Source of the DNA: Elusimicrobiota bacterium | Lineage (GTDB): Bacteria > Elusimicrobiota > UBA8919 | Direction: 5' to 3' | DNA: 64,000 nucleotides | Assembly (NCBI GenBank): GCA_016928195.1 | Contig: JAFGLF010000018.1 | Location: 30,731 to 94,730, forward strand | Part shown: positions 1 to 64,000 of the stretch, piece after piece | Layout of the letters: every line of letters starts with the position of its first letter | Position numbering within the stretch: the stretch's first letter is position 1 | Program-made: the position numbers and the translations under genes | The notes under the pieces: generated by a model | Told to the model about the DNA's origin: nothing | The model's input: the letters and a program-made list of their open reading frames with translations, nothing else | The model's database searches: none

Positions 1-30
1 TAACGTCAAAATCATACTTAATAATTCTCC

Positions 31-1047
31 TTACTTATTTTTGGGATGAGATAACATGTTAACTTTTTGATTGTATAAAGTTTGATTATTACTTCTTTGA
101 TAATAATGATTTTTTTCTATTTTCATATTCTTGATTTTTGCATTTTCATTGTTAATCAATTTTATCTCGCTTTTTTCCAAATCTAATGGGGTTTTAGGTA
201 TATCGAAACCTTCTTTGATTTTTTCCCAATCATTACTTTGTATTGTAGTAATTTTATTAAGAAATACACTGACATAACACCCATTTATTGATGTTGCATT
301 AACTTCTTTCAGTTTTTTATTTGTTATTTCCACATAATTAGGGTCAATATCAATCCCGATATATCGCCTTCCTAATTTCTTAGCCGCAATAGCGGTTGTT
401 CCGGTACCCATAAACGGATCAAACACAATATCCCCTTTACCGCTACTCATTAACAGTAACCTTTCAAGCAAGTGAACGGGTAATTGACAGGGATGTTCAT
501 CTCTCCTTGTTTTATGACGTATTCTATGAATATCTGTCCAGACATCAGAAATAATAGGACCACATTTATGCAACTGGTCTTTTTTCCCACCATAATCTTT
601 TAAAATATAATGACACTTTCTACAGCGCTTATGTAACATTCTAATATCGTAAAATTTATAATCCAACTTGGATTTTACATAGTATAAAATTCCATAGTGA
701 TTAGGCAAAAGTGTTTTACCTAACGGTGTTCCCATGGCATCCCAAGCAATCCAATGTCTAAAAATAGCAATTTCATTAAGATAAGAAGCAAAATAAATTA
801 GCCATTTAGGAATATTATGGACAAAAATCGAGCCAGATGGTTTTGTAATACGAACCATTTCAGATAACCATTTTTTACACCAAATAAGATATTCATTAGC
901 ACTCTTTTTATCATTGTAATTATTATAGAGTTTCTTTAGATTAAATGGCGGGTCGGCAAAGGTAATATCAACAGATTCATCAGGTATTTGATGCATCACC
1001 TCAATACAATCTCCTTGAATAATCTTGTTAATATAATTTTTTAGCAT
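31..1047 (-). CDS. DNA methyltransferase, beta-class N4-cytosine/N6-adenine type
   Basis: Motif IV-like FADPPF sits near the N-terminus. Motif I FDPFMGTGTT lies about 190 aa downstream. This IV-then-I order is typical of beta-class N6_N4 MTases. A Cys/His-rich insert (CRKCH...HKCGP) lies in the middle. The gene is 8 nt from the upstream gene. Confidence 0.85.
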   Translation of the reverse strand: MLKNYINKIIQGDCIEVMHQIPDESVDITFADPPFNLKKLYNNYNDKKSANEYLIWCKKWLSEMVRITKPSGSIFVHNIPKWLIYFASYLNEIAIFRHWIAWDAMGTPLGKTLLPNHYGILYYVKSKLDYKFYDIRMLHKRCRKCHYILKDYGGKKDQLHKCGPIISDVWTDIHRIRHKTRRDEHPCQLPVHLLERLLLMSSGKGDIVFDPFMGTGTTAIAAKKLGRRYIGIDIDPNYVEITNKKLKEVNATSINGCYVSVFLNKITTIQSNDWEKIKEGFDIPKTPLDLEKSEIKLINNENAKIKNMKIEKNHYYQRSNNQTLYNQKVNMLSHPKNK

Positions 1048-1055
1048 AAAAAACT

Positions 1056-2756
1056 TTAGATTTTATAAGCCCACACTTTAATAGCAAGTTCAGCAAGTCT
1101 CTTTTGGCGATATTCAATTTCCTTTTTTGTCCATTGAGCATATTGTGCAATTTTCAAGTTTAATTTTAACTTTGATTTCTTATAATAAGGAACTTTGTCC
1201 TTAAAACTATCGTTACCACTTTTGGAATTAATTTTATTTTTTAAAAGAGTAAGATTCCCAATTTTTTTATAATAAATTGTCTTTTCATCTAAACTAAAAT
1301 GATTCCATTTACTAGATGGATTTTCTGGTAGAATGTGTTCTAAATTAATTTCTTCTTTATTATCATTGGGAACCATTTCTATATCCTTACCTCGCAATAA
1401 CTTCTCTATACACCTCAAGTAATATCTTGCAAGATATGCTTTCGAAACGGTTGCTGTTTCAAAAGCTGACTTAAATTCTGTATCATTAGGTATTACTTTT
1501 CGCATGGCCTCAAATAATTCGTTACTATCTTTAATTTCTTTTTTTCTAATTTTAGAAGCGTTATCTGAAATGGTTTGTTCTAAAGTTCCTCCACCGGTAC
1601 CACATATTAATAATCTAACCGAGGAAGATACTAAAAATTTCAAACTTCTTGCAACAGCATCTTTGGTAAAACTTGACAAAATAGCCAATATTAAAGGTCT
1701 AATTTGCCCCATCCTAAACATATTTAATGTCTCTATATTAAGCTTTGCATTATTTCTATATTTACCCCATATTTCATTTGTATTACTCGGGTTTATTATT
1801 GCCACATACAACTTAGAATTATCAAATAGTTCCTTAGCAAAATCGATACATTTTTCTCTAGTTGAAATTTCTTTTTTTATTGCTTTGAATAATTCTTTTT
1901 CCCGAGTTAAACTATGTTTAGAACACCAAAAGTGATAAATATAAGTAATCATTAATTCATCGGCTTTATCCTCTCTTGCGGTTTCAAGAACGCCCATCAT
2001 AGATATCCAAAAATTCTTTACTTCATCTATTCTATTACCAGCAAGAGAAAATAAGTGATTTTTTATTAAGTCTGTTATTGCTAATGATAACCCTCTATCA
2101 TTTAGAGTTTCAAAAATAGTAAAAGCATTAGACTCATCCGGCACTGTTACCAAAATAACTTTAATGCTTGAATCAATATAATTTTTAAATTCCAGCAATG
2201 CTTTGCTTTGATCAGATTGACCTGATATAAAATTTATCAGAAATTGCTTTGCTAACTCATCAGCTTTGGCAATCCGACGATGTGAATCTTTAGTCGGTAA
2301 AATATTTCGTTCTGGATTACCCGGATGTGACAATATTTTCTTTATGAAGAAATCATTGTCGATTTCATTGGTTTGGAATTGCGGAATATTTTCAAGACTA
2401 TCAATATCTTTGTTTATTAAATATTTCTTCTCTATGCCATCTGCTCTGTCTTTACCATTTTTGTCTCCTATTGATAAAAAGTAGTTTCTAATCGCTGCTA
2501 ATAAAATTGTTATGGTTGCAAGTCGCTGTTGACCATCCACGACCTCTGGACATTCTGGTGATCTCTCATTTACAACCACTGAACCTAAAAAGTATTCGCT
2601 TTCCTTATTTTTTATAGCCTTGGCTAAATCCTGAAAAAGATTGCTTATATGTTCTTCTTTCCATGCATATGTTCTCTGATAAGTTGGAACGGATAATTTT
2701 CTATCAGACAACATATGCCCAATTCCATCTAACTTAATATTAATATTTATACTCAT
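1056..2756 (-). CDS. GmrSD-like type IV restriction enzyme (DUF262 + DUF1524)
   Basis: N-terminal DUF262/ParB-like motifs (VPTYQRTYAW, VVDGQQRLATI). C-terminal DUF1524 His-Me finger (LEHILPE ... IGNLTLL ... NSKSGN). Start moved to ATG 2756, which has a GGGGAG SD. The longer track ORF would overlap the upstream gene by 137 nt. Confidence 0.8.
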   Translation of the reverse strand: MSININIKLDGIGHMLSDRKLSVPTYQRTYAWKEEHISNLFQDLAKAIKNKESEYFLGSVVVNERSPECPEVVDGQQRLATITILLAAIRNYFLSIGDKNGKDRADGIEKKYLINKDIDSLENIPQFQTNEIDNDFFIKKILSHPGNPERNILPTKDSHRRIAKADELAKQFLINFISGQSDQSKALLEFKNYIDSSIKVILVTVPDESNAFTIFETLNDRGLSLAITDLIKNHLFSLAGNRIDEVKNFWISMMGVLETAREDKADELMITYIYHFWCSKHSLTREKELFKAIKKEISTREKCIDFAKELFDNSKLYVAIINPSNTNEIWGKYRNNAKLNIETLNMFRMGQIRPLILAILSSFTKDAVARSLKFLVSSSVRLLICGTGGGTLEQTISDNASKIRKKEIKDSNELFEAMRKVIPNDTEFKSAFETATVSKAYLARYYLRCIEKLLRGKDIEMVPNDNKEEINLEHILPENPSSKWNHFSLDEKTIYYKKIGNLTLLKNKINSKSGNDSFKDKVPYYKKSKLKLNLKIAQYAQWTKKEIEYRQKRLAELAIKVWAYKI

Positions 2757-2772
2757 AATTTGTCTCCCCTTA

Positions 2773-3744
2773 TTAGAATTTTCTGCCAAATATACTTTTA
2801 AGTAATATTGCAAATCGGTCCAATTCATGTGGGTGAAAGGTAAATACGAAATCATAAGCGACAACCATCCTTTGTAAATCACCTCTCCTGACGTACCATC
2901 CAATTCCATCTACAAAACCAACAAAAACTACCTTTGGGTAATTTTTTTTCAAGTAATCAGCGACTACTTTCTCTGTCTTTGCCTTATCGCCCATACCCGA
3001 AGCAGTCGTAACTGCATAAGAACATTCCATTATAAGTTTGGGATTCTTTTTGTCGGGTACAATGAAATCCATTGTTCTTGGAATATTACCAGCCGAAGGT
3101 ATCTTAAACTTACCTCTCTCAAATGGTAATTTATACTTATCCAAGATTCCTTCTATAACTACTTCGGGATTACCGCCTTTATCTGCTTTGTATGCCCCTT
3201 TAGTTTTATAACGAATTATTGTATCAACAAGTGATTCAACAGAAAAAGTAAATTTATTGATGTCTAATTTCTTAAACTCAAAGAGTGGTAAGGCAAGTTT
3301 TATTGCAGGACTGGTGGAACCCTTAAAAAAGAGATTAACAATTCCTTCTGCAAACTTACGGTTGGTCCTGACATTTTTTTTGATTCTTCCCAGTGTCCAC
3401 TCGGTGGTAAAATCTTCCTGCGGCCAATCTGATTTATTAACCAGAATTGATAATTGTTTATCATTATTAACACGGATAAAAGTAACCAATCGTAATAGAC
3501 TTTCTTTAGAAAATCCAGTTACAGTAAGCAGAGCATCTAAACCATCTTCTACCTTAAGGATATGGTTCAACAACACACCTTCTTTTAGACCATCTTGTTT
3601 AACCTTGTTTTTCAGGATAAACAGATTCTGTGCCAAGGACGATATATGCCCTTCGTACTCCTCCTCAAAACGAGGGTTTTGAAAATAAAAAGTATTTTGA
3701 TCAATAACTGTTTTAAATTTGTCGTTAATTGATGGATATCGCAT
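2773..3744 (-). CDS. putative type II restriction endonuclease (DpnII/MboI-like C-terminal core?)
   Basis: 323-aa ORF packed between an MTase and the GmrSD-like gene. The C-terminal third shows a nuclease-like pattern: RTMDFIVP...KLIMECSY...SGMGDKAKTE...VDGIGWYVRRGDL. From memory this resembles the DpnII-family core. Not verified by any search. Confidence 0.45.
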   Translation of the reverse strand: MRYPSINDKFKTVIDQNTFYFQNPRFEEEYEGHISSLAQNLFILKNKVKQDGLKEGVLLNHILKVEDGLDALLTVTGFSKESLLRLVTFIRVNNDKQLSILVNKSDWPQEDFTTEWTLGRIKKNVRTNRKFAEGIVNLFFKGSTSPAIKLALPLFEFKKLDINKFTFSVESLVDTIIRYKTKGAYKADKGGNPEVVIEGILDKYKLPFERGKFKIPSAGNIPRTMDFIVPDKKNPKLIMECSYAVTTASGMGDKAKTEKVVADYLKKNYPKVVFVGFVDGIGWYVRRGDLQRMVVAYDFVFTFHPHELDRFAILLKSIFGRKF

Positions 3745-3758
3745 TTATCACCTTTTAA

Positions 3759-5009
3759 TTAATTTTTTCTCAAAAATAATATATACTCATCTCTCATTGT
3801 ATTTTGAATTCCCCTTATTGGCTTTGTGATTTTCTGATCAAGAACGAAAGAATGATTTTTTGCCATTTCTTCAACCTTAGTTTCCAATCTTATCCCACCG
3901 GTTTGAACATCATTTGAACCGATTATTATAACTGCATATTTCCCAATTTTCAGGACTCTGGACATTTCTGACAATGCCTTGTTCATATCATTAAAATAAT
4001 TATCAAGTTTTTCTTTTATCCCTCTTCCTTTCAACCCTATCATTTCATTTCCAAGATTAGAAACATTATATCCCAAATATTCTAACTGCGGCCGGTCATT
4101 TTCCGCATAATCGATAGCAAATGAATATGGAGGTGAGGTAATAATACCATCAATTGAATTATCGTCTATTGGGAGCGACATGGCATCTCCCAACTTAAAT
4201 TTAGCCTTACCTATTTTTAAATTTAATTTATTTCTTACTTGTAAAAATGAATTAATCTGGCCAACATACCTTTTTAGCACAGTTGGAAAAAGAATATCTA
4301 TACTTTTCGAGCATCTTCGAGCATAGCCCATAGCATCTAAAAAAGCTAACAAAGTTATCGCTTTTTCATTATTAAAACAACTTTCAGAATAGAATTCAGA
4401 ATCTATTTTTTTGCATTTCATTAAACTCTTATAATTTTTAGTCATATTCTCAAGTATACTATTCAAAGTTTTATGGTTTACCCTCAAACATCTATGCTTA
4501 ACTCTGCTCATTAATATACAAAATGGGCTTTTTTCAACACCAATGGAATCAATCCCTATTACAGAAGCTTCAACATTTAAAGTACCACTTCCACACATAG
4601 GATCAAGAACTGTATCTCCTTGTTGAAGACCCAACATATTTAAGAGTCCTTTAATGAGTTGTGGATGAAATTTACCTCTATAAGGAAAAAGACCATGTGT
4701 GGCATAACCTGTAGAAAAATTTCCCTCTTTGAAATATGCTTTTGTAATTTCCGATCTTCCTTTCCAAACAAGCGGACTATTATTAGAGCAAATTAAATAA
4801 TGATTTGTGTCTTGTCCATTAATACTTTTAAAAAATGCTCCCCTTTGAATAATTTCTTTTTTGGTTAATAATTTACTTTCGTAAAAAGCAAATTCTAATT
4901 CAAATAATTCAGAAGTATTAGGTAAAATTTTATACTCTTCAGGAAACAAAAAGGAATTTATTTTGGGTAAATTGTTTATCGTAATGTTATTTTGAACTAT
5001 ATTATGCAT
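3759..5009 (-). CDS. DNA methyltransferase (motif I DPMCGSGT, motif IV SPPY)
   Basis: GKFHPQL then VLDPMCGSGTL (AdoMet motif I). ITSPPYSF (motif IV) follows about 155 aa later. The I-then-IV order indicates an alpha/gamma-type amino-MTase. SPPY is more typical of N4-cytosine enzymes. The ATG at 5009 overlaps the hisC stop by 13 nt. Confidence 0.75.
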   Translation of the reverse strand: MHNIVQNNITINNLPKINSFLFPEEYKILPNTSELFELEFAFYESKLLTKKEIIQRGAFFKSINGQDTNHYLICSNNSPLVWKGRSEITKAYFKEGNFSTGYATHGLFPYRGKFHPQLIKGLLNMLGLQQGDTVLDPMCGSGTLNVEASVIGIDSIGVEKSPFCILMSRVKHRCLRVNHKTLNSILENMTKNYKSLMKCKKIDSEFYSESCFNNEKAITLLAFLDAMGYARRCSKSIDILFPTVLKRYVGQINSFLQVRNKLNLKIGKAKFKLGDAMSLPIDDNSIDGIITSPPYSFAIDYAENDRPQLEYLGYNVSNLGNEMIGLKGRGIKEKLDNYFNDMNKALSEMSRVLKIGKYAVIIIGSNDVQTGGIRLETKVEEMAKNHSFVLDQKITKPIRGIQNTMRDEYILFLRKN

Positions 5010-6094
5010 TGTTTTAATTCCTTAATAAATTTCTTATTTTCAGAAGGCAATCCAATCGTAACCCTGATAAAATCCTTAAAATCGTATTCGTCCATTGCGC
5101 GCACTATAATCCCTTTACGTAAAAGTTTATTAAAGATCGTTTTCCCGTCACTTTTCACATTGATGAGTATAAAATTTGCCGCTGTAGGAACATACTCCAA
5201 ACCAATTTTTTCCAATTCTTTATATAAATATTTTTTCTGACTCAGTACCAGTGCTCTGGATTTTTTCATATGCTGTCTATCACTCAATGCCGCTGCTGCC
5301 GCAATCTGTGCAACCGAAGAAACATTGAAGGGCGGTCTGATTCTTTCAATATAGGATATTACTTCTTCAGAAGATATCCCGTATCCTATTCTTAAACCTG
5401 CCAGCCCGTATATCTTTGAAAATGTTCTTGCGAACATAACATTCAATCCTTTTTTTAAATACTCCATTCCCACAGGGCAATCATTTTCATCAACATATTC
5501 TGCATAGGCCTCGTCAACAAAAGTGAGCGGTGAGTAGTTAGCAGTGAGCAGTTTATTGAAATATTTCTCAAATTCTTGTTTTGTATTATATGTTCCTGTC
5601 GGATTATTCGGATTGGCAATAAAAACAATCTTTGTTTTTTCCGTCACAGCATCAGCCATAGCTTCCAGGTCGTGCTTATAGTTTTTCATAGGTACTTCAA
5701 CAACCTTACAATCCATCAAATCCCCTGCCATTTTATACCTGACAAAAGCATGTTCGGAAACTACTATCTCATCTTCCGGATTTAAAAATGTTTTCCCCAG
5801 AAGCTCTATTATTTCATCAATACCGCTTCCGAAAATTATCTGATTTTCACAAACACCATAAATACAGGCAACCTTACTTCTTAAATCAAAACAATATCCA
5901 TCAGGATAAATATTAACATTATTCAATACTTTTCTCAAAGCCAAAACGGCTTTTTTTGAAGGACCAAGAGAGTTTTCATTAGAAGCCAGTTTTATAACTT
6001 CTTTGAGCTTAAACTCACGTTTAACATCTTCCATGGGCTTGCCGGGTATGTACGGCTGACAACTTAAAACATTTTTTCTGACACAATTCTTCAT
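4997..6094 (-). CDS. hisC: histidinol-phosphate aminotransferase
   Basis: LASNENSLGP, NPNNPTG and FSKIYGLAGLRIGY (PLP-lysine region) motifs. 365 aa. Confidence 0.9.
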   Translation of the reverse strand: MKNCVRKNVLSCQPYIPGKPMEDVKREFKLKEVIKLASNENSLGPSKKAVLALRKVLNNVNIYPDGYCFDLRSKVACIYGVCENQIIFGSGIDEIIELLGKTFLNPEDEIVVSEHAFVRYKMAGDLMDCKVVEVPMKNYKHDLEAMADAVTEKTKIVFIANPNNPTGTYNTKQEFEKYFNKLLTANYSPLTFVDEAYAEYVDENDCPVGMEYLKKGLNVMFARTFSKIYGLAGLRIGYGISSEEVISYIERIRPPFNVSSVAQIAAAAALSDRQHMKKSRALVLSQKKYLYKELEKIGLEYVPTAANFILINVKSDGKTIFNKLLRKGIIVRAMDEYDFKDFIRVTIGLPSENKKFIKELKQCII

Positions 6095-6259
6095 AATTCT
6101 ATTCTTTTTACCTTTTTAATTGTGGGGCGAGCAAGGAATTTGCTCGGTACCCTTTCATGCCAAAGGCAGATCCGCCTCTGGCGGAAAGGAGCGCCGCCCC
6201 TTTGGGGCGAGCCTCGCCCATCTTTGATGGGCGGGACTCAAAAAAGTTTTTCTAAGTGG
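6095..6259. repeat. GC-rich mosaic hairpin element (family G)
   Basis: Chain of hairpins: GAGCAA/TTGCTC, TCCGCCTCTGGCGGA (6171-6185), GGGCGA/TCGCCC and CGCCCAT/ATGGGCG. 6127-6154 matches 18078-18105 at 27 of 28 positions. 6241-6266 resembles 58694-58721. Confidence 0.8.
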
Positions 6260-7321
6260 TTATTCTCCCATCGGATACGAACCAAGTATCTTAAGAACCG
6301 AACAATGCTTTTCAAGTTCCAATAGAGCCTTTTTTACATTTTTATTATCGACATGGCCAACGAAATCAACAAAAAATATATATTCCCATGCCTTCTTCTT
6401 AGTCGGCCTGGATTCGATTTTCGTAAGGTTTAATTTATATTTTTTGAACGGTATAAGCATATCATGCAACACACCGACCCTGTCTTTAACCGTAAACATA
6501 ATGGATGTTTTGTCATTTCCGGACGGAGGCGGATTCTTTTTGCCTATTACAAGAAAACGGGTAAAGTTGTTCTTATAATCTTCTATATTTTTTGCAATAA
6601 TTTTAAGTCCATATAACCTGCTAGCCACTATTGAAGAAACAGCAGCCGTCCTTTGCTCTTTTTTTGCAAGACGGGCAGCTTCAGCAGTGGATGCTACTTC
6701 AACAACTTTTACACTCTTCAGGTTCTTATCAATCCAATTCCTTGTTTGTGCTATTGCCTGAGGATGCGAGTAAATCTTTTTTATTCTATCAATAGAGTTT
6801 TCACGCGACAGCAAACAATGTGAAATCTCCAGAAACATCTCCGATGTGATTTTCAGATCCGATTCAATAAACATATCAAGTGTATGATTAACAACACCCT
6901 CTGTTGAATTCTCTATAGGCACAACACCATAATTTGCACGGTCCTTTTCTATTTCGGTAAAAACATCTTTTATCGATTTCACGGGAATATAAACAGCATG
7001 CCTGCCGAAAATTTCAATTGCAGCAAGATGGGTAAACGTGGCTTCGGGTCCAAAATAAGAAATTTTTATCTTCTTCTGAATGGAACGGGAAGCATTAAGT
7101 ATTTCCTGAAAAATATCCGATAAGAATTCATCCGGTATAGGCCCCATATTGCGTTTTAACAAATTAGAAACAATCTCTTTTTCTCTTACGGGAGCAAAGA
7201 TTGATTCTTTCTTTTCCGACTTGATTTTTCCTATTTTAATTGCCAGCTTTATCCGCTCGTTCAGAAGTTTTAGGATTTTTTGGTCTAAACCGTCAATCTT
7301 CTTCCTGATTCCCTTAATCAT
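6260..7321 (-). CDS. pheA: bifunctional chorismate mutase / prephenate dehydratase (P-protein)
   Basis: N-terminal chorismate mutase helix (IDGLDQKILKLLNER). PDT core (ISYFGPEATFTH, NFTRF). C-terminal ACT domain (IMFTVKDRVGVLHD ... IESRP). Confidence 0.9.
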   Translation of the reverse strand: MIKGIRKKIDGLDQKILKLLNERIKLAIKIGKIKSEKKESIFAPVREKEIVSNLLKRNMGPIPDEFLSDIFQEILNASRSIQKKIKISYFGPEATFTHLAAIEIFGRHAVYIPVKSIKDVFTEIEKDRANYGVVPIENSTEGVVNHTLDMFIESDLKITSEMFLEISHCLLSRENSIDRIKKIYSHPQAIAQTRNWIDKNLKSVKVVEVASTAEAARLAKKEQRTAAVSSIVASRLYGLKIIAKNIEDYKNNFTRFLVIGKKNPPPSGNDKTSIMFTVKDRVGVLHDMLIPFKKYKLNLTKIESRPTKKKAWEYIFFVDFVGHVDNKNVKKALLELEKHCSVLKILGSYPMGE

Positions 7322-7389
7322 TTACTCCCTCCACCAAAACACAAATTACCACAAAGTAATCCGCCGCGGCGGACGGCCATTTGCGATAC
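7322..7389. repeat. word/palindrome spacer element
   Basis: CACAAATTACCACAAA plus TAATCCGCCGCGGCGGACG (palindrome at 7360-7373). Both modules recur at 63106-63165. Confidence 0.75.
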
Positions 7390-8004
7390 TTATCTCATCA
7401 TTATTAAAGATAACATTCTTTCTTTCGTCTTATTTCTCCTGTAAGAAAAAAAATTATTATTATGCGTACATATGTCGGCCAAACTAATCTTTTTCACATC
7501 CATACTATGTGCCTGTGCGGAAATAACTTTATCCAGATCAACACCATAACAGCATTTTTTTATATGCGGACCTACCGCAATAAAGATATCCAGAGGTTTT
7601 GAACCAAAACTTCTCATAAAAATATCTATTGCTTTTTTGATAATATTTTTTTCAAGACCGGCACGGCCGGCATGAACTAACCCGACTATCTTTTTTACTC
7701 TATCATGTATAAATACGGGCAGGCAATCCGCTGTAAAAACAGCAAGGGGAATACCTTTTTTATCAGTTATAAATCCATCTATTGCATGATTTATTTTAAA
7801 AATATCTTTTTTAGAAACAATTTTTATATTATCGCTATGTGTCTGAATGCCTGATACAAAATTTTTTATTCCAAAATACTTTAATACTTTTTCACGGTTC
7901 TTCTTATACTTCATATTACCATGAAAAACGGTAGTAGTAAAATTTACAATACCTTGTCTTTTAAGCTTATCCTCGTAATAAAAACCGTGTTTTAACTTCC
8001 ACAT
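7390..8004 (-). CDS. pgeF: YfiH/PgeF family (DUF152) purine nucleoside phosphorylase / peptidoglycan editing factor
   Basis: FTADCLPVF, GLVHAGRAG and CCYGV motifs. The ATG overlaps the pilT stop (TAATG). Confidence 0.8.
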   Translation of the reverse strand: MWKLKHGFYYEDKLKRQGIVNFTTTVFHGNMKYKKNREKVLKYFGIKNFVSGIQTHSDNIKIVSKKDIFKINHAIDGFITDKKGIPLAVFTADCLPVFIHDRVKKIVGLVHAGRAGLEKNIIKKAIDIFMRSFGSKPLDIFIAVGPHIKKCCYGVDLDKVISAQAHSMDVKKISLADICTHNNNFFSYRRNKTKERMLSLIMMR

Positions 8005-9092
8005 TAACCTATCCCGGTTGATTCACTGCCAGAAGTTATTCCTCGTACATTCATCATAAGTTCTTCCGGATTTGATGCGGCTGCAAGAACATCCTCAAGT
8101 GCAACATCTCCGGAATTGTAAAGGTTTAGAAGGGCCTGGTTAAACAACTGCATACCATAATAATTACCCTGCTTTATTGCCTGTGTTATTTCCCCCATAG
8201 TATTTTGTTCGATATGTTTTTTCACCAATGTTGTGACAACAAGAATTTCACAGGCAGGAACTCTTCCCCTCTTCGTGCTAGGTAAAAGACGCTGGGATAT
8301 AACCCCTTTCAATGTATCTGCAAGCTGAAGCCTAATCTGATTCTGATGATGCGGAGGAAACATATCAATAATTCTTGTAACCGTCTGAACCGCATCAATT
8401 GTATGAATCGTCGAAAGTACAAGATGTCCTGTCTGAGCAGCTGTCAATGCAGCTGCCATTGTTTCATTATCCCGCATCTCTCCGATTAAAATAACATCCG
8501 GATCCTGCCTAACAACATGTTTTAATGCCTCGGAATAAGAAAGCGTATCGAGACCAAGTTCGCGCTGTGAAATTATTGAGAGTTTGTCTTTATGCAAAAA
8601 TTCAATAGGATCCTCAATGGTTATTATATTTGTAGAACGACTGGAGTTTATATAATCAATCATGGCAGCAAGTGTTGTGGACTTCCCGCAGCCGGTTGTA
8701 CCTGTAACCAATACAAGACCTCTATGATTCTCTGCTATCCTTTTTATAGAATCTGGAAGACCTATTGAATCAAGAGACGGTACTTCACTGGGAACACATC
8801 TCATTACTATATTAACAGTTCCCTTCTGGCGATAAACATTCCCTCTAAACCTGCCGATATCAGCAGCAGCATAAGATAAATCACACTCACCTTTCTCCAT
8901 AAAAACTTCCCGCTGCTTATCATTCATAATCGACTGGGCAATTTTTTCCATCTGTTCTATTGTAAATACCTTATCCTTAATAGGGTTAAGCTTACCATTA
9001 ATTCTTAAAACGGCCGGCATATCTGCACGTAAATGCAAATCAGATGCTTTCTGGGAAACTGTAATTTTAAGAAGTTCGTTTAATTCTTGCAT
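8004..9092 (-). CDS. pilT: type IV pilus retraction ATPase PilT
   Basis: Walker A GTTGCGKSTT and Walker B DVILIGEMRD. PilT-type His box region (LVLSTIHT). 362 aa. Confidence 0.9.
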   Translation of the reverse strand: MQELNELLKITVSQKASDLHLRADMPAVLRINGKLNPIKDKVFTIEQMEKIAQSIMNDKQREVFMEKGECDLSYAAADIGRFRGNVYRQKGTVNIVMRCVPSEVPSLDSIGLPDSIKRIAENHRGLVLVTGTTGCGKSTTLAAMIDYINSSRSTNIITIEDPIEFLHKDKLSIISQRELGLDTLSYSEALKHVVRQDPDVILIGEMRDNETMAAALTAAQTGHLVLSTIHTIDAVQTVTRIIDMFPPHHQNQIRLQLADTLKGVISQRLLPSTKRGRVPACEILVVTTLVKKHIEQNTMGEITQAIKQGNYYGMQLFNQALLNLYNSGDVALEDVLAAASNPEELMMNVRGITSGSESTGIG

Positions 9093-9203
9093 ATTATCCT
9101 CGCTTCGTTCGGAACGCGAATTCTCGCGAATCCAACGCTAATTATCGCGAATTATTCGCGTACATTCGCGTTGCCTCTACTATTAGCGTGTATTTGCGTT
9201 TAC
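9093..9203. repeat. dyad word array, CGCGAAT family
   Basis: Forward CGC[GT]AAT at 9115, 9125, 9136 and 9146. Reverse ATT[CAT]GCG at 9154, 9164, 9182 and 9192. Spacing is mostly 10-11 nt. Confidence 0.85.
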
Positions 9204-10277
9204 TCATTTAAGTTTTCTTGCTTTTATTCTTTTGTATGCGGGTATATCTAGATCATCACTCTTTTTCTTTTCTTCTTTATAAATAATCTTTTTCTGTTTT
9301 GACGCTTTCTTACCGCCTAAGAACCCGGTAGCAATAACGGTAACTCTTAAAGTATCGTTTAAATCATCATCAAATGCCTGTCCATAAATAAGATGTGCCT
9401 CTGGCAGTACTGCGTTATGAATTATTGACATTGCCGTATCTATTTCTGACATCTTTAAATCTTTATTGTTTCCCGTAATATTAACCAAAACACCCTTTGC
9501 ACCGTCAATACTTACATCCTCAAGCAATGGACTGGAAATAGCTCTATTTGTAGCTTCCTTGGCACGGTCATCCCCGGTAGCCTCACCATAACCAAGTAAT
9601 GCATCCCCTGCATTCTGCATAATAGTTTTGACATCCTGAAAATCAACATTTATCATACCGTGGGACGTTATAACATCTGATATTGCCTGAACAGCCCTTT
9701 TAAGGACTTCATTGGCTTTTTCATATGCCTGAGTCGAAAGCGTTTCTTCATCTATTATTGCAAACAATCGTTGATTCGGAATTTCAATTAAAGCATCCGT
9801 GTGATTTTTAAATTCCTTTATTCCTTCCTCTGCTATTGTCATTTTAACTTTGCCTTCCCACATAAAAGGTTTTGTTACAACACCAACTGTAAGAATTCCC
9901 ATTTGCTTTGCTATTCTCGCTACTACAGGAGCACCCCCGGTCCCGGTACCACCGCCCATACCGGCAGTAATTAAAACCATATCGGCTCCTTTTAATATTT
10001 GCTCAATAGTAGAAGCACTTTCTTCAGTTGCCTGACGGCCTATTTCCGGCTTAGCTCCTGAACCCTGGCCCTTTGTAAGTTTCGGTCCAAGTTGAATCTT
10101 ATGTTCTGCTAAAGACTTTGCAAGAGAATCCGAATCAGTATTTGCTGCAATAAACTGAACACTCTTTATATTTGAAACAACCATCAGATTGACGGCATTA
10201 CCGCCTCCGCCGCCAATGCCGATAACCTTTATATTTGCAGGAATTGTATTAGAATCATCAATAATTTTTAATTTCAT
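9204..10277 (-). CDS. ftsZ: cell division GTPase FtsZ
   Basis: [11 protein letters not shown] and tubulin signature [11 protein letters not shown]-terminal conserved peptide DIPAYKR. Confidence 0.97.
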
Positions 10278-10393
10278 ATTAGTACTGATTGCGGTGATTT
10301 TAACAGCAGATTACAGTGATAATTAACAACCAAAAGAGACACATCACCGTAATCGTTCTTTCCATCGCTGTAATCAATACCGCTTTAGCGGGA
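10278..10393. repeat. dyad word array, GATT/AATC family
   Basis: Forward CTGATTG, GGTGATT, GCAGATTA and AGTGATAA. Then reverse CATCACC, TAATCG, CATCGCTG and TAATCAAT. Confidence 0.6.
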
Positions 10394-11626
10394 TTAAATC
10401 ATTTCTTCAAACATTCGTCTGACTTTTGTAAGAATTCCCGGTTTCTTGGTCTTGCATCTGCCAGACTTTTCAAATTCCGGCAGATATGAATATTTTATGA
10501 GCCCCATTCCGCAAGCAAGTGCAGGATCAGCCATACCATTTATAGAACCTTTTACATACTGCGGGATCCCGAGACGAGAAGGCATCTGTAAAACCTCTTC
10601 ACATGCTTCTTTTAATCCCAAAAGCTGACAGCCACCACCGGTAATTATGGCACCTGCAGAAATCATATCCTTATATTGGGTTTTTATTATCTCATCATCC
10701 ACAAACGACAGGATTTCTTCAACTCTTGGTTTTATAATATCACAGAGTGTTTTTCTAGTGGTTCTCTTCTGGGTTCTACCGTCTACAGAAAGATATGATA
10801 TTTCTTCCTTGACATCTATAAGCGAAGTAATAGCGGAGCCGTACTGTTCCTTTAAATCTTGGGCAACCTGATAAGATGTACTCAAACCCCGAGCAATGTC
10901 CATTGTTATATTTTTTCCTCCGAGAGGAAGCTCTTTAATACACCGGCTTGAACCATCAAGATAAACTGCAATATCGGTAGTTTGGTCGCCCATATCAATT
11001 AACACACAGCCAATTTTCTTTTCCTGCTCTGATACGGTAACCTCAGCGGTTGCCAGAATACTCGAAATAAAATTTTTACATTCAAAACCCGCAGAGCTAA
11101 CGCACTTACCCAGATTATTTATTGCGGAACTCAGACCTGTGACTATATGTGCATCTACCGACAAGTGTGAACCCTCCAACCCCACAGGGTCGGTTATTCC
11201 TCTCTGCCCGTCCACAATAAAATCCTGCGGTATAATATGAATTATTTCTTTATCAAAACCAAGCCGGATCTGCTTAGCGGAACCTATCACATGCGCAACA
11301 TCATCAGGTGTAATTTCTTTATCTGTTCTTGTAACATTTATTGCTGTAGAATGATTATACGATTCAATATGCTGACCTTTTATGCTGACGATAAGCTCGT
11401 CGTCATATATCTTTCCCTCAGCATTCTCTTCCGCCTGGTTGACTGCAGCGGTAATTGCGTGTTCTGTTTCTTTCATATTAACAACGGAACCGTGTTTAAG
11501 TCCTTTACAAGGCGTAACGCCTATTCCGATAACTTCAGGTAAATCCAATTCATACTTTTTTGCAATTACACAGGCTACTTTTGAGGAACCGACATCAAGC
11601 CCTGCAATTATTTTTTCTCTTGGCAT
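10394..11626 (-). CDS. ftsA: cell division protein FtsA
   Basis: Actin-fold motifs AGLDVGSSKV, DMGDQTTDIAV and ITGGGCQL. Lies between ftsQ and ftsZ. Confidence 0.95.
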   Translation of the reverse strand: MPREKIIAGLDVGSSKVACVIAKKYELDLPEVIGIGVTPCKGLKHGSVVNMKETEHAITAAVNQAEENAEGKIYDDELIVSIKGQHIESYNHSTAINVTRTDKEITPDDVAHVIGSAKQIRLGFDKEIIHIIPQDFIVDGQRGITDPVGLEGSHLSVDAHIVTGLSSAINNLGKCVSSAGFECKNFISSILATAEVTVSEQEKKIGCVLIDMGDQTTDIAVYLDGSSRCIKELPLGGKNITMDIARGLSTSYQVAQDLKEQYGSAITSLIDVKEEISYLSVDGRTQKRTTRKTLCDIIKPRVEEILSFVDDEIIKTQYKDMISAGAIITGGGCQLLGLKEACEEVLQMPSRLGIPQYVKGSINGMADPALACGMGLIKYSYLPEFEKSGRCKTKKPGILTKVRRMFEEMI

Positions 11627-11692
11627 AAAACCACCCCATAAGAAACCAATTTAAAATTTAAAATGTAAAATTAAAAATTTAGGAATACTTTT

Positions 11693-12457
11693 TTATTGTG
11701 TTCTTAAAACGATTTCTTTATACTCATCTGAAAAATCACGCATATTTATATATTCCGCCCTTTCCCCTTTCACTTCCAAATCAGCAAGCACTCTTTCAAG
11801 ATAAGTAATTTTATAATCAACATCCACGGGCATACCTATACATACCCTGCAGTTATCTGATAAAAAAAATATAATATCATCCGGTGCATTAGCCGTAATA
11901 CTTTTAATATTTTTATATATCGGCAAACCGCTGACTCTTTTCAAAAATTCCAGACAAGCTTTTTTATTTTCCAAAGCCAAGTCTTTAGTTATACTCGGCA
12001 GTAATTTATAATCCTGTGGCAGAACGAACATTTTAAGATATTCATCAATACCTATTCTTTTTTTTGCGATTTTACGTTCTACAAGAGGAACCCTTTCTAT
12101 AATTTTTGCTGCAATTTTATCCGGTAAACGCCTTTTTATATTAATACTCTCTATTGCAGGAAATTTTTCCCTGAGTAATGATTCAACTTTTCCAATTTTA
12201 AGTTGAAAAATATTTTTCCCGTTAAAGTCAATATACCCAAGAACTTCACTTTCCGCAATAATGTTATTGCCTCTAACTTCTATCAATTTTACATTAAAAA
12301 TAGGAGATGTCAATAGAAATTTTACCGCCCTACTGCCAGCGAAAAAAAGGGCGATAATTACCGCAAGAGATACTATTATTTTAATAGCTATATCTTTTCG
12401 TTTTTTATACCGCTCTACCTTTGTTTTATACCGTATTTTTACCTTATATCTCTTCAT
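11693..12457 (-). CDS. ftsQ: cell division protein FtsQ (POTRA domain)
   Basis: Basic N-terminus, one TM helix and a POTRA-like segment (VKLIEVRGNN). Lies between ddl and ftsA. Start set at the first ATG (12457); the track ORF starts at TTG 12487. Start uncertain. Confidence 0.7.
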   Translation of the reverse strand: MKRYKVKIRYKTKVERYKKRKDIAIKIIVSLAVIIALFFAGSRAVKFLLTSPIFNVKLIEVRGNNIIAESEVLGYIDFNGKNIFQLKIGKVESLLREKFPAIESINIKRRLPDKIAAKIIERVPLVERKIAKKRIGIDEYLKMFVLPQDYKLLPSITKDLALENKKACLEFLKRVSGLPIYKNIKSITANAPDDIIFFLSDNCRVCIGMPVDVDYKITYLERVLADLEVKGERAEYINMRDFSDEYKEIVLRTQ

Positions 12458-12487
12458 TTCATATGTAACGAACAACCCGAATGACAA

Positions 12488-12568
12488 CGAACAGCACGAA
12501 TAATTTTATTTTTTCGTGTGATTCGTATACATATATTCGTGTAATTCGTTATTACCCATTAAGTTTTA
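12488..12568. repeat. dyad word array, CACGAAT/ATTCGTG variant
   Basis: CACGAAT (12495), then an AT-rich centre, then TTTCGTG, ATTCGTA, ATTCGTG and ATTCGTT. Confidence 0.6.
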
Positions 12569-13471
12569 TTATTTTACCGAAAACTCTATAATCTTTTTCA
12601 ACATCCTGCCAAAAAATATTCCGTCGAATTTTGCTGCATCAGGGAAAAGCGAAGTATCTGTCATACCGGGTATGGTGTTGACTTCAAGTACGTAAATATT
12701 GTTCTTTTTATCAACAATCATATCAACCCTAGACATAGCCCTACAGCCTAATACGCTGTGCGCCAGAAGTCCTATTTTTCCTGCTTTTTCAACAACATTC
12801 TTTGGAAGACGGGCAGGTATCAGGTGCCGGGATCCCCCTGAAGCATATTTTGAATAAAAATCATAGAATTCGTTTTTAGGAACAATCTCTATGGGGGTAA
12901 GAGTGCTGTTACCCAAAACAGCAACCGTTATCTCTTTGCCATTAATATATTCTTCAATAATCGCCTCATTATTATATTTTAACGCATTTCTAACTGCTTT
13001 TCTAAACTGCGGCTTTTTTCTTACCACAGTTACACCTATCGCCGAACCCTCTTGCGCCGGTTTAACAACTACCGGAAACTTAAAGGCAGAAGGTAGAAGG
13101 TAGAAGGCAGAAGAAACCACACACCATCTTGGAGTTAAAATATTATTTGATTCAAAAATTCTTTTTGAATAAATCTTATTCATTGATAATGCTGATGCTA
13201 AAACTCCGGAGCCGCTGTATGGAATTCCTGAAATTTCCAAAAGACCCTGCATAGTACCATCCTCACCGCCCGGACCATGCAGAGCAATAAATGCAAAATC
13301 AATCTTTGCTGATAAAAGTTTTTTTATAAAATCTTTTTTTGCAGAATCCAGAAGCACAACGGTATATCTCTCCTTTTTTAAAGCAGCAGCTATAACGGCA
13401 CCGGTTTTAAGTGAGATTTCCCTTTCGGAAGATTTTCCGCCGTATATAACACCAATTTTTTTTATCTTCAT
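12569..13471 (-). CDS. ddl: D-alanine--D-alanine ligase
   Basis: IGVIYGGKSSEREISL, ALHGPGGEDGTMQGLLE, VVVKPAQEGSAIGV and EVNTIPGMT (ATP-grasp). Confidence 0.93.
   Translation of the reverse strand: MKIKKIGVIYGGKSSEREISLKTGAVIAAALKKERYTVVLLDSAKKDFIKKLLSAKIDFAFIALHGPGGEDGTMQGLLEISGIPYSGSGVLASALSMNKIYSKRIFESNNILTPRWCVVSSAFYLLPSAFKFPVVVKPAQEGSAIGVTVVRKKPQFRKAVRNALKYNNEAIIEEYINGKEITVAVLGNSTLTPIEIVPKNEFYDFYSKYASGGSRHLIPARLPKNVVEKAGKIGLLAHSVLGCRAMSRVDMIVDKKNNIYVLEVNTIPGMTDTSLFPDAAKFDGIFFGRMLKKIIEFSVK
13085..13112. repeat. intragenic 7-nt tandem array inside ddl
   Basis: GGCAGAA GGTAGAA GGTAGAA GGCAGAA, four consecutive heptamers. They encode SSAFYLLPSAF on the minus strand. Confidence 0.8.
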
Positions 13472-13594
13472 ACAATTAAGAACGCGAATTTCCGCAAATC
13501 TAACGCTAATGGTCGCGAATAACTGTCCGTCAGCTGACGGATTAATTCGTGTGTATTCGCGTTGTCTTTCCTGTTCGCGACTATTCGCGTTATA
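13472..13594. repeat. dyad word array with CCGTCAGCTGACGG core
   Basis: Forward words at 13483, 13493, 13504 and 13514. Palindrome at 13527-13540. Reverse words at 13545, 13555, 13573 and 13583. 13517-13569 matches 55066-55118 with 1 mismatch in 53 nt. Confidence 0.9.
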
Positions 13595-14509
13595 CTACTC
13601 TCCTACTATCTTTATTTCCAGCTCCAAATTCTTCGAAAATTTTTTCTTAACCTTTTTCTGAATCTTTTTTATAAGTTTTATAACATCGTCTGCTGTGGCG
13701 TCGCCTGTATTGTTAATATAATTCGCATGCATATCGGAAACAATAGCCCCGCCGACAGACACACCTTTGAGTCCCGATTTATCTATAAGCCTTGAAGCAT
13801 AATCATCCGCAGGATTCCGGAAAACACAACCGGCATTATAAGAACCTACGGGCTGCGTTTTTATCCGACCTTTTATCAACTTTCCTATCCTTTTTGCGGT
13901 TTCGTTTTTATTTTTCTTTTTCAGTATAAATTCGGCTGAAACTATTATGTTATCTTTAGGAATATTCGAACTTCTATAAGAAAATTTTAGAGATTTCCCG
14001 TCAATCTTTTTGATCCGCCACGGCGGACCTTTTTTATCCATTACAGTTACTGACTTTACAATAGAACCTATGCTGCCGTCTTTAGTTCCTGCATTCATTA
14101 TAACAGCGCCGGCAACAGTACCGGGGATACCTGCCAGAAATTCCATACCGCCGAGACCATGATTGATACACTTTTTAATAAAAACCGGCAATGCACATCC
14201 GCCGCCCGCAATAACACTTTTCTTCTTTAAGTCAAAGCTTAAATCACAAAAACTTCCTGTCAATCTGATAACAATACCTCTTATTCCCTTGTCCTTTACC
14301 AGAATATTCGAACCGAAACCGATTACCAAACAAGGAATCCCTTTTTCATTTGTAGTTCTGATTACTTCTCTTAGTTCTTCAATAGTTTTTACTTCAATAT
14401 AAAAATCACAGGGACCACCGATACCAAATGTTGTATGTTTATACATTGGTTCGGATTGGAGTATCTTTCCGGTCACAACTTTAGAAATTTCAAAACGGCT
14501 TATCATCAT
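13595..14509 (-). CDS. murB: UDP-N-acetylenolpyruvoylglucosamine reductase
   Basis: FAD-binding domain TFGIGGPCDFY and GFGSNILV. C-terminal NAGCVFRNP. Confidence 0.93.
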   Translation of the reverse strand: MMISRFEISKVVTGKILQSEPMYKHTTFGIGGPCDFYIEVKTIEELREVIRTTNEKGIPCLVIGFGSNILVKDKGIRGIVIRLTGSFCDLSFDLKKKSVIAGGGCALPVFIKKCINHGLGGMEFLAGIPGTVAGAVIMNAGTKDGSIGSIVKSVTVMDKKGPPWRIKKIDGKSLKFSYRSSNIPKDNIIVSAEFILKKKNKNETAKRIGKLIKGRIKTQPVGSYNAGCVFRNPADDYASRLIDKSGLKGVSVGGAIVSDMHANYINNTGDATADDVIKLIKKIQKKVKKKFSKNLELEIKIVGE

Positions 14510-15878
14510 TCAAAACTTTTAAAAACTCCGCAGATTTTTTCCAAATATCTCCTGCACCGAGCGTAAGGACAATATCTCCATTTTTTATTTCCTTAACGAT
14601 ATTTTTTACCGTTTTAAATTTTGCCACATCATTTCCTCCTGTCTTTTTAACGGAATCAATTATTGTCTGTGAGGAAATTCCGGGTATAGGTTTTTCGCTT
14701 GCTGCGTAAATATCAAGTATTCTGACTACGTCGGCATCAACAAAGGCAGTACCAAACTCGTCCTGCAAAAGTTGTGTTCTTGTATACCTGTGCGGCTGAA
14801 ATAAAACAAATAATCTCTTATTAGGATTAATAGATTTAATTGCAGAAAGTGTTGCCTTTATTTCAGTTGGATGATGGCCGTAATCGTCAATAAAAATAAC
14901 GTCCTTATAACTGCCTTTTCTTTCCAGACGGCGGCCTACTCCGTCAAAATCAAGCAATGCTTTTGCTATTACATCAAATTTAATATCAAGTTCATAACCA
15001 CACACAATGCCTGCAAGGGCATTCAGGATATTATGTTTACCGGGAATTTTTAAATCAATGTTTCCGAGAATCTTTCCGCGGTAAGAAACATCGAATTTAC
15101 TGCCGGTAATCGTTGTTTTAACACTTTCGGCCTTAAAATCAGCCGAACCGCTTAAACCGTATGTATAATATCTTCTCTTTATTTTTGGAATTATACTTTT
15201 AATGTTTTCATCATCATTACATAAAATAGTATAACCATAAAATGGAATCTTATTTATAAACTGTATAAATGCATCCTTTACGTTTTCAAGAGTACCGTAA
15301 TGATCAAGATGGTCATTGTCTATATTCGTAACAACTGCAAATGTCGGAAAAAGTTTTAAAAAGGAACCATCTGATTCATCCGCCTCTGCTACAAGATATT
15401 CGCCGTTGCCCATTTTAGCACCTGTACCAAAATTATTAAATTTCCCTCCAATAACAGCAGTAGGGTCAAGACCGGCATTCGCCAGAATCAAGGATGTCAT
15501 AGATGTCACTGTTGTTTTACCATGGCATCCGGCAATTGCTATTGAATATTTTAACCGCATTAATTCGGCAAGCATTTCTGCACGGGGAATAACAGGAATT
15601 TTTCTTGAATGTGCCGCTACTACTTCAGGGTTATCTTTTTTAACTGCTGTGGAGGTTACAACTACATCTGCCGGCGCATCTTCGATATTTTCTTTTTTAT
15701 GTCCTATTTTAACTTTTGCACCAAGACCGGCAAGATGCTTTGTTACATCGGATTCTTTTAAATCAGAACCGCTTACGTTAAAACCAAGATTTAGAAGCAC
15801 TTCAGCAATACCCGACATACCGCTTCCGCCGATTCCTACAAAATGAATATTACGAAATTTTTTTCTAAACATGATCAC
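14490..15878 (-). CDS. murC: UDP-N-acetylmuramate--L-alanine ligase
   Basis: HFVGIGGSGMSGIA, GCHGKTTVTSM, EADESDGSF and DDYGHHPTE. Confidence 0.95.
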   Translation of the reverse strand: MIMFRKKFRNIHFVGIGGSGMSGIAEVLLNLGFNVSGSDLKESDVTKHLAGLGAKVKIGHKKENIEDAPADVVVTSTAVKKDNPEVVAAHSRKIPVIPRAEMLAELMRLKYSIAIAGCHGKTTVTSMTSLILANAGLDPTAVIGGKFNNFGTGAKMGNGEYLVAEADESDGSFLKLFPTFAVVTNIDNDHLDHYGTLENVKDAFIQFINKIPFYGYTILCNDDENIKSIIPKIKRRYYTYGLSGSADFKAESVKTTITGSKFDVSYRGKILGNIDLKIPGKHNILNALAGIVCGYELDIKFDVIAKALLDFDGVGRRLERKGSYKDVIFIDDYGHHPTEIKATLSAIKSINPNKRLFVLFQPHRYTRTQLLQDEFGTAFVDADVVRILDIYAASEKPIPGISSQTIIDSVKKTGGNDVAKFKTVKNIVKEIKNGDIVLTLGAGDIWKKSAEFLKVLNDDKPF

Positions 15879-15964
15879 AGATTACATTCACCCCGTATGA
15901 AGCTCCGCTTTTGTACGGTGCAGGGATTTTTTTTAAAAGACGATTACACAGATTAAAACCCACA

Positions 15965-17080
15965 TTAATAATCGGCTTCTAAGTTTTTTATCTCCTTTAT
16001 AAGCTCTTTAACCCACTTATCTTGCGGAACTTTTTTAATCGGTTTGCCCTTCTTAAAAAGTAAACCCAATCTCTTTGCTGCAGCTGCAATCCCTATATCC
16101 GCATCCCTTGCCTCACCGGGGCCATTAACAATGCAGCCCATGACGGCAACTTTTAGTTGCCGAGTTGAGAGTTGAGTCCGCCAGCCGGCGGATAGAGTTG
16201 AGAGTTTTTTTTCAAGCTGGTTAACTATTTTTATTAAGTCGGTTTGACAGCGGCCGCAGGTAGGACAGGAAACTATCTCAATACCTTTTTTTCTTAAACC
16301 GACGGCTTTTAATATTTCCCAACCGGCTTTTACCTCTTCTTCCGGGGCGGCAGTCAGCGATACGCGGACAGTATCGCCAATACCCTGGTTTAACAAAATT
16401 CCAAAAGCAGCAGCAGATTTTACAACTCCGGTAAATTGCGTGCCTGCTTCGGTAACACCCAGGTGAATAGGATAATTCCTTGCTTTAGAAAAAAGCTGAT
16501 TTGCCAAAAGCGTAGTCGGGACATCATTTGCTTTTAACGATACAACAATATCGGCAAAATTCATATTTTCAATTATCCTTATATTTTCCATCAACTCCTT
16601 TACCATTTGTTTTGCTCTTTGTTTAACCTGCATTTTAAACCAGGAACTTGCGGGAGATTTCAAAATTGTTAAAGAACCGGCATTTACACCGATTCTAATC
16701 GGAACTTTCTTTTTCTTAGCAACAGAAACGATCTCCCTTATATTCTCTTTTGAACCGATATTACCGGGATTTATTCTGATTTTATCAGCCCCCTGATTGA
16801 TTGCTTCAACCGCAAGTCTCCAGTTAAAATGTATATCAGCAACAAGCGGAATATTTATATTCTTTTTTATTTCAGAAATAGCTCTGGCGGAATCCATATC
16901 CGGAACCGCAACACGTATAATTTCGCAACCTATATTTTCAAGATTCTTTATCTGTTTAACGGTTGCTTTCCAGTCCGATGTTTTCGTTTTTGTCATTGAC
17001 TGAACACGAATAGGCGAAGAACCGCCTATATAAATATTCCCTATTTTTACTTTTTTGGTTTCTCGCATGGTTAAACCCAT
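15965..17080 (-). CDS. ispG: 4-hydroxy-3-methylbut-2-enyl diphosphate synthase
   Basis: IRVQSMT and RINPGNIG (TIM barrel). SCPTCGRC ... MGCIVNGPGE (4Fe-4S domain). Contains an in-frame repeat-derived segment (see findings). Confidence 0.93.
   Translation of the reverse strand: MGLTMRETKKVKIGNIYIGGSSPIRVQSMTKTKTSDWKATVKQIKNLENIGCEIIRVAVPDMDSARAISEIKKNINIPLVADIHFNWRLAVEAINQGADKIRINPGNIGSKENIREIVSVAKKKKVPIRIGVNAGSLTILKSPASSWFKMQVKQRAKQMVKELMENIRIIENMNFADIVVSLKANDVPTTLLANQLFSKARNYPIHLGVTEAGTQFTGVVKSAAAFGILLNQGIGDTVRVSLTAAPEEEVKAGWEILKAVGLRKKGIEIVSCPTCGRCQTDLIKIVNQLEKKLSTLSAGWRTQLSTRQLKVAVMGCIVNGPGEARDADIGIAAAAKRLGLLFKKGKPIKKVPQDKWVKELIKEIKNLEADY
16161..16206. repeat. intragenic word + palindrome module inside ispG
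   Basis: GAGTTGA GAGTTGA, then TCCGCCAGCCGGCGGA (16176-16191), then TA GAGTTGA GAGTT. The hairpin is the reverse complement of the one at 53661-53676. Confidence 0.85.
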
Positions 17081-17177
17081 ATGGGTTTACCTCGCAGACA
17101 GGTTAAATCTTGTCAAAGATTTAACCTTGCGACCCTTCGGGCAGATTTTGTCCAGATATATCTGGACAAAATCTGGG
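17081..17177. repeat. triple-hairpin spacer with perfect 34-nt palindrome
   Basis: GGTTAAATCTT/AAGATTTAACC, CCCTTCGGG and the perfect palindrome CAGATTTTGTCCAGATATATCTGGACAAAATCTG. Confidence 0.8.
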
Positions 17178-17702
17178 TTAAAAATCTTTCTTAAAAATTT
17201 CTTTATTATTTAAATAGTCTATAATTTTTATTTCCTTTTTTTCAAAATCTATAACTCCAAAACTCGGTGAAGCGCCCCTGTTATCATTTAGCTTAAGATG
17301 CCCGGGATTCACCCAGATCACACCGTCCTTCTCTTCAATATTAGGTATATGTGTATGCCCGTAAAAAACCATATCAGAATCCTTCAAAGTTATATTCTCA
17401 GGTTTTATATCTTCTCCCGGCAAATCATTCTGGTGTGACTTCGGCGTATGAGTAAGAAGAACTCTTACTCCGCTGAACTTTTTAATCAGACGGCGCGGTA
17501 TAGCCTTGTTTTTATAGTGCTTACAATAAACCCCATGGACTAAAACAATATCTTTAAAACTACCCTTCACAGTTTCGATATCCCCGCATTCGTCACCCAA
17601 AAAAACAAGTGTATCCACCCCGTAGTCTCCAATCATTTTTTTTACTGTCTCTTTAAGATATCCGATATTGCCGTGAGTATCGCTTATTAATCCTATTTTC
17701 AT
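17178..17702 (-). CDS. YfcE/MJ0936-type metallophosphoesterase
   Basis: MKIGLISDTHGN, LGDECGD and YGHTH motifs. Start set to ATG 17702. The upstream part of the track ORF is repeat-derived. Confidence 0.8.
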   Translation of the reverse strand: MKIGLISDTHGNIGYLKETVKKMIGDYGVDTLVFLGDECGDIETVKGSFKDIVLVHGVYCKHYKNKAIPRRLIKKFSGVRVLLTHTPKSHQNDLPGEDIKPENITLKDSDMVFYGHTHIPNIEEKDGVIWVNPGHLKLNDNRGASPSFGVIDFEKKEIKIIDYLNNKEIFKKDF

Positions 17703-17790
17703 ATACTTTGCCGAATTACACGAATAAAATAAACGAATCACACTAATTTTATATTCGTATAATTCGTTATCATTCGTATTATTCGTGTCC
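17703..17790. repeat. dyad word array, CGAAT/ATTCG variant
   Basis: Forward CCGAAT, CACGAAT, AACGAAT and CACTAAT. Reverse ATTCGT[ATG] at 17752, 17762, 17772 and 17781. The last word supplies the final codons and stop of the cupin gene. Confidence 0.75.
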
Positions 17791-18057
17791 TCCGAATTTA
17801 TAGACCTTATTTATTTTTTCCAAAACATTCCACTTACATTTGAGACCTTTTGGAAATGTTACAAGGTCGCCTTTATTGATTTCAACGGTACCGTCAGGTG
17901 TTTCTACATTAACCTTACCTTCTAAAATATAACAGGTCTCATCATCAGAATATTCCCAGTCAAAACTTGATACCTCACATCCCCATGAACCCCATGCTTT
18001 TACATTAAGTTTTTTAAGTTCTTCTTTTGAAGGTCTTTTTACCTTTATTTTCCCCAT
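17779..18057 (-). CDS. small cupin-domain protein (cupin_3/DUF861-like)
   Basis: 92-aa single beta-barrel (DETCYILEGKVNV ... GDLVTFPKG). Confidence 0.7.
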   Translation of the reverse strand: MGKIKVKRPSKEELKKLNVKAWGSWGCEVSSFDWEYSDDETCYILEGKVNVETPDGTVEINKGDLVTFPKGLKCKWNVLEKINKVYKFGGHE

Positions 18058-18229
18058 AATATACCTCTTAATAGTGAGCGAGCAAGAAATTTGCTCGGTA
18101 CCCTTAAGGAGCGACTACCACCCAGCAGGAGCGACGCCAGAGCGAAGCCGACCCGCTTCGCTCTCGCTTCAGCGAGGCGAGCAGGGTGGTCGGCTGAGCG
18201 TGTCCGACAAATTTGCTTGCGAGCGACCG
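18058..18229. repeat. GC-rich mosaic hairpin element (family G)
   Basis: GAGCGA/TCGCTC words and stems such as GAGCGAAGC/GCTTCGCTC. Shares the 28-nt block GCGAGCAAGRAATTTGCTCGGTACCCTT with 6127-6154. Confidence 0.8.
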
Positions 18230-18646
18230 CTAGTCTCCTATTATTTTTACAAGTACCCGTTTTTTTCTTCTTCCGTCAAACTCACCGTAAAAAATCTGCT
18301 CCCAGGGACCGAAATCCAGTTTACCTTTGGTTATCGCAATAACCGCTTCTCTGCCCATTATCTGTCTTTTAAGGTGCCCGTCGGCATTGTCTTCAAAACC
18401 GTTATGCCTGTACTGGGATACCGGCTCGTGCGGAGCAAGCTTTTCAAGCCATTGTTTAAAATCATTTTTTAAACCTTCTTCCTCATCGTTTATAAACACG
18501 CTTGCCGTTATGTGCATAGCATTTACAAGGCAAATACCTTCTTTTACACCGCTTTTACTGACAAGTTCTCCAACCTTATCTGTAATATTTACAAATTCCA
18601 CCCTGCTTTTTGTATTAAACCATAAATGTTCAGTAAGTGATTTCAT
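18230..18646 (-). CDS. yjbQ: YjbQ/UPF0047 family protein (secondary thiamine-phosphate synthase-like)
   Basis: 138 aa. [23 protein letters not shown] and [17 protein letters not shown] are characteristic of UPF0047. Confidence 0.8.
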
Positions 18647-18647
18647 T

Positions 18648-19787
18648 CTACTTTACTCCATCCGCAGGTTTGACTGTTTCTATTTTTTTCCAGAAACCGT
18701 TTTTCTCTCTTTTTATATCCTGATATGTCGCGTAAACCATAAGTGTAATTAAAAGTGCAAAACCAACGGAATTTGCGAATTGAATTACTTTAGTATTAAG
18801 CGGTCTTCCGGAAATACCTTCAAACAGATAAAACATTATGTGCCCTCCGTCTACAATAGGAATAGGAAGCAGATTGAGCATGCCCAGCGCAACTGATACT
18901 ATGGCTATAAATGTGAGAAACGCTTTCGGCCCGAGTTTTGCCATAAAATATGCCGCACGCATAATACCGACAGGACCGGAAACCTCGGCCGGGGCTTCAA
19001 AAAGCATAAGTTTCATATAAAGATATTTCAACGGCATTACCGTCCAGAAAACTACCTGGTTAAAAGCTTCCTTAACTGCTTTTACCGGTCCGACTTTTAC
19101 GGTAATTGGTTCGGAAGCCATATCATAAACAATACCGATTCTTGCTGTTTTAACTTTTTTATCATACTCCGGAGTAATCCTGATATCCAAAATACTATCG
19201 TCCCGCTTGATAGAAAAAAGAAGTTCATTGTTTTCTGATGACTTTACCATTTCCGAGACCCTATGGGCATCTTCAATGGTCTCTCCATTTATAGCTACAA
19301 TTTCATCGCCTGCTTCTAAGCCGGAACTAAACGCCGGCATGTCTTTTTCTACAAACTTTACCACAGGCCTTTGATATTGCACCCCCCAGATTATTATAAC
19401 AAACATAAAAATGAGAAAAGCGGAAATGTAATTCATAGCCGGACCGGCAGCAACAATCCCGATACGCTCATACCATTTCTTTGAAAAAAATTCATCTGAA
19501 GCACCGGTGCTTTCCGATATTTCTTCACCTGCCATTTTCACAAAACCGCCAAAAGGAATAGGCCTCACCGAATATCTTGTCTCATCCTCCATACCTTTAT
19601 CCTGGCTTTTAGAACCAAAGGAAAATTTTTTTCCTGTCCATCCGAAAAGTTCAGGTCCGAATCCAAGAGAAAAGTTCATAACTCTTACTTTCATTTTTTT
19701 GGCAATAAAAAAATGACCGGTTTCATGAATAACCACCACAAAACCGAACATTACCATAACAGCAATTACGCCTAAAACTATTGTCAT
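18648..19787 (-). CDS. rseP: RIP site-2 metalloprotease RseP (M50)
   Basis: HETGHF zinc site in TM1, a central PDZ segment and [12 protein letters not shown] near the C-terminus. Confidence 0.9.
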
Positions 19788-20860
19788 ATCATCTCCTCAA
19801 CAATCTTTCTTGTTTCAGAATCAACCTGTAATATATCTTCCAATAAAGGATTTTTCACTGAACAATGTTTCTTCATTGCTCTCTCTATTAACTTAGGAAT
19901 CTTAAGAAAATCAATCTTATTTTCTAAAAATTTCCCAACAGCAATCTCATTAGCAGCATTTAAAACAGCCGGCATAGTACCCGATATCTTTGCTGCAGAA
20001 AGCGCAAGTTCAAAACACGGAAAATTTCTGGGATTAATCTTAAAAAACTCGAGTTTACCGACTTTTACTAAATCCAATCTTTTTACTGTCGAAATTTTTC
20101 TTTCAGGATAGGTAAGTGCATACTGTATAGGAAGACGCATATCCGTTCTTCCCATTTGTGCTATTATAGAGCCATCAACAAACTCAACCCCGCTATGAAT
20201 TATAGATTGAGGGTGTATTACAACCTCTATTTTACTATAAGGCACCCCAAAAAGATGATGCGCCTCTATTACCTCAAAACCTTTGTTTATAAGCGTAGCT
20301 GAATCAACTGTAATCTTTCTACCCATTTTCCATGTCGGATGTTTTAATACGTCTTTAACTGTTACAGCTGAAAGTTTCTTATACGAATAATTTCTAAAAG
20401 GACCTCCGGAAGCGGTTAAAATCACTTTTGACAATTCTTTTGGATTTCTACCGTCTATACACTGAAAAATCGCAGAATGTTCACTATCAACAGGAATAAT
20501 TTTAACGGAATACTTTTTTAATAGTTTTTCTATTAGAACACCGGCAACAACAAGTGATTCTTTATTGGCTAGTGCAATTCTTTTTTTTAACTTAATAGCA
20601 TTTACAAGGGACGTCAATCCGACGGAACCAACAACGGCAATCAAAACAACATCCGCTTCTTTAATCAAAGAAATATTTTTCAGCCCGTCGCGTCCAACAG
20701 CAACAATTTTTGGTTTGTTTTCTTTTATCTGTTTCCTAAGAAGCGTTATATTTTTATTGGCTGAAAGTCCTATAATCTTGAAATTTTTCAGATGAGAAAC
20801 AACGTCAAGCGCAGATGTCCCGATTGAGCCTGTGGAACCAAGAATAGAAATTTTTATCAT
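19784..20860 (-). CDS. dxr: 1-deoxy-D-xylulose 5-phosphate reductoisomerase
   Basis: ILGSTGSIGTS, LANKESLV, DSEHSAIFQC and NKGFEVIEAHHLF. 4-nt overlap with rseP. Confidence 0.93.
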   Translation of the reverse strand: MIKISILGSTGSIGTSALDVVSHLKNFKIIGLSANKNITLLRKQIKENKPKIVAVGRDGLKNISLIKEADVVLIAVVGSVGLTSLVNAIKLKKRIALANKESLVVAGVLIEKLLKKYSVKIIPVDSEHSAIFQCIDGRNPKELSKVILTASGGPFRNYSYKKLSAVTVKDVLKHPTWKMGRKITVDSATLINKGFEVIEAHHLFGVPYSKIEVVIHPQSIIHSGVEFVDGSIIAQMGRTDMRLPIQYALTYPERKISTVKRLDLVKVGKLEFFKINPRNFPCFELALSAAKISGTMPAVLNAANEIAVGKFLENKIDFLKIPKLIERAMKKHCSVKNPLLEDILQVDSETRKIVEEMI

Positions 20861-21708
20861 TAGAGGACGAAAAACTTTATGTAGTAGTAAAATACCGGGG
20901 CGGAAAAAATAAAACTATCAAGTTTATCTAAAACACCTCCATGCTCTTTAAGAAGTGTTGAAGAATCTTTTACGCCTGCAGAACGTTTTATAAGTGATTC
21001 TGCCAGATCGCCAAACTGTGACGAAACACTGATTAAAATACCGAGAAAGAAAACATCGGAATATTTTAATGAGCTTATATAGAAAATACTTTTATTTAAC
21101 GGTTGTATCGATGTTAGGAATTTCCACGCAAAAATTACAAAAATAGCCCCTGCAATAGACGCAACCATACCTTCAATGGATTTTTTGGGGCTTATGCGCG
21201 AAAGCCTATGTGTCCCATAGGCTGATCCGAAAAAATAAGCCGCGGAATCTGCAGACCAGACAGTTATAAATAAAAGTAACGTATATTTAAATCCATCGGG
21301 TCTTAAATCACGTAAAAGTAAAAAGTGCCCGGGAAGCCAGCCGAGATAAATAATTCCCAAAAAAGTAATTGCAAGCGCAGGAATTGCCGTACGGATATCA
21401 TACCTTATTATTTCGAAGATAAAAAGGAGGGGAACTGACATTGTAAATATCAGAGTGGTTGTTTCACTTGAATCAAAAGATGCAAATTTCTGACCACTAA
21501 AAAATATTGAGGTAATAACTAAAAATATAATTATATTACCAAATATCTTTCGCGGAACAAAGCCCATTTTTGAAACTAAAATCCAGTATTCGTATGCCGC
21601 AAAAAGACACGAACCGCAAATTAAAACAAAAAACGGAATATATCCTATGTAAATAGCGACCAACACAACCGGAATCAAACCCAGTGCTATAAGAATTCTA
21701 TATAACAT
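20860..21708 (-). CDS. cdsA: phosphatidate cytidylyltransferase
   Basis: Polytopic membrane protein. C-terminal CDS signature is recognisable but degenerate (SLIKRSAGVKDSSTLLKEHGGVLDKLDS). Confidence 0.88.
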   Translation of the reverse strand: MLYRILIALGLIPVVLVAIYIGYIPFFVLICGSCLFAAYEYWILVSKMGFVPRKIFGNIIIFLVITSIFFSGQKFASFDSSETTTLIFTMSVPLLFIFEIIRYDIRTAIPALAITFLGIIYLGWLPGHFLLLRDLRPDGFKYTLLLFITVWSADSAAYFFGSAYGTHRLSRISPKKSIEGMVASIAGAIFVIFAWKFLTSIQPLNKSIFYISSLKYSDVFFLGILISVSSQFGDLAESLIKRSAGVKDSSTLLKEHGGVLDKLDSFIFSAPVFYYYIKFFVL

Positions 21709-21716
21709 AACAAAAC

Positions 21717-22397
21717 CTATAAGCCTCCGAACCTTTTAACTCTTTTTTGATATTCGGAAATCGCATTTAAAAAATCATGCTTTTTAAAATCCGGCCACAA
21801 AATATCGGTTGTATAGAACTCGGAATATGCCGACTGCCATAAAAGAAAATTGGAAATTCTGTTTTCCCCGGATGTCCTTATAATAAGTTCAGGATCGGGA
21901 AGTCCTGCTGTATAAATGTATTTTTTGAAAGTTTCTTCTTTAACATCTTTTATACCGGTTCCAATAATTTTGTTTACAGCATTAACAATCTCCTGACGGC
22001 CTCCGTAATTTAAAGCTACATTTAATATCATTCCTGTATTGCCGGCAGTAATATCAACCGCAGAATTTATTTCCTTTACTACATCCTCCGGTAATTCTGT
22101 GACGTCCCCTATCACTCTTAATCTTAAATTATTCTTTTTAAATTCTTTAATCTTTTTTCTTAAAAATATTTTTAATAAACCAAAAAGTCCTTTTATCTCA
22201 GTCGCAGGTCTTGCCCAATTTTCTGTAGAAAACGCATACAATGTTAAAACTGCAACTCCCAACGCATTAGCAGATCTTATTATTTCCTCGACTCTTTTAA
22301 CACCTTCTCTATGCCCAGAAAGACGCGGAAGGTTTCTTTTCCGAGCCCAACGGCCATTGCCGTCCATTATTATTGCTATATGCTTTGGTATATCCAT
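21717..22397 (-). CDS. uppS: di-trans,poly-cis-undecaprenyl-diphosphate synthase
   Basis: HIAIIMDGNGRWA and RTSGENRISNFLLWQ. Start set to ATG 22397. The 26-aa N-terminal extension in the track is repeat-derived. Confidence 0.93.
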   Translation of the reverse strand: MDIPKHIAIIMDGNGRWARKRNLPRLSGHREGVKRVEEIIRSANALGVAVLTLYAFSTENWARPATEIKGLFGLLKIFLRKKIKEFKKNNLRLRVIGDVTELPEDVVKEINSAVDITAGNTGMILNVALNYGGRQEIVNAVNKIIGTGIKDVKEETFKKYIYTAGLPDPELIIRTSGENRISNFLLWQSAYSEFYTTDILWPDFKKHDFLNAISEYQKRVKRFGGL

Positions 22398-22509
22398 TCG
22401 CTTTGCGAATACGTTTATATGCTTATATGCTGATACGTTGATACGATTAAATGTTCTTACATATCTACATATCACCGTATTTCCATATCATCGTTACGTT
22501 GTCTCCTAT
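22398..22509. repeat. dyad word array, CTGATAC/GTATCAG family
   Basis: GCTGATACGTTGATACG (22428-22444) is identical to the 17-mer at 50476-50492. Followed by reverse CATATC and TATCA words. Confidence 0.8.
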
Positions 22510-23067
22510 TTAGACTTCCATTATTTCTTTTTCTTTATGAAGCAGAATTTCATCTATTTTCTTTACATTACTATCTGTCAATTTCTGTAATTCATCCTGT
22601 GATTTAAATCTTTCGTCCTCTGTTATCTTCTTTTCGTTAAAATCTTTCTTAAGAACCTCAATAGCATCTCTCCTTTCGTTTCTCAAAATAACTTTATGCT
22701 CTTCGGTAATCTTTTTGGCTGTTTTTATAATGTCTTTTCGCCTTTCCTCTGTTAACTGCGGGATTGGAAGCCGTATAACCCTTCCATCATTCTGCGGAGT
22801 TATTCCTATATCTGCCTTTAATATTGCTTTTTCGAGATCGGGAAGTACGCTTTTTTCCCATGGTGTAATAACTATTAATCTGGATTCAGGAATCGAAATA
22901 CTTGCCACCTGATTTACAGGGACATCAGTGCCGTAGTACTTTACTTTTATACCGTCTAAAACTGCAGGAGTTGCACGACCTGCTTTAAGTGTTTGTAATT
23001 CCGACTTCAGATGTTCTATTGTTTTTCTCATTTTTTCTTCAATCTGCATTACAACTTGTTTAGACAT
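22510..23067 (-). CDS. frr: ribosome recycling factor
   Basis: 185-aa RRF family (LDGIKVKYYG, EERRKDIIK). Confidence 0.95.
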   Translation of the reverse strand: MSKQVVMQIEEKMRKTIEHLKSELQTLKAGRATPAVLDGIKVKYYGTDVPVNQVASISIPESRLIVITPWEKSVLPDLEKAILKADIGITPQNDGRVIRLPIPQLTEERRKDIIKTAKKITEEHKVILRNERRDAIEVLKKDFNEKKITEDERFKSQDELQKLTDSNVKKIDEILLHKEKEIMEV

Positions 23068-23184
23068 CTTCCCCCCTCCACTTTATTAGAAAATACGTTG
23101 ATAAGGAAATACGGTGATATGGATGAAGGTTTCACATATTTACATATCAGCATATCAACATATCAACATGTATTTACGTTTCTT
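23068..23184. repeat. dyad word array, GATA/TATC family
   Basis: Forward GTTGATA, GGTGATA and GGATGA. Centre GAAGGTTTC. Reverse CATATCAGC and ATATCAAC x2. Confidence 0.75.
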
Positions 23185-23802
23185 TTATTCTTCACCGACC
23201 TTGAATCTTACAAACTTTTTAACTGAAATATTTTCGCCTATTTTTGCGACAGCGTCTGTAATGAGTTCTTTTACCTTCTTCTTACCGGAGGTATCCCTGA
23301 TGTACGGCTGTTCAAGAAGGCATATCCTTTCATAAAACTTACTTAAACGCCCGGTGATTATTTTATCAATGATTTTCTCGGGTTTACCTTCTTTCAATGC
23401 CTGCGCTTTCAATATTTCTTTTTCTTTTTCTAATTCGCCGTCAGGGACATTTTCTTTACTTATAAAAGAAGGAGTGGATGCTGCTATCTGCATTGTCAGT
23501 TCTTTACCCAGATTTTTAAAATCATCGGTTTTGGCGACAAAATCCGTTTCACAGCTTAATTCAAGAAGTACACCGAGTTTATCTCCGGGATGCATATATG
23601 AAAAAATTAAACCCTCTTTTGTCGTTCTTGTTGCCTTTTTTAATGCAGTAACAACCCCTTTTTCCCTCAGTTTTATAACAGCTTTTTCTTCGTCGCCATT
23701 CGTCTCAACCAATGCTTTTTTACAATCCATCATTCCGCATCCGGTTTTTTCTCTTAAACGTGAAACCATTTCACCTGTTATCTTGGACTTTACATCATTC
23801 AT
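23185..23802 (-). CDS. tsf: translation elongation factor Ts (short form)
   Basis: N-terminal UBA-like EF-Ts domain (LREKTGCGMMDCKKALVETNGDEEKA) plus the core. 205 aa. 4-nt overlap with rpsB. Confidence 0.9.
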   Translation of the reverse strand: MNDVKSKITGEMVSRLREKTGCGMMDCKKALVETNGDEEKAVIKLREKGVVTALKKATRTTKEGLIFSYMHPGDKLGVLLELSCETDFVAKTDDFKNLGKELTMQIAASTPSFISKENVPDGELEKEKEILKAQALKEGKPEKIIDKIITGRLSKFYERICLLEQPYIRDTSGKKKVKELITDAVAKIGENISVKKFVRFKVGEE

Positions 23803-24647
23803 TTCTCTTCTACCTCCGTATTAGTTTCTTTTTTTTCTTCTTCTGTGGAGCCAGAATCATCCTGTTTGGTCTCAGAATGCGACTCGTCACTTTTTGTAAG
23901 GGGTATTGCCGTATCAGATGCAAACTTTTCCTCTGCAGTTACACCATGACTGCTTGTCTCTTTTATAGCAGATCTACCTTCTAAGACAGCATCGGCAATA
24001 ATACCTACCAGCAAACTTATAGATTTTATTGCATCATCATTACCGGGAATACAGCAGTCAACAAGATCAGGGTCACTATTGGTATCACATATTGCAACTA
24101 CCGGAATATTTAAACGGTTAGCCTCGTCAACTGTGGTCTTTTCATTAACAGGATCGACGATAAATATTACACCCGGCAGTTCCTCCATATTTTTAATTCC
24201 TGTTAATGTTAAACTTAATTTTTTCATCTCTTTTGTCAGCATGGATATTTCTTTTTTAGGAAGTTTTTCTAAAATACCCTCGGATTTCATTTTCTCAAGT
24301 TCCTTAAGGCGCGCAACATTTTTTCTGATTGTTTCAAAATTAGTAAGTGTTCCGCCAAGCCATCTTGTTACTACATAACTGGCTCCGCATCTTATTGCTT
24401 CGTTTTTAACAATCTCCTGTGCCTGATGTTTTGTCCCGACAAAAAGAACCGGTGTGCCGTTAGCAGAAATATCCCTGATAAATTTACAAGCTTTCTTCAG
24501 TTCCTTAACTGTTTTTGCAAGGTCTATAATATGTACCTTGTTTCTGTGTCCAAAAATAAATTTTGACATTTTGGGATTCCATTGACTTTTTTGATGCCCG
24601 AAGTGGACACCGGCTTCGAGCAAACCCTTCATCGATACGCTACTCAT
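23799..24647 (-). CDS. rpsB: 30S ribosomal protein uS2
   Basis: GVHFGHQKSQWNPKM and the uS2 core. Acidic C-terminal extension of about 50 aa. Confidence 0.95.
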   Translation of the reverse strand: MSSVSMKGLLEAGVHFGHQKSQWNPKMSKFIFGHRNKVHIIDLAKTVKELKKACKFIRDISANGTPVLFVGTKHQAQEIVKNEAIRCGASYVVTRWLGGTLTNFETIRKNVARLKELEKMKSEGILEKLPKKEISMLTKEMKKLSLTLTGIKNMEELPGVIFIVDPVNEKTTVDEANRLNIPVVAICDTNSDPDLVDCCIPGNDDAIKSISLLVGIIADAVLEGRSAIKETSSHGVTAEEKFASDTAIPLTKSDESHSETKQDDSGSTEEEKKETNTEVEEK

Positions 24648-25668
24648 TTTTTCCTCCTTTACCGTTATTTGTGCTGATTTTTGTTAATTTTTCTATTATC
24701 TCAAAAATTTTGGCAAAAATCAAGTAAAATTTGAACAAAAAGCGATTAACAAACCCCCTTCTCCTGACAAGGGATAATACCTTTATATTTACGTCCTCAG
24801 TAATAACCATCTTTCCTACCACACCGGCAGCAAGTCGTACGGTAATTATCAGATTATCCTTTGTTTCCGTAATTTCATGGATCTTCGAAGGAAGTGCCAC
24901 AGGCATATATGCATTTCGTCCGCCTAAAAGCCCGCTTAAATACTGTGCTATTTCTCTATTATCGTTTATAAGAACAAAAATTTCATCGCCAATCGATAAT
25001 ACCCCAGCTTTTACAAGAGGTCTGCCTTCTGAAAAAGGAACCACATTAATCGAAAGAGGGTCCGTAAAAGTAAGGTCATATTCCTTGAACTTAAACTCCA
25101 TCTGCTGCGGAATTATTTTATCAGGCATCTTTTTAAACTGTGCCAGATTTAATTCTTCCAATAAAACCTCAAAATTGATTGCTGATGTTTTTAGAGGACC
25201 GCTTAAAATATCTTCTAAAATATCAGTAACCTCCATAATATTCCTTTCTTTTACCGCACTAAAAAAACTCTCATTATATTCATCAAGAATCTCGTCTACA
25301 ATTGTTGATTCAATATTAAGAGTTACATCGGGAATGCTCCCGGAAACCAGTCTGGCCGTGTATAATTTCCTTTCGTACTCATACCAATTCTGCGACAAAT
25401 CAGATTCATATACTTTCGGATTATACGTCACCAATGCTTTTGTTCTTAAATGATGCTGATGCTTAATATCAACTATTATGGTCAACATCCCGTAAAGATG
25501 ATATCCGAAAGTATAGAATTTAGTTTTTACTACAATGATGTCTTTTAATAAATCAAAAATCTTTGATATAGACTTTGATATATCATAATTACAGGATTCA
25601 AGAGCAAGCATCGCCTGCCCCTCATCACAACCAGTTTCTTCCATAACCAAACGTATACTGTCCTGCAT
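24640..25668 (-). CDS. hypothetical protein with N-terminal UBA-like helical module
   Basis: 342-aa uninterrupted ORF that overlaps the rpsB start by 8 nt. The N-terminus (ETGCDEGQAMLALESCNYDISKSI) resembles the UBA/EF-Ts N-terminal fold. The rest is unrecognised. Confidence 0.5.
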   Translation of the reverse strand: MQDSIRLVMEETGCDEGQAMLALESCNYDISKSISKIFDLLKDIIVVKTKFYTFGYHLYGMLTIIVDIKHQHHLRTKALVTYNPKVYESDLSQNWYEYERKLYTARLVSGSIPDVTLNIESTIVDEILDEYNESFFSAVKERNIMEVTDILEDILSGPLKTSAINFEVLLEELNLAQFKKMPDKIIPQQMEFKFKEYDLTFTDPLSINVVPFSEGRPLVKAGVLSIGDEIFVLINDNREIAQYLSGLLGGRNAYMPVALPSKIHEITETKDNLIITVRLAAGVVGKMVITEDVNIKVLSLVRRRGFVNRFLFKFYLIFAKIFEIIEKLTKISTNNGKGGKNE

Positions 25669-25689
25669 ATAGAATACACAAATTACAAA

Positions 25690-26628
25690 TTACGCTCTTG
25701 GATGAACTTTATTGTAAATCTTCTTCATTTTTGTTGTGGTTATATGTGTGTATATTTGTGTTGTTGAAAGATTTTTATGTCCCAACATTTCCTGGACACT
25801 TCTTATATCACACCCGGCATCGAGAAGATGCGTGGCAAATGTATGTCTTAAAGAATGCGGAGTAATTTTTTTTACTATTCCTGCTTTCTGAAGATATTTA
25901 TGGATCATTTTCTGTATCCATCTGGCAGATAATTTTCCCGTGTGGTACCCGGCAAAAAGTACCGGGGACGAATCATCCCTCATTTTTAAGTATTTCCTTA
26001 CAATGGTCAGTGCTGTATCGCCGACAGGCACAAGACGCTGTTTTGACCCCTTCCCGGTCACTTTTATTATACCGGAAAAAAAATCAATATCACTTTTATC
26101 CAGCCCAATAAGTTCGGATATTCTTATACCGGACGAATAAAATAATTCGAGGATTGCCCTGTCCCTTAAACCCAAAATATTTGAAGTGTCGGGCACTGAA
26201 AGTAAAATCTTTATTTCTTCAACCGTCAAAAAATCCGGAAGGTGATTCTCTTTTTTAGGTGTAACAACCGCATCCATGGGAGACACTCTTAACAGTTTAC
26301 ATTTTACAAGAAACCCTAAAAACCCACGTAATGCCGCAATTTTCCTTATTACCGTTGTTTTCTTTTTTGTCTGTCCAAGAATATTTACAATATAATCCCG
26401 AACCACAAGTTTATCAATATTTCTTATGTCGGTTTTCTTCCCGGTAATAAAGCCAAGAAACTGTTTAATATCTCTTCTATAAGCCAATTCTGTATTTTTT
26501 GAAATATTTTTCTGAATTTTTAAAAACTGTATATATTTTTCTATTTTCTCATCCTGAATATCAGATTCACTTAATTTTTCTTTGCTGTTTAATAAAATAT
26601 CACGGGATTTATTAGGTTTTATTTTCAC
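25690..26628 (-). CDS. tyrosine site-specific recombinase, XerC/XerD family
   Basis: SAM-like N-domain. Catalytic SGIRISEL, HSLRHTFATHLL and LGHKNLSTTQIYTH. Confidence 0.88.
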   Translation of the reverse strand: MKIKPNKSRDILLNSKEKLSESDIQDEKIEKYIQFLKIQKNISKNTELAYRRDIKQFLGFITGKKTDIRNIDKLVVRDYIVNILGQTKKKTTVIRKIAALRGFLGFLVKCKLLRVSPMDAVVTPKKENHLPDFLTVEEIKILLSVPDTSNILGLRDRAILELFYSSGIRISELIGLDKSDIDFFSGIIKVTGKGSKQRLVPVGDTALTIVRKYLKMRDDSSPVLFAGYHTGKLSARWIQKMIHKYLQKAGIVKKITPHSLRHTFATHLLDAGCDIRSVQEMLGHKNLSTTQIYTHITTTKMKKIYNKVHPRA

Positions 26629-28624
26629 TTTGATTTCCTTTATCTATACTTTTAGTATTCCTGCATTTAGGATAACCACTGCAAGCCAAAAACTTACCTC
26701 TTCTGCCGGATCTTATAACCATAGGTTTTCCGCAGTCAGAACATTTTTCTTCAGTTTTTTCAGGAATGATTTTTTCACCTTCTTTATTGAGGGATATGGT
26801 GTTTCTACATTTAGGAAAATTCGAACACGCCATAAACTTCCCGAATCTACCGTCACGGATAACCATAGGGGATCCGCACTTGGAACATTTTTCACTGGTT
26901 TCTATAACCTGTTTAATATTTTTCATATCTAATCTCGCTTTATCCAATGTTTTTGCAAACGGTGTATGGAAATCAGCCAACATTTTCTTCCATTTTACCC
27001 TGCCATCAGCAATTCCGTCAAGTTTTTCTTCCATCTCTGCGGTAAAATTCAAATCCAGAATTTCCATAAAATATTTTTTTAAAACATCCATAACCGTAAA
27101 ACTGATTTCCTGCGGAATAATTTTTGTTTTTTCAATATTCACATATCCCCTGTGTCTTAAAACCGAAAGCGTAGGAGCATATGTAGAAGGCCGGCCGATA
27201 CCGCGTTCTTCAAGTGTCTTTATAAGTGAAGCTTCTGTGTATCTCGGAGGAGGTTCGGTAAAATGCTGTTTGGGAGTAAGCTGTTTAAGTGTAACTTTTT
27301 CCCCTTCATTCAGTTCTGGAAGCATAGTATCTTTTAAGTCTTCAGGATATATTTTAAGATAACCGGCAAATTTAACCGATGAGCCCGTGGCATGAAAAAT
27401 ATAATCTTTTGCTTTAATATCGACAGCAACGGCATTTATTACTGCAGATGCCATCTGGCTCGCAATAAATCTTAACCATATCAGTTCGTAAAGTTTTTGT
27501 GCATCTTTTTCGAGTTTTAGTGTTTTAGGGGTTTTTAAAACATTTGTAGGTCTTATCGCTTCGTGTGCTTCCTGTGCCGATTTACTTTTTGTTTTATATA
27601 TTTTAATTTTTGGAGGTAAATATTCCTTGCCGTAGTTTTTCAAGATATACTCTGACGCCTGTTTCTGGGCAGCTTTTGCAACATCAAGTGAATCCGTTCT
27701 CATATATGTGATAAGACCGTTCTCATATAGTTTCTGGGCAACAGACATTGTCTTTGTGGAATTAAAACCGAGTTTATTTATTGCTTCCCTCTGAAGAGTG
27801 GATGTCATAAATGGCGGGAGCGGGTTTTTCCGACGTTCACTCTTTTTAATAGAAGAAACTATAAACTCACTGTTATTCAAATCTGCCATAATTTCTTTGG
27901 CAGCGTCTTCCGTTCTTATTGATGTTACTTTTATATTATATTTTTCTGCGAATAACTGATTTGCAATCGTAGAATGGTATTTTTTGCCATCCTTGGAAAC
28001 AAGATCCGCATTAAAATCCTGTTGTTCCTTCCCGAGTAAAGCAGCTATGGTCCAGTATTCCTGCGGCTTAAAATTTTTAATCTCGTTTTCTCTTTCAACA
28101 ATCAGCCGCAGAGCAACCGATTGAACCCTGCCTGCCGAAAGACCTTTTCTCACATTCTTTCCTAAAAGCGGGCTTATCTGATAACCGACCAGGCGATCCA
28201 AAATCCTTCTTGTCTGCTGAGCATCAACAAGATTAATATTGATGACACGGGGTTCTCTTATTGCTTCTTCGATTGCAGATTGTGTAATCTCATGGAAAAC
28301 AATCCGTTTGACTTTTTTAATATCAATTTTTGCAAATTCAACTATATGCCATCCAATGGCTTCACCCTCTCTGTCGTAGTCGGTCGCAATAAAAACATCC
28401 GGAGCCGACTTTATAGCAGATGCTATTTCACTCATTGCTTTTTCTTTTCCGGGAAGTATCTGATAGGTTGGCTGGAAATCATTTTTCAGATCTACACCAA
28501 GTTTTCTCTGAGGCAAATCACGCACATGTCCCATTGAAGCAATAACTTTAAATTTTCCCTTCAGAAAACTCGTTATCATTTTTGCTTTGGTCGGCGATTC
28601 AACAATTACTAAAGGATTCCCCAT
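26612..28624 (-). CDS. topA: DNA topoisomerase I
   Basis: TOPRIM (LVIVESPTKA, ATDYDREGE), active-site ITYMRTDS and two C-terminal 4-Cys zinc ribbons. Start set to ATG 28624 (MGNPLVIVESP). Confidence 0.95.
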   Translation of the reverse strand: MGNPLVIVESPTKAKMITSFLKGKFKVIASMGHVRDLPQRKLGVDLKNDFQPTYQILPGKEKAMSEIASAIKSAPDVFIATDYDREGEAIGWHIVEFAKIDIKKVKRIVFHEITQSAIEEAIREPRVININLVDAQQTRRILDRLVGYQISPLLGKNVRKGLSAGRVQSVALRLIVERENEIKNFKPQEYWTIAALLGKEQQDFNADLVSKDGKKYHSTIANQLFAEKYNIKVTSIRTEDAAKEIMADLNNSEFIVSSIKKSERRKNPLPPFMTSTLQREAINKLGFNSTKTMSVAQKLYENGLITYMRTDSLDVAKAAQKQASEYILKNYGKEYLPPKIKIYKTKSKSAQEAHEAIRPTNVLKTPKTLKLEKDAQKLYELIWLRFIASQMASAVINAVAVDIKAKDYIFHATGSSVKFAGYLKIYPEDLKDTMLPELNEGEKVTLKQLTPKQHFTEPPPRYTEASLIKTLEERGIGRPSTYAPTLSVLRHRGYVNIEKTKIIPQEISFTVMDVLKKYFMEILDLNFTAEMEEKLDGIADGRVKWKKMLADFHTPFAKTLDKARLDMKNIKQVIETSEKCSKCGSPMVIRDGRFGKFMACSNFPKCRNTISLNKEGEKIIPEKTEEKCSDCGKPMVIRSGRRGKFLACSGYPKCRNTKSIDKGNQSENKT

Positions 28625-28764
28625 ATTCGCTTCGCGAATACACGAATTACCACAAATTAACAACCGAATTGCCGCAAATAATCCTTCAACCTTGCTCAGT
28701 ATGGTGAGCTTGTCGAACCATTAGCGGTAATTTGGGTTTTGATTCGCGGTCATTTGTATTCCTC
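28625..28764. repeat. word-array spacer (ATTCGCG + AATTACCACAAAT modules)
   Basis: AATTACCACAAATTAACAACCGAATTGCCGCAAAT closely parallels 63109-63143. Flanked by ATTCGCG/CGCGAAT words. Confidence 0.7.
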
Positions 28765-29871
28765 TCACTCCTTTCTAATATACATTTTTCCCGGTAGCTC
28801 AGAAATAAAACCGTTTATTACAAGCTCCAAAAGAACAGCAGAAAGCTTTTCAACCGGCACTTTTGTTTTCTCGGATAGTAAATCAATATGAACAGGTTCA
28901 AAACTTATTGTTTCAAAAATCAATTTTGCTCTTTCGCTTAGATTCTTATTCTCTTTGACAATTTTCAGGTTCCTCCTGGTCCTTTCTACAAAATTTTTCA
29001 AAACGCTGATCCCGTCTATAACATCATCTGCCGTCTCTATTAAACCTGCTCCCTGTTTAAGAAGTATATGAGACCCTTTGGAGTATTTTGAAAAAATATT
29101 TCCTGGTACAGCAAAAACATCCTTTCCCTGTTCAACAGCATATTTTGCTGTTATCAGTGAACCACTCTTTTCATCAGCCTCAACAACAATAACCCCCAGA
29201 GAAAGTCCGCTTATCAGCCGGTTCCTTCTGGGAAAATTCTGTTTATCGGGTCTCATATGCATGTTGAATTCAGAAATGACAGCACCATTCACCGCAATCT
29301 TATCTTCAAGCTTCCTGTTTTCCGGAGGATAGTGATGCATAAGCCCATTACCTAAAACTGCAATTGTCCTCCCTTTTTCCTCAACAGCCGTTTTATGTGC
29401 TATCATATCAACTCCGCGGGCTAGACCGCTTACAATCGTAATTCCTTCATCACTTAGATCTCTTACGAGATGTTCACATACAATTCTTCCATAGGAAGTA
29501 ATCTTTCTGGTACCTACAACAGCAACAGAAACGGCATCACTTTTCTTTATATGACCTTTTACATAAAGTATAGGAGGATATCCATAAATTGTTTTTAACA
29601 TTTCTGGATATTCATCCATAAAAGCGGCAATAATTTTTACTCCATTACTATCCGCAATTCTAACTTCTTTCTGAATATCTATTTTTTTCCGCTCGGCAAC
29701 AATTGTATCTGCGATTTTTCTTTCAATACCTTCTACCTGCATTAAATCTACGGCAGATACTGATAAGACTTTTTGAGCAGTACCAAAAAAGTCCAGCAGC
29801 TTCTTAAATCTGACAGGCCCAATAACTGATATTTGATTTAATATAAGCCAAGATTCTAACTCGGTGGGCAT
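28765..29871 (-). CDS. dprA: DNA processing protein DprA/Smf
   Basis: VVGTRKITSYG, SGLARGVD and KSGSLITA, plus a C-terminal winged-helix-like tail. Confidence 0.9.
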   Translation of the reverse strand: MPTELESWLILNQISVIGPVRFKKLLDFFGTAQKVLSVSAVDLMQVEGIERKIADTIVAERKKIDIQKEVRIADSNGVKIIAAFMDEYPEMLKTIYGYPPILYVKGHIKKSDAVSVAVVGTRKITSYGRIVCEHLVRDLSDEGITIVSGLARGVDMIAHKTAVEEKGRTIAVLGNGLMHHYPPENRKLEDKIAVNGAVISEFNMHMRPDKQNFPRRNRLISGLSLGVIVVEADEKSGSLITAKYAVEQGKDVFAVPGNIFSKYSKGSHILLKQGAGLIETADDVIDGISVLKNFVERTRRNLKIVKENKNLSERAKLIFETISFEPVHIDLLSEKTKVPVEKLSAVLLELVINGFISELPGKMYIRKE

Positions 29872-29984
29872 TTAAAATATTATATCAGAAATAAAAAAAA
29901 AGTCAACCCCACCACCCCGATAAATCGGGGCTGCGGGGCAACCCTATCTGTTCAAACTTATGATTACACCGATTTGAGCCATTA
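29872..29984. repeat. GC-rich hairpin spacer
   Basis: GTCAACCCCACCACC (29902-29916) is shared with 53354-53368. The CCCCGATAAATCGGGG hairpin (29915-29930) is the reverse complement of CCCGATTTATCGGG at 55050-55063. Confidence 0.7.
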
Positions 29985-30686
29985 TTACATTGGGCGGCGG
30001 GCTCCAACAAACCTTTTACTATAATATCTTTCGTTAAGAGAACTTATAGTGACCTTTCTGGCACCATAAGAAGCATGGATAAACTCATCATTGCCTATAT
30101 ACATCCCGACATGATGAATTCTTGAACCTCTTAAATATTTCTTAAAAAATACCAGATCCCCTGGCATCAATTCGTTTTTTCTTATTCTCTTTCCAATTTT
30201 GAATTGTAAACGGGAGGTTCGCGGAAGGATCGTACCCAGTGATTTATATACTGTCTGCATAAAAAAAGAACAATCGATTCCCTGTTCCGGATCCATACCG
30301 CCATACTTGTAATTAACCCCTAAAAATTCAAATGCAAAATTAATTAGTTCTCCCAGCATTTCTCCGGAAATATCCAAATCCATTTCAGAAAGCATTACTT
30401 TATCGACGTTAGATTCATCCATCAAACTAGCAGATATATTTTCATAAAAATGAAGTTTGGAAATTACAAACTCTGCTTTTTCTTTTTCCTCATAAGGCCC
30501 AACAATAACCTTGTAATTATTTTTGAAATAAAGCGATGCCGGGTAATCATGACTGGCAAGATATACAATAAGATTCATAGCAGATGCTTTATCCTTAAAA
30601 ACCCCTGCACGAATCAAATAATCCCCATAGAGACAGGTTGTAATATAACAAGATAAAAAAATAGAAAATAAAATATTTCTTTTCAT
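29985..30686 (-). CDS. SPOR-domain NlpC/P60 peptidoglycan endopeptidase
   Basis: Signal peptide. SPOR-like segment (LIRAGVFKDKASA ... VIVGPYEEKEKAE). NlpC/P60 core (GIDCSFFMQ ... HHVGMYIG ... FIHAS). Confidence 0.8.
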   Translation of the reverse strand: MKRNILFSIFLSCYITTCLYGDYLIRAGVFKDKASAMNLIVYLASHDYPASLYFKNNYKVIVGPYEEKEKAEFVISKLHFYENISASLMDESNVDKVMLSEMDLDISGEMLGELINFAFEFLGVNYKYGGMDPEQGIDCSFFMQTVYKSLGTILPRTSRLQFKIGKRIRKNELMPGDLVFFKKYLRGSRIHHVGMYIGNDEFIHASYGARKVTISSLNERYYSKRFVGARRPM

Positions 30687-30687
30687 T

Positions 30688-31071
30688 TTAAAAACTCATT
30701 AATACGTCCAGCCTGTTTTTAACCCTTTTGATTTCTTCATATTCCGGATATTCCTGTACAATCCTTTTTAAAACTTCTATTGCCTGATGACGCCTCTGTG
30801 TTTCTGCATAGACCAGTCCCAATTGATACATAGCTTCGACATTATATTCTGACTCGGGATATTTTTCCGATATACGTTTAAAACAGAGTTCAGCATGTTC
30901 ATAATTGGACGCTGTTTTGTAAATTTTCCCTAAATTAAACTGAAGTTTAGGTGCCCAGGATTTATCCGAATTCTTATCGATATAATCCTGTAATTTCCCG
31001 GTTTTAATAAAATTCGATGCCCAATAAAAAATTCCGAGTACTATAAGAACAAATATTAAAAATTTTCTCAC
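30688..31071 (-). CDS. membrane-anchored TPR protein (YbgF/BamD-like repeats)
   Basis: N-terminal TM helix followed by two or three TPR-like repeats ending in EKYPESEY and QEYPEYEE. Confidence 0.6.
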   Translation of the reverse strand: MRKFLIFVLIVLGIFYWASNFIKTGKLQDYIDKNSDKSWAPKLQFNLGKIYKTASNYEHAELCFKRISEKYPESEYNVEAMYQLGLVYAETQRRHQAIEVLKRIVQEYPEYEEIKRVKNRLDVLMSF

Positions 31072-31117
31072 ATTAACCTATTGTTAAAATTAATCCTCAG
31101 TACTTATCATTGAACCT

Positions 31118-31801
31118 TCAATTACTTTTTACCTTAGGCTGCTTTTTAATCATATCGCCGACAACAATAGGCTCACGGGACATTAGAACCCTTCCGGTAC
31201 ATGTTTCCTGCTGTATATCGGTTGTAACCTCAACAACACCTATTTTTCTCATAAGAGTACCTATTTTTTTGCCTGTTTCGGGATGATAAATTACTCTGTC
31301 TTTTCTATAAACAGTAAACCTATCATGTGATTTTACGTCTTGTTTTTTACCGACATCAAGGAATACGGTATTACCCTGGCCTATAAAAGTTAGTGCATTT
31401 TTTTCTCCGGAAACATATCCGTCATACACCCAGTTTTCATCAGCAATAATGGTGTCTTCTTCAATTTCATCGGTTTTTTTCTTTTCTTGTGTAGAAACTG
31501 GGGGCTCAAATTCCTCTATTATTTCTTCTTCAGCTTCTGTCTCCCCGCCCGCCTCTTCTATCTCATCCGTAACTTCAATAGGAATAATAAGTGTATCTCC
31601 GGGAAATATCCAATGAGAATTTTTAATATATTTATTGTATGAATAAATCTTTTTCCACTCATCCCGGTCGTTATAGAACCTCTGAGCAATCTTTGAAAGC
31701 GTATCGCCTTTAACAACGGTATAGACCTTTAGTTCTTCTTTTGAAAAACAGAGATCAATCCCTACGGTTAAGGCGATCAGGATAATTAAAATTCTTTTCA
31801 T
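31118..31801 (-). CDS. LysM-domain secreted protein
   Basis: Signal peptide, then LysM ([17 protein letters not shown] ... [10 protein letters not shown]), an acidic linker and a beta-rich C-domain. Start set to ATG 31801 with a GGAGGG SD. Confidence 0.75.
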
Positions 31802-31844
31802 ATTACCCTCCGTAAAATCATATTTTAATATTATAGAGAATTTA

Positions 31845-32249
31845 TCACGGTTTGTCAATAGTTTTCTTGGATATCTTGAAAAATAACCAGTTTTTTCCGG
31901 CAGGATTGCTTCTTTTAAGTTTAATTAGACAGAATTTGCCCTTTAGTCTTTTACCGCTTAGGTCAAAAACAACCTCATCTTTTTCGAATTTTACAGGGCT
32001 ATAACTGCCTGTATCCCATATTTCAACTTTACCGGCACCATATTGTCCTTCGGGTATCTCTCCGGAAAAACCCCCATATTCAAGGGTATGATCTGCTACC
32101 TGAATAGCCAGACGTTTCACAGATGAATCATTAACAGGTTCTTTAGGTACAGCCCAGCTTTTTAACACCCCGTCTTTTTCCAGACGCAGGTCATAGTGTA
32201 GGTTTTTTGCAAAATGTTTATGTATCACAAAAACAGGTTTTTTATCCAT
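31845..32249 (-). CDS. stand-alone LigD-type 3-prime phosphoesterase domain protein
   Basis: [30 protein letters not shown] and GKVEIWD match the LigD PE domain. 134 aa with no ligase or polymerase domain. Confidence 0.75.
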
Positions 32250-32393
32250 AAAAAGAATTTAAAGGAAGTCCGGATGGTGATTTTTAGACTGGTTTTCTAT
32301 GGACAATAATTATTATTATAAGTAATCCTAAAAAAGAAAAACCTTTTATTTTTATCGATTGTATTGTTGTTCAATATTCAATATGTATTTCTA

Positions 32394-32981
32394 TCAATAC
32401 TCCGTTGTAAATACCTTATCATCTAAATCAGTATATTCAATCTCTTGGCATTGATAAGTAGTCTCCGTTACAACCATGGATACCTGTTTAGAATAGACAC
32501 TCTCTATCGATTTAAGTAAAACTCCTGTCTCGGCATCAATCCAGTATTTAGCTGTGACTTCTCCGTCAGGGCGGTTCATCATAAGTCCGTAGACTTTTGT
32601 TTCTCTTCCAGCAATCTGTTCCCCTGCCTTCGATTTTCCACGAATCTTCTTATACCAGAATTTCGGATCTGTTACCCTGGCGCCGGTAACCATTTTACTG
32701 CTAAATTCTCCGGAACCGTCTGATTTAATATATTTTGTATGCATTTGTGAGCCATCATATATTCTAACATACCTTTCAGTCTGTATTCTATAACGCATAC
32801 CATCAGACATTACCGTATAGACATATTCATCCTTTGAACCTGTAACCTCACTCTCACTAACTTGTTTCCATTTTCCGATAAATGATACATTATCCTTGCT
32901 GTCTCCGCAACCGGAAAATCCGATTACAACCGATATTAATAAAAAATATGCCCCCGCACATCTAATGTGTGTTAAAAACAT
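32394..32981 (-). CDS. hypothetical lipoprotein
   Basis: Signal peptide ending in the lipobox-like GFSGC. Beta-rich 195-aa ORF with no recognised motifs. Confidence 0.5.
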   Translation of the reverse strand: MFLTHIRCAGAYFLLISVVIGFSGCGDSKDNVSFIGKWKQVSESEVTGSKDEYVYTVMSDGMRYRIQTERYVRIYDGSQMHTKYIKSDGSGEFSSKMVTGARVTDPKFWYKKIRGKSKAGEQIAGRETKVYGLMMNRPDGEVTAKYWIDAETGVLLKSIESVYSKQVSMVVTETTYQCQEIEYTDLDDKVFTTEY

Positions 32982-33044
32982 CTCTCCTCCTATAATATGC
33001 CGGACTCAATCTTACTAATTATCAGAATACTTTATATGGCTTTA

Positions 33045-33719
33045 TTATTTCTTTTTCAAAGAATCAACCAGTTCATTAACCCATTTTGCAGCTATATCTT
33101 TACAACCCAATCCAAATGCAATAGCAAAAGCAAGACCGAATGATGCTACTATTACTGTAACTATCTTGTTTATTATTTCAGTAGCAATGTTAAGCTGTTC
33201 TGCTGCGATTATTACTGAAAAAATAACTATAATTATCGATACAACTTTACCAAGAACTCTAGCATGAATAATACCTGCATTCACACATGCCGTAACAACT
33301 ATGGAACTGAGAAACGTTGCCAAGAAAAGACCCAAAACAAGAATAAATGCTGCCAATATTACATTGGGAACATAACGTATAATATCATCAAGAATTCCGC
33401 TTACGTCAGTAAGTCCCAGAGCATTTACCGCTGTCGTCAGAGTAATAAGAATTACTATCCAATAAAAAATGATTCCTATAACTTCCGGCAGGGTATATTT
33501 AATTCCTGCCTTTTCAAGTATCTTCGAAAAACCTACTTTCCCGGATAAAGTACCCAGCTTCAAGAAAAACAAAATCTTAATAATCAGATTTTTCAATGCC
33601 AACGCAACAAGCCATCCCACAATAAGAATCAGTAAAAACCCGATGAAAACCGGAACGAACTCTGCAACACGTCCTATCATCATGTTGATAGGTTCAACAA
33701 ACACAGCCTTCCAATCCAT
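33045..33719 (-). CDS. membrane protein with conserved TM-helix repeats (mechanosensitive-channel-associated type)
   Basis: Four to five long hydrophobic helices with a repeated pattern. Resembles TM_helix repeat proteins. Confidence 0.6.
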   Translation of the reverse strand: MDWKAVFVEPINMMIGRVAEFVPVFIGFLLILIVGWLVALALKNLIIKILFFLKLGTLSGKVGFSKILEKAGIKYTLPEVIGIIFYWIVILITLTTAVNALGLTDVSGILDDIIRYVPNVILAAFILVLGLFLATFLSSIVVTACVNAGIIHARVLGKVVSIIIVIFSVIIAAEQLNIATEIINKIVTVIVASFGLAFAIAFGLGCKDIAAKWVNELVDSLKKK

Positions 33720-33916
33720 AATCCCTCCTCTATATTTTTAGGGCATTAGCCCTAATATCCGATATATCTATTTTGCAGCCTTATTTTATAAAAAATATAT
33801 ATAAAAAACAACTAAAATCTTATCAAATTTTATTATTTTATCCCTTATATACTTCCTTATTTTTTTGTTACTTCGCCGCAGGCGAACCTACTCGGCTTGT
33901 TTTCTTGTTCCCAGTA

Positions 33917-34828
33917 TTATTCCATTCCTTCAATAAAATTGCGTATACATTCAGGCAGATCCGGTGAATAACCACCCTCTAAAACAGCAAAACGTGCGAT
34001 ACCAAGCGATTTAGCTGCTGTTCCTATTTTTTTATAACTATCCTTAGTAAGTTTTATATTTGTAATCGGGTCTTTTATATATGTATCAAATCCTGCGGAA
34101 ATTGTTATAATATCCGGTCCAAATTTTTTTATTTCCGAAAGGACTGTTCCCAGAGTTTTCAAATATTCACCTTCATCAGTTCCGGGTGCAATAGGAAAAT
34201 TTTTACAATTCTCCTTTGAAGTCAATCCTGTTCCGGGATATAGGGGAGACTGATGGATAGATGTAAACAGTACATTTTTATCCCCATAAAAAATTTCCTC
34301 AGTACCGTTGCCGTGATGACAGTCAACATCCAGAATGGCAACTTTCTTCACAAGTTTTTTTGAAAATAGGTATTTTATTGCAATGGCGATATTATTGAAA
34401 TAACAGAAACCTCCCAGCGTACCGCTTTCGGCATGATGTCCGGGTGGACGCATAAGTGAAAATGCCGTCTGCCCGTTTATAGCGGATTCCGAAGCCTGTA
34501 TAGCAGCACCTGCCGATAAGAGTGCATATTTATATATACCTGGAAGTGCCGGAGTATCAGCATCCACAAAATCTTCGGATTTGACCTCTCTAAGTAATTG
34601 TTTTGTATGAACCCTAAGAACATCCTCGTCGGAACACGACACAGCTTCCGTAATCTCATATCCTTTGGATTTTAAATAATTATACGAATCCTTTACTCTC
34701 TGCGGAGATTCAGGATGCCCGGGAGCGTTATACTCCCATGATTTTGGAGATGAAATTATTTTAACCATTTTAATCTTCCCTTGGAAGCCTAAAGCAGCCA
34801 ATATCAAGACAGCCAACATCTTCCTCAT
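33917..34828 (-). CDS. histone deacetylase-family (class II/AcuC-like) amidohydrolase
   Basis: MRPPGHHAE, DVDCHHGNGTEEIF and LEGGY. The first 20 aa look like a signal peptide. An alternative ATG at 34768 would give a cytoplasmic form. Confidence 0.85.
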   Translation of the reverse strand: MRKMLAVLILAALGFQGKIKMVKIISSPKSWEYNAPGHPESPQRVKDSYNYLKSKGYEITEAVSCSDEDVLRVHTKQLLREVKSEDFVDADTPALPGIYKYALLSAGAAIQASESAINGQTAFSLMRPPGHHAESGTLGGFCYFNNIAIAIKYLFSKKLVKKVAILDVDCHHGNGTEEIFYGDKNVLFTSIHQSPLYPGTGLTSKENCKNFPIAPGTDEGEYLKTLGTVLSEIKKFGPDIITISAGFDTYIKDPITNIKLTKDSYKKIGTAAKSLGIARFAVLEGGYSPDLPECIRNFIEGME

Positions 34829-34874
34829 GAATAATTTTTAACTGCGATATTTATATTAAACTTATATATTTCTT

Positions 34875-35591
34875 TTATTTTTCCTTAAAATAAGCATTAA
34901 AATAATCTTCTATTAAAGCTAATTTATTTTTAGCTATTGAAATAGGGACAAAATCAGCATTAGTATTGAGTGCAACCAGTGCATTGACACTGGCATCCTG
35001 GGTTATCGTACTTGAAATTCTTTTACAGAAATTTCTATTGACTATTCTTACTTCCTCGTAAAGTTTAACTAGATTTTTCAGTTCCCAATCCGGAGTTTCA
35101 CCACGTTTATATAAAAAGTATTGAGCAAGTAAATACATAGATATTGCACGATATCTACCTTCTTCCAGCGTTGCAAAAGGCAGGTGAGAACAAACCATAG
35201 GTTTCAACTTTTCCATAATAGGACAGCTGCTTGTAACCATATAAATCCCTAACAGAGAACTTAACCCGACCTGCAGTGCAACATGTTTCATATACTGTCT
35301 TGCCTCGGTTTTAATTACTATATCAACCTCTTCATAAGAGACACGGCTTTTAAATGAGTTAACAAACTCTATAAGATTTACCGCTATAGGGCAATATTTA
35401 TTTTGATTTTCATCCAACGGACAGTTGGGACATTTAAAACATCTCAACTCTGTCCAATCCGGATACGATTCGGGTTTATCGGATATTATACCTAAAGTTT
35501 TTTTATCCAGTTTAATGTTAAATTCTTTTTCCTCACCGTTTTTGAACGTAAACCTATAGCAATAAGAAATCACTTCGTTTGAATCACCCAT
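34875..35591 (-). CDS. hypothetical Cys-rich protein
   Basis: 238-aa ORF with a CFKCPNCP...CPI cluster and further conserved-looking Cys residues. Lies 46 nt upstream of the deacetylase gene. No family recognised. Confidence 0.5.
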   Translation of the reverse strand: MGDSNEVISYCYRFTFKNGEEKEFNIKLDKKTLGIISDKPESYPDWTELRCFKCPNCPLDENQNKYCPIAVNLIEFVNSFKSRVSYEEVDIVIKTEARQYMKHVALQVGLSSLLGIYMVTSSCPIMEKLKPMVCSHLPFATLEEGRYRAISMYLLAQYFLYKRGETPDWELKNLVKLYEEVRIVNRNFCKRISSTITQDASVNALVALNTNADFVPISIAKNKLALIEDYFNAYFKEK

Positions 35592-35688
35592 ACAAATACC
35601 TCCCTTAAAAATCAGAATTTAAGAATTAAAAACTAATTATCTCTCCCGCCATCGTCTCTCATCCATCTTCCATCGTCCATCTGCCGTT

Positions 35689-37638
35689 TTAGTCCCAGAA
35701 AAGATCAGCAATCTTATTATTCTCAATAACTCCTATATTAATAATAAGCCAGCCGGTAGGTGCAACAGCCGGTGCCTCCGAAAACTCATGCGGTACATAC
35801 ATTGTGGAGTAATGAATACCGCCGGTTTCCGAACTATGTCTTAAAACCTCCTTGACTACTTTTTCTCCCTTAGATTTATCACCTATACGTAAATATGCAA
35901 GCGATACCCCAAGTGCTCCTTCTGTCCACATCATATTAACATCGTCCCATGATTTTTTTGGATTGCCGGGAAAATAATACTTACCTACTTCATATGTTTC
36001 GTATATGGGTTTTCCCAGATAAGGTTTATACCCAATACCTTTTTCTATTCTGCAGGAATATTTTGCTGCTGTCCTTGCCGCTCTAACAGCTTTTTTCTCG
36101 TGGTTTCTGGAAAGCAGAAAGAGGGAACCCCACGAAGCACAATCAAGCGCCATTACTTCATCAGACTGGGCAGCACTCTGGCCACGGTTGAACTGTCCGG
36201 CTTTTTCATTCCAGCATTGCGCAACAATCCGTTTACCCATTAACTCAGCTGCATCACGATATTTTTGTTTACTTGACAGTTTTCCCAAATCCTTCAGGAA
36301 GAAATACATATCAATGTTATGTTCTATGCTGCACCACGTTACTTCATCCGGAACAAACTGTTCCTCAACCTTGTTGATTTCATGATTCAATTTAAGTACA
36401 TATGTACCTTTGCCCCCGGTAACCAAACCGTATCTTGCATCCTGATTGTCTGTTATTCTGCGTTTCAGCATATTATCGGCAATTAATTCGGCATAACTTA
36501 AATAATTTTGTAGTTCTGTGTTTTTAGAAATTATTTCTGGATCATCAAGCAGGCGTGCCCTCAGATAAAAAACAATAGCCTGTCCTGCCCACGCAGATGC
36601 ACCGGAACGAATAATAGCTCCCCAACTGTCTTCTTTGTTCGGCCAGGTATTATGGGTATTGAATGTGAAAAACAACTCGCCGTCCGTACCGCCCATCCTC
36701 ATTATAGCATCTATAATTTTACTTGCTTGTTCAAACTGGTGTTCTATGGTAAAGGCTATTACTGCAACACCATTATCATATAACGAGGATTTACTGAAAA
36801 TATATTTATAAGCATCTGCTGTTTCCGGAAGCTCGTAACTTAATATAAGATTACGGCGGTCATTTGCCGGAGACTGAACGACATCATTCGGTACCATCTG
36901 CCGGTTAAGCCACTCAATGGACTTTTTTCTTACATTATAGTACGGACTTGAAGGGTTAGGCAATTCCGATACTGATGCTGCGACAGCAGACGGGGCTTGC
37001 CCGGCAGGTTCTATTTCTTCAGCAGAATAATTTGATAACTTATCGATGAAATCCAGTGCATACTCCCTTGCCTGATCTTCAGAGATATCTGTCGCACGGA
37101 CTGCGATACGGAACATAATACAGCCATCGTTCATGATTCGCTTTGAATCACGCCACATAAACCAGTATAAAAGATAATGTTTCCAGTCGCCTTTATATGC
37201 CGTAAAATATTTTGCCTCGAATTTCTTTTCACCGGAAACAATTTGTGTATATCCGCGTTTTTTTACAAGCCAGCTATCGTTTATATAACATACTTCGGGA
37301 GTATGAAAACGGCTTTCTACTATTCCATGAACAGCAATAAAATATATTTTAGCATTTTCGTCAACAGAATGCACGTATGCCCTGAAAAAAACAATATTTT
37401 CATCATCATGTTCCAGTTCATACCCTTCCCAATCTCCTAACTCATAAGGAATATTTCTAATCTTCTCTTTATCCAGCAGATTGGAAGAAACATTAATTTT
37501 ACCCTCGTGCGAGGTTGCAAAATAATACCCCGTGTCAGTAATAAAAGTATGCATCTGTTCTGTCTGTGATAAAGCAGATGAAGTATAAAAGGATATGGCT
37601 AAAATCACAATCAACGGCATACGTAATCTGTGTTTCAC
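35689..37638 (-). CDS. EpsI-family (exosortase-associated) domain fused to a ~430-aa helical-repeat domain
   Basis: Signal peptide. EpsI-like block (IPYELGDWEGYE ... HTPEVCYINDSW ... YWFMW). Then a long C-terminal region with alpha/alpha-toroid-like spacing of W/G/N/D motifs. The GTG start overlaps the exosortase stop (GTGA). Confidence 0.65.
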   Translation of the reverse strand: MKHRLRMPLIVILAISFYTSSALSQTEQMHTFITDTGYYFATSHEGKINVSSNLLDKEKIRNIPYELGDWEGYELEHDDENIVFFRAYVHSVDENAKIYFIAVHGIVESRFHTPEVCYINDSWLVKKRGYTQIVSGEKKFEAKYFTAYKGDWKHYLLYWFMWRDSKRIMNDGCIMFRIAVRATDISEDQAREYALDFIDKLSNYSAEEIEPAGQAPSAVAASVSELPNPSSPYYNVRKKSIEWLNRQMVPNDVVQSPANDRRNLILSYELPETADAYKYIFSKSSLYDNGVAVIAFTIEHQFEQASKIIDAIMRMGGTDGELFFTFNTHNTWPNKEDSWGAIIRSGASAWAGQAIVFYLRARLLDDPEIISKNTELQNYLSYAELIADNMLKRRITDNQDARYGLVTGGKGTYVLKLNHEINKVEEQFVPDEVTWCSIEHNIDMYFFLKDLGKLSSKQKYRDAAELMGKRIVAQCWNEKAGQFNRGQSAAQSDEVMALDCASWGSLFLLSRNHEKKAVRAARTAAKYSCRIEKGIGYKPYLGKPIYETYEVGKYYFPGNPKKSWDDVNMMWTEGALGVSLAYLRIGDKSKGEKVVKEVLRHSSETGGIHYSTMYVPHEFSEAPAVAPTGWLIINIGVIENNKIADLFWD

Positions 37639-38477
37639 GGAATTATAAGCCTCCTTATTTCAGTTCTATCTTTGTATATACGATGAAATATGTGCCATAC
37701 CATAAACATTAGTGTCAATGAAACAATATAGAAAAAGTATCCGGCAAAATTATGCCAGAAACGTATTGCCAAATCCATCCCGCCGGCTTTAGCAATGATA
37801 AAAATACAGACAATTCTCAAAACATTCGTAAAAAAACCCACGGGCAGTGCTAATAAAAGCATGCTGTATGTTATCATAGGTTTGTTTTTAATTATAATTG
37901 CCCAAAGTATTATAATGGTAACAAGTGCAAGAATAGAATTAGCACCGCTGCAATTGATACCTATACTGAATACTACATCCGGCGGAATATATATTTCGAT
38001 ACCATTGACGATAACCGACGGATAAAACAGCTTCAACAGAGAAACCGCAGTTTTTGCTGAAACAAAACTGAAATATCCGGATATCTCATACAGAAAAGGC
38101 AGAGGGAATACGAGTATTATCAATAAAAACGGCAAATTTAAATAATATGTATATTCCTGTGCCAGAAAAGTTTTATTAATCGCAAGACAGCATATCGGAT
38201 ATGCCGTTGCTATTAGATACGGGAACCTGTAATACAATCCTAAAAAGATAAATATACAGGCTGCAACCCAGAATAAAATAACTGATTTAAACTTTAATAC
38301 GATCTTTTTTATTCGGCACCCGTTTATTACAATGAGTATCAGACAGAAAAAAACAATTATAAAACTATGTGTATAAAATGTGTTATGTATCCAGGACTTT
38401 ACCAGCCAATTAAAAATATCACTGAATACAAACCAGTACAATAGGGAAAAAATACCCGTAATAAGAAGATAATGCAT
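37635..38477 (-). CDS. exosortase/archaeosortase-family transpeptidase (minimal 280-aa form)
   Basis: About 8 TM helices. Candidate catalytic Cys in INCSGANS, Arg in NVLRIV and His in FWHNFAG. This matches the Cys/Arg/His layout of exosortases. An EpsI-domain gene is adjacent. Confidence 0.7.
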   Translation of the reverse strand: MHYLLITGIFSLLYWFVFSDIFNWLVKSWIHNTFYTHSFIIVFFCLILIVINGCRIKKIVLKFKSVILFWVAACIFIFLGLYYRFPYLIATAYPICCLAINKTFLAQEYTYYLNLPFLLIILVFPLPFLYEISGYFSFVSAKTAVSLLKLFYPSVIVNGIEIYIPPDVVFSIGINCSGANSILALVTIIILWAIIIKNKPMITYSMLLLALPVGFFTNVLRIVCIFIIAKAGGMDLAIRFWHNFAGYFFYIVSLTLMFMVWHIFHRIYKDRTEIRRLIIP

Positions 38478-38496
38478 ATCGCTTATTGTTTACGGC

Positions 38497-38910
38497 TTAT
38501 TGCTGACCGTCCGAAGCGTCTTTATCGCAGCAGCTTTTCTTTTTTGTAAGGAAATAACCTGCTACTCCGATAGCGCCAAGTCCGACTAAAACTGCAGCAG
38601 CCATAGGAATACCCGGAACTGAAGGGCCTCTATCTCTGTCTCTTCCTCTACCTCCGCCCCTTCCCCGGCCACTGCCTCTTCCCCGGTCACTGCCTCTTCC
38701 CCGGCCACTGCCTCTTCCCCGGTCTTCGTCTCTTTCTCTCGGAGCAGCATAAACATTTTGAACATTATTTATTTTGGTAAATTGGTTCAAAAGACTTATA
38801 TTTCCTAAACATTCCTGATGTCCCGACGAAGAATCCTGTCTCACATCCGGGATGGAAAACACGGCACATATGAACACTGCAATTATAATACTAACCAGTG
38901 TCTTTCTCAT
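38497..38910 (-). CDS. secreted Arg-Gly-repeat protein with C-terminal sorting-signal-like tail
   Basis: Signal peptide. RGRGSGRGRGSDRGRGSGRGRGGGRGRDRDRG. Then PSVPGIP, a 19-aa hydrophobic helix, KKK and a 12-aa tail. Start set to ATG 38910 (poly-G SD); the track starts at GTG 38919. Confidence 0.6.
   Translation of the reverse strand: MRKTLVSIIIAVFICAVFSIPDVRQDSSSGHQECLGNISLLNQFTKINNVQNVYAAPRERDEDRGRGSGRGRGSDRGRGSGRGRGGGRGRDRDRGPSVPGIPMAAAVLVGLGAIGVAGYFLTKKKSCCDKDASDGQQ
38663..38724. repeat. 18-bp tandem repeat inside the RG-repeat gene
   Basis: CCCCGG[CT]CACTGCCTCTT x3 plus a partial fourth copy. Encodes the RGRGS[GD] units. Confidence 0.9.
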
Positions 38911-39076
38911 AAAAATCACCCCCCCATAACTACGATTTAAACTAATAAAAACGCAGATTCAAACGGATTTACATCTGTCTGAATCCGTGACTACATCTGT
39001 TTTCATCTGTGTTTCCCATCTGTCTGCATCTGCGCCTTCATCTGTTTGCATCTGCACTTTCATCTGTCCGAATCGT
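38911..39076. repeat. phased CATCTG/CAGATG word array
   Basis: CATCTG at 38972, 38994, 39004, 39017, 39027, 39039, 39049 and 39061. Spacings are 22, 10, 13, 10, 12, 10 and 12 nt. The left part (GCAGATTCAAACGGATT ... GTCTGAATCCGTGACT) is shared with 51513-51603. Confidence 0.9.
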
Positions 39077-39946
39077 CTATTCCTCAAATTCGAATACTAC
39101 TGTTGTAGGATATATCCACTGAAGCAGTGAATCAAAAGAAAGTATAAGCCCATGTTCTTCTATACCAAATAATTTATGGTCAATCGCAAATGAGTCTACA
39201 TCCCAGTAAACCCCGGAAGAACCATCCCAGTCCTCTTTCCCGCTTATGCTCTGACCGTTTATAAGATTTGTACTTGCATTTCCTTTAAGTCCGTGACCTC
39301 CTATAATAGTCAGCCGGACAGGAACAAACGAAGTCCCTTTTTCCAAAATCTTTATATCATATATTTCTCCGGGTCTTAACATAAGAAATTCGCTTTTTAT
39401 TTGTATCCGCTTTTTATTTGTATCCTCCGGGTTCCTGTAAACTACTATAACGGCATATCCTCCCACTGAACAAAATTCAGCACCTTTTTTCTCAAAAACA
39501 TCACTTCGCAGATCTTTTATTATATATTTTCCCTTTCCATTATATACAGAAGTTATATCGGCAAAACAGGAATATAATATACCGGAGGAAGCAGATTTAT
39601 AAACCTTATCGGCCTCAATCTTTTTTGGCCCATTTCCGGGGCTTTGTATTGTTATATTTTTAAAATCATCCGATTTTTTCTTAACCTCTCCAGACCACAC
39701 AAGTATAACCTTATCAATATTATCAAAACTTCCAATATGAAATTTACTCTGGCTTAAGACCTGTCCGGAGCCGGATATCATGCTTTTACCGTCAACCCAT
39801 ACACTCAATCCCAAATCCTCTTTCTCATAATATGTGTCCATCTGCAGCCCGCAGTAAAGTGCCTGAAAAAAACCAAGAATAATAATACATAAGATAATAT
39901 TTCTAAAACTGATATTCTGTATAAAATTTATAATAGACATCTTCAT
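39077..39946 (-). CDS. hypothetical membrane-anchored/secreted beta-rich protein
   Basis: N-terminal hydrophobic helix followed by about 250 aa of beta-rich sequence. ATG 39946 has an AGGGGGG SD. Overlaps the end of the porin gene by 44 nt. Confidence 0.5.
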   Translation of the reverse strand: MKMSIINFIQNISFRNIILCIIILGFFQALYCGLQMDTYYEKEDLGLSVWVDGKSMISGSGQVLSQSKFHIGSFDNIDKVILVWSGEVKKKSDDFKNITIQSPGNGPKKIEADKVYKSASSGILYSCFADITSVYNGKGKYIIKDLRSDVFEKKGAEFCSVGGYAVIVVYRNPEDTNKKRIQIKSEFLMLRPGEIYDIKILEKGTSFVPVRLTIIGGHGLKGNASTNLINGQSISGKEDWDGSSGVYWDVDSFAIDHKLFGIEEHGLILSFDSLLQWIYPTTVVFEFEE

Positions 39947-42077
39947 CCCTGTCCCCCCTGTGTTCAAAATCACAAGTTATATCTGCACATAGTTTTATCA
40001 TATCAGTAATATTATAATAAGTAAAAACATTTAAACTATGGGTGCTGGTATCGTAAAGATTATCACTTTCCAGCGAACAAGTAACAGAATAATTAACTTT
40101 TGCAAACTGATTTTTATAATTTGTTTTAATGGTATGTATCGCTTCCGAATCATTTGTTAAATGACGGAAATAATAGCCGAGCTCACATTGTTTTAAAAAA
40201 GGTAACACATATTTAACACCGGCATTATAATCCTTACGGCTGTAAGTACTGTAGTAATTTTTATAGAACACTGACAACAGAAAACTTAAGTTTTCTGTTG
40301 TATCATGCCCTACAGATAATCCGGCATTTTTTAAATATCCTATTTCCAGGTTATTCTCCATGAGCATAGGATACACGGGTTCACTGTCATAATTTACACT
40401 AAACACCCACTTATTTAAATCATATTGAGTAAGTATAAATCCGAAAAAACCCGTTTCATCGTCACGAAGCATATAAACCTCACTGTCGTTATCACGATAT
40501 AAACCCCTAATCAACCTTCCGGTAAGTTTAATTCTTTTACCAAACTGCCTGCTTAGTAACACAGAATATTCATCACCGATTAAACCGTAGTTTCTATCGG
40601 CATCTTCCAGTTCTTTCTCAGTAATATGTTTATAGCGGAATCCGGCGGAAAATATCGATGAAAATGATATATCAACCGCCTGAGAATATTCATGACGTAC
40701 TGTTTTCTCGGCAAACTCCGATAATTCCGAATCATAATTTTTAAGTCCAGCATAATCAAATCTTGTTTCAAATCTGGGTTTTTTCAAATTTTCCAGTTTC
40801 TCCAGTTCTTCTGATGCTTCTTTATTAAGAGGATTTATTTCAAGAACTTTTTTAAACTGCCGGCGTGATTCGGACCAGTTCCCGTCATAAAAATATGTCC
40901 GTCCGAGCCCTATATATGCTTCCTGGTTATACGGATCAATACGGATTGCCTCCTTATAAAGCTTTATTGATTCTGCAATACGCAGTTTCCAGCTATAAAC
41001 CCTTCCGAGAGTTATAAGATTTTCAATATCGTTATCCTGTACAGTTAATGCTTTCTGTAGTGTTGTAATGGCTTCATCTATCCTGTCTGTATAACTATAC
41101 AGAAGTCCCAAACGTGCATCTATCTGCGGTTTATCGCCTCCGAGATCCCTGGCTTTTTCATACCATTTGATCGCTTGTTTATATTTATCCTGCATTTCAT
41201 ATAAAAGTGCTATTTCCATAACTGCAGAAACATTGTTTTTATCCCGTTCAAGAATCTTTTTCTGTATAGCTATTCCTTCTTCATAACGTTCAGCCCATCT
41301 ATATATACGCGCCAGTGTTTTCGCAGCTTCCAAATCCCCGGGATCTATTTTCAAAGATCTTTCAAAATATGAAACTGCCTCGTTATAATCCCCTCTCCAG
41401 CTCAGTACTTTTCCAAGTCCGTTCAAAACAGCGGTATTACTTGGATACTCCCGGAGCATTTCTTTATACCGGGCAACAGCACCATCATAGTCGCCCTGGG
41501 CTGCAGTCATATCAACCAGAGAAATACGGGCTTTTTTATTACCAGGGTCAATCTCCAAAATCTTTGAATACATAGCCCGGGCTGAAGAATAATCCATATC
41601 CCACATAAAAATACGCGCTTTGATTTCATATGCATCTATATATTTAGGATTATTTTTTATTACCTCATCGCATAATACCAGCGATTCTGCACTCTTATCC
41701 TGCCAGCTCAAAACACGTGCTTTTGCAAGTTTGGCATCATCATATTGGGGTGTAACGGAAAGAACCTTATCGAAATACCTGATAGATTCATCATACTTCT
41801 CAGTCCAGGAAAATAAAATACCTATCTGAAAAAGAATATCGGAATTCTCCGGCTGTAACAATTCGGCTTTCCTAAACCATATTATTGATTCATCAAACAT
41901 TTTTTTCTCTTTATAGTGTTTTGCAATCTGAATTATATATTCAACAGCTTCAGGATTTTTTTTATGCATTTTCATATAGTAATCTAAATTCAGTTCGATT
42001 TTCGAAGTATCTTGAGCAGGAGAGAGAGAGTATATGAAAATAAAAATCAAAACAACTATAATAATGTTTCTTTTCAT
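39903..42077 (-). CDS. TPR-repeat outer-membrane polysaccharide export porin (PgaA/NfrA-like architecture)
   Basis: Signal peptide, about 430 aa of tandem TPRs, then about 290 aa of alternating beta-strand pattern. The protein ends in YTEYQF, an aromatic OMP C-terminus. Confidence 0.7.
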   Translation of the reverse strand: MKRNIIIVVLIFIFIYSLSPAQDTSKIELNLDYYMKMHKKNPEAVEYIIQIAKHYKEKKMFDESIIWFRKAELLQPENSDILFQIGILFSWTEKYDESIRYFDKVLSVTPQYDDAKLAKARVLSWQDKSAESLVLCDEVIKNNPKYIDAYEIKARIFMWDMDYSSARAMYSKILEIDPGNKKARISLVDMTAAQGDYDGAVARYKEMLREYPSNTAVLNGLGKVLSWRGDYNEAVSYFERSLKIDPGDLEAAKTLARIYRWAERYEEGIAIQKKILERDKNNVSAVMEIALLYEMQDKYKQAIKWYEKARDLGGDKPQIDARLGLLYSYTDRIDEAITTLQKALTVQDNDIENLITLGRVYSWKLRIAESIKLYKEAIRIDPYNQEAYIGLGRTYFYDGNWSESRRQFKKVLEINPLNKEASEELEKLENLKKPRFETRFDYAGLKNYDSELSEFAEKTVRHEYSQAVDISFSSIFSAGFRYKHITEKELEDADRNYGLIGDEYSVLLSRQFGKRIKLTGRLIRGLYRDNDSEVYMLRDDETGFFGFILTQYDLNKWVFSVNYDSEPVYPMLMENNLEIGYLKNAGLSVGHDTTENLSFLLSVFYKNYYSTYSRKDYNAGVKYVLPFLKQCELGYYFRHLTNDSEAIHTIKTNYKNQFAKVNYSVTCSLESDNLYDTSTHSLNVFTYYNITDMIKLCADITCDFEHRGDRDEDVYYKFYTEYQF

Positions 42078-42090
42078 AAGTAAAATCTAA

Positions 42091-43494
42091 TTATCCGATT
42101 CCTGTTCTTTCCATTTTACCCCAGGATTTGCGCCCTAGCATCCAATCGTAGAGACCCTTTGCCCTTACAACCGCCATATACTGGCGGTAGCCGAAATTTT
42201 CAAGTATTGCTGCAGACATAAGCTTCAATAAATCCCTCACGCGTTTATATCTGTGATATGTAACCTCTTCCATCAACAATGCAAGCAGTGACAGTACTAA
42301 TCCGAAAATAACTGCAAGCAGAAAAAATGCTATAAAAGACGTCAGGCTTACTGCTTTCATACAGAACCCTAAAATAAATGTCACATAACCGAATAATTCA
42401 ATTATAGGACTTATAAACTCAATAAAAAAGAAATAAGGCATGGCTATTAGCCCGACATTTTTATACCTTGGGTTACACAGCATACCTATATGCATAAAAA
42501 GACTTTCTGCCAGACCGCGCTGCCACCTGTTACGCTGACGGCTGAGTGTTTTTATGTTTTCAGGAACTTCCGTCCAGCAAACAGTATCCGGCAAGAAATA
42601 AATACCGCAAGGTTTTTTATCTCTTCTAAGGTAGTGATGCAGCCGTACCACCAGTTCCATATCCTCTCCCACAATTCCTTTCTTATAACCGCCCACATCA
42701 ATAACAGATTGTTTCTTAAATAAACCGAATGCTCCGGAAATGACCAGATTACAATCCAGCATACTAAGACCCATACGGCCGGACAAAAAAGCACGGAAAT
42801 ACTCAACCACCTGAAAATTAACAAGCATTTTATTGGAAGTTTTTACATCAGGAACTTCCTTCCCTCTATATTTACATCCATTTGCAACACGGATTAAACC
42901 TCCGGTAGCAACAATGTTGGCGTAGGATTCCATAAAAGGATGCACCACTCTTAACAGAGAACTTTGTTCTAAAACCGAATCTGCATCAATACAGCAGAAA
43001 AGGGGATATGTACTTACATTTATACCTGCATTCAACGAATCCGCTTTACCTCCGTTCTCTTTATCAACAACTATAAGATTTTTAACGGTCTGGGAACGGT
43101 AAATAGCACGGATTTTCTCTGAGGCTAACTGCGGATTATATTTTCTGGAAGTTTTTACAAGTTTAAATTCTTCTTTTAACACATCCATTGTTCTGTCTTT
43201 TGAACCGTCGTTTATTACTATAACCTCAAACTGACCATATTGCAGTTCCAGCAGCGATTTAACACTTGCAACAATACTTTTCTCCTCGTTATACCCCGGT
43301 GCCATAACTGAAACGGGTGGAGTGATTCTTGCTTTTAAAATCTCATTGGTAGTGGCAAACTTTGTGCGTATTTGGTGCGAAATCAGACCTTTAAAAGAAA
43401 GAAGAAAAATAAAAATATAGAATATGCTGACTATAAAAAAGTAAGCAAGAATTAAAAGACTGATAACCTGCATAAAATTATGCATACTCGTCAA
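42091..43494 (-). CDS. processive family-2 glycosyltransferase (PgaC/IcaA/cellulose-synthase-like)
   Basis: N-terminal TM helix. PGYNEE, INDGSKDRT, DADS, GEDMEL and QRNRWQRG motifs. C-terminal TM helices. Confidence 0.88.
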   Translation of the reverse strand: MTSMHNFMQVISLLILAYFFIVSIFYIFIFLLSFKGLISHQIRTKFATTNEILKARITPPVSVMAPGYNEEKSIVASVKSLLELQYGQFEVIVINDGSKDRTMDVLKEEFKLVKTSRKYNPQLASEKIRAIYRSQTVKNLIVVDKENGGKADSLNAGINVSTYPLFCCIDADSVLEQSSLLRVVHPFMESYANIVATGGLIRVANGCKYRGKEVPDVKTSNKMLVNFQVVEYFRAFLSGRMGLSMLDCNLVISGAFGLFKKQSVIDVGGYKKGIVGEDMELVVRLHHYLRRDKKPCGIYFLPDTVCWTEVPENIKTLSRQRNRWQRGLAESLFMHIGMLCNPRYKNVGLIAMPYFFFIEFISPIIELFGYVTFILGFCMKAVSLTSFIAFFLLAVIFGLVLSLLALLMEEVTYHRYKRVRDLLKLMSAAILENFGYRQYMAVVRAKGLYDWMLGRKSWGKMERTGIG

Positions 43495-44554
43495 GCCATT
43501 GTGCAGCCATATCCCTTACAGACTCGGACCGGCTTTCCTTTTCTAATAAAAGAAGGGCTGATTTACCTTTTTCGCCCAATTTTGTCAGAGCTTCACCCGC
43601 ATTTCTGCGTACCCACCATTTACGGTCATTCATTGCCTCATTCAGCGGACCAACGGCCTCCGGTAATCCTATGAGTCCGAGGCCACGTGCAGACTGCGCA
43701 CGAACTTCCCATAAAGAATCTTTCAGACCGTCTATAAGACATTGCATACCGGAAGAATCAGCAATCGTTCCGAGTGCTTTATATGCCGCTACGCGAACTT
43801 CTTTGTTTTCATCCTGAACAGTTTTATTTATTATTTCCGGAACAGATTGATGGGCCTGTATCTCGCCAAGTAAATGAAGTGAAAGAATACGTACGGCAGA
43901 ATCTGTATGTTCCAAGGCTTTCGTCAAAACAGGTATTGCTTTTTCTCCCAACTCGAAAACCGTAGAAGAAAGGCGCATACCGGCAAGACGGGATGTATTT
44001 ACAAGAGCTTCCATACTCGGCACAATAATATCCGGATCACCTATTCTACCCAGCGACCATGCGGCCAGAAGTCTAACCTCAAGAACTTTGTCTTTCAGAA
44101 CTCTAAGAAGAAACGGCTTTGACCGCTGAGAACGAAGCTGTCCGAGACACCGGGCAGCTTCGGCACGTGTCCACCAGAAAAATGCTTTCAACCGTTTTAA
44201 GTCCAGGTCAACAAAACCCAGTTTTTCATATGCTTCCAAAATTATTTCTATATTTCTTCTTGTTTCGCCGAAACTTCTGAAAACAATAAGTTTTTGTACA
44301 ATAGGCCTGCTGAAAAAGCTTAACGGCCGGAAAGCAGAAAGTTTCGAAATATCCGCAGTTTTAAGATAGTCCTCAAACACGGGCCTCATCCAGCCCAACA
44401 TTTTATTACTATATCTGTCCCATAACATATTACCCAACTTAACCATTACAAGCACAAAAGTCAAAAAACTAACCAACGACAGCAAAACTATGGCTGCATT
44501 GGCGATATATATATGCAGGGTTCTTACAAAATTACTGAATAACTCAATGTTCAT
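43478..44554 (-). CDS. membrane-anchored HEAT-repeat protein
   Basis: One N-terminal TM helix. At least 5 PBS-lyase-type HEAT repeats (EVRLLAAWSLGRIGD, AVRILSLHLLGEI, EVRVAAYKALGTI, EVRAQSARGLGLIG, WVRRNAGEALTKLG). Overlaps the GT2 start by 17 nt. Confidence 0.75.
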   Translation of the reverse strand: MNIELFSNFVRTLHIYIANAAIVLLSLVSFLTFVLVMVKLGNMLWDRYSNKMLGWMRPVFEDYLKTADISKLSAFRPLSFFSRPIVQKLIVFRSFGETRRNIEIILEAYEKLGFVDLDLKRLKAFFWWTRAEAARCLGQLRSQRSKPFLLRVLKDKVLEVRLLAAWSLGRIGDPDIIVPSMEALVNTSRLAGMRLSSTVFELGEKAIPVLTKALEHTDSAVRILSLHLLGEIQAHQSVPEIINKTVQDENKEVRVAAYKALGTIADSSGMQCLIDGLKDSLWEVRAQSARGLGLIGLPEAVGPLNEAMNDRKWWVRRNAGEALTKLGEKGKSALLLLEKESRSESVRDMAAQWLDEYA

Positions 44555-44588
44555 TTCAGTCCTTTTCTATACATACCACATCTATTTT

Positions 44589-44616
44589 ATTATATCAATT
44601 ATGAACCTTTTTTCAA
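44589..44616 (-). promoter_or_regulatory. candidate sigma70-type promoter for the HEAT-GT2-porin operon
   Basis: On the minus strand: TTGAAA (44616-44611), a 16-nt spacer, then TATAAT (44594-44589). This is about 35 nt upstream of the ATG at 44554. Lies in the only clean AT-rich spacer upstream of the locus. Confidence 0.35.
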
Positions 44617-44624
44617 GGTAAAAT

Positions 44625-45434
44625 CTATCGGAGTACTCGAGAGGTATGGTTATCTTTGATATTCCTATCAATATAACTATTTAAATGGTTTCTGACTTTT
44701 TTTACTCCAGAGGTATCAGGGAGAGTGTTTATAATTTTATCAATATAATTATGTTCCTGTATATAATGAAATGATGCCGGAAAATTAATATCAAATATCC
44801 AGCTTAACTGGAACAGTTTCATATCATTATATGTTTTTATATCGGCTCTGCACGTACAGCGGCAGTTCATGATATCGTCTATAATCGCTGACGAACAGTC
44901 CGGTTCATCGGGCAAATCAAATTCCAGAGCCGTATTAGGATGCAACTGGCGTTTTTCGTAGTAATCTGCCACAATAAACCATATATCTATCTTGTCTGCA
45001 TCACGCAGTAATTTAGTATAAAGTAAAAAATCCGGCAGTTCGTTCTCAGGCAGTTTATAAGCATTATGGTAACGTATCGATTTTAAAATAACTGCCCGCT
45101 CTTCTTCCTCCAATCTTTCCAGAACGTTTGTTTCTTTGACTACTTCTACGGATAATTCTGCATGGTTTATGGAACAGCGGTCATTTAATGTTTTATATCT
45201 CCTCAACTGCTCAAAACGGCCTATATCATGAAACAGTGCTATTATTTCCGCTGTTTGCAATTTATATTCAACTAAACCTAAATCTTTTCCGAGTTCGACA
45301 ATACTTCTGCAGACCCTATGAATATGTTCTTCTTTCAATCTAAGATTCAGCTTAACATCGTCATTTCCGGTATAATAAGGTTTTACGTAATTACGGAACC
45401 AAGAATGGAAAAAATCTAAATCTTCCTTTTTCAT
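44625..45434 (-). CDS. HD-domain phosphohydrolase
   Basis: HRV...LFHDIGR...HAELS...DADK metal-binding pattern. 269 aa. Confidence 0.75.
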   Translation of the reverse strand: MKKEDLDFFHSWFRNYVKPYYTGNDDVKLNLRLKEEHIHRVCRSIVELGKDLGLVEYKLQTAEIIALFHDIGRFEQLRRYKTLNDRCSINHAELSVEVVKETNVLERLEEEERAVILKSIRYHNAYKLPENELPDFLLYTKLLRDADKIDIWFIVADYYEKRQLHPNTALEFDLPDEPDCSSAIIDDIMNCRCTCRADIKTYNDMKLFQLSWIFDINFPASFHYIQEHNYIDKIINTLPDTSGVKKVRNHLNSYIDRNIKDNHTSRVLR

Positions 45435-45443
45435 CTCATTATT

Positions 45444-45869
45444 TTATTCTCCGGATATTTCCGACATTATTTTTACGAAGAACTTTTTGTCTCTATATCC
45501 TTCTATTCTGCTAATAATTTCGCCTTTTGAATCCATAAAAACAACTGTCGGCAAACCCTTCACTTTATATTTTCTGGCAGATATTTCATCTCTGGTTGTA
45601 TCCACTTTCACACATACAAATCCATCAGAAAGCTCTGCTACTTTAGGGTCGGCATAGGTATCCCTATCCAGTTTTTTACACCACCCGCACCAGTCGGCAT
45701 AAAAATCCACCATCAATGGTTTATTATTTTGTTCCGCTGATAACAAAGCTTCATACAGATTATAAACCCACGTTATTTCCTTTTTTTCGACATTAACGGT
45801 TTTCTTGGAAGTACATGCATTTACAGATAAACATAATAATAAAAAAATCAGCAATACTCTAATTTTCAT
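45444..45869 (-). CDS. secreted thioredoxin-fold protein
   Basis: Signal peptide (possible lipobox VNAC) and a CGWC active site in a thioredoxin_7/DUF255-like context. Confidence 0.75.
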   Translation of the reverse strand: MKIRVLLIFLLLCLSVNACTSKKTVNVEKKEITWVYNLYEALLSAEQNNKPLMVDFYADWCGWCKKLDRDTYADPKVAELSDGFVCVKVDTTRDEISARKYKVKGLPTVVFMDSKGEIISRIEGYRDKKFFVKIMSEISGE

Positions 45870-46000
45870 AATCTCTCCATTATAATATACACTGATATGC
45901 TGATACGTGAATATGTAAAAACCTTTATACGTATCAGCATACCTGCCCGATCAAGTCGTTCAGGCGGGGTTCCTTATCACTATATAACCGCATCTTACTA
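45870..46000. repeat. dyad word array, CTGATAC family + GC hairpin
   Basis: CTGATATGCTGATACGTGAATATG, then TAAAAACCTTT, then CGTATCAGCATA. Followed by CCTGCCCGA-N9-TCAGGCGGG, a module also found at 53688-53713. Confidence 0.8.
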
Positions 46001-47533
46001 TCACATATTTTTATCCAATGATCTGTACTGGATAGCCTCCGCTATGTGCTGGGTCTGTATATCTTTCGAAAAATCCAGGTCGGCAATAGTTCTTGCAACC
46101 TTAAGAATCCTGTCGTGGGCACGGGCCGAAAAACCGAGTTTTTCCATTGCATGTTTCAAAAGATTCTTGCTGTCATATCCTATTACGCAGTACTTTTTGA
46201 TATGTTTGGATTCCATATGGGAATTACAATATATATTTTTTTCTGACTCAAATCTCGATTTTTGTATTGTACGGGACTTAACAATTCTCTCTTTTATATC
46301 CTTAGACGACTCGACACCCGTAACCGGCATTTCTGAAAGCTCCTCAAATTTCACAGCAGGAACATCTATATGAAGGTCAATTCTATCCATAAGAGGTCCG
46401 GAAATTCTTGAAATATATTTCTGTATAGCAAACGGCGTGCAGGTACATTCCCTGGTTGGATGTCCATAGTAACCGCATGGACAAGGATTCATAGCAGCAA
46501 TGAGCATAAATCTTGCAGGATATGTAAGGGATGCACGGGCACGGGAAACAGTAACAATTCCGTCTTCCAGCGGCTGTCTTAAAACTTCAAGGACATTTCT
46601 ATGAAATTCCGGAAGTTCATCAAGAAAAAGAACACCGTTATGTGAAAGCGAGACTTCTCCGGGTTTTGGATACGTCCCGCCTCCTATCAATGCAACATCC
46701 GAAATTGTATGATGCGGGGACCTGAAAGGCCTGGTAGCCACAAGTGACGCATGTGAAGAGACAAGCCCTTCTATAGAGTGTATTTTGGTGGTTTCAATTG
46801 CTTCTTCCAGAGACATAGACGGCAGAATTGTCGGAATTCTTTTTGCCAACATAGTTTTTCCGCCACCCGGTGAACCTATTAACAACATATTATGACCGCC
46901 GGCACAAGCTACCTCGATTGCTCTTTTAACAAACGCCTGACCCTTTACATCCTTAAAATCAATATCATAATCCGAGGCTGAAGAAAAAATCTTCATTAAA
47001 TCAAGTTTATGAGGTAACCCGCCTGCTGTTCCGGAAATTATATTCACTGCTGTTTTCAGATCTTTGACAGGATAAATATTAATACCATCAACTACTGCTC
47101 CTTCATTTTTATTAGTTTCGGGAAGAATTAAACCATCGATATTTTCTTCCTTAAGCTTAATTGCTATAGGAAGTACACCGCTTACTTTTCTTATTGAACC
47201 GTTAAGCGAGAGTTCCCCTATAAACGAATATTTTCTATTGCTTTGGTTTATCTGCCCCGTTGCAAGAAGTATTCCAATTGCTATAGGCAGATCAAAAATC
47301 GCACCTTCTTTCTTTATTCCTGCCGGAGCAAGATTAACAGTAACTTTTTTTGTAGGAAAATCAAAACCTGAATTCTTTATAGCAGAAACTACCCTATCTC
47401 TTGATTCTTTTACAGAAGTATCAGGAAGTCCAACTATAGAAAAAGTGGGGAATCCGCTGGATATGTCAACCTCAACCGTAACAATGTACCCATCTATTCC
47501 ATAAACTGATGCAGAATTAATTTGTGAAAGCAT
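46001..47533 (-). CDS. comM: YifB/ComM family Mg-chelatase-like AAA+ ATPase
   Basis: Lon-like N-domain, Walker A GSPGGGKTM, FLDELPEF and the C-terminal ChlI-like region. Confidence 0.92.
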   Translation of the reverse strand: MLSQINSASVYGIDGYIVTVEVDISSGFPTFSIVGLPDTSVKESRDRVVSAIKNSGFDFPTKKVTVNLAPAGIKKEGAIFDLPIAIGILLATGQINQSNRKYSFIGELSLNGSIRKVSGVLPIAIKLKEENIDGLILPETNKNEGAVVDGINIYPVKDLKTAVNIISGTAGGLPHKLDLMKIFSSASDYDIDFKDVKGQAFVKRAIEVACAGGHNMLLIGSPGGGKTMLAKRIPTILPSMSLEEAIETTKIHSIEGLVSSHASLVATRPFRSPHHTISDVALIGGGTYPKPGEVSLSHNGVLFLDELPEFHRNVLEVLRQPLEDGIVTVSRARASLTYPARFMLIAAMNPCPCGYYGHPTRECTCTPFAIQKYISRISGPLMDRIDLHIDVPAVKFEELSEMPVTGVESSKDIKERIVKSRTIQKSRFESEKNIYCNSHMESKHIKKYCVIGYDSKNLLKHAMEKLGFSARAHDRILKVARTIADLDFSKDIQTQHIAEAIQYRSLDKNM

Positions 47534-47623
47534 ACACTCGAACGCGAATTGTCGCTAATCTAACGCTGATATTCGCGAATATTCGCGTTAGTTCATTTCA
47601 TTTGCGTAATTTGCGTTTCCTTA
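47534..47623. repeat. dyad word array, CGCGAAT family
   Basis: CGCGAAT 47543, CGCTAAT 47553, CGCTGAT 47564, ATTCGCGAATATTCGCG 47571-47587, and ATTTGCG at 47600 and 47609. Confidence 0.85.
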
Positions 47624-49018
47624 CTACAGGTTCTCCTCTATAATTTCTTTCAATTCGGAAGGTGACGGTAGTTTATAAATATCCCTTATAAAAATTCCTC
47701 GGCGAGTATGCTTCCTCCATGAAAGATAAGCAATTTTTCCCTTTGATGATACGCGCGGAAGTGTTGATGAGAAATATTTACCACCGACTAACACATTTTC
47801 TTTCTTAGTTTTAATATTAACAATATATACCCCTTTATTTTCATACAAATCCCTGATTTCCTTATCTTTATCGCGGTATTTCCTGCGCAATGAACCGAGA
47901 AAAACAATAAAATTTCCATCTTTTGTAAAATCGGCGAACTTATTATAATATTTATCAGGGACTATTTCCACAGGGTTTCTCTTATCTATATCAACAATAT
48001 AGATACCGCAAAAATCCAACGCATCAATCCTTCCGTCTCCATTGGTATCCCGACGACGGGACAGATAAACAACTTTTTTGTAATCAGGCGAAAATTCGGG
48101 AAAAGAATTATCAAATTTATCTTTAGTAAGCTGGATTACAGATTTGTTTCTAAGATCAGTTATATATACTGCGGACGAATCCCTAAAATCAATCTTACCG
48201 TCGCCATATGTATCATCCCTCCACGAGGAATATAATACATATCTGCCGTCTAAAGATATTTTCGCAGATGTATGCTCATAAAAATCATGAACCAATTCCG
48301 TTACTGCTTTTGTTTTTATATCAACCGAATAAATACCCGCATGCCCCCCGACTTCACGCCAGGCACAAAATACAACAGATTTGCCGTCAGGAGAAAAAAC
48401 AGGTTTTTTATTATAAGTTTTATCACTTACAAGTATTTCCTCTATGCCGGATTCCAAATCAAATACATAAATACCGGGCGCATCCCTGTTGTTAATTATT
48501 CCGTCTCCGTTTGTGTCACGGCGGCGCGAAAGATAAATAGCATATCTGCCATCCGGCGAAAAAGAGCATTCAGAATTAATATATTTATCGTCCATGATTT
48601 GTTTTTCATTTTTACCGTCAGCATCTATTATATAAACACCGCCGTTATCAAGATGGTTTATCCTGCCGTCTCCATTTGTATCGCGTCTTGCAGATATAAA
48701 AATTATTTTTTGACCGTCAAAAGAAAAGTTAAGGTATGTATTATAAAACTGGTCGGAAACTATTTTTTTAAAATTTGTAATTTCAGTAATTCCCGAAACA
48801 ATATCATCTGAAGGATAAAGTTCGGAACATTTTAACAGAGTTTCTTTTGTTTTTACAATGTCATTCTTTTTAAAATATGCTTTCGCAAGCCAGAAATGTG
48901 CATAAAAATCTTTAGGATTTTTAGAAATCAACTCAGAAAAGAAAGTTATCGCCTCATCAAAGCGGTCGGAATTTAAAATATCTACTCCTTTCTCTAGTTT
49001 TGATTTAAAAAATAACAT
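47624..49018 (-). CDS. TPR + TolB-like beta-propeller protein with DxDxDG loops
   Basis: N-terminal TPR. Repeated PD40-like blades (FSPDG...). Each blade is followed by RRRDTNGDGxIxxxD Ca-binding-like loops, in at least 4 copies. Confidence 0.65.
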   Translation of the reverse strand: MLFFKSKLEKGVDILNSDRFDEAITFFSELISKNPKDFYAHFWLAKAYFKKNDIVKTKETLLKCSELYPSDDIVSGITEITNFKKIVSDQFYNTYLNFSFDGQKIIFISARRDTNGDGRINHLDNGGVYIIDADGKNEKQIMDDKYINSECSFSPDGRYAIYLSRRRDTNGDGIINNRDAPGIYVFDLESGIEEILVSDKTYNKKPVFSPDGKSVVFCAWREVGGHAGIYSVDIKTKAVTELVHDFYEHTSAKISLDGRYVLYSSWRDDTYGDGKIDFRDSSAVYITDLRNKSVIQLTKDKFDNSFPEFSPDYKKVVYLSRRRDTNGDGRIDALDFCGIYIVDIDKRNPVEIVPDKYYNKFADFTKDGNFIVFLGSLRRKYRDKDKEIRDLYENKGVYIVNIKTKKENVLVGGKYFSSTLPRVSSKGKIAYLSWRKHTRRGIFIRDIYKLPSPSELKEIIEENL

Positions 49019-49030
49019 ATTTGTTCACTT

Positions 49031-49423
49031 TCACACTGTGTATCTTAAAGGCACAAAAGCATTTTTTATATGTTCGATTTTATTACTGCATATTGCAATA
49101 ATATCAAAACGATAGTCTGAATTTAACAAATTTTTCTTAATGAATGTAAGCGCAGCAAGAGACAAACGTCTCTGTTTATGAATATTTACAGAAAGCTGGG
49201 GGACTCCAAAATCACTGTTTTTTCTCGTTCTTACTTCCACGAAAACGATTGTATTCCTATATTCTGAAATAATATCTATTTCCCCGAATTTGGTTCTAAA
49301 ATTCTTCTCAATAATTTTATAACCGGACTTCTTAAGGAATTTTTCGGCAAGACTCTCGCCGGATCTTCCGATTTCATTTGTATTTTTATTACTATATCGG
49401 TACAGATTATCCGTTCTGGCCAT
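49031..49423 (-). CDS. yraN: YraN/UPF0102 family endonuclease-like protein
   Basis: GESLAEKFLKKSGYKIIEKNFRTKFGEIDII and FVEVRTR (PD-(D/E)xK-like). Confidence 0.8.
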   Translation of the reverse strand: MARTDNLYRYSNKNTNEIGRSGESLAEKFLKKSGYKIIEKNFRTKFGEIDIISEYRNTIVFVEVRTRKNSDFGVPQLSVNIHKQRRLSLAALTFIKKNLLNSDYRFDIIAICSNKIEHIKNAFVPLRYTV

Positions 49424-50030
49424 AAACTCTTACAGGTTTAAAACTCTTCCTATGAATTTCACAAGGACCGTATGTTTTAATAGCATTTATATGATATTTT
49501 GTCCCATATCCTTTATGTTTTGAAAAACCATAATTAGGAAACTTTTTATCCAGTTCTTCCATTAGTAAATCACGGGTTACTTTTGCAATAATAGAAGCAG
49601 CAGCAATTGACGCACTTTTAGAATCACCATTTACAATTGCTTTCTGGTTGATTTTTACATCTATCTGCTGGTTACCGTCTATCAGGATTAATTCGGGTTG
49701 AATACTTAATTTTTCGGCGGCTATTTTCATCGAAAGCTTGGCAGCCTCAAGAATATTTATACGGTCAATTGTTTGATGGTCAACTATCCCAATCTTCCAA
49801 TCAACGGCATTTTGAATAATTTCTTTATAAACAGAAAGTCTGACTAACGGGGAGAGTTTTTTCGAATCGTTAAGTTTGTTTATGTTTATATTCTTTTTTA
49901 AGATTACTGCAGCTGAAACAACAGGCCCTGCCAGAGGACCGCGGCCGGCTTCGTCCAGACCTGCCAAAAATCCCGAAAGAACACCAGTGGAGTGATAAAA
50001 TGAATTATCGAAATCAAATAATTCCTTCAT
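49407..50030 (-). CDS. rnhB: ribonuclease HII
   Basis: GLDEAGRGPLAGPVV and DSKKL. C-terminal HRKSF. Confidence 0.93.
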   Translation of the reverse strand: MKELFDFDNSFYHSTGVLSGFLAGLDEAGRGPLAGPVVSAAVILKKNININKLNDSKKLSPLVRLSVYKEIIQNAVDWKIGIVDHQTIDRINILEAAKLSMKIAAEKLSIQPELILIDGNQQIDVKINQKAIVNGDSKSASIAAASIIAKVTRDLLMEELDKKFPNYGFSKHKGYGTKYHINAIKTYGPCEIHRKSFKPVRVYGQNG

Positions 50031-50048
50031 TGAGCGGTATCACTACGC

Positions 50049-50450
50049 CTATTTATTATCTGCTTCCTGCACTGCTTCTTCCGACTGTTTTTTACTTGTT
50101 TTCTCTTCTATCTTTGCCGATTTACCCGAAAGCTTTCTTAAATAATACAGGCGGCTTCTTTTTACTTTTCCGCGTTTCACTAACTCTATCTTTTCAAGAT
50201 GAGGGGAATTCAACAGAAAAACTCTTTCAACTCCAATATTAAAAGATATTTTTCTTACTGTAATGGTTTTTCCAAGGCCGGAACCCCTAATCCTCAAAAT
50301 AACACCTTCGAAAATCTGAGTTCTTTCAGAATCACCCTCAATAATCTTGTAGTGTACTTTTACCAAATCACCTGATTTAATATCCGGGATTTCTTTTTTT
50401 GCACATTCTTTCTCAACAATACTCATTACATCTTCCATATTCTCCCCCAT
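50049..50450 (-). CDS. rplS: 50S ribosomal protein bL19
   Basis: DIKSGDLVKVHYKIIEGDSERTQIFEGVIL. In-frame ATGs at 50450, 50438 and 50426, so the start is uncertain. Confidence 0.93.
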   Translation of the reverse strand: MGENMEDVMSIVEKECAKKEIPDIKSGDLVKVHYKIIEGDSERTQIFEGVILRIRGSGLGKTITVRKISFNIGVERVFLLNSPHLEKIELVKRGKVKRSRLYYLRKLSGKSAKIEEKTSKKQSEEAVQEADNK

Positions 50451-50553
50451 TTATTTCGCAAAAACATGTTGATAAGCTGATACGTTGATACGTAAATATA
50501 TAAAAACCTTTCTCCGTATCACCATATTCCCATATCAGCGATTTTCACAAACT
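50451..50553. repeat. dyad word array, CTGATAC family
   Basis: GTTGATA, GCTGATACGTTGATACG, then TAAAAACCTTT, then CGTATCAC, CATATT and CATATCAGC. Confidence 0.8.
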
Positions 50554-51240
50554 TTATTTGCGTTCTTTTAGCAACTCCGGTCTCTTTTTTATAGTGTTTT
50601 TAACAGCGTTCTGTTTCCGCCACTGCTCAATACTTCTATGATTACCTGATAAAAGAGTCTCCGGAACTTTTAATCCTCTAAAATTGTAAGGTCTTGTATA
50701 TACAGCACTTGCTAACCTACCATTCCATAATGAATCGTTCTTTACAGAATCTTTTTTACCTACAACCTTAGGTATAAGCCGGACAACTGCATCGACAACA
50801 ACCATTGCGGGTATTTCCCCGCCGGTTAATACATAATCTCCTATAGATAACTCCTCATCCACAAAATCCAGCACTCTTTCATCCGTACCGCTATAATGTC
50901 CACATACAAAAACTAAATGTTTATACTTTGATAATTCTCTTGCTTTTTTTTGTGTAAAAAGTTTTCCCTGCGGAGAAAGCAAAACAATCCTTCTTTTTCT
51001 ATTTTTTATTTTTTTTCTTACACCCTCTATAGCTTTTACAATCGGCGGGACCATCATAATCATTCCTGCACCCCCGCCATATGCCTTATCATCCACTATC
51101 TTATGTTTACCCTCTGCATAATTACGGATATTCGTAATTTTTATATCTATAATTCCCCTGTTTATTGCCTTTTTAATTATACTTTCAGAAAAAACAGACT
51201 CAAAAAACGATGGAAAAAGCGTAAGAATATCTATTTGCAT
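50554..51240 (-). CDS. trmD: tRNA (guanine37-N1)-methyltransferase
   Basis: MQIDILTLFP, YGGGAGMIM and GDYVLTGGE. Start set to ATG 51240, which is 4 nt after the upstream stop. Confidence 0.93.
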   Translation of the reverse strand: MQIDILTLFPSFFESVFSESIIKKAINRGIIDIKITNIRNYAEGKHKIVDDKAYGGGAGMIMMVPPIVKAIEGVRKKIKNRKRRIVLLSPQGKLFTQKKARELSKYKHLVFVCGHYSGTDERVLDFVDEELSIGDYVLTGGEIPAMVVVDAVVRLIPKVVGKKDSVKNDSLWNGRLASAVYTRPYNFRGLKVPETLLSGNHRSIEQWRKQNAVKNTIKKRPELLKERK

Positions 51241-51244
51241 ACAT

Positions 51245-51475
51245 TTATTCAATAATCTCCACTCTGGAACGTCCGCCGTTTTTGGTTGCGGAAGCAGAAA
51301 CAACCTGGCGTATAGCTTTTATTATTTTACCCTGTTTACCAATAATTCTACCTTTATCCGATTCATCAACTTTAATTTTTATAAGTTTTCCAAAATCAGA
51401 ATCTTCAACAGTAACATTAACATTATCGGGTTTATCAACAATTGACTTAACAATATATTCTACAAGTTCTTTCAT
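51245..51475 (-). CDS. KH-domain RNA-binding protein (YlqC/UPF0109)
   Basis: 76 aa with the GRIIGKQGKIIKAIR GxxG loop. Classical position after rpsP. Confidence 0.8.
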   Translation of the reverse strand: MKELVEYIVKSIVDKPDNVNVTVEDSDFGKLIKIKVDESDKGRIIGKQGKIIKAIRQVVSASATKNGGRSRVEIIE

Positions 51476-51620
51476 ATATACTCCTCCAGAAACGATTCAA
51501 ACGGATAAAAATGCAGATTCAGACGGATTATTTTGGATGCAAACAGATTTATATCCCTGCCTGACGACTGCAGGCAGGTGTCTGAATCCGTGACTTCATC
51601 TGTTTACATCCGCGCTTACA
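51476..51620. repeat. dyad word array, GGATT/CAGATG family with CCTGCCT hairpin
   Basis: Forward ACGATTC, ACGGATA, GCAGATTCAGACGGATT, GGATGC and ACAGATT. Hairpin CCTGCCT (51556-62) / AGGCAGG (51572-78). Reverse GAATCCGT, CATCTGT, CATCCGC and CATCTGT. Runs into the rpsP 3-prime end. Confidence 0.85.
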
Positions 51621-51862
51621 TCTGTCTGCATCGTTGTTTTTTTCAATAAACTTTTTACTGTTTCAGAAACGATTGCACCGCTCTGCTGCCAGTATTTAAT
51701 CCTTTCAATATTCAATGAAGTATTTTTTTTATTACGCGGATTATACTGACCGACCTCTTCTATAGGGGCACCACCGGTTCGTTTTTTTGAGTCAATTACA
51801 ACGACTCTGTAAATAGGAGTCAGTGATTTCCCAACTCTTTTAAGCTTAATTGCTACGGCCAT
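51596..51862 (-). CDS. rpsP: 30S ribosomal protein bS16
   Basis: MAVAIKLKRVGK...YRVVVIDS...GQYNP. The last ~13 codons and the stop lie inside the CATCTG-word repeat. Confidence 0.93.
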   Translation of the reverse strand: MAVAIKLKRVGKSLTPIYRVVVIDSKKRTGGAPIEEVGQYNPRNKKNTSLNIERIKYWQQSGAIVSETVKSLLKKTTMQTDVSADVNR

Positions 51863-51890
51863 TTTCTATCCTCCTTTATTTTCGGTTCTA

Positions 51891-52565
51891 TTATCTTCCT
51901 GTTTTTTTTGCTGCAATTCTCAATCTGTTTATACTACCTTTAATTCCATATTTTGACCTAAAAACTGTATTTCCCGCAACAATAATATTCGCACCTGCTC
52001 CTACTGCATCAGATATGGTATCAAAGTTTATTCCTCCGTCAATTTCTACTTTAAACTTATTTTTACTTTTATCTGATAACCTTCTTAATTCCCTGACCTT
52101 AGATAATACTGACGGCATAAACTTCTGACCGCCAAAACCCGGATTAACGCTCATAACCAATACCAAAAAAACCTTATCAAGATATTGTGATATTTTCGAA
52201 ACCGGAGTTAAAGGGTTAATGGATACCCCCGGCTTTAGTCCAAGTTTTGTTATTTTTTTTATTATTTCCAATGGTTTCAGGACAGTTTCAGCATGAAATG
52301 TTATCCAATCACTCCCTGCTTTAGCAAACGGTTCAACAAAATTTTCCGGATTTTTTATCATTAAATGTGTATCAAGAATCAATTTTGTTCTTTTTCTCAA
52401 CGACTCAACCACAACCGGACCTATAGTTATGTTTGGAACGAAACAGCCGTCCATAACATCGACGTGTAAAATTTTTATACCTGCTCTCTCGCATTTTTTA
52501 ACATCATTATTCAAATTCGCAAAATCTGCAGACAACAGTGAAGGAGCAATTTGTATATTCATCAC
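51891..52565 (-). CDS. rpe: ribulose-phosphate 3-epimerase
   Basis: IAPSLLSADF, HVDVMDG and MSVNPGFGGQ. Confidence 0.93.
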   Translation of the reverse strand: MMNIQIAPSLLSADFANLNNDVKKCERAGIKILHVDVMDGCFVPNITIGPVVVESLRKRTKLILDTHLMIKNPENFVEPFAKAGSDWITFHAETVLKPLEIIKKITKLGLKPGVSINPLTPVSKISQYLDKVFLVLVMSVNPGFGGQKFMPSVLSKVRELRRLSDKSKNKFKVEIDGGINFDTISDAVGAGANIIVAGNTVFRSKYGIKGSINRLRIAAKKTGR

Positions 52566-52578
52566 ATCTACCTATAAA

Positions 52579-53313
52579 TCAGTTTTCGGAACTTTCATCG
52601 ACAGCAATCCAAAATTCTATTTCCTGGCTTTCATCCACAACAAGATCATTCTCAGGCACCTGTTTTATTACTGTATTCTCCGTATATGAAGAATCTTTAA
52701 CCCTATTTATATTTTTTATAGTAACATCATTCAAAATTGCCCACTCTTTTGCTTCTGAAATATCCCTACCCATAAAATCAGGCATCAAAGTTACACCCTC
52801 AGGAGGAAGCCCAAGAGAAACCACTATATTTACAAGTCCGTTTTTCTGAATAGGAGTCCTTGGACGCGGTGTTTGTGTAATTATTTTATCCTCTTCAATA
52901 ATCATGGAATACCTTTCTCCATGTTCACCTAAATCCAAAGTGTTCTTCCTTAAAATCAACTGCGCAGAGCGAACTGTCTGGTTCGTTAAGTCAGGCACAA
53001 AAATAACTTCACGTCCGGCAGATACAATAACCTTTACCGCTTTACCTTCTTTAATTACACTTCCTGAAGGCGGAACTTGGGAAATTATCAAGCCGGCTGG
53101 AACATCGGGATGGAACTCATCATTGCTCTTTTTTAAATAAAGATTCAGCGGTGATAACATGTCCAATGCATTGTTTATATTTTTCCCTATCAAATTTGGA
53201 ACAATCCTATCGGTTTTGCTGTGAATTAAAGCATTAATAAGTCTATTAACCCCTATAACGCCAGCAACACTCAATATAAAAAAAAACAAAATCCACTGAA
53301 GAATCTTTCTCAT
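52579..53313 (-). CDS. membrane-anchored triple-PASTA domain protein (no kinase or PBP domain)
   Basis: N-terminal TM helix plus three PASTA-like repeats (VPNLIGKN..., VPDLTNQT..., MPDFMGRD...). Confidence 0.75.
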   Translation of the reverse strand: MRKILQWILFFFILSVAGVIGVNRLINALIHSKTDRIVPNLIGKNINNALDMLSPLNLYLKKSNDEFHPDVPAGLIISQVPPSGSVIKEGKAVKVIVSAGREVIFVPDLTNQTVRSAQLILRKNTLDLGEHGERYSMIIEEDKIITQTPRPRTPIQKNGLVNIVVSLGLPPEGVTLMPDFMGRDISEAKEWAILNDVTIKNINRVKDSSYTENTVIKQVPENDLVVDESQEIEFWIAVDESSEN

Positions 53314-53416
53314 AAATTTCCAAATTATTATTATATCAAAAAATCCCGGTTTGTCAACCCCACCACCTGTTTATACACCGAAGGTGTATCTGACTATACA
53401 CAAACAGGTGGTGGGG
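53314..53416. repeat. nested inverted repeat
   Basis: CCCCACCACCTGTTT (53358-53372) pairs with AAACAGGTGGTGGGG (53402-53416). It encloses ATACACC (53373-53379) / GGTGTAT (53383-53389). Confidence 0.85.
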
Positions 53417-54415
53417 TCAACCTAGTTTATCCCCAATCTTGATATTGTGGCCTAAGAGATATGCCCATGCAGACATGACATTTTTTGAGGCAGGTTGTAC
53501 GGATTTTACAAGCAGGAAACCTTTACCGCATTTAACAATAAACCCTATGTTCTTTTCAATAGCAACGATAGAACCGGCAGGTAGAGAGTGAGAGAGTGAG
53601 AGAGTGAGAGAGCGAGAAGGGAAAACTTCAGATTCTATGATTTTTAAATTTTCAATCTTAATCCGCCGGCTGGCGGATTGATTTTTAACCTGCCCGACTG
53701 GTCCGGTCAGGCGGGTTTCCGTATACGCTGACGGCCATGGTTTCGTACCACGAACTAAATTATGTACCTCAAAGACAGGTTTACCCCAGTTAATTCTTCC
53801 GTCTTCTTTTTTCAATATAGGGGCAAAAGTTGCTTCGCCCTGCTGAATCTCTCCCTGACAACCGTCCTTTACCATAACAATTGTCTCTTTCAGAACATCA
53901 ATTGTAACAGGAATAAGCTTTTTTCTAAGAACTTCGGTATCGTCATTATTGTCAAGCGCTATCTTTTTCTGAAAAATTATTTTTCCGGTATCCAATCCCT
54001 CGTCCAGAAAAAAACTGGTAACGCCTGTTTCTTTTTCACCTCTGATTATCGACCATTGTATTGGTGCAGCGCCCCTGTATTTTGGAAGCAGCGAAAAATG
54101 CAGATTTATGCAGCCCTTCGGAAAAATATCAATAATTTCCTTGGGAATTATCTTTCCATAAGCAGCAACAATGGCTAACTGAGGGTTAAAAGCCGATAAT
54201 CCGGAAATAAAATTCTTGTCCTTAAGCTTTTCAGGTGTAAGAACAGGAATTTCTTTTTCTATCGCGGATTTTTTTATCGGAGATACCACATTATGTAAAT
54301 GCCTTCCGGAGGGTTTATTGCTTCTTGTAACTACGCAGATAAGCGACTCATTTTTAAATAAATATTCAAAAACAGGATTAACATATTCGGGAGTGCCAAA
54401 AAATATTATTTCCAC
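53417..54415 (-). CDS. fmt: methionyl-tRNA formyltransferase
   Basis: FFGTPEY and HFSLLPKYRGAAPIQW. GTG start. The C-terminal domain carries two in-frame repeat-derived segments. Confidence 0.92.
   Translation of the reverse strand: MEIIFFGTPEYVNPVFEYLFKNESLICVVTRSNKPSGRHLHNVVSPIKKSAIEKEIPVLTPEKLKDKNFISGLSAFNPQLAIVAAYGKIIPKEIIDIFPKGCINLHFSLLPKYRGAAPIQWSIIRGEKETGVTSFFLDEGLDTGKIIFQKKIALDNNDDTEVLRKKLIPVTIDVLKETIVMVKDGCQGEIQQGEATFAPILKKEDGRINWGKPVFEVHNLVRGTKPWPSAYTETRLTGPVGQVKNQSASRRIKIENLKIIESEVFPSRSLTLSLSHSLPAGSIVAIEKNIGFIVKCGKGFLLVKSVQPASKNVMSAWAYLLGHNIKIGDKLG
53579..53715. repeat. intragenic word array + palindromes inside fmt
   Basis: GAGAGTGA x3 plus GAGAGCGA (about 53583-53614). TCCGCCGGCTGGCGGA (53661-53676). 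CCTGCCCGA-N9-TCAGGCGGG (53688-53713). Confidence 0.85.
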
Positions 54416-54503
54416 CCAGCCCTTCCTTTCTATTTACATCCCAAACCCTTTTCCATTAAATCTTTTAGGAAGGGCTGGGTTCACCCCACACCTTCTTTTT
54501 TTA
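54416..54503. repeat. 13-bp inverted repeat spanning the fmt SD and start
   Basis: ACCCAGCCCTTCC (54414-54426) and GGAAGGGCTGGGT (54468-54480). Confidence 0.8.
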
Positions 54504-55004
54504 TTATAAATTATTTACCTTGCTGTACTCTTTTTTAAGCTTCCATCTCTTAATGGCATTTACTCTCTCTATATAAAGTATTCCGTCAAGATGGTCTATC
54601 TCATGCTGTAAGACTCTGGATAGCAAGCCGTCTACTTCAATTTTTACTTCTTTTCCATCAGGCATCATTCCGGAAACAGTAATTTTTTTCGCACGCTTTA
54701 CCTTTGCAGAAATACCCGGGACTGAAAGGCATCCTTCTTCCATATAACAGCTGTTTGCTGAAGCCGAAATTTCCGGATTAAAAAGTATTAAAGGTTTTTT
54801 CTTGCCATTCGGTCTTATATCGGCCACAACAATTCTTTTAAGCTCTCCGATCTGGTTGGCAGCAAGACCGACGCCATTAAAAAAATACATCGTCTCAAGC
54901 ATATCCTCTGAAAGTTTAATCAGTTTACTGTCAATCCTCGGTATCTTTTCAGCTTTTGTTTTAAGTATTTTATCCGGATATTTTTTTATCTTTAAAATCG
55001 CCAC
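54504..55004 (-). CDS. def: peptide deformylase
   Basis: GVGLAANQIG, EGCLSVPG and HEIDHLDG. GTG start with a GAGGA SD. Confidence 0.93.
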   Translation of the reverse strand: MAILKIKKYPDKILKTKAEKIPRIDSKLIKLSEDMLETMYFFNGVGLAANQIGELKRIVVADIRPNGKKKPLILFNPEISASANSCYMEEGCLSVPGISAKVKRAKKITVSGMMPDGKEVKIEVDGLLSRVLQHEIDHLDGILYIERVNAIKRWKLKKEYSKVNNL

Positions 55005-55156
55005 TTCATCCTCACTATGTTCGGAAACGCTAATTATCGCAAATCAAATCCCGATTTATCGGGACGAATAACTGTCCGTCAGCTGACGGATTAATTCGCG
55101 TGTATTCGCGTTGTCTTTTTATTCGCGTACATTCGCGTTCCATTTTACCAAAAATC
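55005..55156. repeat. dyad word array with CCGTCAGCTGACGG core
   Basis: CGCTAAT 55028 and CGCAAAT 55038. CCCGATTTATCGGG 55050-55063. Palindrome 55076-55089. ATTCGCG at 55094, 55104, 55121 and 55131. Confidence 0.9.
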
Positions 55157-57151
55157 CTATACTGTTTCAAGCGGGTCTACATCAAAAACAACATTTACAC
55201 TCTTTTTTTGATGCCGTTCCACTATTTCCCTTATATTTTTAACCGAATTTACATACTCATTTTCTTTTAATTTTAAAAGTATCTGCCATCTGTGTTTACC
55301 GGCAAGATAAGCAGATACTTTAGGAACAGGCCCGAGCACCGTCAACCCCGTATATATCCCTCCGGGATTCTTCGGGGTCAACCCAATATTCTGTGACAAC
55401 TTATCCAGTTTTTCTGCAATTTTTTCCGATTCATCAATTACATTCTTTTCATCTTTTCCCGATATAGTAATACTTATTAGTTTTACGAACGGAGGCCACG
55501 AAAATTCTTTTCTGAATTTAATCTCTTTTTCAAAAAACATTTCATAATCAAATTCCGCAGCATATTTTATGGAATAATGTTCCGGATTATCCGTCTGAAT
55601 TATAACCTGACCGGGCGAAGAACCGCGGCCGCATCTTCCGATTGAATGCGTAATAAGCGAAAAATTCCTCTCTGCTGAACGGAAATCCGCGGAATATAAC
55701 CCTGAGTATGCATTTATTATACCTACTACTGTAATATTTTGAAAATCAAATCCCTTCGCAACAATTTGAGTACCCACCAAAATACAAGGTCTGCCGAGTT
55801 TCATAATATTAAACATTTTTGAATATGGTATCTCCGTATCAGCGTCCATCCTTATAATCTCAGCAGATGGGAATAGTTTTTTTACAATATCTTCAATCCT
55901 TTCAGTCCCATAGCCGGAAAAAACAATATTACTGTTACAGACAGGACAATTCTTTAATATTTTCTGTCTATACCCGCAATAATGACACAACAACATCTGA
56001 GGATTTTTATGGACAATAAGCGGGATCGAACACTTCGGACACTTTATTATATCATTACAGCTGCTGCACCTGGCACTTGTTGCCCAGCCGCGCCTATTAA
56101 CAAGCAGAAATATCTGTTTTTTCTGCAAAAGGGCATTTGATATAGCATATCTAAGCGGTTTTGTTATAATACGCCAGAATGCATGTATATATTTTAAATC
56201 AACAACTGTAACCTTAGGAAGCGGACGGTTATCAATTCTATCGGATAATTTTAGGGTCTCAATTTCTCCGGTTCTGGTCTTATGGTATGTCTCGACGGAA
56301 GGCGTTGCAGAGCCAAGCACAACCACTGCACCTGTGAACCCTGCTCTCTGTACCGCTACATCTCTTGCATGGTATTTGGGTGTTTGAACATTTTTATAAA
56401 AATCATCATCTTCCTCATCAAGTATAAATAATTTTATATTTTCTAAGGGTAAAAAAACCGCGGAACGGGTACCTAGAACAACTTTTATCTTTTTTAATTT
56501 AAGTCTGTGCAGGAACTGTTTCTTTTCTTTCTGTGATAAACCACTATGCCAAACAGCAAGTGATTCACCAAATCTATCACGCAACAACTCTTTAAACTGA
56601 CTGGTCAACGAAACATCCGGCACCATATATACGGCAGACCTATCATTTCTCAGACACCAGTCAATAGCCTGGAAATAAACCTCGGTTTTTCCCGAATCGT
56701 TCATCCCGTATAAAAGAAATGTTTTTTGCTTAGTTTGGTTAAGAGCATTGATAACCTTTTCTGCTGCTGCTTTCTGTTCGCCGGTATGAACAACCTTTTT
56801 TTCAGCCTGCCGAAGACGGCGCAACGGTATTTCCATTTCCTTAGAAGAAAGCTTGCTGGCCTGTGGCAAAATGAGATTCAAAGCAGATCCCAAAGAACAT
56901 AAATAATACTGTGAAATCCATTCGGCAAGTCCTATCAGTTCCGCAGTTATTAACGGTTCCTTATCAACAATTTTTATTACTTTCTTCAGCGGAATTTTTA
57001 AGGAAGGTTCGGGCCTGACGGCAACAACAAAACCTGTAAGTTTTTCCTTGTTAAACGGGACAACAACACGGCATCCTATTTTAACATCCTCATCCGAAAG
57101 ATAATCAAAATTTTTATTAATTTTTAACGGTAAGGCGACTTCTAAAGTCAT
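55157..57151 (-). CDS. priA: primosomal replication restart helicase PriA
   Basis: Walker A DSGKTEVY, ILDEEDD, a Cys-rich zinc insert (CSSC...CPKC...CHYC...CPVC) and helicase C motifs. Start set to ATG 57151. Confidence 0.92.
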   Translation of the reverse strand: MTLEVALPLKINKNFDYLSDEDVKIGCRVVVPFNKEKLTGFVVAVRPEPSLKIPLKKVIKIVDKEPLITAELIGLAEWISQYYLCSLGSALNLILPQASKLSSKEMEIPLRRLRQAEKKVVHTGEQKAAAEKVINALNQTKQKTFLLYGMNDSGKTEVYFQAIDWCLRNDRSAVYMVPDVSLTSQFKELLRDRFGESLAVWHSGLSQKEKKQFLHRLKLKKIKVVLGTRSAVFLPLENIKLFILDEEDDDFYKNVQTPKYHARDVAVQRAGFTGAVVVLGSATPSVETYHKTRTGEIETLKLSDRIDNRPLPKVTVVDLKYIHAFWRIITKPLRYAISNALLQKKQIFLLVNRRGWATSARCSSCNDIIKCPKCSIPLIVHKNPQMLLCHYCGYRQKILKNCPVCNSNIVFSGYGTERIEDIVKKLFPSAEIIRMDADTEIPYSKMFNIMKLGRPCILVGTQIVAKGFDFQNITVVGIINAYSGLYSADFRSAERNFSLITHSIGRCGRGSSPGQVIIQTDNPEHYSIKYAAEFDYEMFFEKEIKFRKEFSWPPFVKLISITISGKDEKNVIDESEKIAEKLDKLSQNIGLTPKNPGGIYTGLTVLGPVPKVSAYLAGKHRWQILLKLKENEYVNSVKNIREIVERHQKKSVNVVFDVDPLETV

Positions 57152-57200
57152 CTGATTATATTTTTTCGGGACAGTCCCCATTCGGGGACAGTCCCTTTAA
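57152..57200. repeat. tandem mini-hairpins
   Basis: TTCGGGACAGTCCC and TTCGGGGACAGTCCC lie back to back. GGGAC/GTCCC arms also appear at 63083-63100. Confidence 0.75.
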
Positions 57201-57920
57201 TCATTTCAGCTCTTTCATAATCTTCTTTATATCTTCCCATGTGTCTCTTTTTAGGTTAGGATTCCTCAAAAGGGCGGCAGGATGGTAGGTCGGCATTATT
57301 CTTATCCCTGATTGTGAATATTCATAGAATCTGCCGCGAAGTTTTCCGATAGGAGCTTCAACACCTGTAAGTACTGTTGCAGATACATTTCCGAGTGCAC
57401 AGATTACTTTCGGGCTGATCAGTTTAATCTGCTTTTCTAAATATGAAATACATGCAGACATTTCATCGGGACTGGGCTTCCTGTCGTTGCCCCTTTTGTC
57501 AGGATCGCCCGGGTCTATCATTGGATGACACTTTACAATATTGGCTATATAAACATCATCTCTTTTTAAACCCATTGAATCAATAATTTTATCCAAAAGC
57601 TGCCCTGCCCTGCCTACAAAGGGCCTGCCTAACCTATCTTCATGGAAACCAGGCCCCTCACCGACAAACATAAGTTTTGCGCGCGGATTTCCCTCTCCGA
57701 ATACAGCATTTTTTCTTGATTTTGAAAGCGGACATTTTTTACAATTTCTCACTGTTTTTGATAATTCTAATAAACTATCCTCTGTGTTCCTATTAAAAAC
57801 TTTCCCGGATTTTTTCACACTCACCCCTTTTCCCGAAGATATCACATCTGCAACTCCGTCGTCACGCAATTGTTCTATATATTTTTTTGTAAGCCCGACT
57901 GTTTTATTGAAGTAGTTCAT
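57201..57920 (-). CDS. uracil-DNA glycosylase, family 4 (Fe-S type)
   Basis: CKKCPL, GEGPG and HPAALLRNP. N-terminal extension of about 50 aa. Confidence 0.88.
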   Translation of the reverse strand: MNYFNKTVGLTKKYIEQLRDDGVADVISSGKGVSVKKSGKVFNRNTEDSLLELSKTVRNCKKCPLSKSRKNAVFGEGNPRAKLMFVGEGPGFHEDRLGRPFVGRAGQLLDKIIDSMGLKRDDVYIANIVKCHPMIDPGDPDKRGNDRKPSPDEMSACISYLEKQIKLISPKVICALGNVSATVLTGVEAPIGKLRGRFYEYSQSGIRIMPTYHPAALLRNPNLKRDTWEDIKKIMKELK

Positions 57921-58573
57921 ATAGTTCTTATGCTACCTAATATTTTTCTTGCTAAAATTTTCTTAGGAATATTTTCAAACTCTTTAATATAATTCTTTGT
58001 TATAATTGCCCCTGTAGTTCTATTGCTGTTCATTACATCAACTCTGTTAGCTATTATCATATCGAGTTTTTTCCGTGTAAGTTTTTTGCTTGCATTCTTT
58101 ATAAGATTTCCGGTTTCAAGGGCAAAACCTATAACGACATGAGAGATGACAGATGACGGATGCCCGCCTCGCTCCGCGGGCGGAGTGGGACGGATGCGGG
58201 AAATTTCATATAAAATATCGGGATTGGGGATTAGTTTTAAGTTTATGGGTTTCCCGGTCTTTTTAATTTTGTTTTTGGAAAATTTTTTAACTCTATAGTC
58301 GCTGACTGCGGCACAGGATATGAAAACATCCGACTTGGAATAATATTTCTTTACCTGTTCAAACATCTGTTTTGCCGAGACAACTTTTACTACTCTTACT
58401 CCTTTTGGAGTTTTAATATTTACCGGACCGCTTATCAAAATAACCCTTGCACCCAGTTTTTTTGCCTCTTTCGCCAAAAGATATCCCATCCTGCCTGATG
58501 AATCATTGGATATAAATCTTACAGGGTCTATATATTCCTTTGTAGGACCCGCAGTAATCAGAATGGTTTTCAT
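57917..58573 (-). CDS. coaB: phosphopantothenate--cysteine ligase (stand-alone CoaB)
   Basis: ITAGPTKEYIDPVRFISNDSSGRMG and GFALET. Contains an in-frame GC-rich insert. Confidence 0.88.
   Translation of the reverse strand: MKTILITAGPTKEYIDPVRFISNDSSGRMGYLLAKEAKKLGARVILISGPVNIKTPKGVRVVKVVSAKQMFEQVKKYYSKSDVFISCAAVSDYRVKKFSKNKIKKTGKPINLKLIPNPDILYEISRIRPTPPAERGGHPSSVISHVVIGFALETGNLIKNASKKLTRKKLDMIIANRVDVMNSNRTTGAIITKNYIKEFENIPKKILARKILGSIRTI
58141..58200. repeat. intragenic GC-rich word/palindrome module inside coaB
   Basis: GATGACAGATGACGGATGC, then CCGCCTCG, then CTCCGCGGGCGGAG (58172-58185), then TGGGACGGATGCGGG. Sharply GC-rich compared with the flanking coding sequence. Confidence 0.8.
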
Positions 58574-58714
58574 GTTTTAATTGAGGATCGACTATATTTC
58601 TACACATCCACGAAGGAAAACTTTTTATAGAGCCTTAACCCAGATTCATCTGGGTTTCAGAGTCCGCCGCGGCGGAGTGCCGAGCGTCTCAAGAAAAGTT
58701 TTTCCGAGTGGTTA
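58574..58714. repeat. mosaic hairpin element between coaC and coaB
   Basis: AACCCAGA TTCA TCTGGGTT (58637-58656). TCCGCCGCGGCGGA (58663-58676). The terminal block AAAAGTTTTTCCGAGTGGTTATT resembles 6241-6266. Confidence 0.8.
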
Positions 58715-59302
58715 TTATTTCAGGATTTTCTTTAGTTCAGAAACAATCTTTCCGGGTTCCGACATTCTTCCTATATCCTCGCTGCCGCAGGCAAGTTCTC
58801 CCCTTTCGGGACCGATAAAACGGAATCCGGTTTTTTTAAGATTTGAAATATTCTTCTGTGTTATAGAATTTCTGTACATCTCCGAATTCATTGCAGGGCA
58901 GATTACAACAGGACACTTGACCGAAAGCACAAGTGTTGTCAGTGCATCATCTGCGAACCCGGCGGATATTTTTGCAATAACATTTGCGGTAGCAGGTGCT
59001 ATCAAAAACAAATCAGCTTTCTTTGCTATCGAAATATGTTCGACCTGCCCGCAATCGCTACGCGATAAGCGTTGCAGGCGGGCTTCCCAATTGTCTGGCA
59101 ATTGAAACATGTTAATATAGACTTTGTTTTGTGAAAGCGTCTGAATAGTCAGAGGAGTAATAAACTCTGCTGCATTTCTTGTCATAACAGGAATTATTTC
59201 CGCACCCGATTTCACCAGAAGCCGTACAATCTCGCAGGATTTGTATGCTGCTATGGAACCGCTTATACCAACTATAATTTTTTTACCTTTTAATGTCGAC
59301 AT
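58715..59302 (-). CDS. coaC: phosphopantothenoylcysteine decarboxylase (stand-alone CoaC flavoprotein)
   Basis: GISGSIAAYK, PAMN and GRMSEP. The stop coincides with the edge of a repeat element. Confidence 0.9.
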   Translation of the reverse strand: MSTLKGKKIIVGISGSIAAYKSCEIVRLLVKSGAEIIPVMTRNAAEFITPLTIQTLSQNKVYINMFQLPDNWEARLQRLSRSDCGQVEHISIAKKADLFLIAPATANVIAKISAGFADDALTTLVLSVKCPVVICPAMNSEMYRNSITQKNISNLKKTGFRFIGPERGELACGSEDIGRMSEPGKIVSELKKILK

Positions 59303-59859
59303 GTCTCCCTCTCATATATTTTTTTTAATTTTTCAAATGCTTCCTCCAGCGAATCATTTATAATAATATAGTCATAGTATTTTCTATACTTCATTTCTTT
59401 TCTTGCATTACGCAACCTCTTTGCAATATCCTTTTCTAAATCGCGGTGACGGGCACGTAACCTATCGGCAAGTATCTTCATGGAAGGCGGAACAACAAAA
59501 ATCAAAAGCGACTGCGGGTATTTCTTTTTTACATTTAAAGCGCCTACCACATCAATATCAAGGACAACATTTTTTCCGGTTTCAAGCTTCTTCTCAAGCT
59601 GTTCATGAAGGGTACCGTAATAATGGCCGTGTACAACAGCTGTCTCGACAAACTTTTTTGACTTTTTTTTCTTTAAAAACTCGCTTTTAGACATAAAAAA
59701 ATATGATTTTCCATGTTTCTCCTGGGCAGATGGCGGACGCGTTGTGGCCGAAATGGAATATGTAAGACCCTTAAGACGCTTAAGGGCAAGTTTAATAAGT
59801 GTGGTCTTGCCGCCGCCGGAAGGGGAAGATATAACAACCGGTATCCCTTTTGTTTTCAT
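59290..59859 (-). CDS. gmk: guanylate kinase
   Basis: SSPSGGGKTTL and ATTRPP. Confidence 0.93.
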   Translation of the reverse strand: MKTKGIPVVISSPSGGGKTTLIKLALKRLKGLTYSISATTRPPSAQEKHGKSYFFMSKSEFLKKKKSKKFVETAVVHGHYYGTLHEQLEKKLETGKNVVLDIDVVGALNVKKKYPQSLLIFVVPPSMKILADRLRARHRDLEKDIAKRLRNARKEMKYRKYYDYIIINDSLEEAFEKLKKIYERETCRH

Positions 59860-61595
59860 CTTTTTCCCGTCTTCATTCTATATGTAAGTTTTCGGATATT
59901 TGACAAAGTTATTTTCTGGTCACTATCTTTAGGCAGGCCAAGCTGTACTGCGATATTCCAGTTTGCCAGTGCATTTTTAAAATCACCTTTTATATAATAG
60001 CAATTGCCTATATTATTATAAACTTCTCCGTAATTTCTCAAATCAACCGAAATTTTATACGATTCAATCGCTTTGTCATACCGGTCAAGTTTTCTATAAA
60101 CCTCACCCAGATCATATGCAGTCCTATCGGAATGATAATAGTCAAGCTTTATCGATTTTTCATATTCGTCCATAGCAGTTTTAAGGTCGTCTTCCTGGAC
60201 AGCTATATCGCCATTTCGCCTTGCACGATCACCTATAAATCGCGGTATTACTGTATAACCAACAAGCAAAACATAAACTACAAACAGAATTATAGAAGCT
60301 GACGGGCTTGTATGTTTTCTGGCAAGATGCTTAGGCTCATACTCGGACTGGTCGAAATTTGTCCAGTGTAATTCCGCGAATCCGAAAAATACAAAAACTG
60401 TTGAAATAACGGGAACCACCGAAAAAGGAAAATTGGTCAGAGCATATACAAAAACAGAAAATACTCCGGCAAGAATACCTAAAATCATATTGAATTCATA
60501 TTCTTCTTCTTTGCTTTTTCGGTATAATAACCTCCCGCAATAATAGAAAAAATACAGAAATACGGCTAAAAACACAAGAAGCCCTGTAATTCCAGTCTCG
60601 GCGAATATTTGTAAAAATTCATTATGAAGATTGGACTCGCTTGTACCTTTTAACTGTATATCCCTTGTTACTTTTGCCTGGTAATTCGCAAAATTAACTT
60701 TTAAGTTACCGGCGCCGACCCCAAAAACAGGATGTTCTTTAATCATCTCCCATCCTGTCTTCCACTTGAAAATTCTTTCGTTTATTGAAGCATCATTGCG
60801 GCTAAAGAATCCCTTTAATGTATCAAGTCTGTCAATAGATATAAGAAATATTGCAAAAAATAAAAGAAAAAACCAAAAACTCCCCCTTATCATTCTGTAT
60901 ATGGAATTAAACTTTAATTTTAAATAAACCATCTGACCGATAATCAGCACTAAAACCGTTAGAAAAAAAGCAAGCCATGCCCCCCGGGTTTTAGCAACAC
61001 CTATATTAAACACTATCAGAAAACAAAATATCATCCAGAAACTATGTTTTACCGATTCTCTGGTTGAAATCATTCTTGCAAAAAACAAAGGAAATACCAG
61101 CAAAAGATATCCGGAAAAAAAGTTGGGGTTACCGAAAGAAGAGGAAGACCTGCCGTCAAAACCATAAAACCAGTTAATAGGGTCCAGTTTGAAATACTGT
61201 AATGTTCCATATACAATAACAACAAGTGTTGTAACTGCCAGGGTATTCAATATATTTACAAATTCTTTTTTCGAAAATCTTTTTACACTAAGATATACCG
61301 AGGTCAGAATCACCCAGAAAAAAAGATATTCAAAAACCAGCTGTATATGAACTGCATTTATAGCTGAAATTATTATTGTAATTAAGTATAAAATTAAAAG
61401 CAAGCCAAGCCATGTGTTTTTTATTCTCTGTTTTCCCTGAAATATTTTAAGTATCAGTATTAAAGCGAGAAGCAATCCGAAAACACCAAAAACAGTTTCT
61501 TTAATTAAAAAATTATCTTTTGTACCTGTGTAAAATATTATAGGTGTTAGAAAAACTATTAATTTAACACAAATAAAAGCAATTTTATTTGTCAT
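59856..61595 (-). CDS. O-antigen ligase/Wzy_C-family polytopic membrane protein with C-terminal TPR domain
   Basis: About 11 TM helices with a Wzy_C-like loop (AKTRGAWLAFFL ... H in NLHNEFLQ). Three C-terminal TPRs. Confidence 0.75.
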   Translation of the reverse strand: MTNKIAFICVKLIVFLTPIIFYTGTKDNFLIKETVFGVFGLLLALILILKIFQGKQRIKNTWLGLLLILYLITIIISAINAVHIQLVFEYLFFWVILTSVYLSVKRFSKKEFVNILNTLAVTTLVVIVYGTLQYFKLDPINWFYGFDGRSSSSFGNPNFFSGYLLLVFPLFFARMISTRESVKHSFWMIFCFLIVFNIGVAKTRGAWLAFFLTVLVLIIGQMVYLKLKFNSIYRMIRGSFWFFLLFFAIFLISIDRLDTLKGFFSRNDASINERIFKWKTGWEMIKEHPVFGVGAGNLKVNFANYQAKVTRDIQLKGTSESNLHNEFLQIFAETGITGLLVFLAVFLYFFYYCGRLLYRKSKEEEYEFNMILGILAGVFSVFVYALTNFPFSVVPVISTVFVFFGFAELHWTNFDQSEYEPKHLARKHTSPSASIILFVVYVLLVGYTVIPRFIGDRARRNGDIAVQEDDLKTAMDEYEKSIKLDYYHSDRTAYDLGEVYRKLDRYDKAIESYKISVDLRNYGEVYNNIGNCYYIKGDFKNALANWNIAVQLGLPKDSDQKITLSNIRKLTYRMKTGKR

Positions 61596-61628
61596 ATTAA
61601 ATGACGATATGTACTTCCACCCGCTCTA

Positions 61629-63065
61629 TTATGCACTCAAAAAACTTTTTGAAGCATTAATAAGACGGTCAAGTTTTTTCTTACTGCTTGCTTCTACATA
61701 AATTCTTATAACCGGCTCCGTTCCGGAAAGACGCAATCCGACCCAGGAACCATCTTCAAGAATAAACTTGTAACCATCCAATTTAACCAAATCCTTGACC
61801 TTTAACGAACCTATCTCGGACGGCGGATCCTCATCAAGTTTTGATTTTATACTGTTCATTTTTTCCTTCGGCAGATGAAAATTAAGTCTTGTAGATAAAA
61901 TAGTCCCTACCTGTTTATAAATATCCTGCAATATCTTACTAACAGGTTTCTTATTCACTGCTACTAATTCTGCTGCCAACAGACAAGCAAGAATACCGTC
62001 TTTTTCGGGTATATGCCCCATAATAGTAAGCCCGCCGGATTCCTCTCCGCCTATAATCATATCTTCTTTAGTCATAACCTCGCCTATATATTTAAATCCG
62101 ACCGGGGTTTCCCGCACCTCAATATTATGTTTCTTTGCAACGGCATCAACCAAATGGGTTGTCATAACGGAACGTGCCACTACACCTTTCCATTTTCTGG
62201 TCTTAACAAGATGATCAAGCAGAAGTGCTATAGTGTCGTTAGGAGTAATAAAACTCCCATCCCTATCTACAATACCAAACCTATCTGCATCACCGTCAGT
62301 TCCCAGTCCCAAATGAAATTTATCCTTCTTAAGTATCTTTAAAAGCTCTCCAAGGTTGTCTTTTGAAGGCTCAGGAGGTCTGCCGCCAAAAAGTACATCA
62401 CGCCAGCTATGAAGCACTCTTATCCTGCAACCTGCATCTTCAAGTATCTTATCAAGATAACCGCGCCCGGCACCATAAAGAACATCAACCACTATTTTTA
62501 TATTTGCCTTTTTTATTGCTTTTAAATCGACAAGTTCTTTAATTCTCTTTATATAATTTTTTTCCGGCTTTATTTCCTCTATAAGCCCTTTGTTTTTCCC
62601 TTCTTCCAAACTTAAATTTTCAATATCGCTTCCGGTACCACGTTCAATCAACTCTTTACATCTGCTTTCTATAGCATTTGTCGTTTCAGGAAGTGCAGGA
62701 CCTCCCCATGCCGGCGAAAATTTCAAACCATTATATTCCGGCGGATTATGGCTTGCGGTAAAATTTACTCCGCCGCTGGTTTTTCTGCGCAAAATTTCAT
62801 ATGCTATAACCGGTGTCGGACAATCCCTTTTGGTCAAAAAGACTTTTATTCCGTTGGCAGCAAGTACACCTGCCGATATTTCAGAAAAATTCTCAGAATG
62901 AAAACGCGGGTCATATCCCACTATAACCGAAGGGGCTGATTGACTTTCATTCCTTGCTTTCTGTTTCACATAGTCCGCTATCGCCTGACTTACAATTTTA
63001 ACATTGTCAAAAGTAAAGTCATCCGCAATTATCCCACGCCAACCCGAAGTTCCGAATTTAATCAT
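61629..63065 (-). CDS. phosphoglucomutase/phosphomannomutase family protein
   Basis: GTSGWRG, TASHNPPEYNG, GTDGDADR and GGEESGG. Start set to ATG 63065 (GAGGAGAGG SD). Confidence 0.88.
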   Translation of the reverse strand: MIKFGTSGWRGIIADDFTFDNVKIVSQAIADYVKQKARNESQSAPSVIVGYDPRFHSENFSEISAGVLAANGIKVFLTKRDCPTPVIAYEILRRKTSGGVNFTASHNPPEYNGLKFSPAWGGPALPETTNAIESRCKELIERGTGSDIENLSLEEGKNKGLIEEIKPEKNYIKRIKELVDLKAIKKANIKIVVDVLYGAGRGYLDKILEDAGCRIRVLHSWRDVLFGGRPPEPSKDNLGELLKILKKDKFHLGLGTDGDADRFGIVDRDGSFITPNDTIALLLDHLVKTRKWKGVVARSVMTTHLVDAVAKKHNIEVRETPVGFKYIGEVMTKEDMIIGGEESGGLTIMGHIPEKDGILACLLAAELVAVNKKPVSKILQDIYKQVGTILSTRLNFHLPKEKMNSIKSKLDEDPPSEIGSLKVKDLVKLDGYKFILEDGSWVGLRLSGTEPVIRIYVEASSKKKLDRLINASKSFLSA

Positions 63066-63206
63066 CTTTTCCTCTCCTCTTCGTCCCAATACATCGGGAC
63101 TCATACACAAATTACCACAAATTAACTACCGAATTACCGCTAATCTAATCCGCCGCGGCGGACGAATATTCGCGTTACTTTTTCATTTGCGTTTATTCGC
63201 GTTCTT
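63066..63206. repeat. word array + TCCGCCGCGGCGGA palindrome spacer
   Basis: GTCCC...GGGAC hairpin. CACAAATTACCACAAATTAACTACCGAATTACCGCTAAT. Palindrome 63149-63162. Then ACGAATATTCGCGT, ATTTGCG and ATTCGCG. Confidence 0.85.
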
Positions 63207-64000
63207 CTATTCGGCTTCTCTTATCTTTGTAAACTTTATAATGCTTTCCGAGAAACTATTTAAAATAATCGAAATTATGTACACAAATATTGCCAAGGCA
63301 ACAGACAGAAAAATAGCAAAAATAATACTCTGCGATAAAAGAGAAATAAAAATCGTTATACCAAGTATAACCCCGGCAACCATCGAAAGCCTTGATAAAA
63401 ACTTAAACGCATTTGAAATCCTTTCAAGTGAACGATATGGGGTAATCGCCAGTTTTTCTATAGGGGCAGAAACCTGTAATGTATTACCGCAGTTTTTGCA
63501 ATACCATGATTTTAAAGAATTTTTTGTTTTGCAGGAATCACAGACTTTTATCGCTTCTCCCACCAACTGTTTTCTTTTAAAAATATAAAGCTTCTCAACA
63601 AGCCCTATAACAAACCATAAATTCATTCCTGCCACTGCACCGGCAAATGCCTCGATGTATCTTTCGGCAAGCCAACCTGAAGAATGAGTCGGTTGTGCCA
63701 ATTCCGCCCAGTATAACTCGGAACCTAAAACACCCCCGAATGCTCCTCCTATTATACCGGCAAGTAATCCAATCAAAATTTTATTCCGTTTCTTTTCGAT
63801 TATACCGCTTGTTGTCCCTATAAAAAGTCCAATAACTGCCCATGAACATGAATGCGCAATTAAATATGCTAATTGAGTAGAAGTGTTAAGCCCGGTAATG
63901 ATAGGAATATTTATTAAACCTCCAAGTACTCCGCCAATACATCCTAAAATTCCCCCTAAAAATGCTTTATAAGACGAATGCTCAATAATTCCCCCGACAC
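63207..64000 (-). CDS. glycine-zipper membrane protein with zinc-ribbon (5-prime partial at window edge)
   Basis: The frame stays open upstream of the TTG at 63776 all the way to position 64000. Gly-rich TM helices (GGILGCIGGVLGG, GIIGGAFGGVLG). A CDSC...CKNC ribbon. Confidence 0.5.
   Translation of the reverse strand, partial: VGGIIEHSSYKAFLGGILGCIGGVLGGLINIPIITGLNTSTQLAYLIAHSCSWAVIGLFIGTTSGIIEKKRNKILIGLLAGIIGGAFGGVLGSELYWAELAQPTHSSGWLAERYIEAFAGAVAGMNLWFVIGLVEKLYIFKRKQLVGEAIKVCDSCKTKNSLKSWYCKNCGNTLQVSAPIEKLAITPYRSLERISNAFKFLSRLSMVAGVILGITIFISLLSQSIIFAIFLSVALAIFVYIISIILNSFSESIIKFTKIREAE

Follow-up and report, generated by a model that had tools for sequence, protein, structure and literature searches.

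What are the arrays of short, facing words that occupy the spacers of this locus, and how did they come to lie between its genes? The question arises in the spacer between ftsZ (9204-10277) and pilT (8004-9092), both on the minus strand, for which the first-pass annotation had reported word positions that proved exact: forward CGC[GT]AAT at 9115, 9125, 9136 and 9146 and reverse ATT[CAT]GCG at 9154, 9164, 9182 and 9192. Its statement that all genes are co-directional also held for the window (the whole 64-kb stretch of DNA analyzed, from an uncultured member of the Elusimicrobia), where every long gene lies on the minus strand. The same plan recurs as proposed, with at least 16 intercistronic spacers carrying a word block followed by a reverse-complement block, an order kept in every element. 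The label 'inter-operon' was wrong, as most of these spacers lie within operons (dcw cluster, rpsB-tsf-frr, rpsP-KH).

Against dinucleotide-shuffled sequence, the null suggested with the original observation, exact direct and/or inverted 6-mer pairs were in excess at z≥3 in 10 of the 15 spacers listed there, with peaks of z=21 at 38911 and z=9.5 at 13472; z values of 2-2.9 were obtained for the spacers at 10278, 12488, 28625, 45870 and 50451. Inverted pairs, as expected of terminal inverted repeats, reached z 9.5 among the arrays, and Tandem Repeats Finder recovered the arrays independently. The spacers, 3.76 kb in total, contain CGCGAAT 21 times and the 59.7 kb of coding sequence contain it once (~330-fold denser in spacers); for AACGCGA the counts are 11 and 0. 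The reported phasing of ~10-11 bp applies to the CGCGAAT/CGAAT family only (9-11 in 22 of 33 spacings); words of TGATAYG arrays lie 8 or 16 apart, and CAGAT/GGATT arrays alternate between 10 and 12 with a period of ~22. Words in the window are parted by 1-10-nt linkers (periods 8, 10, 12 and 21-22) and do not form the contiguous head-to-tail 7-nt units of STRR, GGGAATC or TAACTGA type.

Some of the proposed boundaries overran mis-called ORF starts; ftsQ truly begins at the ATG of MKRYKV, so that the ddl-ftsQ element reaches ~12445. Furthermore, the 'long imperfect inverted repeat' at 38911-39076 is essentially a direct array. Overall, the arrays are 70-125 bp long, non-coding and dispersed, with at least 16 copies in 64 kb falling into three to four families that align through their linkers. 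Elements are listed by position, with forward plus reverse word numbers; those without a strand are given unstranded.
7339-7386, minus strand: partial family A'' element in the Cu-oxidase_4/pheA spacer; one forward word, GC hairpin at 7360-7373, reverse words ATTTGTGG/ATTTGTGT
9114-9199, minus strand: family A array of ACGCGAAT, four forward and four reverse, between ftsZ and pilT; 6-mer excess z 3.0 direct, 5.3 inverted
10287-10375: family D element between ftsA and ftsZ, 2+2 12-mers, GATTACAGCGAT, GATTACGGTGAT facing ATCACTGTAATC, ATCACCGCAATC; local variant of the widespread GATTACACAGAT element
12445-12551 (ends approximate), minus strand: family A2 array between ddl and ftsQ; four NACGAAT words facing ATTCGTG, GTTCGTT, ATTCGGG and GTTCGTT
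13482-13590, minus strand: family A array, 4+4, between murB and ddl; nested GC hairpin CCGTCAGCTGACGG at 13527-13540
17718-17788, minus strand: family A2 array, ACACGAAT/ATACGAAT three to four times, facing three ATTCGT words
22415-22490: family B array, period 8; three TGATATG words facing four CGTATCA/CATATAA words
23099-23165: family B array between tsf and frr; orientation flipped relative to the other B copies
28625-28749, minus strand: family A'' array with a 47-nt core; CCGCGAAT/ACCCAAAT/CCGCTAAT facing ATTTGCGG/ATTCGGTT/ATTCGTGT
38953-39067: family C/D array, nine forward (A/G)CAGAT words (period ~22) and two reverse; z 21
45893-45979: family B array, 2+2, with a GC-rich insert
47542-47616, minus strand: family A array, 3+4; matches the 9093 copy at 86% over 50 nt
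50470-50537: family B array, 2+3, of the same TGATAYG family
51501-51603: family C/D array, 2+4, around the GC hairpin CCTGCCTGCAG..CAGGCAGG, in the rpsP/KH-domain gene spacer
55027-55138, minus strand: family A array, four forward and two to three reverse words; nested GC hairpins at 55076-55089 and 55050-55063
58663-58676: small GC palindrome TCCGCCGCGGCGGA, free-standing; also nested in the arrays at 7360-7373 and 63149-63162
63105-63202, minus strand: composite family A/A'' array; forward ACGCGAAT, reverse ATTAGCGG, ATTCGGTA and ATTTGTGG, with TCCGCCGCGGCGGA nested at 63149-63162

GC palindromes of the TCCGCCGCGGCGGA type are a REP-like element class separate from the arrays. Within family A, the 5' block consists of two words, a long linker and two further words, and the 3' block of four evenly spaced words.

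Dispersed copies resemble each other beyond their words. The 13472 and 55005 copies, with unrelated flanking genes, share 83% identity across 115 nt, linkers and the nested hairpin included; the 23068 and 50451 copies are 79% identical over 89 nt, and the 28625 copy is 90% identical over 42 nt to the 3' arm of the 63066 copy. The arrays form dispersed paralogous families. Family B occurs in both orientations, while the five full copies of family A all point the same way with respect to transcription and replication. A comparison of orthologous spacers, as had been advised, revealed arrays that come and go between relatives. The ftsA-ftsZ spacer measures 116 nt in the window, 103 nt in L082 and 134 nt in L087 versus 22 nt in L083 and 6 nt in L088, the ftsZ-pilT spacer 111 nt in the window versus 13 nt in L083, and the same spacer holds different array families in different relatives. 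Spacer length thus varies greatly among these genomes because of MITE-like arrays. The only other assembly of the same genome (L081) showed no strain variation, being 100% identical over 7.3 kb.

Two sites preserve putative insertion footprints. In four relatives, ddl and ftsQ overlap by 14 nt; in the window, an array sits between them. The array at this site in L082 is flanked on both sides by a perfect 9-nt direct duplication, ATGAAAAGA, which provides the new ddl stop and ftsQ start, and the window contains a degraded version of it. This duplication is partly a survivorship effect, because at overlapping genes only junction-duplicating insertions can survive. Similarly, the Cu-oxidase and pheA genes overlap in relatives and are split in the window by an element with a degraded junction duplication. 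No recognizable target-site duplication was found for family A at murB-ddl and ftsZ-pilT.

Longer forms of these elements carry a gene. In metagenomes and in GCA_028718185.1 (L268), the genome of the window's 80%-FtsZ relative, word blocks bracket a ~120-aa GxxExxY gene with a PD-(D/E)XK nuclease fold, the dialects being GATTACACAGAT in 2+2 and CACGAAT/CGCGAAT in 4+4 arrangement. The ATG of the gene is formed by a word end and its stop codon lies inside a word. Gene-bearing forms include L268, L200, L262, L263 and L266 among others; in L268 and in L200, an Elusimicrobia MAG, four CACGAAT words, the gene and four ATTCGTG words lie between lepB and nfeD. L268 also contains a gene-less 2+2 array of ACGCGAAT/CACGAAT at 5557-5610. 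When GxxExxY genes were picked by protein similarity only, four of four were word-bracketed and co-directional with their surroundings, in rpsK-rpsD, ftsY-radical SAM and eCIS operons, and every intact GxxExxY ORF in the bacterial loci was bracketed by words.

Cassette ends from which the gene had been deleted matched the window A/A2 arrays at z 5-12, whereas control spacers did not exceed z 2.4. In the same orientation, the L268 ends were matched best by the array at 55027-55138 (z 10); for the L200 ends, the best match was that at 17718-17788 (z 12). The alignment spans the long A-rich linker and favors the same orientation; cassette blocks and window arrays share their internal layout and their orientation relative to transcription. 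Because their words match the end-blocks of GxxExxY cassettes in related bacteria, the arrays are most likely gene-less cassette copies. The first-pass suggestion of a proliferating REP/BIME- or MITE-like family is thus supported by linker-aligned paralogs, by presence/absence at orthologous sites and by word blocks common to gene-bearing cassettes. On sequence grounds, we favor the reading that the window arrays are gene-less, MITE-like derivatives of very small GxxExxY cassettes with inverted word-block ends. The cassette family is most likely a widespread, apparently undescribed mobile element, and the arrays are most likely not regulatory signals.

Neither the 64-kb window nor L082-L089 contains a GxxExxY gene, and dependence on a trans-acting copy is therefore assumed; the lepB/nfeD site is absent from the window. 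Searches for a gene-bearing form of family B, or of the exact ACGCGAAT-only variant, found none. At 49 GxxExxY loci on viral contigs (29-44% identity), inverted-word flanks occurred at chance level, which rules out a universal GxxExxY-array link and restricts it to subfamilies or lineages. No recurrent cargo other than GxxExxY was found between word blocks. Housekeeping genes such as the window frr just have a separate element on either side.

The cassette protein scores 126.1 bits against TIGR04256 (cutoff 35) and 119.3 bits against PF13366 (PDDEXK_3; cutoff 22, 1.5e-34). Residues D56, E66 and K68, which constitute a D-ExK motif, are invariant in 34 sequences from both dialect subfamilies. 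A structure predicted with pLDDT 92 is closest to nucleases of Cas4/lambda-exonuclease type, and a PDB sequence search with the GxxExxY profile gave no match. The predicted fold suggests that GxxExxY is a minimal PD-(D/E)XK nuclease. To our knowledge, the GxxExxY/PDDEXK_3 family has thousands of members listed as 'function unknown' and no known role, and we know of no PD-(D/E)XK protein that acts as sole transposase.

For the favored cassette origin, a mechanism can be envisioned. Each word would be bound by a protein that the cassette encodes, the simplest candidate being the GxxExxY nuclease, which may act as a multimer on 2+2 or 4+4 sites and pair both blocks. DNA cutting by the paired-block protein would then move or copy the element; gene-less copies might be mobilized in trans or simply persist. 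Landing between co-directional genes, the elements would be co-transcribed, and insertions may be tolerated because the elements fold back and disturb neither the stop codon nor the ribosome-binding site that follows. Slippage of tandem words and arm-to-arm correction would let each copy drift as a unit, generating the 'dialects'. The more specific idea that GxxExxY proteins are sequence-specific nucleases that recognize words around their own gene, mobilize the whole ~0.5-kb unit and leave swarms of gene-less hairpins is tentative; we regard it as possible and somewhat doubtful.

If true, the ~0.5-kb unit would be among the smallest autonomous DNA elements of bacteria, a parasite of highly expressed operon spacers across phyla (Elusimicrobia, Deltaproteobacteria and probably others), and its gene-less hairpins would explain many of the 'heptamer-dyad' repeats in intergenic regions that so far lack an explanation. 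Intergenic short tandem words, for example GGGAATC in Xanthomonas and the heptamers of cyanobacteria and Beggiatoa, have been on record for decades, with no mechanism to account for them; in the present case, the same architecture is linked to one particular small gene. This association gives the GxxExxY/PDDEXK_3 family a concrete, testable function, offers a route to annotating a large share of what is non-coding in the compact genomes of uncultured lineages, and presents a candidate for a minimal mobile element that enters between cistrons, even where genes overlap, with operons unbroken. Provided that the words are specific protein sites, matched pairs of protein and word from different dialects could serve as orthogonal DNA-recognition modules. 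Should the association be incidental, the arrays remain an unusually dense, multi-family MITE-like repeat set.

Whether words are kept as sequence or as paired RNA could be assessed for family D, which extends far beyond the window. Tandem GATTRCACAGAT occurs in at least 120 metagenome stretches. Contigs ranging from 31 to 64% GC contain 46 stereotyped 2+2 elements, in which the words are invariant or nearly so and linkers and loops are free; an identical 12-mer with the same 2+2 layout is found in at least two phyla. Among 74 D elements, a scan that required one perfect arm, and is biased in this respect, counted 3 compensated versus 171 uncompensated deviations; in a looser scan with ≤4 mismatches per word, chance matches swamped the signal. 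In transcript sense, 40 of 70 D-element mispairs are non-wobble. The near-invariance of 12-nt words across this GC range, together with uncompensated changes, points to protein recognition rather than RNA pairing and supports the earlier proposal of protein-binding arrays, in which the words would be putative sites. G-U mispairs exceed A-C mispairs ~2:1 on the transcript strand (~70:37 in the window, 20:10 in D elements), which leaves room for some RNA-level constraint.

Such a constraint would be central if the arrays were host-beneficial RNA modules, that is, hairpins serving as 3'-exonuclease barriers, RNase III sites or weak attenuators like E. coli REP/BIME, with GxxExxY genes as incidental loop passengers. 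Besides the G-U excess, the placement of arrays directly after stop codons and before the next ribosome-binding site inside operons is consistent with this scenario, as are fold energies below those of shuffles (z -2.5 to -5.5) and the position of 31 of 41 assessable D hairpins between co-directional genes. However, fold energies are equally negative on the non-transcribed strand, the other 10 D hairpins lie between convergent or divergent genes, family B occurs in both orientations and the orthologous spacers of close relatives (13-22 nt) are array-free. Considering also the uncompensated changes in words kept across 31-64% GC hosts and the predominance of non-wobble mispairs, we judge RNA modules to be unlikely.

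Terminator-like sites numbered 22 versus 13.7±4.3 and 14 versus 14.7±4.7 in shuffles, showing no excess; the few matches within arrays are nested GC hairpins, and no T-runs or U-tracts follow the arrays. A primary role as 'terminator or RNA-stabiliser', raised in the first-pass annotation, is not supported on these grounds, nor in view of the two orientations of family B and of the fact that most mispairs are unpairable. Sigma-70 promoter-like sites (-35/-10, 16-18 nt) were not in excess over shuffles either, and two near-consensus promoters (53357-53330 and 44616-44589) both lie in array-free spacers. The arrays are not promoters or intrinsic terminators. Rfam 15 at gathering thresholds gave no matches in the 64-kb window.

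Alternatively, a RAYT (Y1 transposase) or a different host enzyme might move the arrays as REPIN-like elements, with word blocks as its sites and GxxExxY as captured cargo. REPINs are two inverted units and BIMEs mosaics of units and linkers, and the arrays resemble them in being dense, intergenic, palindromic, often intra-operon and hairpin-forming repeats (PMC3116915, PMC3733652, PMC2817692). The same orientation of all five full family A copies would be expected for single-strand transposition, and family A lacks a clear target duplication. Searching for a RAYT, as had been advised, was a sensible step: a RAYT-like ORF of 165 aa in the relative's genome (L268, 229-726) scores 75.6 bits against NF047646 ('REP-associated tyrosine transposase'). 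This score is, however, below the curated cutoff of 80, the window has no RAYT-like gene and the separate GC-rich REP-like hairpins in the same genomes fit a RAYT better than the arrays do. In contrast to REP units, which are 20-40-nt GC-rich palindromes with a GTAG/CGTC head (PMC3733652), the array words are 7-12 nt long, not individually self-complementary and headless, and REP-like TCCGCCGCGGCGGA hairpins coexist with and nest in them. Start and stop codons built into the words suggest a co-evolved unit rather than captured cargo, and one insertion has a 9-nt duplication. In sum, a RAYT-type origin appears distinctly unlikely, and derivation from GxxExxY cassettes remains our preferred reading.

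Very unlikely, in our assessment, are local 'palindromic minisatellites' created in each spacer by slippage and fold-back/template-switch synthesis, with neither transposition nor a dedicated protein. Adjacent words are indeed more alike than distant ones, word number differs between copies, position 8 changed in concert in all four words of the window ftsA-ftsZ element and contiguous heptamer dyads of many words occur in unrelated phyla, Acidobacteriota and Nitrospirota among them. Yet copies flanked by unrelated genes can be aligned across their linkers and nested inserts, an identical 12-mer keeps its 2+2 layout on contigs of 31-64% GC from at least two phyla and the same blocks bracket one specific gene family. 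Slippage probably shapes copies after insertion without explaining their origin. Operator or nucleoid-protein arrays, one dialect per host regulator, controlling downstream genes or organizing the chromosome, would agree with words kept as sequence and with a family A spacing of ~10 bp that would place sites on one helix face, repeated words at 10-11 bp being typical of some response-regulator sites, but are hardly credible given their location inside promoterless housekeeping operons, periods of 8 and 12 that misfit helical phasing, array-free copies of the same genes in close relatives and at least three dialects over functionally unrelated genes.

Among other classes, integron attC sites were set aside, since the genes beside the arrays belong to the housekeeping core and keep a conserved order, no integrase was seen in the examined loci and the words on inspection are unlike the RYYYAAC/GTTRRRY cores of attC. 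DnaA boxes, DNA-uptake sequences and LexA/Fur-type operators were likewise set aside, words and contexts being unlike.

Of known mobile elements, bacterial MITEs are similar in that the arrays are small, non-coding, multi-copy and variably present, with inverted ends, one well-preserved target duplication and ends common to a longer gene-bearing form. Unlike in MITEs, the inverted repeat consists of blocks of two to four short words with free linkers rather than a continuous sequence, and the gene-bearing partner is only ~0.5 kb long, encoding a 120-aa PD-(D/E)XK-fold protein instead of a recognized transposase. The ends of Tn7, Mu, Ac/Ds and En/Spm each carry two to four copies of a short binding word that face the center, with unequal spacing at the two ends, and window family A likewise has unequal word spacing in its two blocks. 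These elements are kilobases long and use DDE transposases with accessory proteins; no such genes were seen in ~150 kb of the window's clade. 23S rRNA intervening sequences, for example in Coxiella with S23p (PMC4990558), are also selfish elements of a few hundred nucleotides in a highly transcribed unit, with a small ORF in a stem loop that rides host transcription. They differ in residing in rRNA, being excised by RNase III and encoding a four-helix-bundle protein, whereas cassette sites are intercistronic, the ORF is nuclease-fold and the ends are word arrays kept as sequence. The BrickBuilt MITE of Porphyromonas gingivalis (PMC4596501) shares internal tandem sub-repeats and a strictly intergenic location, but is a contiguous 23-nt minisatellite with small inverted ends, promoter activity and no word-block dyad, forming a single one-species family.

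The claim that this grammar is absent from described repeat families was largely right, with partial precedents in Xanthomonas GGGAATC (PMC4692102) and TAACTGA arrays (PMC4679880). The TAACTGA heptamers of Beggiatoaceae, Cyanobacteria and Bacteroidetes (MacGregor 2015, PMC4679880), suspected of horizontal spread by an unknown mechanism, similarly represent one short word recurring intergenically in distant phyla, including ribosomal-protein operons just upstream of starts. Unlike the arrays studied here, they form 169 direct sets versus one indirect set, were proposed as translational-regulator sites and had no associated gene found. Closer in plan are the convergent heptamer arrays of Xanthomonas (GGGAATC, ~70-75 pairs per genome) and Nostoc (GGGGA(T/C)T), of unknown function (Rehm et al. 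2015, PMC4692102): a tandem word is followed by the same word on the other strand, mostly in intergenic regions between co-directional genes and near the upstream ORF. Those arrays are contiguous, with one G-rich word per genome discussed as a G-quadruplex former, whereas the words here are spaced (8+2, 12+9), come in several dialects and have a gene-bearing form. Beyond these precedents, an initial annotation-free dyad detector (7-mers, ≤1 mismatch, 170-nt span) did not discriminate, as unrelated high-GC loci scored at the window rate. A stricter version counts too few family A arrays, since a ~18-nt linker interrupts their arms, but it brought dyad arrays of other phyla to light. Contiguous heptamer dyads, built from many different words, are present in unrelated phyla and loci.

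The window has a GC content of ~36% and carries ~63 genes, all on the minus strand, among them a dcw cluster (murC, murB, ddl, ftsQ, ftsA, ftsZ) followed by pilT. FtsZ relatives place the host among uncultured Elusimicrobia, the nearest matches being a read-set assembly (88%), the MAG GCA_028718185.1 (80%) and RIFOXYC2_FULL_34_12 (79%). For the ftsZ-pilT spacer, the word positions listed in the first-pass annotation proved exact. Read in transcript sense, the stop codon is followed by a 5′ block of ACGCAAAT, ACGCTAAT, a 10-nt linker and two copies of ACGCGAAT, and by a 3′ block of ATTCGCGA, ATTAGCGT, ATTCGCGA and ATTCGCGT, followed by the RBS and the pilT ATG. Words point toward the centre in every element (>>>> <<<<). 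Family A (CGCGAAT type) is asymmetric: in the 5′ block, a purine-rich linker of ~10 nt separates two words from the remaining one or two, whereas words of the 3′ block are regularly spaced. Its copies share one orientation relative to transcription.

Word enrichment did not disappear against dinucleotide shuffles: counts of exact 6-mer pairs, direct and/or inverted, gave z≥3 in ten of the 15 listed spacers and z 2–2.9 in the rest, and Tandem Repeats Finder picked out the arrays independently. Spacers (3.76 kb) contain 21 copies of CGCGAAT and coding sequence (59.7 kb) a single one; for AACGCGA the counts are 11 and zero. The proposed ~10–11-bp phasing describes the CGCGAAT/CGAAT family (~10 bp; 9–11 in 22 of 33 spacings) but neither TGATAYG words, spaced at 8 or 16, nor CAGAT/GGATT words, where 10 and 12 alternate. 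Because spacings differ by family, helical phasing is not the common principle of the arrays.

In an all-against-all comparison of spacers, arrays with unrelated neighbouring genes could be aligned across their linkers as well, contrary to the possibility, raised earlier, that the spacers lack paralogous similarity. Named by spacer start, the arrays at 13472 and 55005 share 83% identity across a 115-nt stretch that takes in a nested GC hairpin; 28625 and 63066 share 90% over 42 nt, 9093 and 47534 86% over 50 nt, and 23068 and 50451 79% over 89 nt, the last only with one copy flipped. The arrays are dispersed repeat families, more than a common grammar. Family B (TGATAYG) arrays also lie in opposite orientations on either side of frr (22510–23067; arrays within 22415–23165), so that this housekeeping gene appears ‘bracketed’, yet by two independent elements. 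In the region 51330–51520, a small rpsP-like ORF appears to run into the first words of a C/D (CAGAT/GGATT) array (C-terminus ...KKTTMQTDVSADVNR), and the array may therefore supply its last codons and stop. The largest direct word array is followed immediately downstream by a 140-aa ORF (38497–38919) without an NCBIfam match, containing an 18-nt tandem repeat (GCCTCTTCCCCGGCCACT; 3.7 copies, 93% match) at 38656–38722. Two further sets of repeats were observed, the first both free-standing and nested within arrays:

Window 7360–7373, 58663–58676, 63149–63162; 13527–13540, 55076–55089; 55050–55063, 29916–29929: small GC palindromes (TCCGCCGCGGCGGA, CCGTCAGCTGACGG, CCCGAT..ATCGGG)
Window 6095–6259, 17742–18060; fetched relative's locus L083:13915–14135, 19134–19300: GC-rich hairpin clusters with the common motif ..GCTCG..GCAAATT(T/C)..CTTGCTCGC..

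The palindromes look like a second, separate REP-like element class, and related GTCATTCCCG..CGGGAATGAC hairpins fill spacers of two other loci, L268 (from GCA_028718185.1) and L200 (from an Elusimicrobia MAG). The hairpin clusters are a putative further dispersed repeat family.

Comparison of orthologous spacers, recommended in the first-pass annotation, revealed arrays gained and lost among relatives (loci L082–L089) that keep gene order. At ftsA-ftsZ, the window, L082 and L087 carry a 2+2 element built from the 12-mer GATTACACAGAT and L089 an ACCGAAT 4+4 array, whereas L083 and L088 have just 22 and 6 nt there, respectively; at ftsZ-pilT, the spacer length is 111 nt in the window versus 13 nt in L083. 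Relatives also have dialects of their own, such as GTGGGATA facing CCCTATAA, AGTTATAG facing CCCTAWAA and AGTGATT facing AACCACTT; no arrays were found in L090, a 53% FtsZ relative. Four relatives show a 14-nt overlap between ddl and ftsQ (gATGAAAAAACATAA). In L082, an array separates the two genes and has one copy of a perfect 9-nt direct duplication, ATGAAAAGA, at each end; the upstream copy forms a new ddl stop and the downstream copy the ftsQ start. The window carries a degraded version of this event. A further point concerns its ftsQ start:

Window 12437–12487, minus strand: region of the ftsQ start, where the longest ORF begins at a TTG within the array

Comparison with five relatives puts the true ftsQ start at the ATG of MKRYKVKIRYK, ~50 nt downstream in transcript sense. 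The Cu-oxidase_4/pheA overlap is likewise split in the window, and both junctions preserve insertion footprints. Such behaviour is that of inserted elements rather than of conserved regulatory modules. That a target duplication is clear at no more than one site counts against reading the arrays as mobile copies.

Metagenomes scanned for two GATTRCACAGAT words (family D) in tandem contain at least 120 such stretches, on contigs of 31–64% GC. The element is stereotyped (word, ~9–10 nt, word, loop of 5–43 nt, reverse word, ~9–10 nt, reverse word), with near-invariant 12-mers and freely varying linkers and loops. At several loci, long forms place the word pairs ~400 nt apart around one ~122-aa gene; at L124, the end of the second forward word makes the ATG and the stop overlaps the first reverse word. 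The encoded protein is GxxExxY (TIGR04256, 126 bits, cutoff 35; Pfam PDDEXK_3), from a family listed without an assigned function and as often transferred laterally (PMC3424549). When every fetched bacterial locus was searched with a profile, seven intact copies emerged; where both flanks could be read, the inverted-word flanks were strong (z 5–12.6), with weaker values for L149 (z 2.2, complete hairpins on either side) and the 5′-truncated L145 (z 1.8). As a control for selection bias, GxxExxY proteins were chosen solely for their similarity as proteins (at least 7,963 at E≤1e-10). All four contexts inspected were bracketed by the same words and co-directional with the host operon, at rpsK-rpsD (two organisms, one a Deltaproteobacteria MAG), ftsY-radical-SAM and a contractile-injection-system operon. 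A ~80%-identical subfamily occupies the same rpsK-rpsD spacer in many metagenomes (L102, L124, L150, L261, L262), where decay accompanies conservation: L150 is frameshifted and L261 lacks the upstream word pair. Separately, in a 551-nt gene-less stretch (L087:15432–15982, corresponding to L085:15161–15711), D-type words flank a GC-rich segment that looks structured, and a strong promoter-like region comes next. The stretch may represent either an RNA gene or a cassette in decay.

Across 34 GxxExxY sequences from both dialect subfamilies, G12, E17, K18, Y20, D56, E66 and K68 are invariant; with D56, E66 and K68 conserved, the predicted D..ExK catalytic motif remains whole. AlphaFold gives a confident model (pLDDT 92.4), whose nearest solved folds are Cas4, lambda-exonuclease and RecB-type nucleases (TM 0.5–0.6). 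The modelled fold is a minimal nuclease core without an extra DNA-binding domain; no solved structure matched by sequence.

Several observations bear on whether the words act as DNA or RNA. In 74 distinct D elements, three deviations were compensated in the paired word versus 171 uncompensated (4.6 expected if the sides were independent), a test biased by the scan that fetched most elements, which demanded one perfect arm, and too noisy in its bias-free version. The same 12-mer recurs in protein-selected loci from hosts of 34–50% GC. Across the 74 elements, word variation is concentrated at positions 5 and 7–9, pointing to a possible bipartite GATTAC-NNN-GAT site. Of 41 gene-less D hairpins that could be assessed, 31 have co-directional genes on either side; oriented by flanking genes, the hairpins contain 20 G-U, ten A-C and 40 other mispairs. 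The transcript strand of the window arrays likewise has G-U in ~2:1 excess. This excess could reflect a mild RNA-level constraint or a transcription-associated C-to-T bias. Fold energies are lower than those of shuffles on both strands, and Rfam yielded zero matches. The idea of terminator modules fared poorly: neither terminator-like nor promoter-like sites exceed shuffles, and two near-consensus promoters both lie in array-free spacers.

Cassettes also exist in the window's own dialects. At L200, a lepB stop is followed by four CACGAAT words, ~190 nt, a divergent member of the GxxExxY genes (31% identity), four ATTCGTG words, an RBS and the next gene. GCA_028718185.1 encodes an 84% homolog (P0242), likewise between lepB and nfeD and with 4+4 blocks of those words, its stop codon lying within the second reverse word. 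Another spacer of this genome, in L268, holds a gene-less ACGCGAAT-CACGAAT block facing GTTCGCGA-ATTAGCGT and shares TTCGCGATAATTAGCGT with the window ftsZ-pilT array. Gene-deleted cassette ends matched the window A/A2 arrays at z 5–12, versus z≤2.4 for controls (family B, family C, AT-rich spacers); the alignment spans the long linker and scores higher in the same orientation for 55005, 13472 and 17703. Both dialects are common on other contigs as gene-less dyads. The arrays are real and dispersed, are gained and lost at orthologous sites, and are homologous to the end blocks of GxxExxY cassettes.

We propose that the protein encoded by a cassette recognises the words as its sites; it would bring the two blocks together and cleave DNA so that the unit is moved or copied. 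The window arrays would be non-autonomous copies, and slippage and arm-to-arm correction could then yield the dialects. Counting against this reading, the window contains no GxxExxY gene, viral GxxExxY genes lack such word flanks and no gene-bearing form of family B was found. A RAYT, sought as a candidate mobiliser, was absent from the window, but the relative's genome contains a RAYT-like 165-aa ORF (L268:229–726; NF047646 ‘REP-associated tyrosine transposase’, 75.6 bits, under the cutoff of 80). It could plausibly mobilise the separate GC hairpins and, with less likelihood, the word arrays. For the cassettes, there is a substantial chance that the gene-bearing form represents a new type of minimal mobile element. 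In the literature searched, this is the first link between intergenic dyad repeats and a specific small nuclease-fold gene.

The observation on the arrays holds up and goes beyond a local oddity. Among the options initially offered, a MITE-like family agrees with arrays that are dispersed, paralogous and gained or lost at orthologous sites; they are a dense, multi-family, spaced-word form of widespread intergenic dyad repeats. Precedents are partial: Xanthomonas genomes each carry ~70–75 pairs of convergent GGGAATC arrays (PMC4692102), Beggiatoaceae, Cyanobacteria and Bacteroidetes have direct arrays of TAACTGA (PMC4679880), and one described MITE contains a minisatellite (PMC4596501). With a strict detector, the plan of tandem word, loop and tandem reverse word between a stop codon and the next RBS was recovered in loci of Nitrospirota, Thermoanaerobaculia, Acidobacteriota and Terriglobia that had been selected on account of PilT alone. 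Contiguous heptamer dyads, such as (AATGTTG)x5...(CAACATT)x5 and (GGTTGGC)x4...(GCCAACC)x4, have no GxxExxY gene nearby in these loci:

L041:4292–4392, 7311–7385: contiguous heptamer dyads
L043:11179–11268: contiguous heptamer dyad
L046:2561–2645, 14410–14494: contiguous heptamer dyads
L007:6146–6215: contiguous heptamer dyad
L063:2090–2175: contiguous heptamer dyad
L048:6824–6892: contiguous heptamer dyad

Further dialects occupy orthologous spacers of ribosomal-protein operons in two Deltaproteobacteria-like genomes:

L261:3796–3905, L262:3792–3921: ATTGCAAA.. facing ..TTTGCAAT, between secY and adk
L262:225–304: AAGTGGA x4 facing CCACTYT x4, after rpsH

On a viral-collection contig (L297), several sites, including 2929–2990 and 10599–10680, carry CACGAAT words arranged the opposite way, tail-to-tail (ATTCGTG x3 ... 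CGCGAAT, CACGAAT), which may mark the junction of neighbouring elements.

Follow-up and report, generated by a model that had tools for sequence, protein, structure and literature searches.

The locus at positions 35689-44616 of the window, by which we mean the entire 64-kb stretch of DNA analyzed, contains seven ORFs on the minus strand (Table 1). These genes really form one conserved unit, which combines a machine for polymer synthesis and export with an exosortase and its single tiny peptide substrate. We favor, and consider rather probable, the reading in which exopolysaccharide is made by a synthase-dependent system to which a dedicated exosortase is coupled, and in which the peptide may be transferred to the glycan. 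That the two parts are linked by more than chance rests on synteny in 21 independent loci and on gene fusions.

Table 1. Positions and main evidence for the features of the locus, from the promoter end
Feature	Position	Strand	Evidence or description
Sigma-70-like promoter candidate	44589..44616	-	TTGAAA-16 nt-TG-TATAAT; within the 70-nt gap preceding the HEAT gene
Membrane-anchored HEAT-repeat protein, 358 aa	43478..44554	-	PF13646 (HEAT_2), 127.8 bits, 2e-37
Processive GT2 synthase, PgaC/hyaluronan-synthase-like, 467 aa	42091..43494	-	PF00535, PF13641, PF13632
Secreted TPR protein with C-terminal domain of ~290 aa	39903..42077	-	Many TPR families, 1e-45
All-beta protein, membrane-anchored or secreted, 289 aa	39077..39946	-	Remote DUF3344 relative
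CAGATG motif array, eight copies	38972..39066	.	Alternating 10/12 nt spacing, period 22
Mini-substrate, Arg-Gly peptide, 137-140 aa	38497..38919	-	Small homologous gene adjoins the exosortase in 21 loci
C-terminal sorting signal	38536..38628	-	GPSVPGIP 98-105, TM helix 106-124, KKK 126-128
Stand-alone exosortase, 280 aa, 8 TM	37635..38477	-	PF09721, 107.3 bits (cut-off 25.7)
EpsI domain fused to (alpha/alpha)6 glycoside-hydrolase-like barrel	35689..37638	-	PF11984; AF2/Foldseek

Gene order and its conservation

A previous sequence-only reading had described seven co-directional genes that are tightly packed or overlap, and all of them were recovered. Its division into modules and the three peculiarities that it named, namely the HEAT partner, the single substrate and the EpsI fusion, also held up on testing, with some refinements. 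According to their coordinates, overlaps are present between the HEAT and GT2 genes (17 nt), the TPR and DUF3344-like genes (44 nt), and the exosortase and EpsI genes (4 nt, at the exosortase stop codon), and gaps separate GT2 from TPR (13 nt), DUF3344-like from substrate (157 nt) and substrate from exosortase (19 nt). Since every long ORF of the 64-kb window lies on the minus strand, the shared gene direction carries little weight at this locus. The candidate promoter of that reading was recovered: the site matches the consensus at 11 of 12 positions, has an extended -10 TG and is the best of the region as judged by consensus match alone, but the total number of promoter-like sites in the region was not above that in shuffled sequence.

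Neighborhood comparison revealed the same core order, TPR-OMP / DUF3344-like / mini-substrate / exosortase / EpsI-GH, in 21 independent loci (L001, L002, L005, L006, L009-L011, L013, L015, L016, L019, L021-L028, L032), down to 37-44% identity and across distant lineages, Nitrospirota (Thermodesulfovibrionia) MAGs among them. The HEAT-GT2 pair adjoins this core in 9 of ~14 informative loci (window, L001, L010, L014, L015, L019, L021, L023, L024) and is located apart from it in ~5 of the 14 (L002/L007, L006, L009, L011, L022), so that the five-gene core may use a synthase encoded elsewhere. It is highly improbable that the exopolysaccharide synthase and the exosortase are unrelated modules that became neighbors by chance. 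The uniform orientation of the long ORFs would be compatible with such an accident, but synteny and fusion already contradict it: the gene order is held across distant lineages, no such conservation extends to the flanking genes, the genes of the locus overlap, and the fusion partner of EpsI is a domain otherwise found in HEAT-GT2-TPR loci.

Synthesis and export genes

The HEAT protein has a single TM/hydrophobic segment, at its N terminus, and the basic residues that follow suggest a cytoplasmic location of the repeats. Its gene directly precedes or overlaps the GT2 gene in the window and in ~25 other loci, with or without an exosortase. Neither Pfam/NCBIfam profile matches nor neighborhood comparison detected a PgaB- or PgaD-like protein at the HEAT-GT2 locus, in agreement with the proposal that a HEAT partner replaces the PgaD/PgaB-type partners. 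The assignment of the second gene as a processive GT2 was borne out by its Pfam matches, by the QRNRW motif and by its similarity to PgaC. Its top NCBIfam match was PgaC_IcaA, at 145 bits and thus below the cut-off of 422. The alignment with E. coli PgaC covered 368 aa at 24% identity (E = 3e-29), with DAD, GED and QRNRW aligned. The closest solved relative is the Chlorella virus hyaluronan synthase, and the TM segments comprise one at the N terminus and three at the C terminus.

For the third gene, a TPR/beta-barrel porin had been proposed. The TPR region (residues ~30-430) is well supported. The C-terminal domain (~40781-39906) has no hydrophobic helix, is rich in Tyr/Phe, ends in ...YTEYQF and contains period-2 segments that fit ~16-18 strands in the family-averaged hydrophobicity profile; it is thus probably an outer-membrane beta-barrel. 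We treat this barrel as predicted because sequence comparisons linked the domain neither to PDB chains or Pfam families nor to the PgaA barrel (hhalign probability of 0.3%) or known exporters. The adjacent gene, previously described as encoding a secreted protein of unknown type, was modeled by AF2 (pLDDT 84.5) with a helix at the N terminus and two beta-sandwiches after it; the fold matches were weak and of jelly-roll or CBM-like type. Its profile reached a DUF3344 (PF11824) protein with an hhalign probability of 97.5%. Just 48 representatives among 1.84 billion scored at E <= 1e-10, and in the loci compared the gene was confined to those with an exosortase.

The module resembles the E. coli PgaABCD system for poly-beta-1,6-GlcNAc in its processive inner-membrane GT2 with shared DxD, GED and QxxRW motifs, its accessory inner-membrane partner, its predicted periplasmic glycan-processing protein, and its layout of TPR and probable outer-membrane exporter. 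It differs in the GT2 score below the PgaC equivalog cut-off, in having a HEAT partner and no PgaD, in having an (alpha/alpha)6 barrel and no CE4 deacetylase/GH153 domain, in a TPR protein without PgaA-barrel homology, and in the presence of an exosortase module.

The exosortase, its fused partner and its substrate

The exosortase call was confirmed by a PF09721 score well above its cut-off and by the TIGR04178 signature (47.8 bits; cut-off of 23). The protein has eight hydrophobic segments, and the catalytic residues Cys176, Arg221 and His242 are conserved and intact in the window clade. As had been claimed, it matches no described Xrt subtype: none of the NCBIfam exosortase subtype models reached its cut-off, the best being XrtA with 83.9 against 208 bits. 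In twelve related loci Ser replaces the catalytic Cys, and it is questionable whether every member acts as a transpeptidase.

The fusion partner comprises an EpsI domain (residues ~29-202, 37554-37033), a disordered linker and a large additional domain (residues 234-649, 36939-35692). The EpsI call of the sequence-only reading held up: the window protein scored 25.4 bits, just below the PF11984 cut-off of 26.1, but all 43 full-length homologues matched this model. Structure prediction (AF2, pLDDT 90.4) gave the extra domain, previously noted only as large, an (alpha/alpha)6 glycoside-hydrolase-like fold, and Foldseek matched it to GH94, GH15, GH63, GH116 and MmpH with a probability of 1.0. The barrel has invariant Asp, Glu and Trp residues. 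The fused barrels are a nearly monophyletic subgroup inside the free-standing barrels, and the latter are found beside HEAT-GT2-TPR genes without an exosortase in ~50 loci; this places the origin of the barrel in the synthase module and makes it the hinge between both modules. Furthermore, exosortase, EpsI and barrel are joined in single polypeptides in five relatives (P0065, P0067, P0068, P0072, P0075). As in the BcsZ, PgaB C-domain, PelA and AlgL systems, a periplasmic part predicted to cleave or bind glycan is encoded with a synthase and an exporter. We take the window barrel and BcsZ to share the (alpha/alpha)6 fold class. Unlike those four proteins, however, the window barrel has no sequence-family match, has its nearest folds in the families named above and is fused to EpsI.

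The small gene in front of the exosortase likely starts at the ATG at 38910, which a GGGGGG Shine-Dalgarno sequence precedes. In this order, the product contains a signal/TM segment and the conserved ...VYA motif, then low-complexity sequence rich in Arg-Gly (residues 59-97, net charge +7), the sorting signal and, beyond the Lys cluster, a Cys/acidic tail of 12 residues that sorting signals do not usually have; the product has no folded domain. In the 157-nt spacer upstream of this gene, which has no counterpart in the other loci, a CAGATG array is present that may serve to regulate expression of the substrate separately.

The proposal of a single substrate was corroborated: exactly one such small gene adjoins the exosortase in each of the 21 informative loci, and a second tail of this type was found neither in the 64-kb window nor in ~369 kb of related exosortase loci. 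One substrate per exosortase was thus shown at the level of the locus, a local rather than genome-wide scope. Two further claims on the substrate were refined. Its polycationic character applies to the window and its clade, where the cargo carries net charges of +7 to +19, and to L016, but the cargo is neutral, acidic or His/Cys-rich in other loci; because this composition is not conserved, any charge-based role would be lineage-specific. The tail had been called non-PEP, and the Glu is indeed lost, but the GPSVPGIP-TM-KKK arrangement is a diverged PEP-CTERM derivative, as the L022 homologue, with the tail TPEPAT, passes the PEP_CTERM model TIGR02595. Alignments gave the motifs GPS[VL]P[GA][IL]PM in the window clade, PP[ST]V[SA]E[LFV]P in clade B and APSAPELP in clade C.

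The small size of this protein, its low complexity and lack of a folded domain, the unusual residues after its Lys cluster, and the twelve Cys-less exosortases would also suit a bitopic subunit or regulator of the synthase, in a PgaD-like role, with the exosortase homologue as scaffold or chaperone. We regard this as improbable: the motif-helix-basic tail is conserved across loci while the remainder varies freely, Cys, Arg and His have been retained in the window clade, HMM search classifies the L022 homologue as a genuine PEP-CTERM protein, and Ser could likewise act as nucleophile.

Relation to described systems and proposed mechanism

Exosortases are known from EPS loci and have residues consistent with a transpeptidase (PMC1569441). 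The PEP-CTERM/EpsH (XrtA)/EpsI system, in which the PEP-CTERM proteins are many and dispersed (the median number in a genome is eight; Haft et al. 2006, PMC1569441), shares with the window an 8-TM Cys/Arg/His exosortase with EpsI immediately downstream, a tail of short Pro motif, TM helix and basic cluster, and a position among exopolysaccharide genes with a TPR protein in the locus. In contrast, the window exosortase scores 84 bits against the XrtA cut-off of 208, the PEP motif lacks its Glu, the one substrate is tiny, adjacent and of low complexity, EpsI bears a GH-like barrel, the polysaccharide genes are synthase-dependent, with no Wzx/Wzy-type genes in the locus, and no PrsK/PrsR regulators were seen. 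The XrtG and XrtP systems likewise pair an exosortase-family protein with a PgaC/IcaA-like GT2, but the window GT2 matched the associated GT2 models (TIGR03111 and NF053846) partially and far below the cut-offs (94 against 364 and 44 against 520), and the exosortase had no match among the XrtG and XrtP models. The relatives with triple fusions recall the exosortase-EpsI fusions XrtD, XrtW and XrtT; in these, however, EpsI comes last, whereas in the window a GH-like barrel of 415 aa comes after it, and model scores were far below the cut-offs.

From these features, we infer substrate cleavage, the fate of the peptide, its acceptor and the nature of the polymer as follows. Two modules joined at the gene fusion would form one envelope-spanning system. 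In the first, the PgaC/hyaluronan-synthase-like GT2, with its HEAT partner in the membrane, would polymerize and translocate the glycan, the periplasmic (alpha/alpha)6 protein would bind or trim the chain, and the TPR protein with its probable outer-membrane barrel would export it. The second would consist of the DUF3344-like periplasmic protein, the 8-TM Cys/Arg/His exosortase, EpsI and the one co-encoded mini-substrate, and in this lineage the EpsI-barrel fusion would place the exosortase active site beside the nascent polymer. After export by Sec, the C-terminal helix and Lys cluster of the substrate would keep it in the inner membrane, and cleavage at GPSVPGIP by the exosortase would free an Arg-Gly-rich peptide of ~40-45 residues. 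The most economical fate of this peptide would be transfer to the polysaccharide that the fused barrel holds, yielding a peptide-tagged matrix polymer, cationic in the window clade, that leaves through the TPR porin.

A less probable, though not negligible, explanation is that the exosortase serves solely as a maturation or sorting protease, with the peptide left free or placed on a lipid or envelope anchor, as for archaeosortases, and contacting polymer or surface non-covalently; in the window clade it could then be a polycationic counter-ion or cross-linker of an anionic matrix. The conserved tail and catalytic residues, the strongly cationic cargo of this clade and the several loci in which the five-gene core lacks an adjacent GT2 are in line with this explanation, and we know of no exosortase acceptor that has been demonstrated chemically. 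It leaves unexplained, however, the EpsI-barrel fusion in every member, the triple fusions and the non-cationic cargos elsewhere. In the reading that we favor, the system appears to be an unnamed variant among exosortase/EPS systems, and the locus could allow the attachment partner of exosortase cargo to be tested.

Organization of the locus and its polysaccharide module

The sequence-only reading had described seven consecutive, co-directional genes downstream of a candidate promoter. The ORF listing contained these genes, all on the same strand, and the proposed promoter corresponds to a sigma-70-like, near-consensus site at 44616-44589 (11/12 matches, extended -10); no convincing terminator was found 3' of 35689. 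The junctions comprise overlaps of 17 and 44 nt, an overlap of 4 nt between the exosortase and EpsI fusion genes, gaps of 13 and 19 nt, and a single 157-nt spacer. The co-directionality is uninformative because all long ORFs in the window lie on the minus strand; the GC skew was below zero in every 2-kb bin of the 64 kb, with a GC content of ~30-40%. Rfam and tRNA scans of the 64-kb window returned zero tRNA genes and zero Rfam matches. The genes upstream (HD-domain, thioredoxin-like, and Mg-chelatase-like) and downstream (DUF6901, deacetylase-family, and MscS-like) are unrelated to the system, and these flanks are not kept in the related loci.

Genes of the seven-gene locus in the window
Product	Coordinates	Strand	Length
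HEAT protein	43478-44554	-	358 aa
GT2	42091-43494	-	467 aa
TPR protein	39903-42077	-	724 aa
DUF3344-like protein	39077-39946	-	289 aa (as called in the public collection)
Small Arg-Gly protein	38497-38919	-	140 aa
Exosortase	37635-38477	-	280 aa
EpsI fusion	35689-37638	-	649 aa

Three further features of the surroundings were recorded. Upstream of the locus, a 464-aa protein (47624-49018) combines TPR and PD40 beta-propeller repeats with a weak dockerin-type match; it is not conserved beside the related systems. In three distantly related loci (L001, 5813-6199; L009, 3519-3917; L010, 680-1048), a lone receiver-domain (response regulator) gene closely precedes the system on its upstream side, and the equivalent place in the window is taken by the HD-domain protein (44625-45434). 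The 157-nt spacer, between the DUF3344-like and substrate genes, is occupied by eight copies of CAGATG (38972-39066) spaced alternately by 10 and 12 nt (22-nt period, 4.4 copies). This hexamer was observed 55 times in the whole window versus an expected 18 ± 4, and a spacer is lacking here in the related loci; the array may bind a regulator or be a repeat prone to slippage.

The HEAT protein has a HEAT_2 match (2e-37) and a single N-terminal hydrophobic segment. GT2 matches family-2 glycosyltransferase models, the top NCBIfam model being PgaC_IcaA with 145 bits versus a cut-off of 422. A 368-residue alignment with E. coli PgaC (24% identity) includes DxD, GED, and QRNRW; the latter corresponds to QRLRW of PgaC, so the QxxRW motif is present. 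Its best relative in the PDB is the Chlorella virus hyaluronan synthase, and it contains one N-terminal and three C-terminal TM segments. These matches, motifs, structural relative, and TM segments identify GT2 as a processive membrane synthase, but not as a PgaC equivalog. GT2 synthases with the QxxRW motif polymerise and translocate a glycan, and TPR/barrel proteins export it. Pfam and NCBIfam searches gave no PgaB- or PgaD-like matches in any of the seven proteins.

The TPR protein consists of a signal peptide, ~400 residues of TPR, and a 290-residue C-terminal domain. It scored 69 against the PGA_TPR_OMP model (cut-off, 367), in the TPR region only. The C-terminal domain contains no hydrophobic helix, has 17% Tyr+Phe, and ends with YTEYQF, i.e., a terminal Y-x-F. 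Its single-sequence amphipathicity is weak, and the usable barrel signal comes only from the family-averaged profile, in which the hydrophobicity alternates with a period of 2, compatible with 16-18 strands. No homology was detected in a profile search of PDB sequences, 12 C-terminal domains matched no Pfam family, and hhalign returned a probability of 0.3% for the barrel of E. coli PgaA and no homology with two TPR proteins of related loci, one of which has a weak YaiO-barrel match. Of the TPR/beta-barrel porin proposed initially, the TPR part is clear, whereas composition, terminal Y-x-F, and period-2 hydrophobicity point to a probable barrel; given this lack of homology, the term porin is deduced from the architecture. 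In a number of related loci (L009, 4086-6008; L010, 4048-5982; L019, L023, L024, L044, L052, L073, and L081), but not in the window, an extra secreted protein of 620-870 aa with a weak CBM30 match is encoded, often between GT2 and the TPR protein or near the barrel gene.

The exosortase, its EpsI-barrel partner, and the candidate substrate

HMM searches supported the exosortase assignment, with scores of 107.3 for PF09721 (cut-off, 25.7) and 47.8 for the TIGR04178 signature (cut-off, 23). The protein has eight hydrophobic segments (~8 TM), and the alignment shows that Cys176 (INCSG), Arg221 (NVLRI), and His242 (FWHN) are conserved throughout the clade. It had been suggested that this enzyme belongs to no described subtype and, in agreement, no subtype model of NCBIfam release 20 (XrtA-XrtX, cyanoexosortases, and archaeosortases) reached its cut-off, the best scores being obtained with XrtA (83.9 versus 208), XrtW (69 versus 425), and TIGR02602 (66 versus 105.6). 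The exosortases of the L010 clade and those fused to EpsI and barrel in one polypeptide likewise scored below every subtype cut-off. In all three cases, neither a named subtype of exosortase nor a named sorting domain was obtained at cut-off, and such identities were discarded.

In a sister clade (L009, L010, L014-L017, L019, L021, L025, L028, L029, and L032), Ser is found at the position of the catalytic Cys (EPSSG versus INCSG), and the Arg and His are kept; the corresponding substrates carry PP[ST]V[SA]ELP tails. As judged from the alignment, this Ser may either act as nucleophile or render the enzyme non-catalytic. We know of no described precedent for Ser replacing the catalytic Cys of an exosortase.

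The EpsI fusion of the window scored 25.4 with PF11984 (cut-off, 26.1) and 12.2 with TIGR02914 (cut-off, 42.8), and the fusion of L010 scored 40.4 versus a cut-off of 42.8. All of the full-length homologues (43/43) matched PF11984 at E <= 1e-3, with a best value of 1.4e-16; the EpsI call, marginal for the window protein alone, thus holds for the family, and family-level evidence assigns the protein as a predicted EpsI family member. The proposed fusion of EpsI to a large extra domain was recovered in an AlphaFold2 model (pLDDT 90.4, pTM 0.89), in which a disordered linker connects a beta-rich N-domain (residues 29-202) to an (alpha/alpha)6 barrel (residues 234-649). The barrel gave Foldseek matches with a probability of 1.0 to GH94 phosphorylases, GH15, GH63, GH116, and the MmpH hydrolase, contains Asp, Glu, and Trp residues that are invariant across 51 sequences (the invariant acidic residues include Asp288, Glu439, Asp443, Asp499, and Glu573), and lies behind an N-terminal signal. 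The model suggests, at the level of the fold only, a periplasmic component that hydrolyses, cleaves as a lyase, or modifies glycans. A Pfam Muramidase match in the fused domain (E = 0.011) was set aside in favor of the (alpha/alpha)6 GH fold.

A set of 5.8 billion proteins contained 79 relatives of the EpsI fusion, some of them on contigs of 1.6-4.2 Mb; five (P0065, P0067, P0068, P0072, and P0075; 806-969 aa) combine exosortase, EpsI, and barrel in one polypeptide. In three of these five proteins, Asp or Glu aligns with the His (FWD, LWD, VWE), which may be an alignment artefact. According to an HMM census, the exosortase is encoded directly upstream of the EpsI fusion in every fusion locus with upstream DNA.

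The 289-aa protein had no Pfam match at E <= 0.1, and hence none to PF11824, and no NCBIfam match. A profile search of 1.84 billion representatives retrieved only 48 relatives at E <= 1e-10. The family profile reached a protein bearing DUF3344 (PF11824) with an hhalign probability of 97.5% (E = 6e-12), and we classify the protein as a remote DUF3344 relative only. DUF3344 is an uncharacterised domain of surface proteins (PMC9210967), and nothing relevant on the function of DUF3344 or DUF3485 was found in the literature. Structure prediction, which the sequence-only reading had recommended for this protein, provided an AlphaFold2 model (pLDDT 84.5) with an N-terminal helix and two beta-sandwiches, but its Foldseek matches were weak, low-TM jelly-roll/CBM-like hits, and a function of this type was dropped.

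The small Arg-Gly protein had been proposed as the only candidate substrate, with a sorting-like tail. Its likelier start is the ATG at 38910, which follows a stretch of GGGGGG. An N-terminal hydrophobic segment, an Arg-Gly repeat preceding the tail (net charge, +7), and a C-terminus composed of GPSVPGIP, a 19-residue hydrophobic helix, KKK, and 12 further residues are present, in line with this proposal. A small gene of the same layout adjoins the exosortase gene in all related loci with enough DNA (21 distinct loci), usually directly upstream of it; in L016 (1517-1840) and L021 (4553-4882), the gene lies between the exosortase and EpsI-barrel genes. The search for a second tail of this kind was negative in the 64-kb window, in ~369 kb of exosortase-bearing loci, and in loci without an exosortase, so each locus has one candidate. 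The layout and position of the gene support its assignment as the predicted dedicated substrate of the exosortase.

The tail was considered to be of a non-PEP type. It lacks Glu (P-G-I-P) and did not match the PEP_CTERM model TIGR02595 even at E <= 10; however, the motifs form a graded series from TPEPAT in L022, which passes TIGR02595 (17.4 versus 16), through APSAPELP in clade C (Glu kept as PELP) and PP[ST]V[SA]E[LFV]P in clade B (Glu kept as SELP), to GPS[VL]P[GA][IL]PM in the window clade. The window tail is therefore best described as a diverged PEP-CTERM that has lost its Glu. The cargo preceding the tails is always a short, low-complexity peptide of varying chemistry. Cargos rich in Arg/Lys (net +7 to +19) occur in the window clade and L016; those of the other clades contain His/Cys or are zwitterionic, acidic, or Gln/Gly-rich. 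These neutral, acidic, and His/Cys cargos ruled out polycationic charge as the general point of the system.

Other features of the small proteins deserve mention. L016 forms a bridge between two clades, with a cationic KEPK/KKPK cargo, a Glu-containing PPSVSELP, and a Ser-type exosortase. Sorting signals normally end at the basic cluster, as do those of the relatives, whereas the candidate substrate of the window has 12 more residues, SCCDKDASDGQQ (residues 129-140; 38500-38535), in which two adjacent cytoplasmic Cys could be acylated or bind metal. A conserved motif, ...S.LSA..VYA, directly precedes the charged repeats and follows the N-terminal hydrophobic segment at a distance of 30-35 residues; it is present in the window (38746-38790) and in the small proteins of L001, L002, L005, L006, L011, L013, and L016. 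Its clade B equivalent, VSVAEA followed by HH, resembles a signal-peptidase site; processing at both ends may leave a mature peptide of only 20-45 residues.

Related loci and the origin of the join

The arrangement was found to recur elsewhere. On contigs encoding close exosortase homologues (L001 and L002, the latter from a Thermodesulfovibrionia MAG), the order TPR protein, 290-aa protein, small protein, exosortase, and EpsI fusion is repeated. The closest relatives of the window are from Thermodesulfovibrionia MAGs and one further MAG. In L010, whose fusion is only 44% identical, the order is complete, with one gene added: HEAT, GT2, the added gene, TPR protein, a 321-aa protein, a 95-aa protein, exosortase, and EpsI fusion. 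A further 80 loci came from a metagenome scan, and the HMM census of all loci showed that all EpsI-barrel fusions with upstream DNA are preceded by a gene for a long TPR protein, a DUF3344-like gene, and then the exosortase gene. The proposed inclusion of HEAT and GT2 in the unit holds for part of the loci: this gene pair adjoins the other genes in the window, L010, L015, L019, L021, L023, and L024, lies convergent next door in L001 and L014, and is not within reach in L002/L007, L006, L009, L011, and L022.

The system is rare but phylogenetically spread. With the patterns used, a scan of 185,579 reference species genomes yielded five loci in five species, mostly Nitrospirota, and the DUF3344-like family numbers 48 representatives; the source names include Nitrospirota, Nitrospinota, and Elusimicrobiota.

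In ~50 loci, the barrel is a free-standing secreted protein of 440-490 aa encoded beside HEAT-GT2-TPR genes, and the census detected neither exosortase, DUF3344-like gene, nor small substrate in these loci. In a rough NJ distance tree, the fused barrels cluster within the free-standing ones as an almost monophyletic group. The barrel therefore appears to be native to a wider HEAT-GT2-TPR-barrel exopolysaccharide family, which the exosortase unit is predicted to have joined via EpsI fused to the barrel. Members of the wider family occur within L030-L090 (e.g., L040, L044-L046, L048, L052, L057-L059, L065, L073, L078, L081, and L082) and encode a HEAT membrane protein, a PgaC-like GT2, a TPR protein (with a weak YaiO-barrel match in one case), and a free-standing secreted (alpha/alpha)6 GH-like protein without Pfam family, with no exosortase in any of them. 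This family is apparently undescribed.

Known systems and a possible sorting reaction

The window system resembles a synthase-dependent apparatus of the Pga-like kind onto which a PEP-CTERM/exosortase/EpsI system has been grafted. Its candidate substrate shares the motif-TM-basic tail and the N-terminal signal with PEP-CTERM proteins but lacks the near-invariant Pro-Glu-Pro of that signal (TIGR02595; PMC1569441). The Pga (PNAG) system has a PgaC equivalog, the PgaB deacetylase/GH153, PgaD, and the PgaA barrel, all four of which are absent here. Since NCBIfam has named models for XrtG- and XrtP-associated glycosyltransferases that are PgaC-like, the pairing of an exosortase with a synthase is not unprecedented in principle, but the window GT2 scored below the respective cut-offs (94.4 versus 364 for TIGR03111; 43.9 versus 520 for NF053846). 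The exosortase is a member of its family outside every named Xrt subtype, and the system is not Pga. In full-text literature searches, no paper was retrieved that links an exosortase to a synthase-dependent system or that describes HEAT-GT2 synthases or the fusion of EpsI to a glycosidase.

Typical exosortase systems, in which dozens of substrates are dispersed and the Wzx/Wzy-type loci are large, are hard to dissect. The window system is minimal and self-contained, with one synthase, one exporter, one exosortase, and one peptide-sized substrate (a peptide of ~45 residues). In addition, EpsI is tied to a glycan-handling domain, being fused to the barrel and in some relatives also to the exosortase, a hint that EpsI may help to couple the exosortase to the polymer. 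Together, the minimal system and this tie suggest that the sorting reaction has the polysaccharide as its partner. We consider it reasonably probable that the locus forms one functional system in which a synthase-dependent polymer is coupled to a dedicated exosortase reaction.

In such a system, the exosortase would cleave the small substrate at GPSVPGIP, the fused barrel would hold the nascent glycan beside the exosortase active site, and the peptide would be transferred to the glycan, released, or re-anchored. The prediction made in 2006 was that exosortases process PEP-CTERM proteins in step with exopolysaccharide production, and the enzymes were proposed to resemble transpeptidases and to remove the PEP-CTERM anchors (PMC1569441). 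That the peptide is specifically transferred to the glycan is possible but rather unlikely, the main rival being that it is released or re-anchored instead.

We further entertain, as a doubtful reading, that exosortase, EpsI, and barrel act as a peptide-to-polysaccharide ligase, which would graft the low-complexity peptide covalently onto the exopolysaccharide before export. The (alpha/alpha)6 domain would present the nascent glycan as acceptor for the acyl-enzyme formed on the small substrate. The grafted peptide would be rich in Arg and Gly in this system, and in other clades it would be rich in Lys, acidic, or rich in His/Cys; the sister clade would perform the same chemistry with Ser as nucleophile.

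To our knowledge, and in the literature searched, the acceptor to which exosortases attach their cargo has not been defined, and the seven-gene locus makes this cargo-acceptor question testable. The analysis also reveals a larger, uncharacterised family of HEAT-GT2-TPR-barrel exopolysaccharide loci. If the ligase reading were true, the system would produce a ribosomally programmed peptide-glycan matrix polymer, and the polysaccharide would be the first defined acceptor for any exosortase.

Follow-up and report, generated by a model that had tools for sequence, protein, structure and literature searches.

The locus raises the question of what a short, strongly charged secreted protein does directly next to an exosortase gene, and whether the two form an enzyme and its single substrate. 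The pair is encoded within a 64-kb stretch of DNA (the window), part of a contig of ~170 kb from an Elusimicrobiota bacterium, and its features and gene neighbors are listed in Table 1. A sequence-only reading had described the small protein as a signal peptide, a 19-aa hydrophobic helix, KKK and a 12-aa Cys-containing tail, all of which were verified on the ORF, and had placed the gene end 19 nt ahead of the exosortase gene, which is exactly the gap measured to the exosortase ATG (38477). Its spacer of ~60 aa holds only as the total length preceding the RG string, whereas the spacer itself comprises 36 aa, followed by an 8-aa acidic lead-in. The RG string, identical to the one originally read, spans residues 64−95, and at the DNA level the RG tract consists of 3.7 tandem copies of an 18-nt unit (93% matches, 38656−38722). 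By inspection, all small-protein members carry a basic n-region and an h-region of 15 aa. At the end of the spacer, Y54 and A55 are invariant in the alignment and V53 is present in at least 90% of the members; in the outgroup locus L025, a canonical 23-aa signal peptide terminates in PVYA.

Table 1. Features of the small gene, its protein and the surrounding cassette, in positions of the window.
Feature	Position	Strand	Remarks
Small substrate gene	38497..38910 (incl. stop)	minus	137 aa from ATG; signal peptide, spacer, RG tract, Glu-less PEP-CTERM-like tail
Signal-peptide n/h region, residues 1−19, MRKTLVSIIIAVFICAVFS	38854..38910	minus	Read off sequence; kept in alignment A3
Spacer, residues 20−55, ends in VYA	38746..38853	minus	Possible second processing site
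Hypervariable charged low-complexity tract, residues 56−94	38629..38745	minus	14 R, 13 G, 7 D/E, net +7; contains 18-nt tandem repeat
Signature motif GPSVPGIP, residues 95−102	38605..38628	minus	Aligns with P-P-T-V-P-E-P of PEP-CTERM relatives
Transmembrane helix MAAAVLVGLGAIGVAGYFL, residues 103−121, 19 aa	38548..38604	minus	From sequence and alignment
Basic cluster TKKK, residues 122−125	38536..38547	minus	Presumed cytoplasmic; positive-inside rule as for PEP-CTERM (PMC1569441)
Cys-rich post-basic extension SCCDKDASDGQQ, residues 126−137	38500..38535	minus	Common only to window and L003 (GCCCSKDASDSQQ)
CATCTG array, 8 units (22-nt unit x 4.4)	38972..39068		Inside window-specific 166-nt spacer upstream of small gene
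Exosortase, 280 aa, unnamed clade	37635..38477	minus	C176, R221, H242 catalytic residues conserved
EpsI-like N-terminal domain + ~430-aa uncharacterised domain X	35689..37638	minus	4-nt overlap with exosortase gene
p298, conserved secreted ~290-aa protein, weakly DUF3344-like	39077..39946	minus	Weak profile matches in most orthologues
TPR protein with C-terminal ~300-aa putative outer-membrane beta-barrel (ends ...YQF)	39903..42077	minus	
Processive GT2 synthase, PgaC/IcaA-like below cut-off	42091..43494	minus	Adjoins cassette in 3 lineages
Membrane-anchored HEAT-repeat protein paired with GT2	43478..44554	minus	

Relatives were recovered via exosortase neighbors and comprise 14 loci of one rare exosortase clade (42−74% identity) together with six more distant outgroup loci; the ingroup contributes 12 distinct complete and two partial small-protein sequences. 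One small protein is encoded immediately 5' of the exosortase at 14/14 ingroup and 6/6 outgroup loci that include upstream sequence, and at every such locus the homologous ORF is intact. Presence of the ORF and conservation of its tail were among the points on which the sequence-only reading had staked itself, and among these relatives the ORF is never absent and never frameshifted, while the tail is kept at all homologous loci. This comparison establishes the small ORF as a real and evidently translated gene. The opposing reading, a spurious frame across a GC-rich tandem repeat, could draw on the repeat that makes up part of the ORF and on the failure of word-based protein searches to find homologues: a word-indexed search with the small protein matched only itself, and a tail-only alignment used as query brought up no candidates. 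Because the queries are short and, for the small protein, of low complexity, these null results are uninformative. Against a spurious frame stand the intact and syntenic ORFs at all related loci, the separate conservation of signal peptide, spacer and tail, and the indels between related small genes, of which 9/9 are multiples of three (chance ~5e-5), including those between 98%-identical genes. Furthermore, a Shine-Dalgarno-like, G-rich GGGGGGGTGA lies 5 nt 5' of the ATG. Conserved syntenic ORFs and in-frame indels effectively refute the spurious frame, to which we assign a negligible probability.

Within the clade, the tail is nearly invariant and consists of GPS[VLI]P[AG][IL]PM, a transmembrane helix and a basic cluster. 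More specifically, the invariant residues in the alignment are D-x-x-x-G-P-S-x-P-x-x-P-M, then G-L-G-A-x-G and Y, and G95, P96, S97, P99, P102 and M103 are identical in 10 clade members. The proposed tripartite sorting signal was supported. The helix and basic cluster lie close to the C-terminus, with 12−13 more residues following in the window protein and L003. The length of this post-basic stretch had been called unusual, and a 12-aa extension is indeed atypical for sorting signals, but it is common only to the window and its closest relative L003; an 11-aa C-terminal extension occurs in the small protein of outgroup L025.

None of the curated sorting-signal models recognizes the tail. With three clade tails and two full-length proteins as queries, TIGR02595 gave no match up to an E-value of 10, and its Pro-Glu-Pro is absent from the motifs of the window and the clade, which contain no Glu. 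The outgroup partners, however, carry PPTVPEP or PPTTPEP. Against the TIGR02595 cut-off of 16 bits, the L022 outgroup protein passes with 17.4 bits over its whole length and 21.9 bits for its tail alone. The tail of L018 reaches 18 bits with the same model, and in the alignment the window Gly falls on the Glu position of PEP. Since the distant relatives have PPTVPEP or PPTTPEP, one of them above the PEP-CTERM cut-off, the window motif can be read as a Glu-less PEP-CTERM derivative, and the alignment shows the tail to be homologous to PEP-CTERM, with the motif as its Glu-less descendant. The earlier statement that the motif is not PEP is literally correct for the window, but does not extend to its descent.

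The enzyme next to the small gene is clearly an exosortase, with 107.3 bits against PF09721 (cut-off 25.7) and 47.8 bits against TIGR04178 (cut-off 23), and its putative catalytic triad is invariant in alignment A1. None of the named subfamilies XrtA, B, C, D, T, V and W or CrtA was reached, the best being XrtA with 83.9 of the required 208 bits and the others falling shorter still in relation to their cut-offs. An HMM built for the clade scores its members at 390−460 bits and outgroup exosortases at <=139 bits. What is new here is defined, on the basis of these profiles, by an unnamed exosortase clade together with a Glu-less PEP-CTERM variant that goes unrecognized by present annotation models. 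Three candidate specificity-determining positions were noted in the exosortase; they are weak and derive from very few sequences.

Each locus contains one exosortase. A local tail HMM likewise gave exactly one match per locus (47−87 bits, next best <12 bits) across 247 kb from 23 sources. Within the 64-kb window of the ~170-kb contig and the 247 kb of sampled loci, we found neither another tail-bearing ORF nor a second exosortase. The small protein may, as suggested, be the sole substrate in the genome; its proposed role as dedicated partner of the adjacent enzyme was supported by homologues with the same tail adjoining the same exosortase clade. One-to-one operonic pairing is a recognized signature of dedicated sorting systems (Haft 2023, 10.1101/2023.06.07.544157), and the conserved motif, signal peptide and enzyme adjacency that characterize such systems (same source, section 5) are all present. 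The small protein and the exosortase therefore meet the description of a dedicated one-to-one enzyme/substrate pair, a variant of known sorting systems, and we consider this assignment, made from sequence, quite probable.

Comparison with characterized systems places the pair nearest to PEP-CTERM/XrtA (EpsH). Shared features are a polytopic exosortase partner with a Cys/Arg/His triad, the association with EpsI and polysaccharide genes, and the true PEP motifs of the outgroup members of the cassette, which pass TIGR02595. The near-invariant Glu of PEP-CTERM, in contrast, is replaced by Gly or Ala in the window clade (GPSVPGIP / GPSLPALP), and the sampled sequence holds one substrate per exosortase, compared with a median of 8 per genome for PEP-CTERM. 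The cargo differs as well: it is rich in Arg/Lys, while in PEP-CTERM proteins basic residues are underrepresented and Thr/Ser/Asn overrepresented (Haft 2006, PMC1569441). JDVT-CTERM/myxosortase (Haft 2023) resembles the pair in its single target beside the enzyme, its co-operonic and taxonomically sporadic occurrence and its few extra partner genes. Its enzyme, however, is a CPBP/Rce1-type protease instead of an exosortase, and the window protein has a signature motif without the invariant Cys and a cargo that is almost wholly a hypervariable charged low-complexity tract. The small LPXTG proteins of the EF2685/EF0750 family (NF053819) have a similar outline, in which ~100 aa combine a signal peptide with a brief low-complexity region and a sorting signal at the C-terminus, and models of this type gave weak sub-threshold matches (14−16 bits). 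They belong to an unrelated enzyme and another envelope type, and LPXTG is not found in the window protein; the likeness reflects the generic TM-plus-basic plan.

The charged tract follows a different pattern of conservation. The RG/RGG repeat, prominent in the sequence-only reading, is not the conserved feature: it occurs only in the window, and the clade relatives use poly-Lys, KKGG, KKP or K/R-D tracts. The description as a polycationic domain fared better: it applies throughout the exosortase clade, with net charges of +7 to +22, but not to the outgroups, where net values of −5, −4 and −1 occur; their linkers are either acidic overall (K/D), polyampholytes of R/D, or made of G/Q and uncharged. 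As the outgroups lack the positive charge, any function that depends on charge may be confined to the clade. The likeness to eukaryotic RG/RGG RNA-binding and condensate proteins is limited to the composition of a ~32-aa stretch; RNA-binding domains are missing from the window protein, which is secreted or anchored in a membrane, and its orthologues are Lys-rich. With RG confined to the window and Lys in the orthologues, this likeness is attributable to compositional convergence, and homology to eukaryotic RGG proteins was ruled out. The tract would represent a clear example of charge, not sequence, under selection in a bacterial extracytoplasmic disordered region.

The seven-gene layout around the pair resembles a single operon, with the best sigma-70-like promoter (44589−44616) just upstream of the HEAT gene, and gene-order comparison showed a five-gene core to be syntenic in all loci. 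Against the EpsI models (PF11984 / TIGR02914), the window protein scored 25.4 bits, slightly under the cut-off of 26.1, and 9/9 orthologues match (best E 1e-8); for an EpsI protein, a place beside an exosortase or in fusion with one is expected. Weak matches to DUF3344 (PF11824) were found in 8/10 p298 orthologues (best E 0.041) and none in p298 of the window. PDB-sequence profile searches with p298, the EpsI fusion, the barrel domain and a diverse 32-member domain-X profile returned nothing credible, and single-sequence AF2 models reached a pLDDT of 37 for p298 and 34 for the EpsI fusion. The full HEAT-GT2-p29x-small-Xrt-EpsI-X set recurs in outgroup L024, whose GT2 is 41% identical to that of the window. 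The GT2/HEAT linkage is found in outgroup L024/L025, so it reaches beyond one subclade; it is absent from the Nitrospirota loci, one of them on a complete chromosome.

The cassette shares with synthase-dependent exopolysaccharide systems (PgaABCD for PNAG; Bcs, Alg, Pel) a membrane-bound processive GT2 that is a relative of PgaC/IcaA, as well as an outer-membrane protein combining periplasmic TPRs with a C-terminal barrel-like domain. The nearest curated family of the GT2 is the PNAG synthase PgaC/IcaA (145 bits, cut-off 422), and the TPR protein scored 69 bits against PgaA (cut-off 367), with the match confined to the TPRs. Every Pga model thus remained far under its cut-off, and PgaB and PgaD were not found among the neighboring genes; on these two grounds, membership in PgaABCD was ruled out. 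The C-terminal 300 aa of the TPR protein matched no Pfam barrel family. A Slam-like translocon, which combines TPRs with a DUF560 barrel, was not supported because the barrel domain has no family match, and only the TPR_Slam repeat model matched, as one of many TPR matches. An exosortase sorting pair is not known as a component of the characterized Pga, Bcs, Alg or Pel systems, while one is present in this cassette.

The following pathway would be consistent with these results. The small protein would be exported by Sec and stay anchored in the inner membrane through its C-terminal helix. Its KKK and Cys-rich tail would face the cytoplasm, and its disordered Arg-Gly tract would lie on the periplasmic side. 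Having kept its Cys/Arg/His triad, the exosortase would recognize GPSVPGIP at the membrane face and cut off the anchor, and the new C-terminus might be transferred to an acceptor, by analogy with sortase and archaeosortase. The motif would have diverged from PEP-CTERM together with its exosortase clade. Maturation would yield a short, structureless and strongly cationic peptide. Its tract may change rapidly in length and chemistry by in-frame slippage, although within the clade it stays positively charged overall. The peptide would work alongside four to six conserved partners, including the TPR/beta-barrel, DUF3344-like and EpsI-domain-X proteins, with GT2 and HEAT adjacent in three lineages. 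This partner set suggests that the small protein belongs to a synthase-type envelope/exopolysaccharide module, where it is most likely a charge-bearing surface or matrix component. Within this scheme, we infer the cleavage, acceptor, final location and binding target of the small protein.

A more specific function had been proposed in the sequence-only reading, namely electrostatic tethering by the polycationic domain, which would bind to the cell the anionic EPS of the neighboring synthase, eDNA or the outer membrane. The retention of positive charge across the clade despite full sequence turnover would fit such a role, as would the homologous GT2 and HEAT pair in three separate lineages and the constant presence of the TPR/beta-barrel protein. 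PNAG, however, the polymer made by the nearest curated relatives of the GT2, is neutral or cationic, not anionic, and outgroup cassettes with the same partners have linkers that are acidic, polyampholyte or uncharged, so anion tethering cannot be the ancestral role. We regard tethering as rather unlikely. The small protein could also stay uncleaved, as a permanent bitopic inner-membrane subunit with a regulatory or structural role in an exosortase/EpsI complex, for which the motif would be the contact site. The C-terminal extensions of the window, L003 and L025 proteins are odd for a discarded tail, and the transmembrane segment GLGAxG is itself strongly conserved. Such a subunit is nonetheless decidedly improbable, considering that the tripartite layout is placed precisely at the membrane face and shares homology with genuine PEP-CTERM tails, that the exosortase retains its full triad, that one-to-one operonic pairing is the signature of dedicated sorting, and that a hypervariable low-complexity periplasmic part would be unusual for a stable subunit.

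Maturation by the exosortase could alternatively serve to release a cationic bioactive peptide with antimicrobial or signaling function, exported through the TPR/beta-barrel protein. If VYA is also cut, the mature product would have ~40 aa, and it would be cationic, hypervariable and linked to a dedicated outer-membrane protein. The cassette, however, has no immunity gene, ABC exporter or modification enzyme, the outgroup peptides are acidic or Gly-Gln, the tracts show no amphipathic or hydrophobic character, and the link to a synthase speaks for the envelope matrix; we therefore consider this precursor role highly unlikely. Returning to the charge-bearing surface or matrix component, an extended form of it would be a genetically encoded polyelectrolyte coat. 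Here, transpeptidation by the exosortase would have the small peptide as its only donor and link the new C-terminus of this peptide to the GT2 product or an envelope lipid, and a second cut at VYA would leave a ~40-residue poly-Arg/Lys surface conjugate, retuned in charge and length by in-frame slippage. This extension is speculative and, in our estimate, unlikely. If true, the coat would resemble a ribosomal 'polylysine' adhesive for negative mineral or polymer surfaces in sediment-dwelling bacteria.

The pair could address the open question of what happens to exosortase cargo after cleavage; whether exosortases and archaeosortases act as one-step transpeptidases is described as unresolved in the 2023 preprint (10.1101/2023.06.07.544157). 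Typical PEP-CTERM systems handle many large heterogeneous substrates, whereas here one enzyme would face one substrate of ~100−140 aa without a folded domain. The cassette is compact, rare and conserved and could be moved to a heterologous host, which would make it a natural model for cargo handling by exosortases, and the cleavage site and any C-terminal adduct could become directly measurable by intact mass spectrometry. The locus also draws attention to the unnamed domain X, which is widespread and occurs in Xrt-EpsI-X triple fusions; as judged from these gene fusions, domain X is tied to exosortase function.

The ORF that the sequence-only reading described as a secreted RG/RGG protein was recovered with signal peptide, RG string, PSVPGIP, hydrophobic helix and KKK tail all in place. 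Its stop codon lies 19 nt from the exosortase ATG, exactly the gap first read, and a G-rich Shine-Dalgarno-like sequence is found 5 nt 5' of its start. The sole correction to the description concerns the "~60-aa spacer", which divides into a 36-aa spacer and an 8-aa acidic lead-in. At the DNA level, the RG tract is an 18-nt tandem repeat (3.7 copies, 93% matches).

Features of the small protein, the exosortase and domain X
Feature	Window position	Strand	Residues of small protein	Details
Small-protein ORF	38497-38910	minus		137 aa from ATG
Signal-peptide n/h-region			1-19	
Spacer ending VYA			20-55	
Charged tract			56-94	14 Arg, 13 Gly, 7 Asp/Glu; net +7
Exact RG string as first read			64-95	
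GPSVPGIP motif			95-102	
Hydrophobic helix			103-121	19 aa
TKKK basic cluster			122-125	
C-terminal extension	38500-38535		126-137	SCCDKDASDGQQ
Exosortase	37635-38477	minus		280 aa; PF09721 107 bits; TIGR04178 signature 47.8 bits
Domain X of EpsI fusion	35692-36996			~430 aa

The comparison set consisted of contigs encoding exosortase relatives, the named records being MAGs labelled Nitrospiraceae or Thermodesulfovibrionia. Among the relatives sampled, L003 (a Logan contig) and L001 (an NCBI MAG) are closest to the window. A small ORF lies directly 5' of the exosortase in all loci with upstream sequence (12 distinct complete and 2 partial sequences), and three blocks are conserved in the alignment: the signal peptide, a spacer with a terminal invariant (V/L)YA, and the tail. 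The tail, on whose conservation at homologous loci the earlier reading depended, is kept as D-K/R-G-K/R-G-P-S-[VLI]-P-[AG]-[IL]-P-M, followed by xxxx-LGLGAxG-xx-Y and the basic cluster. The Cys-rich extension after this cluster, predicted to be cytoplasmic, is kept only between the window (SCCDKDASDGQQ) and L003 (58-99; GCCCSKDASDSQQ). An 11-aa extension, DELEKKKDDS, ends the small protein of the outgroup locus L025 and is unrelated to these two.

Spacer and tail are separated by a hypervariable tract, 24-45 residues long, whose chemistry varies by locus: RG, KKGG, KKP, poly-K (as many as 14 consecutive Lys) or K/R-D mixtures. The RG repeat is therefore no family feature, being confined to the window, while clade relatives use Lys-based or K/R-D tracts. 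The net charge of the tract is positive in every clade member (+7 to +22); within the clade, charge is conserved rather than sequence. All nine indels between related small genes are multiples of three, some of them between genes 98% identical, which shows that the tract is translated and quickly changes length. The small gene is real and its tail strongly constrained. Judging from codon counts, single AAA-to-AGA transitions could explain why the K/G tracts of two related loci (L001 and L023) have Lys where the R/G tract of the window has Arg. The 14-Lys runs in the small genes of loci L005 (4675-5031) and L009 (909-1292) are written in mixed AAA/AAG codons. Ribosomes might stall or slip on Lys runs of such length, which could affect expression of the two orthologues.

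By its profile matches, the protein encoded downstream of the small gene is clearly an exosortase, although it reaches no named-subfamily cut-off (best XrtA, 84 bits versus a cut-off of 208). A search of 5.8 billion database proteins gave only about ten relatives. They all share Cys176, Arg221 and His242 with the window enzyme, residues presumed to form the catalytic triad. With an HMM built for the clade, members reach 390-460 bits and more distant exosortases at most 139 bits.

The window contains a single exosortase. A tail HMM was run on all stop-to-stop segments of the window and of every locus, 247 kb from 23 sources; each locus gave one match (47-87 bits) and no further segment scored above 12 bits. 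In a regex scan of the window, no other real ORF showed a comparable tail. The pairing of exosortase and small protein is one-to-one, in agreement with the rule that Haft published for dedicated systems of this kind (10.1101/2023.06.07.544157). The small protein is thus well supported as the dedicated partner of the adjacent exosortase. The earlier proposal of a sole substrate holds for the window and the sampled loci; for the genome it is likely but unproven, the count covering 247 kb of window and loci.

No curated sorting-signal model recognises the clade tail, even at E<=10, and its sole curated-model matches reflect a generic TM-plus-basic likeness to LPXTG-type anchors. Domain X, the C-terminal part of the EpsI fusion, served as query against 1.84 billion representatives and led to cassettes farther removed from the clade, some with Xrt-EpsI-X triple fusions. 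These outgroup loci again carry one small signal-peptide protein just 5' of the exosortase, with tails PPTVPEPS, PPTAPELP, PPTTPEPA, PPTVSEVP, PPGAPELP and PGDPQVDEL. The protein of outgroup locus L022 exceeds the curated PEP-CTERM cut-off of 16 bits both at full length (17.4 bits) and as an isolated tail (21.9 bits), as does the isolated tail of L018 (18 bits). Furthermore, when the tails are aligned jointly, Gly in the window and Ala in the Nitrospirota loci fall on the PEP glutamate. Because two of the outgroup tails pass the PEP-CTERM model and the window Gly aligns with its Glu, the window motif derives from PEP-CTERM by loss of the Glu, and its divergence went hand in hand with that of its exosortase, which has only 18-26% identity to the outgroup enzymes. 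The initial verdict "not PEP" is accurate for the missing Glu but not for the tail's ancestry. PEP-CTERM proteins as a class contain few basic residues and little Cys (PMC1569441), so that the window cargo, basic and with Cys in its tail extension, is compositionally atypical.

By analogy with described systems (PMC1569441, 10.1101/2023.06.07.544157), the small protein would be exported via Sec and anchored by its C-terminal helix with the basic cluster inside; the exosortase would then recognise and cleave it at the motif, and the product might be transferred to an acceptor. The exosortase keeps its triad and the tail is homologous to PEP-CTERM, whereas any proposal for where the cationic peptide ends up or what it targets is speculative. 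In L025, VYA coincides with the signal-peptidase site that ends a canonical signal peptide of 23 aa. In the window's clade the invariant VYA, which directly precedes the tract, lies 36 residues past the h-region, so that a second cleavage there is conceivable. The sequence-only reading had the cationic tract tether anionic EPS. This is possible but not favoured: the closest curated family of the neighbouring GT2 synthase makes PNAG, and outgroup linkers with the same cassette partners are acidic (net -5), R/D polyampholyte (net -4) or Gly-Gln.

The order TPR/barrel protein, p298 (a secreted protein of ~290 aa), small protein, exosortase and EpsI-X (the EpsI-domain X fusion) is kept in all ingroup loci, and outgroups also carry homologues of p298 (29-37% identity) and the TPR protein (21-33%). 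The last 300 residues of the TPR protein match no Pfam or PDB family; they show beta-barrel-like alternation (13 alternating 9-mers; shuffles give 6.8 +/- 2.1), are 17% aromatic and end in Y-x-F. A 189-aa ORF just 5' of the full-length TPR gene at locus L002 (5951-6520), 52% identical to part of the window TPR protein, looks like a partial duplication or gene fragment. Weak DUF3344 matches were obtained for p298 in 8/10 orthologues.

The EpsI fusion is the most conserved component (58-81% identity). Its domain X is widespread and has 577 representative relatives (among them protein handles P0016, P0017, P0100, P0111 and P0064), which occur as stand-alone secreted-size proteins, EpsI fusions, Xrt-EpsI-X single polypeptides, and N-termini of RHS/YD-repeat toxins and one beta-helix protein. 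It has no Pfam, NCBIfam or PDB sequence match besides a weak one to the GH94 catalytic domain (E = 6e-4), the only functional hint.

A GT2 synthase and a HEAT-repeat protein adjoin the cassette in the window, in L001 (on its other side, opposite strand) and in the distant outgroup L024/L025, whose GT2 is 41% identical to that of the window over its full length. The Nitrospirota loci lack the pair on their flanks; one of these loci sits between housekeeping genes of a complete chromosome. The top promoter-like site of the region lies 5' of the HEAT gene, consistent with a seven-gene operon.

In the literature searched, neither this cassette nor any cationic cargo dedicated to an exosortase was described, and NCBIfam (release 20) and Pfam have no model for the tail, exosortase clade, p298, barrel or domain X. 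Conceptually the pair belongs to a kind already known, the dedicated sorting systems of PEP-CTERM type; its chief value is that one enzyme and one small substrate make a minimal system in which exosortase chemistry could be worked out.

At outgroup locus L018, two Rce1-like/CPBP intramembrane protease genes (122-1777) lie just 5' of the cassette; as this is the protease family of myxosortases, two different sorting-protease families stand side by side. In the window, the 166-nt spacer from p298 to the small gene contains eight exact CATCTG units (coding strand CAGATG) in 95 nt (38972-39068), with alternating 10/12-nt spacing (22-nt unit x 4.4). Since the two genes abut or overlap at other loci, the array is window-specific; it could be a regulator-binding array or internal promoter region. 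CATCTG occurs 55 times in the whole window against 18.8 expected. Histone-deacetylase-family and DUF6901 proteins are encoded immediately 3' of the cassette on the same strand (33917-35591), and are probably outside the system because homologues are lacking at all related loci. No tRNA or Rfam family was detected in the window, which has a GC content of 36.7% and a very strong strand bias, with nearly all ORFs of at least 150 aa on the minus strand.
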